Source: Tubulanus polymorphus
Lineage: Eukaryota > Animalia > Nemertea
Assembly: GCF_964204645.1 (NCBI RefSeq)
Contig: NC_134030.1
Location: 13,882,656-13,946,655 of the forward strand
Length of the DNA stretch: 64,000 bases
Direction: 5' to 3'
The translations under genes were made by a program, and so were the position numbers. Under the pieces are notes generated by a model. That model saw only the letters and a list, made by a program, of their open reading frames with translations, was not told where the DNA came from and ran no database searches. Every line of letters starts with the position of its first letter. The first letter of the stretch is position 1. This document shows positions 1 through 64,000 of this stretch, one piece after another.

Positions 1-810
1 ACCTGATTCCATCTATGAACACTCATAATCCTCAAATGGACATAAATGTTTGAATATTCAATACAAGTTCATACCTGCAAATGCAAATCAATTATACAAA
101 TTCACACATGGAATCAAAATTAGAAGTTGCGTTGGCAGAACCATAGAAGAGAATCTTCAATGACATAACAAAAAAGACAATATTCTTTTTTTCACAGTAC
201 ATTTTTAAATGAGGGGTCCAGGAACACTATGCCTACTCGGAAAGTGGTATGAAATGCCCAAAAATCGGACAATTTCTATATTCTATGCCCCTTATACAGA
301 ACCCAATGAACTTTGGAATTTACCACTAGAACTTGTCATGAGCTACAATTTTGCAATTATTGTAACAAAATAAGCCCAGATATCAACGTAACATGAAGAT
401 ACTACGTTATTTGGCTATTCAGCGCTCCCTGGTGACAATATACATAACCCAATGACCTTGAACCCCACCCAAATTTTAGAACAGGTCATGAGCTACAATT
501 GATTGCGGTTACTAAATTCTAAACGGATAGGTACCTTACGAATGAGTATTCATCACACTAAGATGGCCACCAGCTGCAAAACATTTGACTGATCAAAATA
601 TGTGTCTGATATGTTAAAGATCCCTTCCCTTATAATACCAATCACAAATTTCAACGAAAAATGGCAAATAATTAGGAAGCTACAGGTCTTGCACATTCAA
701 GCCAAAAATAACCTTTTTCTCATTATTGCATGAATACACTTATCTATATATTTCAAAAGCAATTGATGGATTTGTGTTGATTTGTTGTTGTCCAGCAAAC
801 TGCAATCTGC

Positions 811-2783
811 TTGTTCATCATAGCTGTACGCTGTGTCAGGGATAGGCCAACAAGAAATGGAAAGACAATAAACCTATCGCAACTCCGAAAAACGCACGTA
901 AGAAAAAGGACAAAACATCGAGGGAGAAGCGTCCGGTGTCGGGGATATCAATGTATATCGATATATATTAATATTACACCGGACTCAATCATTGAAAACA
1001 CAATAGCGCTCAATGAAACTACTCGATCGGAAACACCGAAAAGCATCATGAAAACCGATGATCGTGAAAAATCTCAAAAGATCCTGCGTTTTGAGGATGA
1101 AATATTTGTAGAAGAAAGCATTGAAGAAGTTTTGACGTCGTTGTATTTAGAAGCTGTGAGAGAAGTCGAGAGCCCGGTTGCGACATCCACACCCGAATTA
1201 AAAGCAGAAAAAGCCGAAAACACAAAAGAAATAGTTGCTGATACACAATCTCCATGTAGATCTCTTGAAAGTGATGTGCTTGATTTCATAGCATCCATCG
1301 ACCGCTGTACTATTTAGGATATCGTTTCTAAGATGGCCAGACTTCAAATTACCGAAGAAAATTGGCGACAGCAAGCCAGAATCGATAGCAAACTCATTTA
1401 ATCTACAAGTATAGAAGAACATGAAGATACTCTTTCTCAAATATTGGCTAGATTACAGGAAAAATGTAAAGAGATCAACATAACTGGACCCAAAGTGAGT
1501 CGGTGTGACAAAGTGTGTCATTTCCTGATTGAATCATTCAGGCACAATATTCCACCAATAGAGATGTCGGGTACACTCAAAACAATACCAGACCATATGG
1601 ATGCCAAGTTTGTGAGGCGGAGAAAGAACTTCAGCAAGACGGGTGAAACATTACGTCATGAATACCATCATCAGAGAGAACAGTCTTAAAAGTTTGGGTG
1701 GATGGTGCGATGACGCTGTAAGTGAATTAAACATCATGAATTACTTTGTTTTGAATACATTTTCAAAATATGAAACATTTCTGAAAAAAATATAGATTCA
1801 TATAATATTCTATTTCATAACTTCAAATTCAAGGTAATTATATTTTTTCAGATCATACATGCTTACCTGGGCTTGCTCTCCAAATTGTCTGCTGTTCAAA
1901 TATACGTCATACCATCGTTCGTGCATAACAAATGGCTGAACGATAATTTCAATGAATGGTTATACGAAAAAGTAAGTATTCAAAATTTGCTCGATTACAT
2001 TTCACTGAATGCTATGTTTGAATGCTAAATGCTTTACTTAAATGATTCTTTATTTACTTTAAGGTAATTTTTCCGAGTTTGATAATGTAATGATACCAAT
2101 TTGTATCAGTAACCATTGGATTCTACTATCAGCAGATATTAAGGCAAAGACGGTGTTGGTGTTAAATTCTCTTCCTTAAATTCTCTTTCCTTTCGCGTCA
2201 GAAATAGCAGAAATGTGGAGGTTCGTTCACGCAATTTATGCAGATCATAAAAAATTGAAAACATCTGCCCTTTGATTTGACATGTGTATTAACTTTCTAT
2301 TGCCAACAAAAGGCAATTTTTTTCCAGTCAAATTATTAGTTGTTTCTACTTTTTATAAGGAAATTCATGAAAGTACGTAGCGAAGAAGTGATTGAGGACA
2401 AAAATCTGAAGCTTGGGTGGTCGTCCCGCCATTATGCCCAGTCGAACCAAACTGATGGAATTAGCTGTGGGATATTCCTGTTAATGGTAGGTTTTGTAAT
2501 TTTCGCCAGGATTTTTATGAAATTAAAGATTTCTTTCCAAATCGATTACATAAGACACAATTTTACAGAAATCTACTCTTTTATTTTCCAGAATGCTGAG
2601 GCAATTGGAAACGGCGTAACTCCAAAAATTATGCGCCAGCAACAATGTGATATATTCAGATCGTACGTTTCCAGCCGCATATTGCATTACAGCTCACGCA
2701 ACTGCAATGAAACTTGTGAAATGCCATTTTGCAGTGAACCAACAAAAAAGGACGTTAAATGGATTCAATGTGCTTCGACATGA
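811..2783 (+). pseudogene. Spliced Ulp1/SENP (peptidase C48) gene remnant with the start of a PHD finger, probably transposon-borne
   Basis: GT-AG exons give ..SLKSLGGWCDDA|IIHAYLGLL..WLYEK (~1852-1971), ..MIPICISNHWILLSADIKAKTVLVLNSL (~2064-2220), ..QSNQTDGISCGIFLLM (~2359-2486), then CEMPFC..KWIQCAS (to ~2780). These match the Ulp1 His, Gln and Cys motifs. Stops and frameshifts are present and the PHD is truncated. Confidence 0.75.
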
Positions 2784-3676
2784 TTCAAGGATAGTTCCTG
2801 CTAGTTTCATGATGCGTTCAACAGATGACAGCACTTGATTGATACTGATTAACGATTTTGATGAATCGCGTGAGTGACAGGATTTAGTAGGGTGGGGCTT
2901 AACGGCAATTCTGACAAATTAACTGAAATAATTCATTTTCCTCCTCTGCTAGAGGAGCAATTGATGTAGTATTTTAGCAAAATGACTGAACCTCCATATA
3001 GCTTTGAATTATCATTTAATACCAAAGTTGGTAGAGAGATAGTTTTGACTATGGCCTATGAGTAGCTTCTAATTTTAATAAACTACATAGTACAAATCAT
3101 GCCCAGTAAAAATTTCTGTTTCTTGTCAAATCCTGTTACAGTAGTAGACGAGACATTCAGAGGGCATTAATTGGTGGCATGCTTGTGAACGAATGTCTTA
3201 TTGGCACCCTTGTTTTTCTGAGGTAGGCCTACTTTGGTCGATCAGTGGAATACCTGGTATTTCAAAATGGATAGAAAGAGAAAATACAGTCGAAACTATA
3301 TGAGAGCTATAGGTGTACAATGCAACAAACAGTAGATATTCATCTTAGAAAATCTATCAGTGAAATGAGCAGTGATGATAATCAGGATAATGAAATTGTC
3401 CAAACACATAAATTCACTGAACAGTTGAAAGAATCTAGTGAATCTGACATTCAATTCTCCGATGAATCTTCTGATGAGGCTGTTAATTTGGATGTGCCAG
3501 CAGTAGAGCATGGAAACTTGGACGATTGGGTAGCCATTGACGAATTAAATGAAGCAACATTCTACGGATGATGATGACGATTAGGGTTCTTACGGATCAG
3601 GGAAATCTGGGAAAATCAGGAAATTTCAGAAATATTTTTCCCTGCAGGGAAAATCAGGGAATTCTGGCTCTTTTCC

Positions 3677-3907
3677 CTAAGATTTCTGGAAGTCAGTAAG
3701 GTTTTCGACCATCCCAACTGCCGAATTAAAAGAGTCGAAGAACTCCAACCAGTTCAGTATATTTCCATCAAATTTCATCAAGGAGAGTTTTGGTAAGTTG
3801 ACCGTACGTCGCGAGTTACGGTTGCTGAGCGTAGACTGATCTGAGATCAAGCTGGTATCATGTTGGTCTATTGCGAACCTTCTGTCGATTTGTCGTTGTA
3901 GGAACAC
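3677..3907 (-). mobile_element. Bel/Pao LTR retrotransposon gag fragment (DUF1759-like)
   Basis: VNLPKLSLMKFDGNILNWLEFFDSFNSAV..LTDFQK; same motif as the gag at 39264 (VNLPKLELTTFNRNVMKWSPFWDSFNAGV). Confidence 0.8.
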
Positions 3908-4157
3908 GTTCCCAAATGTTTTGATACTTTCTCAGTTTGTATCAAAAGTATTGCCAATTTCTGGTCCTTAAGTCCTGAAAAATGATAAATTTACAGCGTA
4001 AAATCGTACAAACGTGTCAATTCTAAACACTTACTTTATTTGCGGACCAGTCTATTAATTTAGCGTAAATTTACCAAATGTGCCAATACTAATAATTCAC
4101 TAATTCTCCTTATGAAGCTTCTATACATTAGTAGCGAAAGCTCGTGCGTCGAAATAA

Positions 4158-5420
4158 ATGATACATTATGAAATTAATAACACATTATGAAATTAAAGAA
4201 TGTTTTAATAAAGGAAATATTATATTAGATAACTTAGCTATAAAAATTACACGTGTTTTAACAGTTCATGATGATAATTCAAAATCATATATCTTAAGTA
4301 GAATTAATCAAGAATTGAAATAAACAAACTATATTGCAGTATTTAAAATTTCATTATGCAATCAGATTTAAATGAATTAATACAGAAAATGGATAATATT
4401 GAAAATTATTAAATGAAAAAAATACAATATATTAGATGTAGATGTTACACAAGATTTTAAAGGATCATTTAATTCGGATGAAATAAAATCAATGTTCGAA
4501 AATAGAAAATATAAAGTTCTAAAAGAATTTTCTAATAGTTGTGTTTCAGCATTACATAAGGATGATAAAATACAGATCTATAATGAAACAGCATGTCAAT
4601 TCAAATCTCCTGGTGTAAATATAAATTTCGGTTCAAATTTAATAGTTACATAAATTGCTATCAAGAAAGGTTGAAAGAATCATTTAAAAAATCAATTAAA
4701 TCAGGATTAATTAGAATCGAAATAACTAGTATTTCATTTAAAAGAGGATTAAAAAGGATGGAAAAAGGAAAATATTTACTATTTACCTTGCATATTTACA
4801 ACTTAAATCGTTATTTGATGAGGTAAAACAGACTGTATGTATTTATGATTTCATTGAAAAATGCATTTATTTCTGTTATTATGGTGATTTATTAGCAAGA
4901 AAATCTATAGGATATAAATCTAGGATAAGTAAAAATATTGAAGAGCCTCCTTTTTACTCATTTTATCAATGTTTACAATTAAAAATATTCCATGTTTATA
5001 CCTCACAATTAATCAAAATGATGATAAATCAGAATTCATTATTGAAGCAAAAACTATATTAAAACGGAAGGATGAAGTGTTATATCTTCAACTAATTCAA
5101 TATTTATATTCAAATTACGTGATACAGGAATTAGTTTTACAACTTTAAAAAAGAGATACAATACAAAATCGAAACCTTTTCACGAATTAGATGCACTTGA
5201 TATTGAAGATGATTTTGATATAAAATTATTATCTAAAAGTGAATTTAAAATATTAGAAGAAATGAAAGAACTTAAACAATTTCAAGAAGATATCGATGAA
5301 AATAGAAATCAAATTTGTATGAATTACAGCAGCAATTAGATATTGATAATGAATTATTTGAGACAGAATTTAAAAAACTTGAAATAATTCCTGAAGTAAA
5401 ATTAAATGATTATTTATACT
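4158..5420 (+). pseudogene. Frameshifted viral ORF, possibly a Rep_trans-like replication/nicking protein
   Basis: Manual translation of 4423-4730: YNILDVDVTQDFKGSF..KIQIYNETACQFKSPGV..(frameshift)..GLIRIEIT, with an acidic coiled-coil tail. Starts at TAAATG (4155-4160). Family is inferred from motif spacing only. Confidence 0.4.
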
Positions 5421-6209
5421 CCTAAAATATCCGGAATTGAAAATGATACAATTTTTGAAATTAGAGGTTTTTCAACTAAATGTAAATGTTTAACAATTCT
5501 TTATTTCAGTTATATTTTAACACACTAAGGTTTATTTGAAACTACTACTGATTTAAGAGAATTATTGATTAAAACATTACAATTAGACGTATTTAATTAA
5601 ATTTATTTTGAAATGTCTTCGATAGAAAACATAGAAAGTTAAAAAAGGTTGCAGTAGTCCTGATAGACACTTTATTTTATCAAAATTAGAAAAACCCATT
5701 TTCGAAGTTGAGAAAGTATCACATAATCATTTTGAAATAATTGATAAAATGGATTTTGAATTGATGAAAAAGTATACTAAATATTTAAAAATAAATTCTA
5801 ATGATTTTACTAATGTACGTGATATACGTTAAGAATCTGATCATTTAAGAAAACTAAGCTTAACAATATGAAAATTAAGCAAAGTGAAGTGAATGAAATG
5901 GAACTTTAATTAACTTTGAGCACCTCATTTATATATTAAGTTTTTATTTAAAAAAGTTAAAAATTGAAAAAGAGTTAGAGTTCGCTGAATCCTCTCGCTC
6001 TAGAATATTTTTTTTTTACCCTTATTGGTAGCATCAATTAAATTGCAATAAATATAAAAGTGAGTCTAAGGTATTAAGTTTGGTGTAGCATCGGCATTAC
6101 GTATCCTTACATCTGGGTTAATTCCTAACAGTTTAGCTAAATGTTTTTTAACCACAAATTGATGTTCATCTTTAGCTAACTTTATTCTTACTTTATTATT
6201 GATATCACT

Positions 6210-6545
6210 TTAATAAAATTTAATTCCAAATCCAGCAGACACTCCCATTTTTAAACGAGCTCTTTTATTAATTTCTTGCGCTAATGATTCTAAATTATAT
6301 AATCCAGGTTTTAGAAATAGATGATACGATTTATTCAAATTCTTTGCATAAATTAAAAAAGCTAAATGATCAAGACTTTTATTCGATATATTATGAAAAG
6401 AATTACATAAACTTATATTTAACAATTTTAAATCTACACAATTTCTAAATTCTCTATCTAATTGTACTAGTAAATTATGTGATTTATAATTTGTAAGTCT
6501 TTTAGAATCAACAAATATTCTGTATTCTTTTAATCTATCTTGCAT
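6210..6545 (-). CDS. Minor capsid (penton)-like protein, copy 1
   Basis: Pattern LLNISLCNSFHNI..LKPGLYNLESLAQEIN resembles Polinton/PLV penton N-termini; clear paralogue of 11468-11749. Confidence 0.5.
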   Translation of the reverse strand: MQDRLKEYRIFVDSKRLTNYKSHNLLVQLDREFRNCVDLKLLNISLCNSFHNISNKSLDHLAFLIYAKNLNKSYHLFLKPGLYNLESLAQEINKRARLKMGVSAGFGIKFY

Positions 6546-6578
6546 TTATTTTACATAATGTTTTATTCGAAATCTATA

Positions 6579-7470
6579 TCATGGTGCCCATATAATATGA
6601 ATTTTTCCTTTTTCATGAATAATTGTATTCCATCTTTTGTATTTTGTAAATTTTTTCCCAGAACCATGTAATAAGTTATCTTCAGTGGTTCTAAAATCTA
6701 ACCATAGTGCATATTTATTGCCGGAATAATAATCAATTTGATTAATATTACAATTTTCAAATGATTTTATTTTTTCATTCATAAAATGTTTTCTAATTTC
6801 TGGCCACTGATCTATCGTTCTCATTCCTTGGCAAAATATTTTATTAGTTATGCCTTCGATGGTTATTTCTACTTTTGATATTTAAGGGTTATACTAATTA
6901 TCAACATTTATTGCGCCATTAGAATGTGTTGCAATTGGAGAAAATATTAATATACCTTTAATAGATCTGCTTGGGAAGTTAATATTCTCATTAATTATTT
7001 CATCATTTGCACTAATAGTTAAAATTTTAAATTTTTCAATATAATCATATAATAATGAAAATCCTTGTTCATATTGAGTTTGAATTGTGTTAGCAATATT
7101 TTCATCAGTTACTGTATCAAATTCTAAACATATATTCGATAATTTATAACCCATATCTTTAACTACACTTGATAGTACAATTTCATTAACAGGAGCAAAT
7201 GTTATCTCGAATATAATATCTTCTTGAATTGCGTATTTATATAAAGGTGCATTATTATTTATCAATTCAAAGTCTAATGGAATTTTACATTTGTTTCCAT
7301 AAATCTTTTTTATTAAATTATCTGTAGCATTAGTTATTATTGCATTATTAGCTTCTGGTCTTAATTTATTATGGTTTTCTGATTGGATGCCTTGAAATAT
7401 CATATTATTTCTATTTTCTTTTGTTAACCATAAATCTTTGTAATGCATAAATAAATTATAATCATCTTAT
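6579..7470 (-). pseudogene. Major capsid protein-like remnant (N-terminus deleted, frameshifted)
   Basis: ORFs 6894-7448 and 6579-6824 join into one beta-rich protein (YKDLWLT..QGI..KLR; YKLSNICLEFDTV; NINFPSRSIKGILIF; KVEITIEG; YALWLDFRT..LHGSG), recalled as the capsid family of invertebrate Polinton-like viruses. Confidence 0.6.
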
Positions 7471-8545
7471 GAGAAACAATTGATGCAATAAATCCTGGTA
7501 AAGCTGCTGCAGATTTTTTAGATAATTCCCATAAATATTTTGCTTATTTTTTTAATCCATCTTTAACTTTATCCTGTATTGAATTATTATCATTTGGGGG
7601 TTTATCCGGTTTATTGAGAGTAGGTGTAGATTTTAATGAATTTGATATTGCTATTGTTGTGAATACCATAGTTACAGCTGTTAGAATTGAAAGAATTGTT
7701 ATACCTTCTAACTTAAATAATTATCTTATTCTATCTTTCAATGATATTTTAGAATCTGGTTTTATTATTAAATCTTTAAAAATAACTTTTAATTTTTTAA
7801 TATTTAGATCATATGATTTCAATAATATATCTCTTTCTTTTTCCTGTAATTCTTTGTTATATTTTAAATTATCAATTTCTTTTTCTAAAGCTAACTTTCT
7901 GCTTTCATATTCAGCTTCATCAATTACTTGAAGATCTTTATTTAATTCTAATTGCTCTAATTCTTCATTTGTATCAGATAATTCTTTTTCTAACATGGTT
8001 ATTTTAGAAAATCTCATCTTAATATTAGCAATTTCACCAGCTGATTCTTGCATACCTTTAATTTCTCTACGTGCTTGTTCAGGAAATATTTTTAATTTTT
8101 CTTCATTTAAATCAAGTAATTTTTTTAATAAATGTTGTATTTGATTTGTTCCCGTTTCAGTACCAGGTGTATCTAAAATACTAATCATATCTTCTTCAAA
8201 TGAATTCATTGTATCCAGTAAGTTATCTAAATTTTTTACTAATTGTAATTGACTTGAACCATTATCAATTGGTTGAATATCTCTTCTCGATGTTTCTGGT
8301 GTTGAAGATCTTAATTTATCTAATCGATCTCCATACTCTTCCATTTCTGGATCAACATAAGTAGGATTTAAATTTGGATTTTTAAATGGTGAATATTTGT
8401 TAATATCAATACCAACATTTGGTTCTTCTTCATTTATTCTATCGAGTGCATTCCATATAATTCTGAGAAATTCTGAACCACCCTTTGAACGTTCAATTGT
8501 AGATCTTGCTAACATTTCAGGATGGTACAGATCTTCTTGTCCCAT
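7470..8545 (-). pseudogene. Viral coiled-coil protein with hydrophobic C-terminal segments
   Basis: 274-aa ORF 7721-8545 (E/K/L-rich coiled coil) continues past a stop into LFKLEGITILSILTAVTMVFTTIAI..AALPGFIASIVS, then is fused by deletion to the capsid remnant. Confidence 0.6.
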
Positions 8546-8692
8546 TTAAGATAATTGAATTGATACAGTTTGTTATTTAATTCAACATTATAATCATGAA
8601 TCATTTTTAAATTCTAAATTATTCATGAAATGTATGTCATCTTCTCTAATTTGTTCTGAAATATCTTCTGGTTCAATGTTATCTGTTAAATT

Positions 8693-9022
8693 TTATGGTA
8701 ATAATTCTTCAATAACTGTATTTGTTACACTTTGTTTTATGTATAATAATTCTTTTTTCAATTCAGGGTTTTCTGTTCTTTCTAATCTATTAATTAAATC
8801 TTTTCTTTCTGGTCTAGTTTTAATTATTATCCCATTGCAAATATCATCTTTAAATTCATCATAATCATATAATATAGGCCCACTAGAATCATCTTCACCT
8901 AAATTAGTATTATATGCTGCTCCACCATCATTATCAATATTAGTTTCATTAAAATCAGGTTGTGGTTCATCACTTATAGCAGGGGCGTCACCAAAAGTAT
9001 CCATTGGAACATCTTCTTCCAT
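8693..9022 (-). CDS. Acidic viral hypothetical protein
   Basis: 109-aa D/E-rich ORF starting at TAAATG inside the minus-strand viral gene array. Confidence 0.5.
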   Translation of the reverse strand: MEEDVPMDTFGDAPAISDEPQPDFNETNIDNDGGAAYNTNLGEDDSSGPILYDYDEFKDDICNGIIIKTRPERKDLINRLERTENPELKKELLYIKQSVTNTVIEELLP

Positions 9023-9039
9023 TTATATAATAAAAATTA

Positions 9040-10383
9040 AAATTTAAAATATAATATTCCTCCTATTACAATTCCTATACAAGTTATGGCTAATTTAGCA
9101 TTTTCATGTGATTTATTATCATTATTACTTTTTTCATTTTGAATAATATCAGTTTTTATATTTTCTGATGTATCGTAATCTTTTTTTTAGAATCATTATC
9201 CAATTTAATATTCTTAGTTTTAGTTTCAGTTGATTGAATATGTTTTTTCATTTTTTCACCTTCCATTAATTTTGGAGCAGTAATAATCTTTTTATTTATA
9301 TCATTTAATCCAATTGAATTATTTATTGTTGCAGTCTTAATTAGGTTATTATAACCAATTATATTTCCCATTTTTAGTATTAAATCATCAAAAATAATTA
9401 ATAAATTGGGCCCTATACAATAATTGAATCTTACATGAGATTTATCTAAATAATTTTGATATCTTACAATGTTTTCTGGAATCGATCTATTTTTAGGGTG
9501 TTGTCATATCGCGGAAAGACGGAATCGCAGAATTTTCCAAAAACGCGGAATTTCTTCATTTTTACTATGAATAGTAAACGGATTTTCCCACGGGGATACC
9601 CACTGTATTATTATTTCCAACTATTGGGGATCTTGTTTCAACTTGTGCACCTAGAATACTAATTAAATAAGTTCTTATAGATCGATTTATTCTTTGTATA
9701 CCTGATTTTGTAAAACCTTCACTATTATCCAAAATAAAATAAACCCAACCATCATTATTATCAATTTTATAATTATGATAAGCACCAACTCTATGCATAT
9801 AATCAATTCTTTTTATTTCTAACTGTTCACCAACACCATGTAATTTACCATGCGCTCTAAAATCGGAATTAATATTTATATTAAATTCATTATATATTTT
9901 ATAAAACTTATATAGATTAATATTATTATCCAATTCTTTAAAATATTTCGATCCAGGTAAAGGGCATTCTAATTCGTTTAATATAGTTCTGATTTGAAAA
10001 TATGTGTGAAATCTAAATATTGTATGAATTAATTTTAAATCTGAATAAGAAAAATTGTTTTCTAAATTATTAAGATGATTGTTCCAACTTATACCACACC
10101 CTGTTGTTGCACAATAAACAGCAAAATTCAATTTGTTCTGCCAATATTTCATATTAGATTTTATTTTATATAGATTATATTCATCTCGAGTAAAAGTAAC
10201 TTCATATGTATTAAATATATTTTCCATTTTAGAAGTAAAATAATTTGTTTCGGCTACATAAGTTTCATTATTAACTAATGAGTTCAAAACTAAATTTTTA
10301 TATGAAATATTTCTATTAAAATGTATTGCAGGAATATTATATTTAATTGATTTATTATATTTGAAAGCTTTTGGAAACACCAT
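9040..10383 (-). pseudogene. Conserved PLV-type hypothetical protein with C-terminal TM segment, interrupted by a ~130-bp insert
   Basis: ORF 9565-10383 (WQNKLNFAVYCATTGCGIS; FRFHTYFQIRTIL; INRSIRTY..ILGAQ) resumes after a more GC-rich insert at ~9475-9605 (RYQNYL..GYNN..AKLAITCIGIVIGGIIYF). Confidence 0.6.
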
Positions 10384-10608
10384 TTATATAATTAATAAAT
10401 TAATAATAAATTAATTCTTTTAATATATTATCTTGTTCTTTAACTGTTGTATTACCATTTTAACTAATTATATAATCTAATGTATCTTTTAATTTATTAA
10501 GTTCTTTTATATTAGATTTTATTTTTTCTTCATTACCTTTTATATTTAATTTTGAACTTATTCCAGTTAAAACACTTGAACTTAATCCTAACACGCCGAT
10601 CGATATAG

Positions 10609-10809
10609 CTAAAGGTAATCCATATAATTTTGTCCCTTTTCTCTGTATTCTTCTGCAGCTTTATTATATTTTTCTAATGCTAAGTTATGTCTTTTTTGTT
10701 CTGATAATGAACCATTTTTATCAATATGCTTAAATAAATAACCACCACCAGTAAATGCTAAAGCGTTAACAATTGCCGATCGTATAATAGTTATAATTGC
10801 AGATGCCAT
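10609..10809 (-). CDS. Small viral protein with hydrophobic N-terminus and coiled coil
   Basis: MASAIITIIRSAIVNALAFTGGGYLF..EQKRHNLALEK; TAAATG start. Confidence 0.55.
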   Translation of the reverse strand: MASAIITIIRSAIVNALAFTGGGYLFKHIDKNGSLSEQKRHNLALEKYNKAAEEYREKGQNYMDYL

Positions 10810-10835
10810 TTATTTAGTAAAAAAAAATTACGTAT

Positions 10836-11056
10836 TCATATAGGAGGAATATATTTTTGTTTTTCCAAATAATCAATTGTTAAATTAGATAAAGTAACTG
10901 CCAACGTTAATTTTGAAATATCATTTATTTCAAATTTATCAACATTAACACTTCCCATTTTAAATACTTTTTTAATACCATTGTATAACCAACAGTTCCA
11001 ACTGATAGTAAGGCACCATTATATAATCCATTTATTATCCACTTATTATCACTCAT
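10836..11056 (-). pseudogene. Small viral membrane-type protein (frameshifted)
   Basis: MSDNKWINGLYNG..GYTMVLKKVFKM..KLTLAVTLSNLTIDYLEKQKYIPPI*; TAAATG start. Confidence 0.45.
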
Positions 11057-11467
11057 TTATTAATCAAAAAAATACTATCTTCAAAATATTTAGTTAACTT
11101 AGTTATTTAATTATTTCAACATTTATTTCATTACTACTTATTATTATACAGTTATTATTTGTTTAATATCATCAATAATGAAATCTTCATCTAAATCATT
11201 AAATTTTAAAGACTATCTAATTAAATCAGTAATCTTTTCTACATTAAAAGTTTCTTTATTTATTGTTGTTTCATAATCAAATGTTGTTTCATTAAAAAAT
11301 TTAATATTTTTAATATATTACATCATTAATGTTAAATGTCATTTCTTTCTCACGCCATTAATGCATTTTGACTTTCATCTTTTACCTATACTTTAATTTC
11401 ATTTGTGCTATCACTTTTTACAAATCTAATTACAAATTATCATCTCTTCTAATTTTCAACCGTGCTC

Positions 11468-11749
11468 TTAATTAATTTCTTGAGCTAATGTTTCTAAATT
11501 ATATAATGCTGGTTTTAAAATTAGACGAAACCATTTATTTTTATTTCTAATATGAATTAAAAAAGTATTATCTTCAATAGTTTTATCCGTTATATTATAA
11601 AAAGAATTACATAAACTTACATTTACTAATTTCAAACCTACGCAATTCTTAAATTCTCTATCTAATTGTACTAGTAAATTATACGTTTTAGAATTTAACA
11701 GTTTTCTAGAATAAACATATATTCTATATTCTTTTAATTTATCTTGCAT
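11468..11749 (-). CDS. Minor capsid (penton)-like protein, copy 2
   Basis: MQDKLKEYRIYVYS..LVNVSLCNSFYNI..LKPALYNLETLAQEIN; paralogue of 6210-6545 with a shared ~45-bp upstream sequence. Confidence 0.5.
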   Translation of the reverse strand: MQDKLKEYRIYVYSRKLLNSKTYNLLVQLDREFKNCVGLKLVNVSLCNSFYNITDKTIEDNTFLIHIRNKNKWFRLILKPALYNLETLAQEIN

Positions 11750-11767
11750 TTATTTTACATATTTTTT

Positions 11768-12115
11768 TATTCGAAATCTATATCATGGTGCCCTTTTTCA
11801 TTCTTACCTTTGTATATGAAATAGAAATCTCCAGAACATAATCATTCTAAATCTTCACTTGATAATCTATGAAATCTATCTGGTAAATATGTTCTGAATT
11901 TATATTTATTTTCTTTTAATCCTTCATATCTAAGTGGATAACTAATTTATCTCCATATTTGATAGAAACTGTATCAATATTTGTAATTAGATATTTCTTA
12001 TGAATTGTTTATTCTGTTAACTTCTTAAATTTATAATCTACTGATCTAGCATTTGTGATATCTTTTATTCTAGGAATGATTTGTTGTTCTCACTGTGTGC
12101 TTGTTTACTCTCCAT
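11768..12115 (-). pseudogene. Small frameshifted viral ORF of unknown function
   Basis: Manual translation ..YKFKKLTE..KKYLITNIDTVSIKYGDKLVIHLD..RTYLPDRF..FYFIYKGKNEKGHHDIDFE*. Confidence 0.35.
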
Positions 12116-12849
12116 TTTAATAACAAATTTTTAATTAAAATTTGATTAACATGTGATAATTCTTTTCATAATCTCATTCTCTTTTGTTTCTTCTCTTTTA
12201 AACTTTAAGTATTCATCTAAATTACAACCATTAGCAACTCTGTGTATACAATCATCTAAAATATATCTTTTAGGCCAAAAAAGATGCCTTGTTTCTCATC
12301 ACACTTTTGTTTTTTACCATGACGAGGGCGGGCGGTTTTTATTTCTAAGTACTTTTAAAAAAAAGTAGAAATAAAAAGAACTGTTTGAATTTTTTTTGGA
12401 GATGCGGGAGGTGTCTTTTTATTTTTATTATATCAATAAAAATATCCCTCTGACATATTTTCTTCAGATGCGGGAGGTAGTTTTTTATTTTTATTTAACA
12501 GGAAAATCACTGCTTAATCCTAAAAATGATTGGTGAATCCTGAAAATCCATTGCAACACCTTCTACGGTCCTAGAAATATCGGCTTTCAGTAAATCTGGA
12601 CACTCTATATACTTCTCGTGAACGTCACGCATTTCTTCACTAACTGTCAAGTTTGAGTAAGAACCGGCCAACGCATTTTCGAAAAGTTCCATCACTGTTG
12701 ACTTTGGAGATACTTGTAGAATTGGCCAACGTAGTATTGGCTCCTTTTGGAATATTATTTGAACAGATAGCAACATCTTGGACGCTATTAGCACCACATT
12801 TTACCAAGAGAAATCGCTTCGAAATAAGAATCAAGCCAGAAATCAAGTT

Positions 12850-15800
12850 TTAGTTTTATATGAATACATTTAAGATCTAATACCTATAAATTCTATCATT
12901 TCTTCACCACCTAATTCATCTTTGAATTTACCAGGAACTTTTTTATTATCATTGTTAAACAATTCATGATCTTTAGGATAATTACTAAAGTCGAAATGAT
13001 GTTTTAATGGTTTTAAATCATCTGTTATATTATTAGTTTTTATCTTTAATATGTAAGAATCTGTATCAAAATATAAGATTTCTATATGCTTTCCTCCAAA
13101 ATGAGGTTGTAATACGTTATAATAGAATTCATACATTAATAATTTTGATATTTCTAAAACTGATGCTCCAACATAAATTGTTTTATTAAATTTCAAATTC
13201 TCCTAATTTTTACTGCAGCTAAATTTTCATCAAATATTCTGTTACCAATAAATTTAGGATATGTTTGTAAATATCTAATTCTTTTACCATTACTAACTAA
13301 CTCAATATTATTTCTCTTTCTAATATTTCCACAAGTCTTACCATAGAATGCATTCCTCATTAACTTGAAAACATCTTTCTCAAAATCAGTTTTAGCTTTA
13401 GTTCTCTGTTTGGTATATTTTAGGTATAGGTATATTTTATATAGATTGACTCAATGAAATATATCTATGTACTTTTCTTAGAATCATTCCTTGATTCAAA
13501 TAGAATTTTAACATTCTATAATGTACTACATAATTATATTTATCTTCTTGAGTTACCATTAACTTTTCTGTATGAATATGACTTTCAGGTTTAATTCTTT
13601 TTTGATAATTTGATAATTCTTCATGCGTAACAGTTTTATGTTCGGGACAGTATGCTAGATTTCTAGATTTAAATTTTCTATCTTCAGGATATTCCAAGTC
13701 TACAACAAAGAAGCAGCCAGTAACTGAATCATCTGCAATATCTAGAATTATTTTCTTCCAATCAAATTTATCATTATTTTCATGTTGTAAGACTTCAGTT
13801 ATTTCAAATACTCCATAAGGTTGAGGTTCCATCATTGCCCAACCATATAGATTATTTGCATCTATATATAATAACTTATATCCAGGGTTATCATTTACAT
13901 TGAAATATCTATCACCTAATACACCTGAAACTCCTCCTCTTATAGACTTTTCAAACAATAGTAATTGATCTTTATTTGTTTACAAATCCATTTTTATATC
14001 TGTAAATTTTAAACCACAGTCCCAAGTTAAACCTGGTGACGAATAACAATAGCATGGATCAATATCAAAATATTTTAGATTTACATCTCTAAACCTTTCA
14101 AATATATCAGTTAATAATAATACATCTGATTTTAAATATAAATCTACTAATTGTCCATGATTTTTTATTCCAAAATGATTCCAAATATTCAATGTTCTAT
14201 TATAGACTTCATCTTTAACATATTCGTTTTTTAATTCATCATAGAATTGTTCTTTTAATAATTCAGTTATATTGAAATCATTATGATTTTTATAAAATGA
14301 ATATGGAATTGCGCCTTTATATCTCATTAATTGAAAATCATCATTGTTTGGATAGTGTTGTTTTAGTATTTTTAATTCATCATCAACTAATGATTTTGAT
14401 AAATTATCTAATGAACTATTCAAAAATCTATATGAATCTATAAATCTTAGGCATCCAAATTGGAAAGATATATAATTCTCTGATGTTTTAGCTAACATTT
14501 TAAATTTATAAGTTGGTATTTCATCTTTTGATCTATTTGAATTTAATCTTTCTATTTCATCATTGATTTCTTCTATTTTATGACATTTTATGATAAATAA
14601 ATGAGCATCATACCCTGATAAATTATGAAATATAACTGGAACAAAATTGATTCTCTTAGCTTGTAAGTTACAATTCTCATGGGCTGCACCTCTAAATTTT
14701 CCATTCAAATGATCATGATCTCTAACTTTTTTATCTTTGAAATTAAATATCTTTTCACAATAATAACATTTATCTGCAAACTCAAATTCTTCTTTATCTT
14801 TTTCTGTCATTTTAATTTCTATATTAGTATCTAATAGTTTACTAAACTCCATTTCATATTCAATTAATAAGTCACAAAAATGATTGATAACATTCTCATT
14901 TCTATAATCATAATATTCACTTTTAATTAGTACTGGGTAATCAGATTAAATATACAACCCGAAAGCTGCAGCTGATTGATGAATCTGTTTATTTGTATTC
15001 GTTATTAGAGGATCTGAATAATCAATTACATCACTTTCATTAGAATTTAATTTCTTTCTTTCATAATATATTTCTTTTCTATCTTGGTCAGTTAATTCCT
15101 TATTTAGTGATTCAAAATCTACATATATTACAAATGGTACTTAATTCTTGTAATCATATTTTTTGAATTCTAATTTTTTATCCTTTTCATTTGGTAAAAC
15201 TATTTTACAATAATCATGATTTTCACATAATTGCTTATGATTTAATAATGCCCTTTCATTACTGAATTTAGTTATACATTTTCTACATAGATATATTTTA
15301 TTGTGATTATTTTCTGTTCTAAAAAATAAATCTATTTTTTTTATTCCACATATAATGATTTTCATAATATAATATATCTATAACACCATTTGAATCATAA
15401 TCTTTTGATAAATACAAAGGCTCTAATGTAAAATGTTCAATATTATTGCCTTTTGTATTTGGTAATTTGATTAAATCGAATACATTTATTTTTAGATTAT
15501 TATCTCTTTCTATTTTTGGGATATTTTTAATTCTAACAGGATAATTATCTATCTTATAATTATTTTCAAATTGTTTATAATTTGTTAATCTAAAACTATG
15601 TTGTTTATAAACTTCAACTGGGTGTAAGCAACTAATTATTGACCATAGAAAACATTTATCATCTTCATTTTGTACATTTATAACAGCATTAGTTTTAAAT
15701 GGTAGTTTAATATAACTTGATCCATTTATATTATCATCTTTATAATATGATAAATTATTTTCATCTATTGGTTTTGATTTAGTTAACTTATTATATTTTG

Positions 15801-15955
15801 TGTTATAAACATGTTAAGTCATAAATATTATTTCATCAAATGTTAAACCCGATCCTTCAAAATATTTCTCTTCTATTTTACTTTTTATTTCATTATAACA
15901 TTTATTTAATCTATCATCTATATGTTGTTTAGATATGATATGTTGTGAATGAGAA
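12850..15955 (-). pseudogene. Protein-primed family B DNA polymerase (pPolB), central and C-terminal part
   Basis: Motifs in order: GSSYIKLP..VINVQNEDDKCFLWSI; ExoI YVDFES; endonuclease VII-like CYYC..RDHDHLNGKFRGAAHENCN; ExoII FHNLSGYD; ExoIII YLKSDVLLL; motif A YIDANNLYGWAM; motif B KLMRNAFYGK; motif C YFDTDS; PGKFKDE. Several stops and frameshifts. Confidence 0.93.
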
Positions 15956-16871
15956 TTTTTGCAACAGAAACGACCCGAAGACATATTTGGATGAAAAGGC
16001 CAAGCGCCCTAGCTGCTTGACGTTTATTATATACAAAACATAAAAATTAGAAATGTCAAAAACGCCCTTGCTGTTTTTGACGTATACAAAAAAACCATTA
16101 CACACTTATTAACTAATATTTAGACAATGATATTATAAACATAAAATCATAAAATTATGGCCAAAACGCCCTAGCTGTTTTGACCTAGTTATGGAGATGA
16201 ATAATACAGAGTTACGTAATATTAAGACGAAGTCAAACGCCCTAGCTGTTTGACCAAATTAATTAATGAGTCAATACGCCAAAGTGGGCTCAGAAAATGC
16301 CACCAATTCGAAAGGTGCTAAGGAAGGGGATGGTGAGTGGTAAAACGTAACCTTTCACGCTCGGGATGCGGAAGAGAAAGGAACTTGTACTCAACAGTGA
16401 TTGGCTGAGAGAACGAAGAGATATATTGGCGGCGCCACCAGCTGGAGGCGCCTGGCAAAGCGCTCGGTTCGTTTGGGTCGCAAAAATGTTGATGAGCAAT
16501 CGTTACTCGCCCATCTCTTGTTTTTTGCAACAGAAACGACCCGAAGACATATTTGGATGAAAAGGCCAAGCGCCCTAGCTGCTTGACGTTTATTATATAC
16601 AAAACATAAAAATTAGAAATGTCAAAAACGCCCTAGCTGTTTTTGACGTATACAAAAAAAAACCATTACAAACTTATTAACTAATATTTAGACAATGATA
16701 TTATAAACATAAAATCATAAAATTATGGCCAAAACGCCCTAGCTGTTTTGACCTAGTTATGGAGATGAATAATACAGAGTTACGTAATATTAAGACGAAG
16801 TCAAACGCCGTAGCTGTTTGACCTAATTAATTAGTGAGTTAATACGCCAAAGTGGGCTCAGAAAATGCCAC
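15956..16871 (-). repeat. Ngaro 3' terminal repeat block B1-A2-B2
   Basis: A ~345-bp B sequence (gcaacagaaacgacccgaag...gggctcagaaaatgccac) occurs twice, flanking a ~184-bp A sequence that recurs at 20596-20779. Confidence 0.92.
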
Positions 16872-16908
16872 ACAGCCACCCATATGCGGCTGAGCCCACA
16901 GAGACTAT

Positions 16909-17469
16909 CTAGACAGCCTGCCCACGGTGCCGCCTGGTGGAATCTGCGGTACGGTACTGAAAACGAGAGAGTAAGTCCGGTAGAATATTAAAACGGCCTG
17001 GTATATGCTCACTGAGGAAAACAATGTTACATTTCAACCAAATTGATACCCTTTTCCGGACAAGGGTCATCATGGCTCTGTCCCGTGAAGACCGACGATT
17101 GATGACATTAACAACCGCTTGATTGTCAGAATGAAAACATATGGTCTTATTCCGCCATTGCTCCCCTCGAACGGCTAGAGCCGCTACAATTGGGTACAGC
17201 TCTAGGACTGCAATGGAGTAATTTTTCCAACTGGTCGGGCAGGCGCCACTGAACCAATGGGGCCCAAATATAGCCCCGTTTCCCAACGCCCCCGCAGAGT
17301 CGGTATAAAGGTTCAACCGTTCGTTAGTCAATCTCCTGTCGTCTATGAAAAACGACTTGCCGTTGAAGCCTGCGAGAAAAACACGCCAGACGTGGAGATC
17401 TTTTTTGGACTCGGGCGTGAGCGTAACGTGAAATGACTTATGAGGAACGCCGACCGTCAGATCAATCAA
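16909..17469 (-). pseudogene. DIRS/Ngaro-type RNase H domain fused by deletion to a putative gag N-terminus (~17470-17650)
   Basis: LYTDSAG..GAIFGPHWF; IAVLELYPIV; FHSDNQAVV; HIPGRFNILPDLLSR. Confidence 0.88.
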
Positions 17470-17749
17470 TGTGTATTTGCAGCGGTGTTTGCAGGGATAG
17501 CGTTGACCTGGGGTAACAAAGAGACCGCTCTTTCGAGAGTCTCCAGAAGGCGGTCTGCCCTAGCCTCCTTCTCTGAGATAGCCCCAGCTGGCGCTTTCCT
17601 TCACTTGTTTACGGCTGGGGTTGCCTGTTGCTTTCTCTTGTTGCGCTGCATTATTAATTTGACTACCAAAACACAAAATACGTGCGGGTTATTAACCATA
17701 CCAGTATTATGAATAAGACCTGCCTACCACAGGCCCTCTGTGATTATCC

Positions 17750-17930
17750 AACGGGCACCTGGTCAGGAAAATTAAGCCCTATTATTAATTATTATTTCGT
17801 GGGCACCTGCCCAGGAGCAGGAAAAATAAGCCCTAATATTAATGATTATTTCGTGGGCACCATGGCCAGAAGAAGGAAAATTAAGCCCTAATATTAATGA
17901 TTATTTCGTGGGCACCTGCCCAGAAGCAGG
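17750..17930. repeat. 54-bp tandem repeat, left part (~3 units)
   Basis: Unit gtgggcacctgcccagaagcaggaaaattaagccctaatattaatgattatttc. Confidence 0.9.
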
Positions 17931-17931
17931 A

Positions 17932-19584
17932 TAAAGGTCCAATGGCCCTGTGGCTCACCATTAAATCATTGAGTGCATATAATGTCAAAAATATTATACT
18001 AAATATGAATTAATTTGGATTAGAGATGTATGAGGCTGACAATATATGCGCCTGCGGATGCGCGAGAGTGCTGTGTCTACTATTATTGCCTAGTCGCTCA
18101 GGTGATTACTAACACACATACTGTAACCTATATCCCAGCGGATATGAACGCGGCATCTCACTATCAAAGAGCCAGTATCAACAGCAATTTAATTGGTACT
18201 GACAGCTGTAAGTGGTCAAACTCACACTGAGCATCACTGACCCGCTGGATCCCAGCTGCTTGTTACTATGGTTATAGGCAAGAGTGAATAAAGAGAAAAA
18301 CTTTTCCAAACTTACACTAAGAAAATGAAGAAATTAGCAGTGAAAAATCAGTTTTGAAGTCTTGTTGCATTCAAGAGTGAATATTTTCTGAGGATACCAA
18401 AGTCAATGTTTACATTACAAAATGTCAGAACTAATTTCCAAGTTGAAACATTATATTTAGACGGCTAAATAGCAGCACACGACTCACTCACGATGAGATA
18501 ATTTCAGATAATAAGTTAATCCACAAATAGTCGTTATTTGTAAGCATATTGAACATAGTCTAAGCTTAATCGTTGGGTGCATAAAATAAGAAATTAATCC
18601 ACGAAAACTTGAATTTCATGCTTAAATATATTTTAATTAGTAATGTGTTCTTTGAGTATATAGAAATAAAACAAATCCAGAGGAATAAAGATGACCAGGA
18701 TGGGAAAACTTTTAGTATTATTCACTCTTGTTGTATATAGTAGTCGCCTGACCTCAGTTACCTAAGCGACACAGTATTAGATTGACCGCAATGTCACAAG
18801 TCAGAATCCATCCATCGACAAAATGTAAAAAAAAAAAAAAAAAAAAAATTTTGTTTTGGGTTCACATTAGGGGCGTACTCTTTTATGACCTCCGAAGTCT
18901 CCGTCCGAAATCTCCGGTTGGCTCCACACAAAATCCGAATCACACCACCTCGACAGAAAGGAGGTTTCGGAGACTCCAAAAAGTCACGTGACCAATAAAA
19001 GAGTACGATTGGAGGCAAACGGATTCTCCGATCTGATAAAAGAGTTCGCCCTAGGCTTTCCCAATGGGCTTTCCCAATTACATCAGAAACGCCGGAATTC
19101 CCGTATATCCCACAAACAGCCAATCACATTCATTGTAGCTCAGGTTGCAAGGTCAACTCAAATAAATACAAGCAAGGAAATTTAGGGGGTTCATAAAGTG
19201 AGGGCCTGTAGGTCGAAAAGTACATTGAGATCAATCGAACTAAAAACGGCGACACTTCCAGGAAGGATTGAACTTTTATATATTTCAATTCCAAGCATGC
19301 AAATTGTCATACGTAAAAACGTGCCATTACTTAGTGCTTAGGGTTTAGGGTTTAGGTGCTTAGGGTTTTTGCGTGTTTGTCAAGAATAAGTCCCCTAAAA
19401 ATAACTCGATCACCATGAAATTTTTGTGGGCTCGAGAACTCATTAAGCCAAACCATGACACCAAAAATCAACACTATTGGTTCAACAGCCAATGTTTGTG
19501 CCTTGTTGACACACCGGTACTCTATTCATTTTCAATGAAAACTGCTTCATCAGACCGTTTACATAGGCAAACCTACGGTTCGCC
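17932..19584. mobile_element. Composite non-coding insertion (Helentron/HINE-like plus MITE-like pieces) splitting the 54-bp array
   Basis: The array breaks at cagaagcagga and resumes at aaaattaagccc. End hairpin ggcaaacctacggttcgcc (19565-19584), (tttaggg)-like microsatellite at ~19337-19367, internal inverted caagagtgaataa (~18279 and ~18720). Confidence 0.5.
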
Positions 19585-19962
19585 AAAAATTAAGCCCTAA
19601 TATTAATGGTTTTTCGTGGGCACCTGCCCAGAAGCAGGAAAATTAAGCCCTTATATCAATAATTATCTCGTGGGCACCTGCCCAGAAGCAGGAAAATTAA
19701 GCCCTAATGTTAATGATTATTTCCTGGGCACCTGCCCAGAAGCAGGAAAATTAAGCCCTAATATTAATGACTATTTTCTGGGCACCTGCCCAGAAGCAGG
19801 AAAATTAAGCCCTAATATTAATGATTATTTCGTGGGCACCTGGCCAGAAGCAGGAAAATTAAGCCCTAATATTAATGATTATTTTGTGGGCACCTGCCCA
19901 GAAGCAGGAAAATTAAGCCCTTACATTAATGGTTATTTCGAGGGCACCTGCCCAGAAGCAGG
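19585..19962. repeat. 54-bp tandem repeat, right part (~7 units)
   Basis: Same unit as 17750-17930; translates as (GTCPEAGKLSPNINDYFV)n. Confidence 0.92.
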
Positions 19963-19964
19963 AC

Positions 19965-20516
19965 CGATATAGTTTCATATTGCCCTGTTTGTTCAAGTGA
20001 ACTAGATCCCCACCATACAGATTATATCTAGAATTCCAAAACCCCCGATGCCGCCAGGAAAATATCTTTTCGCACCCTGTGCAAGCGGCGTGCAGGAATT
20101 CCTGCACTTGTCCAACCCTACTATTCCCAGTAATTTCGTTAAAACTGCGCCATCTCTGGCGGCGAATAGGGTCACATATATACACAACAGCGCCTGTACG
20201 CTCGACAATAGCATTAGCGTATTGGAAATGTTCATCCCAACAAGCGCTGGGGTCAGATACCGGTTATCTAGGTCGTTCGACCCAATCTGTAGCAAACTAA
20301 TGTAGGCCGCTGCTAGCAGATCAATGAGAGCATATCACGGTTTGTCAACATGTCTATAGTTGCTCCCCCAATACCGATCGAATGAGGCGCCGTAAAATCT
20401 AAACCAGCTAGATCCCAATCGGAATTAACAATAGAGGAAGCACAACTATTCTCCCTCACAAAATCACCCAGGCGCATTATATAACTATGGCCTACGACTA
20501 CAATGTTCTTAGACAT
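19965..20516 (-). pseudogene. SGNH/GDSL hydrolase ORF of the Ngaro element (frameshifted)
   Basis: Block I IVVVGHSY, block II GIGGAT, block III LQIGSND, block V DLVHLN, spread over three frames. Confidence 0.82.
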
Positions 20517-20779
20517 CCTATCTAAAAGTTCTGGTATACAAAAATATCGGATGAGTACGTAAAAAAAGGATAATCAACGATAAGAAAAGAAGAAATAAAA
20601 CGTAACCTTTCACGCTCGGGATGCGGAAGAGAAAGGAACTTGTACTCAACAGTGATTGGCTGAGAGAACGAAGAGATATATTGGCGGCGCCACCAGCTGG
20701 AGGCGCCTGGCAAAGCGCTCGGTTCGTTTCGGTCGTAAAAATGTTGATGAGCAATCGTTACTCGCCCATCTCTTGTTTT

Positions 20780-21408
20780 ATATTATATGTTGGTTTATCT
20801 TCAGATTCTAAAAATTTAACTTTAGAAGATATGCTAATTTTAGGGTATTCTACGTCTGTAATTATTTCTATAATATTTTTCATATTTTCTAAATGTTTTT
20901 TATTTTCTTCTAATGTTTTGCCTTTATGAAATTTAAATTCAGTAGCAGCTGGACCAATATCACTTTTAAATGCTTCAGTTATCTCTATTTCTTTTTTATT
21001 ATCTAATGAATTAATATAATTTCTAACATCTTCCATGTATGGCCTTTTATTGTTTATTTTATTTTTTATTCTTTTAATTGTCTTCTGTTTCTTATCTTTA
21101 TCTTTATCAAAATAATCTTCACCTAAAATATCATTATTAATATTTCTAATATGACTTTTAGATTTTAAATGTTGTTCATAATATCTTTTTTCACTGAATG
21201 ATTGATTACATGTATCACATTTGTATGTTTCTTTTTCAATCTTCAATTCCTCTAATTTATTTTCAAATATATCATCTTTATATTCTAAGTTTAATCTATT
21301 TTCTAAGTGAGATTTAGTTTTATTGTGTCTTGCTTTTTGAGATTTATCTATATTAATTTTACATGTTGGACAGTAGTACTTCTTATTTGCTTCCATTTTA
21401 ATATCCAA
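20780..21408 (-). pseudogene. pPolB N-terminal region with two C2H2-type zinc fingers
   Basis: YYCPTC..RHNKTKSH and YKCDTC..QHLKSKSH. Removing the Ngaro insert joins PTYNIK (20780) to NSHSQHIISKQH..EGSG (15955) in one frame. Confidence 0.85.
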
Positions 21409-21466
21409 TTTTTTATTAAAATTGATTTTAGAAGTTATTCATATTCATATATATGAATATTTGAAG

Positions 21467-21587
21467 AGTAATCGGGATAATAGGGGTTCAGGTCAAAGGC
21501 TGAAAGGTCTAAAATTAATTCGAGTGAGCGAGAATTTATTTTTCGACCTTTCGACCTTTGGCTTGAACCCCTATTATCCCTATTACT
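21467..21587. repeat. Self-complementary right terminus of the Polinton-like element
   Basis: agtaatcgggataataggggttcaggtcaaaggctgaaaggtc...gacctttcgacctttggcttgaacccctattatccctattact forms an imperfect 121-bp hairpin. Confidence 0.85.
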
Positions 21588-21645
21588 TCTATCTATGTCA
21601 ATGTATTATGTATAATTTCCAAACTATTTCTCATCTTAATGTAAG

Positions 21646-23835
21646 GTCTTACTTGACTTAGCCACAGGCCTTGGTAGACATGACATTGATGATATTAAAT
21701 GGTCCATAATCGAACCACCTCACCAGAAACAACTTGATGGGCATAATTGTGGCGTGCTGACTATTTTGGTAGGATTGATTTGTTTAATTTCAATATTATT
21801 GATTTTTGTTTAACAAATCTCATTCAATTACATACGTGTATTCAACAGTATGCTGGCAGTGTTCTTCAACCCAGCTGGCAAACAACCGACATCTGACGTC
21901 GATTTTTGGTGGAGGTTGCACTGTTACGTAGAGACAACGTCGGACTTACGTCGGGTCAGACCAGTTAGCATGAGATCATCTTTATCACTGTTTATGACGT
22001 TGAAACGACGTCGCACTTTTCGACTAGTCGAAATTACGTTGGAAATATTTAACAAATCCAACACAAGAAAAAAAGTACTAATTTTGATCTAAAAAAGCAT
22101 TTCCTAATAAAAATGCCCTTTAAAACATATTTACCATCGTTTGGTCTTCTAAAGAACGATTAGGTAAAGTCGGAAAGGCGGTGAGATTCGAACCTGACAG
22201 GTACAGGCTATCGCGTTCGGTTTCGTAGCGAACGAGATCCATCCACCATATTGAACGTTGCCGAACCCCGTCGAACCGCACGCCGTTTTCAGTTTGTCAC
22301 TCATTATGTACATTATTTTGATCTAAGGTAAGTAATTTCATATATTTTAGTTGCTAGATCGCATAAATTTGGGCCTTAGATCGAGTTGAATAACGCGTTG
22401 GACAAAAAGCCTGTTGTAATGAGCAATTATAGAGGCTACGAGCCATTCCTTCCGGACCCGGGGCCCTGCCTTCCCTTTTGGGTTGCCCCTTTATTTTTCG
22501 TTGATATTTTTTTTACCTAGTTCCTTTAAACAATGATAATATGCCTTCTGTACTTCGTAACTAGTGAGACATACTACGTAGAGGACTTGCCTGAAATCGA
22601 TTTGTAATTAGATGGTATTTTTTTCAGAATGTGTAATGCGGCGTTTCGTGTGCAGCACTGAGTCCGAGGTTCTAAAGTCCATTGGAAATGCATTGAAATA
22701 TGCACCCGATCGTAAGGGTGGTGGTGGTAGATAGGCTTACGGTGTGAAGCTTATGTACCTAATGAAAAGTATTAGATGAATACTGAAATCCAATCTTAGC
22801 CTCTTTTTTTAGTGACTTATTATTGATGCCAAAGCAGGCAATTGTTAATGTATTTTTGTTTCAAATAAAGTTTTTTATTACATTCAATAAAAGAAAAGAT
22901 TGTATTCCTCTTTGTAACTGGTTAGGAATGATGGAATCTACCAACGTAGAAACAACGATAGAACAACGTGAATACAACGTTGGGACGCTGTAATATTTAA
23001 GACGTTTTTACAACGTCAGAAAAATACGTCAAAAAAACTTCCATTTTCGACCTGTTTTCCAATGAAAAAACAACGTACGTTAGTTTTTGACGTTGTTTCT
23101 ACGTATTACTGACGTAGAAATGCCAGCTGGGAAGGTACTGACACGACCCATATCTCAACAGTAAATACAAATTCACATCGTTGCACATTAGCCGCTGCAC
23201 TAGTTAATGAATCAGGTAGGCCCTCTACCTTATAGTTATTAAATTCAAAGTTCATTATAATGCGATCCTTTTTAATGCCAGTGCTCGCTAAATGCCATTT
23301 CAGAGAACAAATTTGCCGAATCTAACTCAAATTTGATGAAATTTCCATTCTTTATAATGCCAATTTTGTTATTACGCCATGTTTTCCATTTGTCCCAACA
23401 GTGTACTAATACTGTAGGCTTACACAAACTGATTGGCTATCTTTCTCCTTTTATCCTAGATGACATAAGTAACATATGCCATGTCTGTGGAAATGAAAAT
23501 GGCAAGTCTTCTGATTGGGTAAGTATAACTTGAATAGATTTAGGTGAGATAAATTTAAAAGACCAAAAGAATATACAATGTACCAACCGAATCATGGCTA
23601 GTAATTAAGGAGGGAGGGTCAAAGTCTTGTTTTGTGCTTTGATTGTTAAGACAGAAGCACCCATATATAAATGAACATTAATCAATATACAGTTCTGTTA
23701 TTTCTTTTCTAGGTAGGATGCAACTATTGCTATCGATGGTACCATGTGGTGTGTCTACCTCATACTTTAAACCGAAAGATAATTCTAAATTTTGATTGGA
23801 AATGTATTTTCTGCAAGCAGTACTGTACTAAGTAA
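21646..23835 (+). pseudogene. 3' exons of a second Ulp1-protease/PHD-finger gene, interrupted by an EnSpm element
   Basis: Exons: ..QKQLDGHNCGVLTIL (to 21768); YAGSVLQ/GTDT..NES (21849-21869 + 23134-23216); NICHVC..SDW (23460-23518); VGCNYCYRWYHVVC..WKCIFCKQYCTK* (23713-23835), a complete C4HC3 PHD. AATAAA follows. Confidence 0.8.
21870..23131. mobile_element. Non-autonomous EnSpm/CACTA (CMC)-type DNA transposon
   Basis: TIR CCCAGCTGGCA / TGCCAGCTGGG, 2-bp TSD AA, ACGT-rich subterminal repeats. Internal remnant SIGNALKYAPDRKGGGGR* (DUF4806/BEN-like end). Excision restores the host exon frame. Confidence 0.85.
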
Positions 23836-24372
23836 AGAAATAAACACTTAAATTCATAAGAAATAAACACATTAAATTCATTCTATATGTAGAATTCCAT
23901 TCTATTTTTGTCTCAATATTAACAAGCTGGCATAGAAGGAAACGGATCGGAAATCTTTTTAGATTTTTACTTTAAAATTTCGATTTTATCATCGCAGAAT
24001 AATATATATTGACACAGTAATTGACTTTTGACTAGCCATGTGCTTTACTTCCGCGTACGTCACGGTTTGTTTACTTCCGGTATATTCAGAACATGCGCAG
24101 TGCGAAACCTAAATGCGGCCGGTAGAAAAAATCGCTTACCCTTACACTGCAGCACGAACTTCCACGCGACCTTGATTCAATTTAAATTGATTCTATTTTA
24201 TCCATTAAAAGTAATTAAATTCCGGTTTACAACTATGCCCTAGTATCCCCACCTACTGATATTTTTATGCATCGATGTCTTTTTTAGGAAAACACGAGTT
24301 TATCTTTTTGATAAACAGCGCCACCTACTGACATTTTCACGCATTGATGTCATTTTCACGAACACTGGAAGT

Positions 24373-25060
24373 TTGTCTTTTTGGCGGGGATGGCCGCCCA
24401 TAACCATCGTCAGGATCGAAGGTATACCTGCAATCTGCCCTCACGAAGCGGTAGTCAAAATGACCCGACCGTACGGAAACATCCATACGGGATCCTATCA
24501 CCCGACGATAGGAAAAATATTTCAGAACGGTGAGAAACGTGTACTGGAGGTAGCTATTACATCACCTATCCCACGGAATATAACTCTAGATTTGAAACGT
24601 TATGGCTTACTTCTTGCAAGGGTCTATTATAACGGTCAGCCTGAACACTGCGTGATATGTGGACAATTTAATCACACCTGGGTTAAGTGCAACGTTGCAT
24701 GTACTCATCCAACGCATACACCCGATCGATGCCGTCAAATACATTTCCGACACACCGTTTCTTTAACGTTGATGAAAAAAGGAAACCCAGCATCGGCTGA
24801 AGCATCTGAGCACAAAGATGAGGTGGCGACAGAAATTTGCCGTTGTCACTGATGAGTCGAGGAAGAGGCCATCATCTCCAACTGAACTTGCTCAAACGCC
24901 GAAGAAGTCGCATAAGTCAAAGGCGCCTTCGGATGATGGGAAGTCCACGATAATCGACCAAGAGAAGCCAGCCCAAACTGAAGACGAAGAATCTGACACG
25001 GACGATGCGAGAGAAACTGCTGCAAAGCCAACAAATTCAAGCAGTGCACCAACCGCGGTG
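24373..25060 (+). mobile_element. L1/Tx1-type ORF1 (zinc-knuckle) fragment
   Basis: VRIEGIP..YG..NG.KR..IPRNI..VYYNGQPEHCVICGQFNHTWVKC followed by a low-complexity tail. Confidence 0.65.
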
Positions 25061-25061
25061 A

Positions 25062-25725
25062 AGGGAGAGAATGGCCAAGGAAAAATGGCAAAGGAAAAAA
25101 TGGCCAGGAAAAAATGGCCAATGAAGGTATTTTTGCCTAGGAAAAATTGTCAAGGAAAAATGGCCACGGAAAAAAGGCCAAGGAAGATTACATAGAAAAC
25201 TAACCATCATTTCATTGACATACAAGAAATCAAATGCATTGCTGTTTTGACATGTCACTTTTTGAGATTATTAGACCTATTCCTGGATTAGTTGACTGAG
25301 TAAATTTTGATGAGCATATCTCACCTCGATATTATCACTACACTACACCAGTTTGCTATATAAATTACCGCACAATTTCAATGCACTTACCTTTGATAAG
25401 ACAGTCTGTGCCCTAATAGCTTACTCAGATGTTTTGAAATACTAATTTAGTTAATTTATTAAGTTTAAGTTTATCACTATTAAGTTTATCCATTGCCCAC
25501 TTGCATGATAGTTCTTTCGTGATAGTTCTTTACATATATTCATTATATTCAATGAAATAAAATGTAAGTTCATCAAATTTCTGAACTCATTATACCGAAT
25601 TTGATTGTTTCGAGCCTCATGAAAAACGAATGATGTCATTAAATTGAGAGCTTAATGTTTATTAACATTGTCAGTAGTTCTCATAAATTTTCCTTGGCCA
25701 TTTTTTCTTGGCCATTTTTTCCTAC
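25062..25725. mobile_element. MITE-like element with repeated subterminal motif
   Basis: Tandem atggccaaggaaaaa motifs at 25070-25185 and their reverse complement at 25688-25722. Confidence 0.55.
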
Positions 25726-26266
25726 ATTCGCTCTTTTCTTGTCCCTCTGTTTGGCTCCTCTGTATACCGTCTCTATCACAGTAATGTTGTTAACTGCAAC
25801 TATCCGTTAATCAAACTATTATTTTTGATAATCGGGATTGATGAAAAGTTGGGAATGAAAATGTGTGCCTCAATCAAGGCTATTTTTTTGTTGTTTTTTT
25901 TTTAAATATGGCGACGACGTTAGAGTGAGACCGGTTTTATTTCGCTCCTCCTTCTAGGCTCGTTTACTGGATTTTTTACTTATTCTATACGCGTGAAAAT
26001 TACAACGATTAATGGTATACGTTATGTTTTTCTGTTGTGGATCTCTCGTGAGTTTGTTTCTACTTTGAACACCATATTATGACTGTTTTTGGTTATTTCG
26101 ATATCGTTACTTAATAAACCAGGTAGAAAATGCTCGCACGATGACGTAGTGACTAGAAATCGCCGTATATTCACTCACGCATGAAGGATTTCTATTGAAG
26201 TGCCACGAACGTAGTGGAGTCGAACGATCATTACTTTTTGTTTAATCATTCAACGTTCTTCCTATA

Positions 26267-27214
26267 ATGGCTGGAGTTGATAAAACAGTAAAACCACCTA
26301 TAAAAGCAAACGGAAAAAAGCAGAAACTAGCACTTCCGGCGACTCAACATCATCAACCTCATCAAATGCGAGAACTCCCAAGAGGTCGAACCGCCCACTA
26401 TCGATGAATTCGACAATGACGACGTATTTTCAAGTTCCGATAAATCCATTGGTGACGAACTATTTGAAGTTAGAATCTCAGAAGCTCTAAATAGCCCGCA
26501 TGTGCAAAAGATTATACAAACAATTGTCGATTCAATTCTTACAACGTTTAAGCGGGAAACGAAAACTATCATAAATGATAAATTCGACAAATTCGACGCA
26601 TTTTTATTTGATATGAATAAAAAACAGGATGAACTTAAACATAGTGTCGACACCATGATCGAATCCTGTAAAAACTCAATCGACGAATTAACAACAAAAT
26701 GTCGTGCAATAGATAAGTCACTTTCAGACGTCGATTACAGACTCTCGGCAAATGATGCGTACTACGAAGAATTAGATATGTACACTAGAAGAAACTCTAT
26801 CCGTATTTTTGGACTCAACGAACTTCCAGACGAAAATCCGCTTGAAAAATGTACGAAATTTTTTTCAAAGACTCCCTGAACATTGATATCAATCCGTGTG
26901 GCATCGACCGAGCGCATCGAATAGGAAAACCATCTAGAGACCCACGTGTTCCGAGACAAATGATCGTCAAATTCTTGCGTCATACCGACAGAGAGCTGGT
27001 TATCAAGCAGCGTAGAAAAATAAAAGGATCCAAAACTAGTATCTCTGAGGATTTAACCCGCGGCAGAGCTCAATTCCTGAAGTACCTGAACAAACATCAA
27101 GCGGTTTCAGCATCATGGTCGAATGACGGTAAAATTATGGCCATCATTAACAACATGAAACACCATCTTAGTGGTTATGCAGATTTTGATGAGATATTGA
27201 ATCGTGTATCCTAG
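26267..27214 (+). pseudogene. LINE ORF1 (coiled coil + RRM/CTD), frameshifted
   Basis: ELDMYTRRNSIRIFGLNE; IDRAHRIG; PRQMIVKF; ISEDLT; SWSNDGKI. Confidence 0.88.
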
Positions 27215-27504
27215 TTTGATTAATCCTGTCAAATCATAATTCCTTGATAACAATTATTATTTAGCATTTTAAAATTATGTAGGAGGAGCTAATCCTTTCA
27301 TATGCTCGTGGCTTTAGTTACTCGGTATGGTTTATTGCTAATAGTATGTGCTGTGATCACCAATTTTTTACATCGTCATTTTTCTTTGTTTACATTGATT
27401 TTTTTGTGTATACATATGCGTACTTTGTTCATAATGAGCTAAATTTATTATGTAACGGTGAGTGCCGTCGAAGTATTACTATCACGCTTCAATTCCACTA
27501 GCAG

Positions 27505-28833
27505 ATGGCCAGTCATGCACATCCTGAGTTTATCGTAGGTTCAAGTAGAAAATATTATAAGGATTTAACGCAATTATCAAAGTTTGGATTATCAAACTTC
27601 TCCTTGTTTCATCTAAATATAAGGAGCTTTAATAAGAATTTTGAGAATTTGCAATTATATTTACACTCCCTCTGTTTCAATTTTGGGATCTTAGCTCTTA
27701 CTGAAACGTGGACTAAACTTCAACATGACAACAAGTCAATGTATAATTTGCCTGATTATGAGTCGATTTTCATAAGTAGACAGGATTCACGTGGTGGTGG
27801 AATAGCGATGTTTGTCCACAACACCATTAGATTTAGGGTACTGGATGATTTTACATGTGTAAATGACACTTTCGAAAGTTTATTTATAGAAATCCAATGA
27901 CCACATAATATGTCAAAACATATTGTTGGCACTATCTATCGACCGCCTGATGCAAGTGTCAATAACTTTAATACTGATTTTCTACCACTCTTAGAAAACT
28001 TAACTAGAACAGGGCGTAAGTGCTTCATATTGGGCGATTTCAATATAGATCTTTTCAACGCCGGCTCTCATAAACCGACTGGAGATTTCATTTTTAATAT
28101 GCTCTCAACTGGTTTTACGAATTTAATAGATAAGTCAACACGAGTAACCGACAGATCTTCGACTCTTATTGACAATATATATTCAAACTGTTATTCTAGT
28201 TTCGATGCAATTTCAGGGATACTGATCAATGATTATTTGACCACTTTCCAATGTTTGCAATTTTGCCGGAAATCAAAGTCAACCATACATCAACTAGGAC
28301 ACTTAGTTATCGAAAAATGTCAGATCATGATATCGCTCGATTTAAACGAAAGCTAATTGCACATGATTGGACTCATGTGTTTAATATTCATGATGTTTAT
28401 GTTGCCTATAACTCTTTTTATGATGTATTCTATAAATACTACACGGAATGTTTCCCTATAATCAATAGAAAGTTTTCGGTATATAGGGACAAGAAACACG
28501 GATCGTTTTCTAACGGTTTATTGATTTCTTTAAAAAAGAAGGATTCTCTTTATAGAAGATACCTGTCTAGTAAACTTCAAACTGACAGAGATATCTACAA
28601 TAGATATAGAAACGTTTTTAATACTTGTATCAAAAAGGCTAAAAGGCTTCACTATAACTCTATGTTAAACAATGCGAGAGAGCCCAAGGAAACCTGGAAA
28701 ATAATTAATGACCTTTTTAATAGAAAATCATCAAATTCTAAATTTCCTGATGTTTTTGAAAAATAATGTTAGTATGGCCAATGAATTTAATAAGTGTTTT
28801 GCACAAGCGGGTCCAAATCTAGCTAATGATATT
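27505..28833 (+). pseudogene. LINE ORF2 5' part: apurinic-like endonuclease and linker
   Basis: HLNIRS; LALTETW; RGGGIAMFV; IYRPP; ILGDFN; LIDNI; ends FNKCFAQAGPNLANDI at the insertion. Confidence 0.92.
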
Positions 28834-29286
28834 AGTAATAGGGGTAATGGGCTTTCATACCAAAGGTCGAACGGTCGAGCTCGTAAAAAATGAAAATAAC
28901 AATAATTTCCAGTTGAATTAGTCGCGAAACTCATAAAAAATGAAAAATAATTCTCACACACTCGAATTTATTTTTCATTTTTACTCGCTAGAAAAAAGTG
29001 TGAGTAAAGTGTGAGTGAAATAAATTCGAGCGTGTGAGAATTATTTTTCATTTTTTATGAGTTTCACTCCTAATTCAAGTAGAAATTGTTATTATTTTCA
29101 TATTTTTCATTTTTTACTCACTCGCCCGTTCAACCTTTAACCTGAAAGCCGATTACCCCTATTACTCTTAAAATATTCATATACATGAATAAAATATATA
29201 TGAATAACATATAAATTGATAGATTATTCAATATGAAAGTGTGAGTGAAATAATTCATATTTAAAACATTGAATATTTATATTTGA

Positions 29287-29937
29287 ATGAGTTTTAATAA
29301 AAATTTTGTTATAAAAATGAAGAAAGAAGAAGAAGAACCCAACTTTAAAATCGAAATCAATGAAACCAATAAATCATTTTCATTATTTAACATTAAAAAT
29401 TATATTTCAGCAACAAATTTAGTGTCCGCAAGACATTATAAAATCGATAACATAACTATGATTAATCAAATATTATCAAATGAAACTTATTTAATTACTG
29501 AACTTGTAGATACTTTTGATAATGGCGTTAAAAATCCTAAAATATTTAATACAGTTTTAAAATTAAAAGGAATTTTAGATGAAAACATAATAAATATTCT
29601 TAAAACTCCTTTCAATGAAGGAAATGATGATATAATACTTTCAAAAAATTACAATGATTTGATTAATTTAAGAATTGAAAAAAGACAATTATATTATTTC
29701 AATTTTGATAATAAACAAATTATCTATAATGAAAATTCATCAAATATTGGAATTCAATGTGAATTAGATAATGAAAAATCATTTAAAGATATTGCAGTTC
29801 AATGTAATTTAGATGATGAATTTAGAAAAATCAATCCTAATGAAAAAGTGCATTGTTATTGCGGAGGTAAATATTTAAAATCACATAAATCAAAGCATTA
29901 TGAAACAATTAAACATAAAAACTGGCGTAAAGAGTAA
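29287..29937 (+). CDS. Hypothetical protein with C-terminal CxC..H..H zinc-finger-like motif
   Basis: Intact 216-aa AT-rich ORF; EKSFKDIAVQCNLD..NPNEKVHCYCGGKYLKSHKSKHYETIKH. Confidence 0.65.
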   Translation: MSFNKNFVIKMKKEEEEPNFKIEINETNKSFSLFNIKNYISATNLVSARHYKIDNITMINQILSNETYLITELVDTFDNGVKNPKIFNTVLKLKGILDENIINILKTPFNEGNDDIILSKNYNDLINLRIEKRQLYYFNFDNKQIIYNENSSNIGIQCELDNEKSFKDIAVQCNLDDEFRKINPNEKVHCYCGGKYLKSHKSKHYETIKHKNWRKE

Positions 29938-29989
29938 CAATTCTACATTATAATTATTGAATTGAGTTAAATGATTTAAATATCTAATA

Positions 29990-30600
29990 GACTGTTAAAA
30001 TGATAAATTGTTTGACAGTTAAAATGATAAATTGTTTGACAGTTGAAATGATAAATCGTTTAACAGTTAAAATGATAAATTGTTTGACAGTTAAAATGAT
30101 AAATTGTTCGACTGTTGAAATGATAAATTGTTTGACAGTTGAAATGATAAATTGTTTGACAGTTGAAATGATAAATTGTTTGACAGTTGAAATGTTAAAC
30201 TGTTTGACAGTTGCAATGTTAAATTGTTTGACAGTTGAAATGTTAAATTGTTTGACAGTTGAAATGTTAAATTGTTTGACAGTTGAAATGATAAACTGTT
30301 TGGCAGTTGAAATGATAAATTGTTTGACAGTTGAAATGATAAATTGTTCAACTGTTGAAATGATAAGACAGTTGAAATGATAAATTGTTTGAGAGTTGAA
30401 ATGATGAATTGTTTGACAGTTGAAATGATAAATTGTTTGGCAGTTGAAATGATAAATTGTTTGGCAGTTGAAATGATAAGACAGTTGAAATGATAAATTG
30501 TTCTACAATTGAAATGATAAATTGTTTGACAGTTGGAATGATAAATTGTTTGACTGTTGAAATGTTAAATTGTTAGACTGTTGAAATGTTAAGTTGTTTG
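29990..30600. repeat. 24-bp minisatellite, left arm
   Basis: (gttgaaatgataaattgtttgaca)n, about 25 units. Confidence 0.95.
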
Positions 30601-30724
30601 GCTGTAAATTTAATTGTTATTTGATTTAATCATTTAAAAGTTTAATATTTTTAAAATGATTATAAAATATTTAATTAAAAACTAGCAAATATTTTATAAA
30701 CTGTTTAATTTTTCTCTTAAATAA

Positions 30725-30943
30725 ATGCATGGTTTCATTCCAACTGGGAAAAGTGATTTGAAACACTATTTAGTAGTTGGAGGATTAATATTGGTTGCGC
30801 TTTTCTTTTATTATGAAAATATCAGTAAGGATTTGATTAATGAAAATATGAAATTGAGCAAGAAATTATAGAAGTTAATTGGAAACAATCACAGAAAGAA
30901 TAACAATAAAAAAGTTAATTTAGAAAATGATTTAGAGGATTAA
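30725..30943 (+). pseudogene. Small TM/coiled-coil ORF A, left copy with one in-frame stop
   Basis: Inverted paralogue of 32944-33162; TAG at ~30868. Confidence 0.6.
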
Positions 30944-30978
30944 AACAGCATCTTTTAATTTAATTTATTCTATATATT

Positions 30979-31296
30979 TTGACTATAAAAATGAGTGAAA
31001 ATAAGGTATTAGAAATATTACATCTAATATATAAAAATCAACAGAATATTAAATCAATTATTATGATTTCAGGTTTATTTTCATTCTCAGTTTATACTAT
31101 AAAACAGTTGTTAGAATTCTATGATTGCTGTAAAATTAGATACACTGAATTAATAGAAAATATGAATTATATTTCAGATAGATTGAATAATATTAAATAC
31201 TGTGAAATATGCAATAAAAGATATAAAAATAAAAAATCATTAAGGAATCACATGTATATTCATGAACTTGATGAAAAATTATATGAATCAAAATAA
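30979..31296 (+). CDS. Small ORF B: hydrophobic segment + C2H2 zinc finger, left copy
   Basis: IIMISGLFSFSVYTI..CEICNKRYKNKKSLRNHMYIH; probable ATG at 30991. Confidence 0.7.
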   Translation: MTIKMSENKVLEILHLIYKNQQNIKSIIMISGLFSFSVYTIKQLLEFYDCCKIRYTELIENMNYISDRLNNIKYCEICNKRYKNKKSLRNHMYIHELDEKLYESK

Positions 31297-31580
31297 GAAA
31301 TCGACTGTTAAATTAGCTGAAAATATAAAATTTATTAGTTGAAATGTATGAAAATAAAAGTTAATAAAAAAGGGGGTTGAGGTATCAATGTATTAGATAC
31401 CCTATTAGATACCCTAATACCTACCTATGTATTAGATACCCTATTAGATACCCTAATACCTAAAACCCTTTTTTTATTAACTTTTATTTTATACAATTTT
31501 CAACCAATTTATTTTTATTTTTTCAAATAATATATGAATAAATTAAAGAATAACAAAGGTTCAAAATTATTACTTAGGCA

Positions 31581-32224
31581 TATTAAATACGTATTAATGG
31601 TATTAAATACATATTATGCTTTATTTCTGAAAATGAAGTAACAGAAGTAATTTATGTTTTAATTCATTCAAGTATGATATTGTAAATTCTTTACATTTGA
31701 CTATTATAATACAAGAGTGATATTAGTTAGTTGGCTTATTCAATAAGAGAAACAATGAAATAATACAAGAGTGATACTAACAGTTAAAGTTATTGAATTT
31801 CTTGTTAAATCTATTTGAATTCTAGTCAATTCTTGTTAACCAATAGCGTGAATAGAAATCAAAAAGATTTAAATAAAAAAACAATAAGTTACTTTATCTA
31901 ATACTAACTTATTTAACTTATTGTTTTTTTATTTAAATCTTTTTGATTTCTATTCACGCTATTGGTTAACAAGAATTGACTAGAATTCAAATAGATTTAA
32001 CAAGAAATTCAATAACTTTAACTGTTAGTATCACTCTTGTATTATTTCATTGTTTCTCTTATTGAATAAGCCAACTAACTAATATCACTCTTGTATTATC
32101 CTAGTCAAATGTAAAGAATTTACAATATCATACTTGAATGAATTAAAACATAAATTACTTCTGTTACTTCATTTTCAGAAATAAAGCATAATATGTATTT
32201 AATACCATTAATATGTATTTAATA
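31581..32224. repeat. Central long palindrome (311-bp arms, 22-nt loop)
   Basis: 31581-31891 is the reverse complement of 31914-32224 with about 3 mismatches. Confidence 0.93.
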
Positions 32225-32591
32225 CCATTAATACGTATTAAATACGTATTTAATACATTGATACCTCAACCCCCTTTTTGGTTAACTAATATTTCATACA
32301 ATATTTCATACATTTTAGCTAATTTAACAGTCTTATTCGTGATTTATTTCATTTAGTTTATGAATATACAATGTACACAATTTAATACTTAAACAGTTAA
32401 ACAATCTAGCGTAAGAATCCAAGAAATCTTACTTTCTTGGCAAGAATCTTACTTTCTTACTCGTACGTCTAGTACATAGATATATAAATTAGTTTTTATA
32501 AAAATCATAGATATAAATTATTAATCTAAATATAGAAATAGTTATAATATTATCTATTTTTATATTTTCAACCAATTTAACAGTCTTATTC

Positions 32592-32909
32592 TCAATTTGA
32601 ATTATGAAATTTCTCATCTAATTCATGAATATACATGTGATTTCTCAAACTCTTTTTATTTTTATATCTTTTATTACATATTTCACAGCATTTAATATTA
32701 TTTATTCGATCTGATAGATAATTTATATTTTCATTCAATACTGTATATCTAATTGTACAGCTATCATAGAATTCTAACAACTGTTTTATAGTATAAACTG
32801 AGAATGAAAATAAACCTGAAATCATAATAATTGATTTAATATTCTGTTGATTTTTATATATTAGATGTAATATTTCTAATACCTTATTTTCACTCATTTT
32901 TATAGTCAA
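32592..32909 (-). CDS. Small ORF B: hydrophobic segment + C2H2 zinc finger, right copy
   Basis: First 49 aa identical to 30979-31296, diverged middle, same finger. Confidence 0.7.
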   Translation of the reverse strand: MTIKMSENKVLEILHLIYKNQQNIKSIIMISGLFSFSVYTIKQLLEFYDSCTIRYTVLNENINYLSDRINNIKCCEICNKRYKNKKSLRNHMYIHELDEKFHNSN

Positions 32910-32943
32910 AATATATAGAATGAATTAAATAAAAGATGCTGTT

Positions 32944-33162
32944 TTAATCCTCTAAATCATTTTCTAAATTAACTTTTTTATTGTTATTCTTTCTGTGGTT
33001 GTTTCCATTTAACTTCTTTAATTTCTTGCTCAATTTTATATTTTCATTAATCAAATCCTTACTGATATTTTCATAATAAAAGAAAAGCGCAGCCAATATT
33101 AATCCACCTGCTACTAAATAATGTTTAAAATCACTTTTCCCAGTTTGGATGAAACCATCCAT
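32944..33162 (-). CDS. Small TM/coiled-coil ORF A, intact right copy
   Basis: MDGFIQTGKSDFKHYLVAGGLILAALFFYY..; TAAATG start. Confidence 0.65.
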   Translation of the reverse strand: MDGFIQTGKSDFKHYLVAGGLILAALFFYYENISKDLINENIKLSKKLKKLNGNNHRKNNNKKVNLENDLED

Positions 33163-33289
33163 TTATTTAAGAGAAAAATTAAACAGTTTATAAAATATTT
33201 GCTAGTTTTTAATTAAATATTTTATAATCATTTAAAAAATATTAAACTTTTAAATGATTAAATCAAATAACAATTAAATTGACAGCCAA

Positions 33290-33937
33290 ACAATTAAACA
33301 TTTCAACAGTCTAACAATTTATCATTTCAACTGTCAAACAATTTATCATTTCAACTGTCAAACAATTTATCATTTCAACTGTCAAACAATTTATCATTTC
33401 AACTGTCAAACAATTTATCATTTCAACTGTCAAACAATTTATCATTCAACTGTCAAACAATTTATCATTTCAACTGTCAAACAATTTATCATTTCAACTG
33501 TCAAACAATTTATCATTTCAACTGTCTTATCATTTCAACAGTCGAACAATTTATCATTTCAACTGTCCTATCATTTCAACATTCGAACAATTTATCATTT
33601 CAACTGTCAAACAATTTATCATTTCAACTGTAGAACAATTTATCATTTCAACTGTCAAACAATTTATCATTTCAACAGTTGAACAATTTATCATTTCAAC
33701 AGTCGAACAATTTATCATTTCAACGGTCGAACAATTTATCATTTCAACTGTCAAAAAATTTATCATTTCAACTGTCAAACAATTTATCATTTCAACTGTC
33801 AAACAATTTATCATTTCAACTGTCAAACAATTTATCATTTCAACTGTCAAACAATTTATCATTTCAACTGTCAAACAATTTATCATTTCAACTGTCAAAC
33901 AATTTATCATTTCAACTGTCAAACAATTTATCATTTC
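33290..33937. repeat. 24-bp minisatellite, right arm (inverted)
   Basis: (tgtcaaacaatttatcatttcaac)n. Confidence 0.95.
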
Positions 33938-33942
33938 ATGCT

Positions 33943-34035
33943 AAACAATTCATGATCTTTAGGATAGTTACTGAAATCAAAATGATGTTTTAATGTTTTT
34001 AAATCATCAGTTATGTTATTAGTTTTTATCTTTAA
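33943..34035 (-). pseudogene. 93-bp pPolB fragment inside the 6.3-kb element
   Basis: Matches 12957-13049 with 7 mismatches (LKIKTNNITDDLKxLKHHFDFSNYPKDHELF). Confidence 0.9.
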
Positions 34036-34633
34036 AATGTGTTATGATATTTTGATTTAAGATGGTGTGATTTATTGCTTCGAGTATAATATTTTCCACA
34101 ATTACATAAAACGCTTTCATTAGGATTATATTTAGGCGCAACAATTTCATTATCTAAATTACATTGAATTCCAACATCTTTATATGATTTTTCATTTGGA
34201 ATGTCAGGGATAAATCTCTTTTCTTGTAATCTGAAAAACATAACATAGCATTCTCTGAATGGGCAATAACGTAAGTGTGAAAATAATGTTTTATGTGAAT
34301 TTTCATTATTAAAAAGTGATTGAATTTCATCTGTAATTATTAAATGTTTATCTATTCCATCAAATGTTGTGAATTTTGGAATTATTGTATTGAGTAAGAT
34401 TTTATCTTTATCATTCGATAACTCTATTATCAGATAATGATTTTAAACACTAATTCAGTAATATTTTTCACTTGAAAACGAAGACGCGCAGTTTTAATCA
34501 AATCTTTAATAAGAATGAAATTTTTAATTGTAAAATATTTTTCTAATTCATTTAAATCGATATCTTTGAAATGTAGTATCTGTTCATTCATATTTATAAG
34601 TAATTTTGTTATCAAAATTGATATTTTCATCAA
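34032..34633 (-). pseudogene. Diverged, frameshifted paralogue of ORF 29287-29937
   Basis: EKSYKDVGIQCNLD..NPNESVLCNCGKYYTRSNKSHHLKSKYH at the mirror position. Confidence 0.65.
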
Positions 34634-35138
34634 CTCGTTAATTACTCGTTACTTTTAAACATAGAATAAGAATTTAACGCATATAAATATAAATATTCAC
34701 TGTTTTAAATATGAATTATTTCACTCGTTAATTACTCGTTACTTTTTATATTGAAAATAAGAATTTAACGCATATAAATATGAATATTCAATGATTTATA
34801 TATAAATTATTTCAATCACACTTTACTAACACTTTTAATGTTTAAAAATCTAACTCTTACAAATATAAATATTGAAATAATGTTTAAAATATATCTATAT
34901 ATCTATTCTATAAGAGCTCACACTTTTATATTGAATAATCTGTCAATTTAAATGTTATTCATGTATATGAATATTTTAAGAGTAATAGGGGTTTAGTTGT
35001 TTCATATCAAAGGTTGAAGGGGCGGGTGAGTAAAAAATAAAAAATAAATTCGAGTGTGCGAGAATTTATTTTTTATTTTTTTACTTTCCAACCTCTCGAC
35101 CTTTGGTATGAAAGCCCATTACCCCTATTACTGATATT

Positions 35139-36731
35139 TTGCCTACTAACAAAACATTTTTCTCTTTTCTGGGTCCTCCACAACATAATAATATCTTTTT
35201 CTCTCCCACAGATTCTTTAGAAATTGAAAATATTGTTTCAAAATTTAAAAATAGTAATAACACTGGTCATGATGGTATCAATCAAAAGATCCTCAAGAGA
35301 GTTATTGACGCTATATCTCGGCCGTTAGCTCATATTTTAAATCTAAGTTTGACTAATGGGCAAGTACCTGAATCCTTCAAAATATCTAAGATATTACCTT
35401 TGTTCAAATCTGGAGATGTTTCACATTTTTCAAACTACAGACCAATATCAATACTCCAATGTATTTCCAAGATCTTTGAAAAAGTAGTTTACAAAAGAGT
35501 TATAAGTTTTTTGGACAAGTATAAAATACTATCTCCATGTCAATTTGGATCTAGAAAAGACCATTCCACCAACATGGCTATTACTGTTATCATAGATAAA
35601 ATTATCAATAATTAAGACAATGGCAAATCAACTATAGGAATATTTTTAGACCTTTCGCGTGCATTTGATACAGTGAATCATAAAATTCTATTGTCTAAAC
35701 TTTGCCATTATGGCATCAGAGATACGCCATTACTCTGGTTTAGAAACTATCTTTCAAACCGTTTTCAGACTGTTCTTTTTAAAGAGACTACTAGCACTAC
35801 CTATCCTGTATTCTGTGGAGTGCCTCAATGATCTATTTTGGGGCCGATCCTTTTCTTATTATATATAAATGACCTTGCAAACGCATCAAGCATTTTTAAT
35901 CTTATCATGTTTGCTGATGATGCCAATGTATTCACTTCTCATGTCAATATTAATGAGTTAACTATAATAGTAAATACAGAACTACACAAACTGAATATCT
36001 GGTTTCGGGCAAACAGGCTTTCATTGAATTTGAAAAAGACTCATTTCATGTTTTTCAAACGTGCTAAACATAAACACTCAATTTCTATCAAAATCAACAA
36101 TATGTCTATATCACAAGTCTCGACAACAAAATTTCTAGGCGTTCAAGTTGACGACCAGCGTACTTGGAAGTCACACATTAATAGCATCTCTACTAAACTA
36201 TCACGGTTCATTGGTATAATGGGTAGTCTTTATGGAATTTTGTCAAAAACAACTTTACTGCAGATGATATATTATTCTTTCATTTATTGCCATCTCACCT
36301 ATTGTAATATTGTATGGGGTTATACTTATCCTTCAAACTTAAGAAAGCTTGGACTTCTCCAGAAGAAAGCGGTCCGCATTATCTTTAAAACTGATTTTAG
36401 AGCCCATACCTCACCTTTATTTAAGTCTGCAAAAATTCTTAAATTGGCAGATATATTGAACAATTTTCAAATTGGACAATTCATGTATCTATATGTCAAT
36501 AACAAGTTACCTGAGATGTTCAATAATATTTTTAAGCCGAATGAAGTTGGATACAACACTAGAAACAGCAACAACATCCGCCCTGACTCATTCAAATCAA
36601 ATCTAAAACGTTTTTCAATATAAGTCAACGGTCCAAATATTTGGAATATTATGAATGATTCAATTAAAAACTCCCCTTCTATTGAACGTTTCAAAAATCG
36701 AACAAAAAACCTTTTACTTTCTCATTATTAA
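35139..36731 (+). pseudogene. LINE ORF2 3' part: reverse transcriptase
   Basis: NYRPIS; QFG; FLDLSRAFDTV; GVPQ*SILGP; FADD; KFLGV; YCNIVWG; continues in frame from ..NLANDI. Confidence 0.93.
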
Positions 36732-36835
36732 TCGTTACAGTTTATTCATGAAAATAATAATAATGATAATTACGTATAAGGTGCAATGACCTTCTCAAAT
36801 AGTACTTACTTATGCTCATATGATGTATGTATAAC

Positions 36836-36853
36836 CTTGGAGTAAACTCCAAG
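36836..36853. mobile_element. 18-bp palindromic micro-insertion with 7-bp TSD
   Basis: gtataac|cttggagtaaactccaag|gtataac. Confidence 0.6.
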
Positions 36854-37184
36854 GTATAACTTTATGTATCTATATGTATACATTTTTTTGTGTGTCTACT
36901 AGTAAATGTGTGTGAATATATGTGTGTGCTTTTCTTATATGTGGTGGGTGTTTTGGTGTGTGCGTGTATGCTGCTTGCTTGCGAGCGTGCGTGCGTGTGT
37001 GTTTGTGTGTAGCGTGCGTGTTTCATCTCTATTTGTTCCTCTTGGGGTGCCTGATATTACAAGCTCTGCTTTCCTCTGGTTGCCCTGCTGTTATTTTACA
37101 TCAGTTTATATATATTTTGTATGAATCAAATTAATTATCTATTGTTATTTTGTCTGGTATTTATTTATTGATGTAAATTATTCA

Positions 37185-37185
<1 letters not shown>

Positions 37186-37254
<69 letters not shown>

Positions 37255-37260
37255 TAATAA
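37186..37260. repeat. (AAAT)n/(AAT)n microsatellite, LINE 3' tail
   Basis: Direct observation. Confidence 0.9.
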
Positions 37261-38589
37261 AATCAACAGTCCATCTCACTGATTACTTCATCACAAATAA
37301 TCACCAGCCATTAAAATGTTTAATCCTCATACAATACAATACAATACAATTATCTCACTCAATCAAAATTTCTTGATATAAATGCTCATAGATTTCATAG
37401 GTTTTATTCCAACTGTTGCGACGGTGAACGGAAAAATGGCCAAGAGATTGGACGCCGATTGATGGTATGCGGTAAAAATCCCCTGGGTAAAAATCCTCTG
37501 GGTAAAATACCCCTCGGGATCTTTACCTGGGGGATTTTTACCTACAACCGAACAATGTACAAATAAAACCAGGCCTATGAGACACCCGTAATGTAAAATG
37601 ATATCATGCAAGATATTCATTATAAGCGTATTTAATCCTGCTTCGAATGAATGAACCCAGTCCATTGTTAGGCAATGAATCGAGACACCATACGCGTATG
37701 CAGAAAAATCGACGGTCAACCACTCGTGTGCACTTTGCACTTGACTTAACCGGTGGGCACGCGCGCTTCTATGAAGATATTTTTACGAAAGTAGGATCAA
37801 CAAAATCCTCAAATAAGACTCTATCTTCATTGAAAAATTCTACATTGTATCTCAAAACATGAAAAAGTTACAGTCGATAACACAAAATTACCAATCTTTT
37901 TGAGGCGCCTTCCTTAAAATGACGTATATTTTTTAAACTGTAACTGTATCCGATTGTTGCAGGCAAGAAAAATGAAATAAACACCATCAGAAAATAGAAA
38001 TTGTCACCTTTCTCACGATACATGAATTTAACTTTTGAAGCAAAAGGGGGATGTACAATGAATCGCGCTAAAGGTTTTAGTTTAAAAAATGTAAAATCTT
38101 TCCAACAATGCGGGACCGCCTCAAAATTTTTTCTTTGGCCCTTGTCAGCCACCATAAATTGCGGCCCCAGAGACGTAATGTTACGATCACAAAACTGTGT
38201 CTTGCTTTGATAAAATGGTAAGCTCCGTAGTACTCTACGGAAATACTTGATGACGACGTTTGATCTACCGAGGACAGAAGGAGAGCAGAAATACACCGTC
38301 AGCCACATGAAAACAAGGAGCAAAATTGAATGCACATTTTGGCCGATGGAAGATGCGATGGTTGGTGTGCCATAAATTTGATAAGTTCGCTAAATGCCAA
38401 GTGTGCAACACGCCGTGGTGTAAAAACAACAAATTACAAGTATAAATCGATGGTATCTGATATTAACAAAAATATACCTCAATCAATTCTAAATATGCAT
38501 CCAGGGATTAATTACATTGCTTGAAATGGAAGACATGATCTTATTAGAAATTTACATTTTTAGGTGGTGCTATTATGCTTAGCCCTCAA

Positions 38590-41500
38590 AAATGCTGTTC
38601 GGTGATTGCGGCTTCTGTGCTATTTCAGAACTTTTGTGAATTACACGGCCTCCAGAACATTACCAGAAAATGAATTTGAAGAGCGATCAGATGAGGAGGA
38701 ACATTACGCCGGGACAGATGAAGGTCTCCGCGATGGGATGGAGAAGAAATGAGGCAGCGATACGCTAACGGATATTTCAATCAGCGATAATATATGAATT
38801 CATTCACATCTTAGTAATACATCTTACAAACAGAATATAGGCTATTTTGCTTAAAAACAACTCTGACTCTGACTTTGCGTAGTTGACTGATTTTCTGTAA
38901 TATAATTCAATGAGCATGACTGTACGTACTATAAGTACCGAAACTGCAAAATAAAATCTATATTATATATCAAGTCTATACCAGAGTTCGTGTCTGTAGT
39001 CTTGTCGAGGACCTAACCTAAGTGAAAACAGCACATTTTGGTCCCTCGAGCCGTTAAGAATGGCAGAAATCTTGAAATCTAACGACTACCAGGCGTTGGT
39101 GAGAAAAAGAACTGCACAGAGAGCTCAATCTACTTAGATCATCAACGTAGCCGACGAGATCACGAACAGCCAAACCTGCCAGCCACCAGACATCAAAAAA
39201 CTCCAACGTAGTTCATGTCAGCTACAAGACAAAATCCGAGAACTCGAACTGATAAACGAATCCATGTTACAGATGATCGACAATGATGAAATATACATGA
39301 AAGTGTCGGAAGAGGCGGAGGATGTAATCTCCAAAGTGAAAGACCGTAAGTTGTTTTACGACCAATATGCTAACGCGCGAACGTCTCCAAACTGTCCGTC
39401 AGATATTAACAGTTCAAACACCCGAATTAAAGTTAATCTCCCAAAATTAGAACTTACCACATTCAACAGAAATGTTATGAAATGGTCACCATTCTGGGAC
39501 TCTTTCAATGCAGGCGTTCATTCAATACATTCGATTCCGAATGTTCAGAAATTTCAGCATTTGAAACCATTATTGTCCGGTACAGCTCTGGATTGCATTC
39601 AAGGGTTGACACTAACTGACGCAAATTACATACATGCGATTGATATTTTGACTCGACGTTTTGGCCAGGAACATGAAATCATCGACAGCCATATGCAAGC
39701 GTTAATGTCCGAACCAATTCCTTCGTATAACTCTTTCTCGATGAGGAAATTCACAGATAACTTTTGAGTGTCACGTACGAGCGATAGAAAACCTTTGGCG
39801 ATATGTCATACCGAGATATGTTAGTTTCTTTAATCTGGAATAAGTTGCCACCAGAATGCAGAAGTAATATTGTTCGCTTTCATGGCAATAGAAGATTTTC
39901 CCTGAATGAAATACGACAATTTCTGTTTAATGAATTAGATATTTTAGAAGCTGGAGCTGGGAAGCGAGAACCATCAGTTTCTACATTGTTCACTTATCAG
40001 AGACAACCTGTAAACGTACTCCGAAATCCTAGGAATCAAAGTTTTACTGTTAAATCGAAATATGTGCATTGCACATATTGTAAGGCTAAAGACCATAACT
40101 CAGAAAACTGTTCGAATTTGAAATCTGTGGATGATAGGGTTGCTCATATAAAATCAAATAAATTATGTTTCAACTGTTTAGGTCCGCATCTCATTATAGC
40201 TTGTAAATCTCGATATAATTGTAGATTGTGTAAAAGAAGACATCACACTAGCATTTGTACATCAATATTTCAAGCTAAATCAGGAAATAATCAAGTACTT
40301 GATAATCCAATTGACGTATCTTCTCATCAATTTCAGACTTCTCGACAGTTGTTGGCTACTAATACTTCAAATGCTCATTCGAACGTTGACAGGGATCAAT
40401 CGCCTTTACAGCAACAGGATGATTCAATGTTGAACTCGGTTCAGTCTCATCAACCAACTGCAGACGTATCCTTATCCATTGACACTGAGCGAAAATCAGT
40501 GTCTACGTTATTCACAAAAGGTCATAGTACAATACTTTCAAAGACAGCAATAGCGCCCGTACTCAACCCTGAATATCCTCAACTCCGTCCACTCGCTAAC
40601 ATAATTTTCGATGAGATCTTTCATTTCACATGACTTGTCGCAACAACTCAATCTTCAACCATTGAGGCAAGAAGAACTTAACATTTCTTGTTTTGGTTCA
40701 ACGAACTCTGGTCATCAAATTCTTAGTGTAGTAAATCTTCACATTGTTAGTAAAGATGGCAGCTTGGTACAATTAGAATTATTAGTATTTCCTATGATAT
40801 CGACTCCAATTGACGTTAGTTCTATAACACAAGTACATTATTACTCTCACCTTCGTGATCTCGAATTAGCACATCCCCAGGTGATGGTACCTTCACAATC
40901 CAAATTTTGATAGGTGCAGATAATTACTACAAAATAGTTGACGGTCATTGTATTAAAGATGTGAATTCTAATTCCCTTACTGCCGTAAAAACAAAACTAG
41001 GTTATGTCTTATCTGGTCCAGTAGAATATCCAAATCCTAGTTCTCAATCAATTTCCATGATTAGCTTAGTAGAGAATCATTCCGAGCAAAACCTGAATGA
41101 GTTTTGGAAAATAGAATGTTTAGGGATAGATGATAAAATAGCAATCCCGGATTTCACGCAACGTTACTCCGAGACCATTATTCAACAAAACAATGGTCGA
41201 TACATAGCTCCATTTCCTTGGAAAATTGAGCACGAATCACTGCCTACCAATTATGATATATGCATGACTCGCACTCGCAAAACAGCTCAACGTTTAGGCA
41301 AAGATCTAGACATGTTACGTTTATATTCCAAAATTATCCACGAACAAGAATCCCTCAAGATCATCGAACGAATTCCTCTTCACGAAACAGTTCGTTATGA
41401 GGGAAAATGCCACTATATTCCTCATCACCCCGTGTTTAAAGACTCGCCCACAACGCCGATTCGCATCGTGTATAACTGCAGTTGTCATGAAACATTCTGA

Positions 41501-42571
41501 CTCTCCTAGTTTGAACGACTGTCTTGAGCCCGGTCCTGCCTTACAGAATGACATTTCATCCATTCTTTTACGCTTCAGGTTATTCGAGTATGCCGCCATT
41601 TGTGATTTTGAAAAGGCTTTCTTGCAGATTTCTTTAGGTAACGACAAGGACTTCACTAGATTAGGTTGTCTGATCCAAGCGATCCTGAAAGTCCATTCGT
41701 TGAATATCGGTTCTGTGTTGTTTTGTTTGGTGCAGCTTCCTCCCCGTTTATACTAAATGTAACGATTATCAAACATCTACTACAATACGATTCTACCGTT
41801 TCCAGATCCATGCTTTCTAATGTTTATGTTGATAATTTCGGTGTATCTGTTCCGTCATCCGATGCATTGGACAACTATTATTGTGAAAGTCGCGACTTAA
41901 TGAATGATGCAAAATTCAATCTTAGATCTTGGGCTTCTAATGGCGAATCTACACATGAACTTGCTGTTTCCGATGGGGTCTCTTACAATTCTACAACTGT
42001 CAAATTTCTAGGTTTAAAGTGGAACGTTCATTCCAATAAACTCAGTTTTATATCGAAGCCCTCTTTGACTGCACCTGATGAGCTCCTAACCAAACGTGAA
42101 ATCTTGAGTGCAGCCAGCAAGATATATGATCCACTTGGTGTGCTTACTCCTGTAATTATTCGCGCGAAAATATTCATGCAAAAACTCTGGTCAATGGGCG
42201 TAGAATGGGACGAGCCACTGAATGATTCAATTGTTGCTGAATGGTCGAAACTATCCATGTGCTTACATACTATAAGTTCTACCTTTTCTATTCCCAGATG
42301 CCCGGATCCAATTTCACTGATGTATCGAATTTACATGTCTTTGCCGACGCATCAGCAAAAGCGTATGGGGCATGTGCCTATCTTTGTTGCAATAGATGCT
42401 CGATTTCAAATTTGATCATCGCCAAAAGTCGAGTAACACCGGTAAAGACAGTCTCTATTCCGAGACTAGAATTGTGTGCAGCTGTTGTTGAATCTATATT
42501 ATATATCAAGTCTATACCAGAGTTCGTGTCTGTAGTCTTGTCGAGGACCTAACCTAAGGGAAAACAGCACA
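38590..42571 (+). mobile_element. Bel/Pao LTR retrotransposon lacking integrase and most of the 3' LTR
   Basis: 81-bp LTR end repeated at 38955-39035 and 42491-42571 (1 mismatch); PBS-like tggtccctcgagccg directly after the 5' LTR; 5' boundary approximate. Confidence 0.9.
39060..42490 (+). pseudogene. Bel/Pao gag-pol (gag, zinc knuckles, protease, RT, RNase H), frameshifted
   Basis: LPKLEL..WSPFWDSF; CTYC..H..C, CFNCL..H..C, CRLC..HH..C; IIFDE..SFIS; CLEPGP; CDFEKAFLQI; FGAASSPF; YVDN; LHVFADASAKAYG; IPRLEL. Confidence 0.93.
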
Positions 42572-43359
42572 CACGTATTATATTTTATTTATTCCAAAAT
42601 AGATTTACACAGTGATCATTCCATGCCTTGTATGTTTTAGAATACAATGTATCTTCATTTGAAGTGAATGAAACGTATCAGCGGTTATGATCACAGCAGA
42701 GAAAAGAATTATCATATAGCCTAAATGATGTTCATGTTATTTTTTATAAATAAGTTCCATTCTTTGATTTGTTTAATCCCATTCTTTAAATTGTTTAATC
42801 GATAACGAATGCACTGAGTCTGAGAGTCAGATACAGTGGTATATCGCTATCGGACACACGTGAGCTCCTTAATTAGTACGGGCAGTATTACGGAGCGTCA
42901 CGCTCTGGACTGGGTGAAGTCCTGAAATGAATCATTCAGGTTGCATCTAAAACAATAAAATCAAAATCGGAGCGAAAAAACCAAAGGGCGGTAAGAGGTA
43001 TGTAATTAGACAGACCCTCCGATTACGCGACATGATTTTTAAAGAATCTCTAAATCTCTAAATTTAGTTCTCTTTGCTCGATTGTGTTTCTTCATTAACT
43101 CGTGAAAGTCCAGAGCGTCTTACTTAAACCAATAGAAATTAACAATCTCTCAAAAATTAAAAATGATGTTTTTCGTCAGGTCATAACAAAATTCGAAGAA
43201 TAACAGCGTGAGTTCAAGATCCATGAGAAGGAAATTAAAGTGTTGAAAAGTTACAATTCATTTCTCAATGAAAATCCCTAATAATCAAATAAAAAAAACT
43301 GATAAATTCAAATGACAAGACAAGAGGCCCATGGGCATTGAAGCATTGGTAGATTATAC

Positions 43360-43393
43360 CATGGACGTATAAACTCTATTTTATACATCCATG
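43360..43393. mobile_element. 34-bp palindromic micro-MITE with CATGG ends
   Basis: attatac|catggacgtataaa-ctctat-tttatacatccatg|attatag; 7-bp TSD with 1 mismatch. Confidence 0.55.
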
Positions 43394-45039
43394 ATTATAG
43401 CGTGGTAAGGTATTAAGTGGTTAATGCTTTACATCTGCCGGAAAATGTTCTATGACGATGTTGATTGGGAGGACCACAGACTTAAGAATTGAATGAACTT
43501 CATTTTTCTGCCGAACGATTTAGCCTACGCTATTTGTACTGTTGAACCTCATTAATGCAATTTTGTTTAAGGCGAAACAAGTTTATTCTGATTTTTTACA
43601 TCATGTCCCAGCCAAGAGATTTATATCAATCCAGATTTGTATCCAAAAACCCATTTAATACAACAATCAGCACTTTCGCCTACACGAGATTCGTATTTAA
43701 TGTACATCTGTACGGGTAATCTCGACTGACCGTGGTTTTCCTTGCATGAACTGTTAGGCCCTATTGCCGGATAATGAAAACAAAAACAGAACAATTTTTC
43801 TGAATGCAAAATACTCTGAGGCATAATAGGTAGATCAACCGGAAAAACGTACGCATCAATCAAAACGTCGCACTGAGAGCGATGGCGGCATTGGTGTCAC
43901 TACTGAGGCAGGCTGATGATTGCTTGTTTGTCTTTTTGTTAGTTTACGTCGTTCGGACCTTGGTTTCCCTATTTGATTGTTCAATCAACCTCATGACGGG
44001 ACGGCCAGTGAAGTGTTGCCCGCACACTGTGAGCAGTCAGCAGCACACGAACCCACTTATCACTCAACACTAATAGTGGATGCAACAGCATCACGCCTTA
44101 TCTCACTGTGCGACCGAGGCCGCTCGATTCAATTTAAAAAAAAACTACACTCAGAAGCGGCAAATAACCATCGCGATATTGCAATTTACGACAAACAACG
44201 TGTAAATTTAATCACTGTTGTGGTGTTCAACGCGTGGAAAAGATTGAAGTTATTTTTCCCGGCGCGCATTACAAACCGAATCTATCTGCCGAGTGCGTAA
44301 AGGGCTGCTACCGCCTCGTGAGTGCGCAGGAGGCGGGCGGAGTATCTTAAAGTGAAAACTTATCTTAGAATATAGCCGAACCGATGGAATTTTACAATAA
44401 GCTGTCAGTCAACTGATTGATGATACAACATGGTTATTCAAAGCGTACTTATCAATGATATTCCTCCAATAAACAACTCTGTTAAAATCGAATAAGATAA
44501 AACGTCTTTATTGGTGATATCGTATCATGGTGGTAGCCTACCGTTTACCGTTTAATGTTTCGTGTCATCATGAAATGGTTTTAAATTTAGCAAAGGCGTT
44601 CCCGCACGATCACATAACTTACCTATACGGGCTTCTTTCACGAGTAGGCGTGCCGTACCACTGCTCTAGAAATACGTATTCTAACGCTGAGAATTAATCC
44701 CAATTAATGCCATGGCTACTGATAGTTGGAATAATAGTGATATTCAAACACTATTGATATTTATAAATCGGAGGTACATAACTTTATGTTTTTCCATTCA
44801 GAAGAGGCCGTTCTCCATTCTTTACTGCCCATGTCAATGCGGACATATCACTACGCGATTGCTTAACCCCTTCTCATCCACCAGATAACTAACGAGAAAA
44901 TGCAATAGAATAATTTTTTTGGGCCATTAAATCAGAAATGGTTTTAGAAAGGAATATATTTTTAGATCATATTTTTTCCCTGAAGAGTGTAATAGAACTC
45001 TTTTTGCAAATGGAAAAAAAATATATTGCAAAAGCAAAT

Positions 45040-48000
45040 GCAAAGTCTTGTGTGAAAGTTGATGGGGGAGACATCTGACTTTTTTGAATCCCTAACGGGC
45101 TTAAGACAGGGAGAAAACCTCTCTCCGACATTATTCTCTATATTTGTTAATGACATGGAACAATATCTATTAGACGAAGGTTGCCCGAGTATCGATTTTC
45201 TTAGAGAAATGACAACTGTATATGTTTTAAATTATTAGTACAACTGTATGCTGATGATACCGTGTAACTGGTCGAGAACCCATTGAACCTTCAGGTATTA
45301 GCAAGTAAAATGGCTGAATACTGCCAGAAATGACACTTAATAATTAACTATGATAAAACGAAGGTTATAGTTTTTGAGAAAAGGTAAGGCCGCCGCCGAC
45401 CAAATATAATGATAAACGGCCATCAGATCGAGGTAGTTGAGAATTTTAGGTATTTAGGTACTATTTTTTAATAACAATGGTAAATTCACCCTCTGTAAAA
45501 AATCTATCGCAGAGCACGCAAACAAGGCGTTGTTTTATGTCCTAAATAAAATTCAAGCGCATGCCCTCGGAATTGATATTGCATTACAATTATATGACAG
45601 TATGGTACCTCCTATTCTTACCTTCGGATGTGAAATTTGGGGAATTGAAAATGTGTCTTTCCTAGAAAGGATTCAATTGAAAATTTTTAAGTACATTTCG
45701 AAGCTAAAGAAGTCAACTCCTACCATTTTTGCGTATAGAGAGTAAGGGCGTTTTCCACTTGAAATTATTATAACAAGATAATCAATTTCAATAAATCATT
45801 TGACGCCTGCAAAAAATGTAGAATTTCTGGGATAAGCTAATGTGGAATTGCAAAATTGAAATAGAAATTTTAAGAAATTTGGGGAATTATGAGATTTGGC
45901 GATTTGGTAGGTGATAGGTCTTCGACTGTACAGTACTGGTTTAAGTTTTTTATTGAAAATTGTCAATAATTGATAACTTGCGATCGACTTCATTCACTTT
46001 TTTGCCTGTAAGCTGGTCTGCAACTTCATTGCCTCCATGGTTGAGGAAAGAGCTCTTCTGATGTCTGCTTCATCATGACTTTGGAGCATAACGTGTGGCC
46101 TAGCCAGCCGGGCCGGTCCTTTCGGTTTGGCTGTCACTCGATGTCCTCTTGAGTCTGGGTTGAAGTAGACATAGACTGGTTGCCTGTCCCATTCAATATG
46201 GGACAGGTTTTGCCGGTCCGCCATCTTCCGCGGAATTTACGGATCCAATCAGATTTCAGTATTTCATCACGTGAACAATGTAACATGGCCACCTACACAG
46301 TGTCTCGATTTACGTTCCATGGACCTCTTTAAAGTCATGTTTTATATCAATGAAGAAAGAAATCCCATTAAAACTGCCAGGTAACGCTTCTGCAGGCACT
46401 TGTTTAGCGTGTGGTACCGAAAATATTTTATATCAGGATGGCTGCGTGACAGCGCCGTCAAACCTACCGGTCGTCAATCAGCAATTTGGACTGGATGGAA
46501 ACAACAGTAGATACAATACTACTACTACTGACATACTGTCACCGAACCATGCAGCAGAGGCTACTTGTTTGATCACTCGAGGCGATTGATTGATTGTTCT
46601 TAATGTGACATTGGACATCAGCAGTTGATCCAGTGAAAATAATTACATCAACAAGGTAACTTCACCTAGTTATTTACTTCGTAAAAATGTGAACATTGAA
46701 TACGAGTGCTATTTCACAAACACTATATTGATTATCTATTGTAGATTATTGTGAGCGTTTTAGTGATGATTTTGTGAGTCACAACTCGTAGGATGTTTTA
46801 AGAAAATGAAGTAATGCGTATCAAATCTGAGCTCAAAATGAAAAGAATAGATTGCAATGCATCACGGTAAGTTTGAAAAATGGATTCTGAACCATTAATT
46901 GTAAAGTCAATCCAGGTTTAATTGTAAGTGTGATATGCATTTTAATTTCAGAATGATAACATCATGCAGTAATCAAAGAGAATAAAGAATCAGCACTAGC
47001 TGTCATGAAATGAGATTCCAAATAACAGGCGGTGAAACTCCTTGATTGTGATAAACTCATCATCATCACCAACATTGACATTGTGTGGTCCATGAGGAGA
47101 GTAATTTCCAGTGTGATCTGAGTAACTTGTCTTGACCAACTTGCTGTCTGTATCAGAAATCAGTAGGCTGAGGTGGATCCAAATATCTGATCTCACAAAG
47201 CACTATTGAGTTCAACAATTGTAAACTTTATTCAGATAATAAATATAGTCATTTTACAACACTGTATTAAAACATCAATTCGCTTAATACATCTCACGGT
47301 AGATATAGAAAGGATGTCCTCTGTTCCTTCAGAATGTTCTGTATTCAGTGACGGTCGCGGCAGAGCTCACCTCGCATTAGATATCGATCCTTGTTAGTTT
47401 ATATTCCGAGTACCAGGTAAATTATCAGCGGATTTATCTAATACTTACAGCAATTAATGTCTTTCCGTTCATTGTAAAGGACAAATAAATTTGATATCCC
47501 TCGAAGCTAAGCAGATTCGAAGAGACGCCATCTTAACCAGGAAGTAACTTTCTACTTTACATGTTTGACCTTATTTGACATGCATCGAAAATGTAAAATG
47601 GAGGATGGGCACAACCGGTCTCTAATTGAAGATAGGAGACCGGTAACCAGTCTAGAAGTAGACAGTCATTTAAAATAGCTTATTAATGTTATTCTGTATG
47701 AATTACGCGTGTGTCTTGTTTGTTGTATTTTCTAATTTCAAAATTTGTAACTTTATTGAATTTAGGAATTTTTTTATCCCGGAATTTTATATGTAATAAG
47801 GATCAATATAGAATTGAATTGAATTGTCACCTAATACATGCCATCAGAGGATGCGGAGCCGTATATGACAGCTATGCTATTTTGAATTGCTAATCTCATG
47901 AAACCTGCATACCCCAAATATCGAACAAATTTTCAAAAACATTTTTAATAATGAAATCATATGTTTACACATTTTTATATTGACCGCTTGTAGCCGCCGA

Positions 48001-49290
48001 TGAAATTCACGCCGGCCCTTTTACAGATCGTACATAGCTTCGTCATTCCACCAGCATCCCCATGTTAGGGTCTTAATTTTATATCAGACTTCCGAATCGT
48101 GTATACATCCGCCATTTTGACCGAATATTCCGATTTACTTATCATTTGTATTTATGCCTGCCACTGTTGATATAATACATCCTTTACTATTACAATACGT
48201 CTTCTAATGATTTTCAATGCAATATAACATTTCAACGTTCAAATAAAGCTCATTATATAATCACAGGAAGCCATTCTAAGTCTGTGTCAATAATATTTTG
48301 CCAAATAGCTCGTATGTGTACACATACCCTGTTACGCTTTGCACATCGATTTACGGTTGTCGTTTGTAAAATGACGCTGAATGGTTAACATCGTTTAGGT
48401 TTCATAATGGTAACGTTTTATAAGGCGTCAAAAATTAGATTAATTAACTTCTCGACTGAAACTGCGTAATAGCAATAAATTATCATCTGAAATATCGCAT
48501 GTAATACTAAAGTCTGCGGAGCGTGGTTCCCGCCATGACTGGTTAGTTTTTATCCAAAACACGCTTATAACGAACGGTCTTGGACATATTTTGTACGATC
48601 AAAACCCGCATGACCCCGATTATGTAGCGCAAAGTCTGTCACTACGATTAAAGGACCAATGTATTCAAAATTGGGCCCGGGATCAGTGTAACATTTCTAG
48701 TATTGCTGAATCATATAAGATATTCAAAACAGAATGGGGATTTGAAACTTATCTTACTCAATTGTCAGACGATTTAAGGATAACCCTTTGAAGATTTCGA
48801 TGTTCGAACCACCGCTTACCGATTGAAACTGGGAGGTATAACCGTGTCCCACATGCGGACAGACTTTGCACAAAATGTAATATGCGAGTTGTCTGTGACG
48901 AATTTAATTTTATATCTGTTTGTCCGTTTTTTGCCAATTTTTGTCGAGACCTTATTAGCTCGTACTTTGTAGATAACCCACAATTACATAAATTTGTGGA
49001 CTTATTTAGATCATCTGAGGTAAAATTCCGAAAGCTTGCCTTATTCATACGAAGAGGTCTCAAATATTTTGAAAACATTGCTGTATTATTTTTGTCGCAC
49101 ATTTACTGTGTAGTGTAATTTTGGATATATATTAGCCTTGGCTATCACCTATCACCTATCCAAAATACAACATAATTTTGCTTCTGATGTTGTCCTGATA
49201 TTGTGTCGTATTGACATTCATGTCGTTTTGTGTTTTTGCTCTAAGCAAATGTTTTTTCGTGAGCAATAAAATATTCTATTCTATTCTTTT
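45040..49290 (+). mobile_element. 5'-truncated RTE-X-like LINE split by an insertion (45771-48429)
   Basis: GLRQGENLSPTLFSIFVND; LYADD; YLG; PILTFGCEIWG; RFPLEII|KIRLINF; RCSNHRLPIETGRY..RLCTKC..DEF; aataaa and (ctatt)n tail at ~49265-49290. Confidence 0.8.
45771..48429. mobile_element. 2.7-kb insertion, possibly Helentron-like non-autonomous element
   Basis: Boundaries defined by restoring the RTE-X frame; short subterminal inverted repeat tttgacgcc (~45799) / ggcgtcaaa (~48423); A-run target with no clear TSD. Confidence 0.5.
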
Positions 49291-50315
49291 CTATATATGC
49301 TTTGTATAAACAAGAAGATACAAAAATAAAATATTTGACAACATGGTTTACGAAAAAAAATAAAGAAAGAATGAGGCCAACGCTGAATGAATTAAGTCGA
49401 CTGTCTCAAAGATTTCCATTATCTGAACTTTCTCATGATATATTGAACGTTATTTAATAAATTATATAGGTTAGAAGAACCATTGCCCTTGTATTGACTC
49501 GAGATTATCAGTTCGCAGAATAGGTAATTAAAGTCAAAGCGGAACTGAGCGGTATTGGGCATGTTTTTCACAACAGAGTTCATTTGTAGGTAACTCGGGG
49601 ACTGAATTAGGATCGAAAGTGTCCAAGTCCCAGCGGTTGGACTGACAGCACTCTCCGCAAGGAAATAAGTTAAAGCGTTGCGATAGTTCTTTTTATTGAA
49701 AGCCGACTGGTGACATGAAAACTGCAACTGAACTACAACAACAACTTTGATTATCAGGATACAAAAACTGATTAACTTGGATAGACCAAATAGCTGGATA
49801 TGACAAAGTAAGAAAAACCAGGCGAAAAACCTAACCCCACGTAGTTCACATCCTGCATTATGGGAAAAGCTATGTTTTCTTGATTGTGGAAAAGTTATTT
49901 TTCTAACGACAATTCCTAGTTTTTTGCACAATAGAATCGTTAAGATATATGGACATTTTATATCTTTTGGTCAACGCTCTAGATATCGCAATTTTCGAAA
50001 AGTTGTTGCCCAGTGGAATTAATATTCGGATTTAATGAATTATTTATGTATAAATATCATAAATCGGACTAGACTTTTAGGTGCGACCAGTGCGGCTGTG
50101 TATGAACTTGAACTGCATTGACTAATATAGTGCGTTTGGCGTAGCCAAAGCCTGCACGCGCGCATATAAAACTTTATCGATCGAATTTCGGGCTTTTAAA
50201 TTATCTCTTGATAATACCGATATCACTGACCGAAAAACCTTGGTGATTTAAGATTGGAAGCGTACAATACTCTGTCCGAATTTATATTTCCATTGTGCAA
50301 ATAGATGACACAAAA

Positions 50316-53300
50316 ATGGCTAGTGTTTTCACGACAATAGCCAACGGCCTGACGTCAGCTGCTGCCGACAGTGCGACATCACTAGCGACATCATTGACGT
50401 CAGTGGAAGATAAGTTCATCCGCGATGACTGGATTTGGATGGTAGTGGTCGGTTTCGTGGTTGCGTTCGCGCTAGCTTTCGGCATCGGAGCGAACGACGT
50501 GGCGAACACGTTCGGAACGATCGTCGGTGCCAAAGTGTTGACTCTCTATAAGGCTTGCGCCATCGCCTCGGTATTCGAATTAGCAGGCGCCATTTTAATC
50601 GGTAAGCATTACCACTCAGTTCCTCAGCCATAACAATCATTCATTGACAAAGAAATAAATGACTCAACTCTTAGATTAAAATGAAACCGGTCTATTTGAG
50701 TAGCTATTAACCAATTGCATGAATTATAACCGGACGCAGATTTATTTATGCGCAAGAATCTATCTGTTACCTGGGTCTACGAACATTATTTGACACTCCA
50801 ATTATCCTCTTCATTCACGTGTCAGGATCGTTGGAAATACCGCGACCACACCACTGTTTGTGCAGATGATAGCCTTCTTTGGCCAACACTAATTACTTAT
50901 TCTTAATTATGGTTAATCTATTTTGTGAATTTTTATGCAGTTAATGCAGTCGGTATTCATTAATCTGTTACACCACACAATGGAAACTAAAAACTTTTAA
51001 GAATCCATGATCACACATAGCTAGTGCCGATACACGTTCAATTCGCAGATCCTTAATTGCTAACTTACTTCAATACAAAAATGAATGCTGCTTCATCTTT
51101 ACTTAGCGTCCGGCTTTTAAAAGAAATGAATGGGGGCATTTAAGGAGAGGTAACTGCGCGTCGTTGGGTATCGAGCATCGACTTTCAACAAATGCGCACA
51201 CAAAACAAAAATGTTCATAAGGAAATGATCGTGCCTTCGGTTAAAATGTCCAGGTAAGGAATTAACGATGGGTGCGATTGTGAAGGCTAAAGCTTATGAA
51301 TTCATGACAAAAAGGATTTTAGAAAGTCGTACATTGTACACAATAAATAATATTGTCGGGAATTTCCCTCCAATTGTCGAATAGTTTAGTTTTCCTGCCG
51401 TTCTTTTTGGCAGGTTCCCAACATGCTCCACACAAATGAGTTTTTGTGTGTATGAAGTACTTGTTAGTTGTAATTATTGGTTCGCTCTCGCGAGCAGAGC
51501 GCAGGCAACTCAGCTTGTAGAATAAATGTGAATACCAACGTTACAATTCATCTCTTCGTATGTCTTGTGGTCGAGACAAATATTTCATCTCAGAGGTAGT
51601 GTTGATGCGTCCAATACTTCACCATGGGGAGTCGTTTATCGACATACGTACTATAAGCTCGAAACTGTTACCTCTGTGCAAGCTCTTTTTTCGATCTTAA
51701 AATAGGGATTGTCCCCATTATTTATTTATTTGGCTGGTAAATTTTGTTTGATTTTTCGATTGAGTGTCCCTTACAGACCCACCACACCTGCCGGGAGCGA
51801 AACAGGGGGTTTGATTTTGAAATCGGAAATCGAAGTACAGATATAGATGTGTGATCGGCGGTCGAGTAAACAGAATATTTTAAAATCGAAGTACATAATT
51901 GGAAATTCGGTTCCGGTTCATTCAAACAATCTTCCATTCAGTCTGAACCGGCAAGCGACTGATTGGGATGAATTTTTCTGGCTGCCTAATTTAATACAAT
52001 GAGATTCTGGAAATAGCTATATTACAAGATCATTTTGTCCATTTTTATATTTTTTTGGTCGTTTTCTACGTGTAAATAGTCCGATAGTTCTGTGCACGCT
52101 CTTACCGATGAAGACCTTTGCCGTTCCAAAACTAATAATTCTTACTTATGTATTTATCATAAGTATGTGGTTCCTTATGACTTGCGTTTGTAATACATGT
52201 ATTCTATATTGACTTTTTATTTCAAATGGTACCGATTTGTTGCCTATAACTGCTATAAGATAATTGTATGGCGCTCATAAACGGTGTTGCCGGTGACCGC
52301 TGCTATCCAGTACTACGTAATAGACAGTCAAATTTTTCGTGGAAATATTCTGCATAATGATATAACACTGTTATTGGTACATCGTATGATAAATTAGTCT
52401 CGCGATTGTTGCAATTGCCTAAAGCATCGCGTAGATTGCCCGCATTATTGACATAACCAGTGGAATAAGAAGATCGTATTAATATTTCTATTACTGTAGT
52501 ATTCCATGATCGTTCACAATGAGTTAATATTAATTATATGTTGCCACCATGGTAACGAGGTCGAAAAATGGATTTTCCCCATATCTTCTAGGGCCGGTTC
52601 CACAGTTGTGACTCAAGTACAAAAGTAGTCTTAAATCTTAGACTGGTCTTTGATTGTTAGATTGGCTAAAGAACTAAGCTAGTCTTGAACTGGTCTTCAG
52701 TCTAAGATATGACTATGGAACTGGTTGTCGAATAAACACCCATTTTGAAGGATCCCTATGGCACGGAGAAGTCACCTTGGGGTAATAGGAAATAGGTAAT
52801 CCCAAGAAACAATCGAAATCACCCCTTACATTTGAAAATCTGGCGGATTTTCATAACCTTTCATAATGGCCACCACCGTTATTACTTAAATGGGATTTTC
52901 AACCAAAACTTTGAAACTAAATTTTGTCACCAACATTAACAAATTCCCCCCGGTAAAAATCCCCCAGTAAATATCCTCCAAATTTGATTTCACAGCAGTA
53001 TGTTATAAAATACTTCAATATCTTTATCAAGAAAAACTTAAATAGTTTTCAAAAATTTCAAATTTTCCGTGGTGTTTTTCACAATATTCACCTTGGATAA
53101 TCTGTGACTTTTACCAACTACGTGCATGAAAATGACATCATTCTGTGACTTTTACCGAGCAACATTCATTAAAATGATACGTATTATCGTAGTTTTGAAA
53201 ATTTCTATGAAGAAATCTAGTTTAATAGTAAAATATCTATGTACCCTAAATATTGTTGTTAAAAGTATGTATTTCATTCTCACTGGCGAGAGAAATCCCT

Positions 53301-56300
53301 AGATTCGGCAAGAAAAGGAAAGTTTATATGGTTACATTTTGTGGTATATATTTCAAGCAAAGTTTCGGCTAAATACTATTAGCCATCATCGGGCATACTG
53401 AGAACAAAAGCAAATTAACAGAATATTCATAAGAGAATCACACAAAAGGGATAAGTGAGCGATATGATATGATTAAAATGTTGAAAAGATAATACAGATT
53501 GAGGTACCGGGTAATTTAAAAACAAAAACCGGAAACAAAAGAAGAAAACAAAGAAGGCAAACGGAAAACTAGGGGTAATATAACACAAATTGGAGTAATT
53601 TTTAAAATTGATTAAAATTTGTGGTTATTCAGAAAAAAAGAAAAAGAAAGGACATGAAAGTCATGCAGTGAGTGAGTGAGTGGAAGGAACAAGAATTAAT
53701 ATAATGGGGGTACAAGTGATGCGAAAAATTTAGAGATCAAAAAAATACATAACAATTGTTCAAATTTACACAATTTTTAAAATATTCAATGATCGCGGCA
53801 GATTCTATAATGTGACGTTTAGTTCTATCAGGACACGGAAACATTATAGCTGAGTTTTCAAAGTCAAAATTGTGACTGGTATCATAAACACGATTGGCTT
53901 CTCCACACGGGTTGGAACTTTTTAAGGTCGGTTTGTGTTGTCGGACGCGCTGGTCGCTGGTCGCGGCCCGTTTCCCCAATATATTTTTATCATATACTTT
54001 ACAGGGGATTTTATATTCACCAATTTTCAGACGTTCCGTTTTGGAGGAATCATGAGTTAGGTTATGACTAAGTTTATCATTGTTATTGAAAACGTGTTGT
54101 TTGTTGTGGAGATAGACGAATGAAGGCGTTTTTGATTTTCAATGAAGGGACAACAGGTACGACAATGGGTTTGACGAGTGCGCAGAGCTTGAGATTTGCA
54201 CCAATGGATACGACGTGCTCTCTGCAGAGCTTTATTCAAAAAGGGGTCAGGGAAAGCTAATGCCTGATGATGGCTAATGGCATTGAGCCGAAACAGTACT
54301 AGAAACATATATCATTTTACTAAAGAACTTTTTTTGCTGAATCTATCGTGGGGATTTCTTTTGTTATTCATCTTACAGGGATATTGTGTATCTTCTCGAT
54401 TCATTAACAACACTGTCTCTTGGTTCCAGGGATATGATTAACTAGAGCTACGCTAGCTACCCTCGGCCGATAGAAATATTCAACAGAATAGATAGGGATC
54501 ATTAAATTAATATAGGGTTCATCACTCTATAAGAATTTATACAAGGTTCATTATTGCAATGTCAGGTGAACTTACATCACAATCCTGAGTCGTACTCAAA
54601 AAGCATTCCGACCTGTACAAAAAAATGATTTGACATTTTTGCTGCTTTGAACTCTAAGAGAGAATGCATTATAAGCCTTTTCTATTGAGCCTAACGTCAT
54701 GAAATCCCTTTCGATTTCATCCAGGTTCCAAAGTGTCGGACACTATACGAAAAGGCATAATTGATGTTCATCCATACAACGGATCTGAAGGAGTGCTGAT
54801 GGTTGGAAATGTAGCCACGCTAACCGGTAAGTTAAAACATTACCATGTAATCACTCTCTTATAAGCTGCTTACCCACTTAATTATTTAGCAGATGGTGAC
54901 ATCTAATGGGCCCTTTGACAAGCGATTTTATCAACGCGAGTCAAAACGCCATGTGAACCCTCACCAAAATTTGGTCCCGTCTAAATTTGGACCGGACCAG
55001 GTACGGACCCATTCAGACCGGTCTAACTAGTTATCGTATGAACGCGGCTTCAGGTATTACCATAGAACTATAAGCGTACGGGAAGGCCGACTCCTCAAAA
55101 ATCCGCTAGGCACCGCTAGTAATCTTGTGTTTTGTTCAGCGCCCTCACCGGTGGCGATAAACAATAGGTTTAAAAGTCTTAATACCAAATCTTGAAAAAC
55201 GGTAATGTTCAATGCTCGCAGAGATTAATATAATCGATATTTCCGAGAACCTATTGTTTATCGCCACCGGTGAGGACGCTGATCAATTTCGAAAATAACA
55301 AAGGCAAATGTGTAGTGACGTCACGGAGTTGGCCTTCCCTTTCGCTTATAGTTCTATGGTATTACGTTGTCAAAATTAGTTTATTGTCAAGAAGAACCGT
55401 TGATAGCAGAAATTACATAGCAATATTACCCATAGTAAGAGGATGTACCCTATTGATTTTGGGGTCCAAGGATCTAACGTCAAGGTTATTACAGGTCATT
55501 CATGTGAAACCTTGTGAACATGATTCAGGAAGAACCGTTGATAGCAGGACTATCATAATATGTGATATCATGTGATATTACATTTTATGATTAAACCTAG
55601 GGAGAGGGTGTGCCCTATTGATATTGGGTCCAAAGATCAAAGGTCAAGGAAATTATAGGTCATTCATGTGAAACCTTGTGAATGGGATTTAAGACGAACC
55701 ATTGATAGCAGGACAATGATATTTATTACATAGTGATATTGCCCCTAGGTAGAGGATGTGCCCTATTGATTTTGGGGTCCAAAGGTCAAGGTCACTAGAG
55801 GTCATTTATGTGAAACCTTGTGAATGCAATTTATGAAGAACCATTCATAGCAGGACAATGCTATATCAGTTTGATTTCGCCTGGAGGATGCCCTATTGAT
55901 TTTGGGTCCCAAAGGTCAAGGTCAGTAGAAGTCATTTGCGCGTAAAATGCGATTCAAGAAGAACCATCGATAGCAGGACATTGCTATTTCATAGCATGAT
56001 TATAACCGGAGAGAGGATGTGCCATACTGATTTTGTTCTAGGGTCGAAGGTCAAGGTTAAAATATCTTAATCACCAATGATTTCATTTCATTTGCAGGAT
56101 CCTGTGTGTGGATGATTTTAGCGACATTTTTTTCAGTCCCAGTGAGTGGAACTCATTCAATAGTGGGAGCCGCTTTGGGATTCGCACTTGTAGCTAACGG
56201 AGCTCGTGGGCTGAACTGGATGAAAATAGGACTTATAGGTAAGAAACGATATTTATGTTTCGAACCTTTTTAGGAAAACGGTTATGCTCGCTATCTTGAG

Positions 56301-57700
56301 GGAGGGAGGGAATATTCCAAAATACATTTGATTAATGTTTTCATTTCTTTTTTTTCAAATTTCTAGTTGTATCGTGGATCATTTCTCCAATTCTCTCTGG
56401 GGGCGTATCTGTTCTAATATTTTACATCATACAGAAATTCATTCTACTTAAGGTAAGTTTATCCGACATGTCAATTAAACGAGTTAAAGGGCAACGCTAA
56501 CATGCTGATTGATAATGATTATGAATATAAAATGCCACTTAATCTAAAATGAATAAAAAACGAATGAAACTTGTCCACAAAAACTGGCACTTCGGCATGT
56601 TATGAATAAACGTATAAACTCACCTGACCATGATCGTGGTTGCTATGTTTTAACGCAGTGATAGCAACTTCCGATTATGTAACAGAATATTATGTTTTCA
56701 AATTCAAGTCTGTATTCAAATTTTTGTTGTTAGCAATTCCGTGCAGCACGATAATCCAGTCATATCAAAATGATTTAACTTTACATTTGAATTCGTTCTG
56801 TAAAATGGTCTATCATCTATTTCATGTTTCCTGTTATGAAACAACAACGGTGGTCGGCTAGATACCAGTCGATAAAACTGGATCATTATCTACATACCCG
56901 TTATCTTTTTTTTCAGCCTGATCAGTTAGAACCGGGGTTGAAAACGCTTCCGTACATTTACGCTTTGACTATAGTTATAAACGTGTTTTCAGTTTTCTAT
57001 GAGGGACCTCCAAGTAAGTATTCCCAATATGTGAGCTAGAAGGGCCTTCATAGCTCCAACTTTACACTCTAGGAAGTCGGCTCCTCAATAGCCGTCTAAA
57101 TTCTCCGAAGCGATGATTCAATACGAACTTTACGGTCTTAAACCTCCAACCAATTTTAATAGTTATCGACATATATTATATTTGAATGTTTTCAAGGTCA
57201 AAATTGAGGCAACTTTTTAGCTATCGTGGTAGCTTACGTAGTTTACAGTAAAAAAATCCGAAACAATAAAACTTAAAGAAACTGTGCGTGATGAAATAGA
57301 ACAAATGATCAGTCAGTAATTCTTTGTAAGGATATGTAGGTGTACTAAACTTAATAGACATGCGTTAAATTGAGAGGTTAATAAACTAAAACCTAGATAG
57401 CGTCAATTTTGATTCTATGTACTGTATTTTGTCTGCTTGCGCCCAGTTGTATATATAAACTAAACTATAAGTATGTTGTGATTGTAATTGCCACGGTTAT
57501 CGAATTGATGATGCAAATTGATTATAGAATAGAATAAGTTTCATTGCTCGACAAAAATGCAATTGCTTAGAGCACAAAAACAAAATCAAAGTTCATTGAA
57601 ATAAATTACAATAGTTAATGCGATTCACATATAAACAGATAACCAACAAATGATTGACATACATCGATTCGCTTATAAACAGATAATCAACAAATGAATG

Positions 57701-57743
<43 letters not shown>

Positions 57744-60700
57744 CATACATACATACATACACATACACATGTGCAATATACAACGACATATACAAAAATT
57801 GCTTAGCGGTATTTGGAAGCAGTTTTGATAAATTCAGTAAGTTGTTAAAGTTTTTTCCCTTGCAATAGACCTTAGATATGACGTAACAGTGCGTCATACT
57901 GGCTATCAGGTGAACGCGAGCTACCTGAAGTAATGGGTCACGTGTGAATGCCATTTGACTGCAAATTTGATTGACACGTCACGCGTGACGTCTTCAACAC
58001 CCCCGAAGGGTTACGTGTTCTCATTACAATACCACCAAATATTTACCTAATACGATACAATCATGTAGTCTTATTTTGAATTTTCGAACAGTGCTCGGAT
58101 TTGATAAAATACCGCTATGGGGACTGTTTGTAATAAGTTTTGGCAGTGGTGCCATCTGTCTCGTGATCGTCATGTTTCTCGTGGTACCGTGGCAACGACG
58201 CATCATTAAAGGTAACAGTTGCGATTTTGAGATTTTTTTAAATCCGAGGGACGCGACGAGTCGGCCGATTCAGGCCATATTGGAAAAGCAGGATGACTTG
58301 CATACTCATATTTACGTAGAATCATTTGGTTTGCTATAAGACAGACAGAATGATTTGCTAACTTCCTAGTAAGGGGCATTCTTAGATTTAATTAATCAGG
58401 AATTAGGCCACATTTACCCCATGTTCCGTCACCAAAATCGGTTCTCGGTGATTGTGCTACCTGAATCCAGCAACCATATTCGATCAGGTGCCAGCACTCT
58501 ATCTAGCGACAAGTACACTAACGAAAAACGAGCATGAACTTGTGATGTACGATTCTCGTCGTGTCGAAAGTGACCAGGCTATAAAATACGCAAATCTGAA
58601 TTTTTGCCTGGAAGTCCTGAATGAATTAATGGCCCGACCGAAAAATTACATTTACATGATTTCTGTCAATGGACATCACACGTATTATAATATATGACAT
58701 GAATCGGCTAACATATTCTCGTCACCTCGCTTGTAGATTATTGCCATTTTGAGAAAATACATAAATCCATGACCATCAAAGGAACTAATAGAGTGTAACT
58801 AACTATATTGGTTGAACGCAATGAATGTCAATGAATGTCAAAATTAGTTTCATTGATTGAAGTAATAACTAATTTTGTTTTGTTTTGAAAACAAACACAA
58901 GTATATTTAGGCCTAACTATTTTTACGAAATGTCTTAACGATGATTACATACTAACAAGACATAGGTAATCAATTCTTACTTGTAAATTAATCGATCAAT
59001 TAATCAATTGGTAGATAAGTGCGAGTATATCCGCGCCAATGAAGAAGAGGAAAACATTACTGAAATGGTTGAGTATATACCGACAGGACTGAATAGTAGT
59101 GCTAGAAACTCAACCTCACATACCAGGATCGGTTCTCGGAGAATGTCGACGACGTCTTTGGACGCAAATAACGATATGAATCATAGAATTCCGGACATCA
59201 GTGATATTGTTAATAACCATGGTATGTAGAGAAAGTACAACCTACTTTGTTTTTTTTTTTCATTGAGTGCACATATTTTTAAGACTTACTACATATTCTA
59301 TTCGACACGGGAGTAATCGACTGGGATCCATGGATCTTAAAATCTTGGGCGCTGAATTATGCGTTTGGATAGGCTTTTGATAGTCATTTGATCTTAAAAA
59401 ATGAAATACATTAGAATTCCATGAAAATTGATGGCGGGCAACTGATACCGTTTTACCTTTTTGTTTAGCGAGAAAAAAAATGAATTGTATCGTTTCAATT
59501 GATCATAACTTTCAGTAAATATATAGACTTATTATCCACTAAGGAATTCGAGCAAAGTTATAATAGGCTAGATTCATGAAGTGTAGGTAGCATTCTTTAA
59601 TTTTTAGTTAAAATCTCACTTATGAATAAAGATGCGTAGTAACGTTAACAAGTTTTCAGCAACAATGACTCCGCTACTTATATTATGTAATCATAGTGTT
59701 GTCGATTATGCACTAGGAGCTTTGGCGGGTCAAGTCCAATATCTGGTGAAACAGTGCATGGATGTAGTTGCACTAATGTTGAAATGGTGTGATTCGGTCA
59801 AGCTTATCAAATTTACTCCGACATTCCCGACACTCCCGTCATTTATGTGTCGGGTGTGTCGGGTAAAGGTATGATGTGTCTGAAAAGATGTGTTTTGAAA
59901 GTAGCTGTTTCTATCAGTTTCTATCACAAAGTCACTTTTTACAAATGGGTGGTTTTATAGTTGACTACTACTGCTTGTGTTCACTATCTAAACACGGATG
60001 GTTTAATTCAGTCAATTTTCCGCAGTAGACGACCACTATGAAAAAACAGCCACATTGATAGGAGGTAGACTATTTCAGAGCGACTGCTTTTAAATGTATA
60101 CTACTGAAAAAGTAGTCGATATCGTAAATTGCTTATTGTTTTCAAGTGGACGTTTGAGAAAAATAGTGGGATAGACATGTTCCTGGATTCAGCCTTTCAT
60201 ATGCATTTATCCAGTGATGGCGAACTGGACTCCGCAACTTCGCGATCTATTAAATATCCTAGGCTAAGGACAAATATAGCACGAATAGAGTAAGAAAGTG
60301 AGAAATGGTTTTTTTCTCCATTAAGCAGCGACTCAAAGATCTGGCTGAATAACTCCAATAATGCAAAATTTCATCGAATTTTCAAATCATCAATAAGTAG
60401 GTTACAAGCGGTATCTGAATTTAAAATAGAAGATGAGCCTTGTTGACTTAATGATGGTTGTAGGGCTGTAATAAACAGGGCCTTAATCAAGATCAAAAGA
60501 TCCTTTTAGTTTTCTTTTTTTAATTTTTATATTTTTGTCACTGAATTCCAGTTCACAAGTATGACAAATTGCGAGATACTATTCATTAACTGACGTTTTT
60601 GACATGTGTTTGCCTGGTTGGCTGCCATGCGTGAATAGTTTGATTCACCGATTGAATTCTACGGACTACAATTCGGACAAATCATTTAAAAACGAATTTA

Positions 60701-63675
60701 ATTGCTGCCAAGTAGTTCAATTAACATAATCATTAATGCTGAAAACCTGTCATCTCTGCGTTGCAGCTATATTAAAAATCTTATTTCCAAAGGAGTCGTA
60801 GCCTCGTGATCAACTTTGTAAATAGACATAGTCGGTTGCATGCCTCATTTCGAAGTTAGAACAGGATTTGAATGACTTCTGGCCAATTGCAGCAGCATTC
60901 AAGAAAAGCATTTATTGTGTTGTTGGCAGAGATTAGCAAATTTTAGCCCAGGAGTGTGTGGTATTGAGCTTCCGTAGAGTAGCACTAAGGGATACCACCC
61001 TTAGAATAGTTAATGGACGATCAGCTGTTGCGTGGTGTTTTAGAATAGCACAGTTAGCAATGAACCTACGCCATACGTACCTCTCCTTTGTCGTTTTGAA
61101 TTCATTCCTTGTCGAGAATAAACGCAATAATACGCAGAATAGTACAGCTGTATGTTGCTAGAGGCGGTATCTGCCAGTGGTCAAATCCATATACCATGGA
61201 AATGGTAAATAAATCGTAATCGTAATCAGCTGGACGGAGAGGACGTAAAATACTCCAAGGCCCCTCGGCGTATACTTTAGTAAACATAGTTCAAGACGAT
61301 TAGGGACCCATTACACTAAAACACTAACGCTCATAGCTGGAGAGACGAATAGCGTTTACGCCACAGAACCTTTAGTACAAATGCTCAGATGGGAAAAGTT
61401 ATCCAGTGCTGGATAACTGAGTGACGATAAACTTTATCTACATTTAGTATTGACTACTGACTTTTGAGCAACTGATCTGAGATATTTGGGACAGGGTACT
61501 ATACTATATTCGTGTGACAGATTTAGAGTTAACTCTATAGATAAGAACTAGCTTAAAATGATTGATGCTGGTACTTATGTATACTCATTGATGCTAGTAT
61601 GTATACTACCATTCCCGGACCATTCCATGAAGAAGTATATTACCATTCTCGTATGATATTTGAAGAAAGCTACTAGTCATTTACTTTGTAGCCTTATTCT
61701 CAGTTTGATAATGGTCAGGGAGGTGGGACAACCCGACCACCTGGTAGAATCGATCATTAGGAAGCCAATTTGATGACGACATGTTGAGATTTAGAAAATC
61801 CATCTTTTTGTGGATTCTTTTATGGGTTCTGGCTCAGAGAGCTTTTGAATTATACGTGTTTTACTGTAGACCATCCACCAACAGCTACGAAAAGACATGA
61901 CGAAGTGGAAGTTCCAGAACACGACACACTGATAAAGGTATGTCTAATCTTGATTATCTACGCATATCTGGAAAGGACATAGAACTGGTCTATCATCAAG
62001 GACACGATGTTTAAACCACAGGGGTTTGGCGATGGGCTTGGATTTTATTTCCGGGTTGTTGATAATCTCGCGAGAATGGCGCTAAATATGAACTGCGAAT
62101 AAATTCAAAATATCACGGAAATACCTTGTGTTTATATTGTTTATTTATCCGCTATAAAGTTTCGATAAACAATTGGTCGTTAAGGATCATTATCAGACGG
62201 TCGTCACGCTACTATATAAAAGAACAAGAGATGAAACGCCTTCAGAGTTGTGCCAGCCAGAAAGTTGAGACAGTCACGTGACTTAACGCTTCTTATTTGA
62301 CTGAACGCGAACCTGAAGCATATAAGATGGAAACTATGATACGAAAAATATTTGAGAATAACTTACATTCAAATGCATTTTTTTACTATGAATTATATAT
62401 TTCGTCATAATTTATTCCTTATAAGTTATTTATTTCATATGAATCATAATCTGACAATTGATATTGGTCTGTGAATATGTTAACTTTTCGTGTTGAAGTT
62501 TTAAATGCGATGACGTCATCAGAATGTCACGTGACTGTCCCAACTTTCTGGCTGAAAATTTAAGTACAGCGGAGGCCTGGCGTTTCATCCCTTGTGGTTT
62601 TATATAGTAAAGCGTGACGACCGCCTGATAATGATTCTTAACGACCAATTGTTTACCGAAACTTTATAGCGGATAAATAAACAATATAAACACAAGGTAT
62701 TTCCGTGATATTTTGAATTTATTCGCAGTTCATATTTAGCGCCATTCTCGCGAGATTATCAACAACCCGTAAATAAAATCCAAGCCCATCACCAAACCCC
62801 TGTGGTTTAAACACCACGAAAATACGGTTGATTTATCGGTACGGTACATCCTCCCTCGACAGGGATTCGAACCTGATGGCATCGCTACACGCAGCCACGG
62901 CACGAAGGCCCGCCACACTAGTGGGGATGATGCAGATATAATGTTGATGGTGGTGTTGAATTTGATGATCACAAGAATAGAGATGGTGTAGATTGGGATG
63001 ACAGCCATGATGCTGGTGATCCGATCATCCAGTCGTCCAGTCGACCAGTTATCCAGCCATCCAGTCACCTGGTACATTATGCCACCTGCGTAAAATCTCA
63101 GGTCAAAATGAAGAACCAAATCACTACCAACGTACTGATACGAATCAATCATTCATATTTTCATGTCAAGTATCTAATATACATAGGGTTATTTCTAGCA
63201 CGATGGCATTTTGCGTGGATCGAAACGAGGCTCGGCGAGAGAGTTGGTGGCGAATAAAAAGAAGTCGGGGACTACCGGCGCGTGGCAGGTCGGCCCGAAA
63301 TTATCCGTACCGACAACACCGAACAAAAATAGTGCTTCAAGTACTCCTCAACGTTCAACGAGTTTTACACTTGACGATCCCAACACAGTTGAATTCGGCC
63401 GACATTACGAGGACAAAGCAGGTAATTATCCTTTACAATCGATTGATTTATTCTAATCGAATCTGACACGAAATTGATGTACTAGTATATTTTTTCGTTA
63501 GAATTCACAATTTCCACACTCAATTGTGGTCTCATCAATAGCTTATAGACTCGGGTCAATGAATAGTCATTTACCATATCGACCTTTTGAAAATTAAAAT
63601 TACTGGTGATTTTAAATTCTAGGTCGTCTTGAGAGAAAACGACAAGAAAATGAAATAGTTTCTATCAATCGCGCA
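50316..63675 (+). CDS. SLC20A: Sodium-dependent phosphate transporter, SLC20/PiT (PHO4) family; spliced, 3' end beyond the window
   Basis: Phase-consistent GT-AG exons: 50316-50601 (AFGIGANDVANTFGTIVGA..FELAGA), 54725-54826 (GSKVSDTIRKGII), 56098-56238 (WMILAT..PVSGTHSIVGA), 56367-56452 (SWIISPILSG), 56917-57013, 58092-58211. Less certain loop exons: 59015-59221, 61870-61937, 63199-63421, 63623-63675. Confidence 0.93.
53737..54310 (-). mobile_element. Penelope-like element remnant (GIY-YIG endonuclease) in an SLC20 intron
   Basis: GEYKIPCK..KYIGETGR..RVRQHK..HNFDFENSAI..RHIIESA..NLN, preceded by the RT thumb-like FPDPFLNKAL. Confidence 0.75.
55061..55358. mobile_element. P-superfamily-like MITE
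   Basis: TIR catagaactataagcg..gggaaggcc; 7-bp TSD gtattac (55054-55060 and 55359-55365); inner inverted repeat tcaccggtggcgataaacaataggtt. Confidence 0.8.
55385..56060. repeat. ~120-bp tandem repeat (5-6 diverged units), HINE/Helentron-core-like
   Basis: Recurring gaagaaccgttgatagcagga..ccctattgattttggggtccaaaggtcaaggtca..gtgaaaccttgtgaa. Confidence 0.8.
57704..57770. repeat. (TA)n/(CATA)n microsatellite
   Basis: Direct observation. Confidence 0.9.
62017..62804. mobile_element. 788-bp MITE with ~265-bp TIRs (CACAGGGG ends), P-like
   Basis: 62017-~62283 is inverted at ~62526-62804; flanked by gtttaaac on both sides (62009-62016 and 62805-62812). The site is palindromic, so TSD length is ambiguous. 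Confidence 0.85.
62830..62905 (-). mobile_element. Possible tRNA-derived SINE head
   Basis: Pol III B-box GGTTCGAATCC on the minus strand (~62862-62872) in a GC-rich context; no complete cloverleaf. Confidence 0.35.
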
Positions 63676-64000
63676 GTAAGTTGAGGTTGTCGTCCAACAT
63701 TGTATATTTCCCTGTCGTTTACACCACGGTATCGGTATGCAGTGGATAGGAGCCCCGTTGATGATACGCTGTTTTACAGTATTCCAAATTCTGTATCATT
63801 TATAGCGGTAGTCCGATTTTACTCAGTCGTTACTGTTTGTATCTCTGCTTTTGCATGCAGACAGGCATTTCACACAGTTCGCATCCTGCACAGGCAATAC
63901 TAATGTCCTTTTTTTGGTCAATCTAGAAAAAATGTATACTCGAAATATTATATAACTTGTAACTATTTACAGATTTAAAGTATCTTAAACAATAATTATA

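Follow-up and report, generated by a model that had tools for sequence, protein, structure and literature searches.

At positions 28,834 to 35,132 of a 64,000-nt stretch of the Tubulanus polymorphus genome (NCBI RefSeq assembly GCF_964204645.1, contig NC_134030.1, positions 13,882,656 to 13,946,655, forward strand; hereafter the window), a 6.3-kb element with two mirrored arms interrupts a LINE. The question is whether this element is a satellite that is copied and moved by a Polinton, or what remains of a Polinton itself.

Insertion site and termini

The original prediction described perfect 37-bp terminal inverted repeats (TIRs), a 6-bp target-site duplication and a clean interruption of the LINE. 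The features at the junctions are as follows.

28251–36623, + strand: host LINE, with a reverse-transcriptase-bearing ORF2, split by the element
28828–28833: left target-site duplication, GATATT
28834–28870, + strand: left 37-bp TIR, starting with AGT
28834–29166: left terminal hairpin, 333 nt, formed by the outer TIR and an inner inverted copy (self-folding −107 kcal/mol, z −20)
34981–35132: right terminal hairpin, 152 nt (self-folding −40 kcal/mol, z −9.7)
35096–35132, − strand: right 37-bp TIR, a perfect inverted repeat of the left one
35133–35138: right target-site duplication, GATATT

All three points were confirmed. The TIRs are perfect, and GATATT is present on both sides of the element (chance 0.0007 at a fixed place). 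The ORF2 frame of the LINE is open up to the left junction and resumes past the right one, and the match of LINE contigs to the locus ends exactly at 28833. The ends are of the AGT..ACT type that had been predicted for a Polinton, but they do not carry the exact published Polinton/Maverick motif, which is given in the sources consulted in excerpt as (AGT)2//(ACT)2 or (AG)3//(CT)3. They carry a variant, AGTAAT..ATTACT, which is one base off (AGT)2 and whose start is shared by the Polinton-like neighbour in the window and by the metagenome locus L004, both described below. Exact DNA patterns of the TIR and the minisatellite unit had 0 matches in viral contigs, a degenerate TIR pattern had 0 matches in metagenome contigs, and no Rfam match was obtained.

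A graded mirror around a central palindrome

Between the two terminal hairpins, the following features were found.

29287–29937, + strand: ORF1-left, 216 aa, with a C-terminal CxC..H..H zinc-finger-like motif (read by eye)
29990–30600: left 24-bp minisatellite, 26 units
30725–30943, + strand: left copy of ORF A, with an N-terminal hydrophobic segment and a premature stop at codon 49
30991–31296, + strand: left copy of ORF B, 101 aa, with a hydrophobic segment and one C2H2 finger
31309–31534: inner hairpin, imperfect (72%), whose loop contains a 39-bp repeat
31529–31574: 46-bp patch common to a higher-copy sequence that differs on both sides, with loose read ends
31581–32224: central palindrome, 311-bp arms, 22-nt loop at 31892–31913
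32592–32897, − strand: right copy of ORF B, 101 aa, intact
32944–33162, − strand: right copy of ORF A, 72 aa, intact
33287–33938: right 24-bp minisatellite, 28 units
33928–34040, − strand: 113-bp fragment of pPolB, directed inward and flanked at each junction by a short stretch of shared sequence
34032–34630, − strand: ORF1-right, a distant paralogue of ORF1-left, with a frameshift near 34430
34633–34849: 91-bp tandem repeat, made of sequence upstream of ORF1-right

The modules expected in mirrored order were thus present: both arms carry the minisatellite, A and B, and the arms of the central palindrome are identical at 308 of 311 positions. Open frames of 126 codons within the minisatellites were rejected as genes, being most likely a by-product of the repeat.

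The claim that the whole layout is a near-complete palindrome, able to fold into one hairpin of about 3 kb, was overstated. Identity across the mirror is 99% in the centre and about 91% in the gene cassette, and becomes patchy in the outer 1.1 kb. Inverted alignments across the centre cover 75% of positions, and those of at least 85% identity cover 61%. Only 61% of columns are alignable between the outer arms, and 52% in the stretch from B to the centre. Because the mirror is graded and patchy outward, folding of the element into a single 3-kb rod is not expected. Toward the outside the two arms are old paralogues, and only their central parts are nearly identical. The arms are also mosaic: positions 30967–31125 have no differences between the arms, and 33 differing columns follow across 31126–31302. 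The first arm of the inner hairpin (31253–31400) pairs by similarity with 32246–32370 across the centre, and the borders of the 46-bp patch are marked by loose read ends (262 at 31529, agreement 0.97; 128 at 31574, agreement 0.94).

Genes of the element

The two copies of B differ at 30 nucleotides and 12 amino acids, where neutral divergence between the arms would be expected to give 22.7 amino acid differences. None of 20,000 simulations of such divergence gave as few, and the dN/dS between the arms, a check that the original prediction had proposed, was 0.25, indicating purifying selection. Among the 150 HMMER matches listed for B, three are full-length homologues with 60, 37 and 34% identity and the finger ligands kept, each on a contig of about 1 kb without gene context; the remaining matches are to the finger only. 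One prokaryote match was rejected, as it covers only the finger. By these comparisons, B is a real gene under purifying selection, and the divergence of its two copies under selection likely took place within the satellite lineage. For A alone, the same kind of simulation gave no significant selection between the arms (P 0.29).

The predicted pair of mirrored zinc-finger ORFs does exist as paralogues, but they are distant and the right one is frameshifted. ORF1-left and ORF1-right match at 47% over the last 57 aligned residues, at the C-terminus (E 2e-16), and the score of their N-terminal piece was reached by 5 of 2000 shuffles. With the left copy of A, two of the six gene copies in this element are broken. 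For ORF1-left, there was no significant Pfam match and no homologue was found; a single-sequence structure prediction of ORF1 was unusable (pLDDT 34). Only zinc-finger look-alikes were returned by the ESM Atlas (0.91 or less). All seven ORFs of the element gave nothing beyond C2H2 in Pfam, word-index protein searches gave nothing for B or ORF1-left, and protein scans of viral contigs gave no relative of pPolB, B or ORF1.

As predicted, the ORFs of the element are absent from the large element at about 4100–21600 of the window, with no real match (best E 0.044). A search of 40 pPolB-bearing loci, which are partial, gave nothing for A or B and a single weak match for ORF1 (E 0.008), the matched sequence being another zinc-finger protein. 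The N-terminus of ORF1 also resembles a small ORF upstream of the pPolB of L004, with a score reached by 9 of 2000 shuffles, uncorrected, which we note as a lead only.

Relation to Polintons

The element had been predicted to encode no polymerase, integrase or capsid. It has no such gene, and its longest ORF is the 216-aa ORF1-left, but its right arm does contain the 113-bp pPolB fragment, at the place where the other arm has a short spacer. This fragment corresponds to about residues 1193–1226 of a 1365-aa relative, near the C-terminus. It matches the pPolB of the large neighbour at 88% of nucleotides and 26 of 28 amino acids. The neighbour is located as follows.

12149–21587, extending to about 4130, − strand: decayed Polinton-like neighbour

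It begins with a terminal hairpin (21467–21587), followed by pPolB from 21396 to 12149, which is split by an insertion at 15956–20779. The terminal hairpin is related to that of the element, with an end match of 84% over 45 nt. When eight end sequences from the element, the neighbour, L004 and a further locus, L005, were aligned, 17 of 67 columns were invariant. In L004, the same AGT..ACT hairpin stands upstream of an intact pPolB; this call is based on the end alignment and inspection of the locus, not on a scan for AGTA..TACT hairpins, which found 1 of 41 loci (L004) against 4 in 80 shuffled loci and is weak alone. The locus L001 encodes a pPolB that is 79% identical in DNA to that of the neighbour, together with an rve integrase (E 6.5e-9) that had no match in the window. 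In L002 and L004, pPolB comes after the first ORF.

By these alignments, the ends of the element are homologous to the ends of pPolB-encoding elements in this window and in metagenomes, and the hairpin ends are common to polymerase-encoding relatives and not private to the element. We regard the neighbour as related to the presumed helper and not as the helper. A sequence search of PDB gave no match for the possible capsid ORF of the neighbour, so the term virus for the helper is one that we take from knowledge of the family.

Copy number and mobility

Reads from an independent study (1934 Mb) were mapped to parts of the element: the left end, ORF1 with its junction to the minisatellite, A, B and the centre. 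At the left end, 1771 reads (before 28834) and 415 reads had unlike flanks, with an agreement of 0.34–0.35; for the four internal loose ends listed for the same run, agreement was 0.67–0.91. Read depth was 409 for ORF1, 196 for A, 169 for B, 73 for the two palindrome arms and 68 for the loop bin. Every bin of the centre, including the loop, had multi-copy depth. At genome sizes of 0.3–2 Gb, the depth corresponds to 6–70 elements with this centre. The depth at the junction between ORF1 and the minisatellite was 170, similar to that of A and B, as expected if this junction, A and B travel as one cassette.

The diverse flanks and the multi-copy depth in each part covered support the prediction of a non-autonomous, multi-copy mobile unit, at the level of its parts and not of whole copies; no read or contig spans the whole element. 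They do not agree with a single copy, which had been named as the outcome that would speak against the prediction. The diverse flanks could come from any element with these ends, including autonomous ones. The depth is uneven, with ORF1 at twice that of A and B, and the palindrome at about one third of that expected from two arms per A/B pair. Many members of the family may therefore differ in layout, or the centre may be under-sequenced. Only 92 of 4064 reads on the centre were at least 99% alike.

Origin of the element

We consider it probable that the locus holds one insertion of an element that is mirror-built, exists in multiple copies, and has Polinton ends and no enzymes of its own. On balance, we also favor placing it in a family of fold-back Polinton satellites that are non-autonomous, have at least one gene of their own, and are copied and integrated in trans.

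An origin by deletion, or by head-to-head fusion of autonomous Polinton ends, is rather unlikely in our estimate but deserves serious weight. ORF1, the minisatellite, A and B would then be accessory genes, now decaying passengers that were amplified passively. Accessory regions adjoining the TIRs are common in Mavericks (PMC8097293, in excerpt), and the order in the right arm (hairpin, first ORF, pPolB fragment) is that of L002 and L004. The excess of ORF1 depth over that of the junction means that over half of the ORF1 copies run into other sequence, which is in line with such an origin, as are the broken gene copies and the confinement of near-identity between the arms to the centre. Against it, the partial pPolB loci yielded no match to A or B and one weak match to ORF1, the neighbour matched none of the three, and the centre itself is multi-copy. 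The pPolB piece comes from near the C-terminus, replaces a spacer and shares sequence at both ends, which a template-switch patch would explain as well as a double deletion. The pPolB fragment and the excess ORF1 depth keep an autonomous parent in play. Selection on B may also have acted in that parent, and the position of the pPolB fragment as in L002 and L004 fits a simple deletion as well; both points count against a satellite, as does the finding of no integrase in the window.

Two other explanations have much lower probability. The mirror could have arisen by a rearrangement unique to this locus, or be an assembly artefact from repeats, as no record spans the element and few centre reads are nearly identical. 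This is quite improbable, because the arms differ at 9% of sites in a codon-biased manner, a pattern not expected from a duplicated read path, the TIRs, the duplication and the LINE frame are mutually consistent, and depth is multi-copy in each bin of the centre; an assembly artefact was rejected. Foldback transposons of the FB/Galileo type have long inverted arms, tandem repeats, a cut-and-paste transposase and a duplication longer than 6 bp. The element shares the arms and the internal repeats, but a foldback element moved by an unrelated transposase, with an incidental likeness to Polintons, is the least credible explanation: the ends can be aligned with those of elements that encode pPolB, the element contains a pPolB fragment, and the 6-bp length of its duplication is that produced by rve integrases (PMC12220804, in excerpt).

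If the element is a satellite, the helper would likely be an autonomous Polinton of the same genome that copies and inserts it in trans. The protein-primed polymerase of the helper would start at either TIR and displace one strand. Pairing within the central palindrome and the A/B cassette would make this strand snap back and restore a duplex origin. Re-copying of the snapped-back centre from itself could give the 99% identity, template switches between the arms could leave tracts of identity beside diverged tracts, and a switch onto helper DNA could leave the pPolB patch. Finally, the rve integrase of the helper would integrate the duplex and create the 6-bp duplication. The likeliest guess for B, A and ORF1 is that they are DNA-binding or membrane-linked accessory proteins that favor copying or spread of the satellite.

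More tentatively, and with less than even confidence, the element could be a satellite replicon that has long persisted alongside an animal Polinton virus: a mirror-built 6-kb genome with hairpin ends that the virus replicates, integrates and perhaps packages, with selected, duplicated zinc-finger genes and a captured patch of helper polymerase, recording fold-back and template switching.

Comparison with known systems

Autonomous Polintons/Mavericks share the 6-bp duplication and the AGT..ACT TIRs with the element and are 13–25 kb in length, unlike the 6.3-kb element (excerpts of PMC8097293, 10.1101/2023.08.22.554363 and PMC3014272). The ends of the element, homologous to those of a pPolB- and rve-encoding clade, and its pPolB fragment add to the likeness. 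In contrast to autonomous Polintons, the element has no pPolB, integrase, ATPase, protease or capsid gene, and has a mirror layout, an internal palindrome and minisatellites.

Non-autonomous Polinton derivatives are reportedly found in Kapitonov and Jurka 2006 and in Repbase entries. The element is like them in that ends are kept, enzymes are lost and mobilization in trans is presumed; the mirror layout, hairpin ends and selected duplicated genes are undescribed for such derivatives in the excerpted literature that was searched. Tlr1 encodes an integrase of its own. It is "sometimes" viewed as a non-autonomous Polinton derivative and encodes its own helicase (PMC5499653, in excerpt).

The role of the element had been compared with that of transpovirons. 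These are likewise linear, TIR-bounded DNAs, of about 7 kb, that are virus-dependent, have no capsid genes and have a small zinc-binding gene; they also have an SF1 helicase fused to an inactive pPolB and are carried in mimivirus particles (PMC5499653, in excerpt). The comparison fails on the helicase gene, as the element has no helicase match and no ORF longer than 216 aa. Unlike transpovirons, it resides in a cellular genome with the marks of a Polinton integrase. Identity with a transpoviron was rejected on the lack of a helicase fused to pPolB.

Snap-back or copy-back defective genomes of adenovirus and AAV, and hairpin derivatives of yeast linear plasmids, gain symmetry about a central palindrome from fold-back in strand-displacement copying; their arms are near-identical and they are transient. 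The element has the same symmetry, but its arms are old mosaic paralogues, and it is heritable, multi-copy and keeps a selected gene. A recent snap-back with identical arms was rejected, given 99% identity in only the inner 311 bp, 91% in the cassette and 61% of columns alignable in the outer arms.

Significance

To our knowledge, ideas on how Polintons replicate come from gene content, and the process has hardly ever been observed. A fold-back family whose centre is young, whose arms are mosaic and which carries a patch of the helper polymerase gene would be a naturally preserved trace of strand displacement and template switching. The element would also show which cis signals are enough for copying and integration, namely a 37-bp TIR and a terminal hairpin. 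Terminal hairpins across the whole clade, autonomous members included, are a second testable feature. Surveys that require core genes or a 15-kb loop between TIRs, as described in excerpts of PMC11131425, would miss such elements. If B was selected within the satellite, animal Polintons would have gene-carrying parasites of their own.

Boundaries and layout of the element

The element (28834-35132) carries perfect inverted repeats (TIRs) of 37 bases at both termini and has GATATT on either side (chance 0.0007). The ORF2 frame of the flanking LINE stops at the left junction and picks up again past the right one, and the match of contigs of the host LINE family to the window ends at 28833. These results indicated that the element was inserted as one unit, as originally predicted. 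Its GC content is 21-24%, compared with 32-40% in the flanks. From the ends to the centre, both arms (halves) hold the same order of modules:

Left terminal hairpin, 333 nt: outer TIR and inner inverted TIR copy
Right terminal hairpin, 152 nt: outer TIR and inner inverted TIR copy
ORF1
24-bp minisatellite: 26 units in the left arm, 28 in the right
ORF A
ORF B
Imperfect inner hairpin
Central palindrome: 311-bp arms, 22-nt loop

The mirror is graded. The centre is identical at 308/311 positions, the spacers flanking A at 98%, A at 94% and B at 91%; the stretch from B to the centre matches in 52% of columns and the outer arms in 61%. The predicted near-complete palindrome was thus found in the mirror order and at the centre, but cross-centre inverted alignments held only 75% of element positions, and those of at least 85% identity 61%. 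A single strand would fold into a branched form whose inner stem is perfect, instead of the one ~3-kb hairpin proposed. The decamer opening the minisatellite occurs at three more sites around the centre (31303, 32323 and 32576); apart from these and the arrays, the window has no further copy. It is a candidate binding site.

Genes of the element and the pPolB fragment

ORF1 is intact in the left arm (ORF1-left, 216 aa). Its right-arm counterpart, ORF1-right, is only distantly paralogous (47% across the final 57 aligned residues) and is frameshifted near 34430; in the left copy of A, codon 49 is a stop. B encodes one C2H2 finger and differs between the arms by 30 bases and 12 residues, where 22.7 residues would be expected if mutations of that spectrum fell at random sites; 12 or fewer changes were seen in 0 of 20,000 simulations (dN/dS 0.25). 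The suggested dN/dS analysis therefore showed selection on B, but gave no significant signal for A alone (P 0.29). The differences in B were clustered, with none over 30967-31125 and 33 columns over 31126-31302, which indicated that the arms are mosaics.

Among the 150 matches listed of 733, three were full-length homologues of B (60, 37 and 34% identity), each on a contig about 1 kb long. Protein searches (word-index search, ESM Atlas, viral contigs) gave no homologue of ORF1. As predicted, A, B and ORF1 had no real match in the partial sequence of the neighbour, the decayed large Polinton-like element of the window; in 40 pPolB-bearing metagenome loci, also partial sequences, there was a single weak zinc-finger match.

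The original prediction saw no recognisable polymerase and overlooked a fragment in the right arm at 33928-34040, which matches the neighbour's pPolB (88% of nucleotides, 26/28 amino acids) and corresponds to residues 1193-1226 of a full-length relative. It is directed inward and shares a few bases with the adjoining sequence at each junction; in the opposite arm its place is taken by a 50-bp spacer. The fragment is proof that the element either recombined with one encoding pPolB or descends from one; a template-switch patch and a double deletion are both compatible with it.

Ends and the Polinton clade

The neighbour's right end (21467-21587) is a hairpin of the same type, followed by pPolB in two pieces (20761-21396 and 12149-15954) split by a retrotransposon. 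With a piece of this pPolB, 1256/3245 candidates were relatives at E <=1e-20, and the metagenome scan for such relatives yielded the 40 loci. Among them, L004 has an AGT..ACT hairpin (190-446) upstream of an intact pPolB, the TIR of L005 matches that of the element (88% over 34 nt), and L001 carries an rve integrase. No integrase was found within the 64-kb window. By this likeness the ends of the element belong to a Polinton clade, in agreement with the Polinton-type signature first noted, and this signature has a plausible source, because relatives encode pPolB and, in L001, rve. Hairpin ends are characteristic of the clade as a whole and not peculiar to the satellite.

In pPolB-encoding members (21467-21587 of the window; 190-446 of L004), the terminal self-complementary hairpin encloses an inner inverted TIR copy. 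Reads showed many loop-length variants of the terminal hairpin, and the accessible parts of the Polinton literature examined contained no description of such an end. In L005 (158-6508), whose TIR is the most similar, pPolB immediately follows the end. L005 also has a zinc-finger ORF of 697 aa in convergent orientation, and the region upstream of this ORF resembles that of ORF1-left (80% over 46 nt). A small ORF that separates pPolB from the end in L002 and L004 is found downstream of pPolB in the neighbour (11766-12141). A 212-aa zinc-finger ORF (20761-21396) was rejected as a separate gene; it encodes the N-terminal part of the pPolB of the neighbour (65% against a relative of 1365 aa).

The neighbour showed neither a left TIR to match its right one nor a duplication. 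Frame 3677-3931, which resembles BEL/Pao gag in its motif, adjoins on the left the neighbour's AT-rich start near 4130, and 6264-6563 and 11468-11767 are a direct duplication (82%). The retrotransposon has an RNase H-like frame (16909-17559), two 54-bp tandem arrays and split direct repeats, a layout that resembles a Ngaro/PAT-type DIRS element. These repeats, and three features that are probably ordinary host repeats, are:

15956-20779: retrotransposon; 20596-20779 = 16341-16524, 15956-16303 = 16522-16871
55387-55989: 142-bp tandem repeat family
62008-62813: 219-bp inverted repeat pair, 95%
25070-25723: short inverted-repeat element with 14-bp repeats

Copy number

Ten read runs were listed for the window, four of which, all of one study, contain part of the stretch. 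Depth was taken from X5, raw reads of another study under the same species label (1934 Mb used), over 27000-29985 and 30545-33340, which takes in neither the minisatellite arrays nor the outer part of the right arm. At 28834, 1771 reads exit the element into flanks with an agreement of just 0.34, characteristic of insertion at many sites. Mean depth was 1000-2500 in the hairpin, 409 in ORF1 and 170 at the ORF1-minisatellite junction; with the two arms summed, it was 196 in A, 169 in B and 73 in the palindrome. The loop bin had a depth of 68. Assuming a genome of 0.3-2 Gb, we estimated 63-423 copies of ORF1 and 26-203 of A or B; the elements that share this centre would number 6-70. The unlike flanks and the multi-copy depth of the parts covered are not those of a single copy.

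Contig pieces join A to the minisatellite on one side and to B on the other. ORF1 depth was, however, twice that of the cassette (the A/B region), the centre reached about one third of the cassette prediction, only 92/4064 reads on the centre were at least 99% alike, and no read or contig record spans the whole element. These results count against a uniform family.

Discussion

Non-autonomous derivatives of Polintons have reportedly been described before (Repbase; Kapitonov and Jurka 2006), and the element works like one. It is not an autonomous Polinton: it has no pPolB, integrase or virion genes, and its 6.3 kb compares with 13-25 kb in 10.1101/2023.08.22.554363. The proposed comparison with transpovirons fails, since the element has no helicase (cf. 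PMC5499653). Titles and abstracts from full-text searches contained nothing on palindromic or gene-carrying Polinton satellites, which subscription papers, Repbase Reports and supplements may nevertheless describe; by name, a search for non-autonomous Polintons or Mavericks returned a single paper, on Tlr1.

Polintons are described, in PMC6431247 and PMC12220804, as copying themselves by a protein-primed polymerase, with rve integrase insertion leaving 6-bp duplications. For the element, the polymerase of a helper, a presumed autonomous Polinton, might initiate at a TIR and displace one strand, which would fold back on the central palindrome and cassette. Folding back could restore an origin, maintain uniformity at the centre and let copying switch from one arm to the other or to DNA of the helper, whose integrase would then insert the copied product.

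The observations comprise the ends with their duplication, a variety of flanking sequences, parts present in many copies, purifying selection acting on B, arms that are mosaics and the pPolB patch. The element is very unlikely to be a one-off rearrangement or artefact, and with its Polinton ends, an unrelated foldback transposon, which the mirror layout might recall, is hardly credible. That it derives from the ends of an autonomous parent Polinton through fusion or deletion, its genes being passengers, is less likely than the satellite reading. The element probably belongs to a family of satellites that possess one or more genes of their own. The fuller reading, a satellite replicon of an animal Polinton virus, perhaps packaged, with its own zinc-finger genes under selection, is offered tentatively. 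The element is real and unusual: a new form of non-autonomous Polinton, in which the mirror layout is graded and each arm has a zinc-finger gene under selection.
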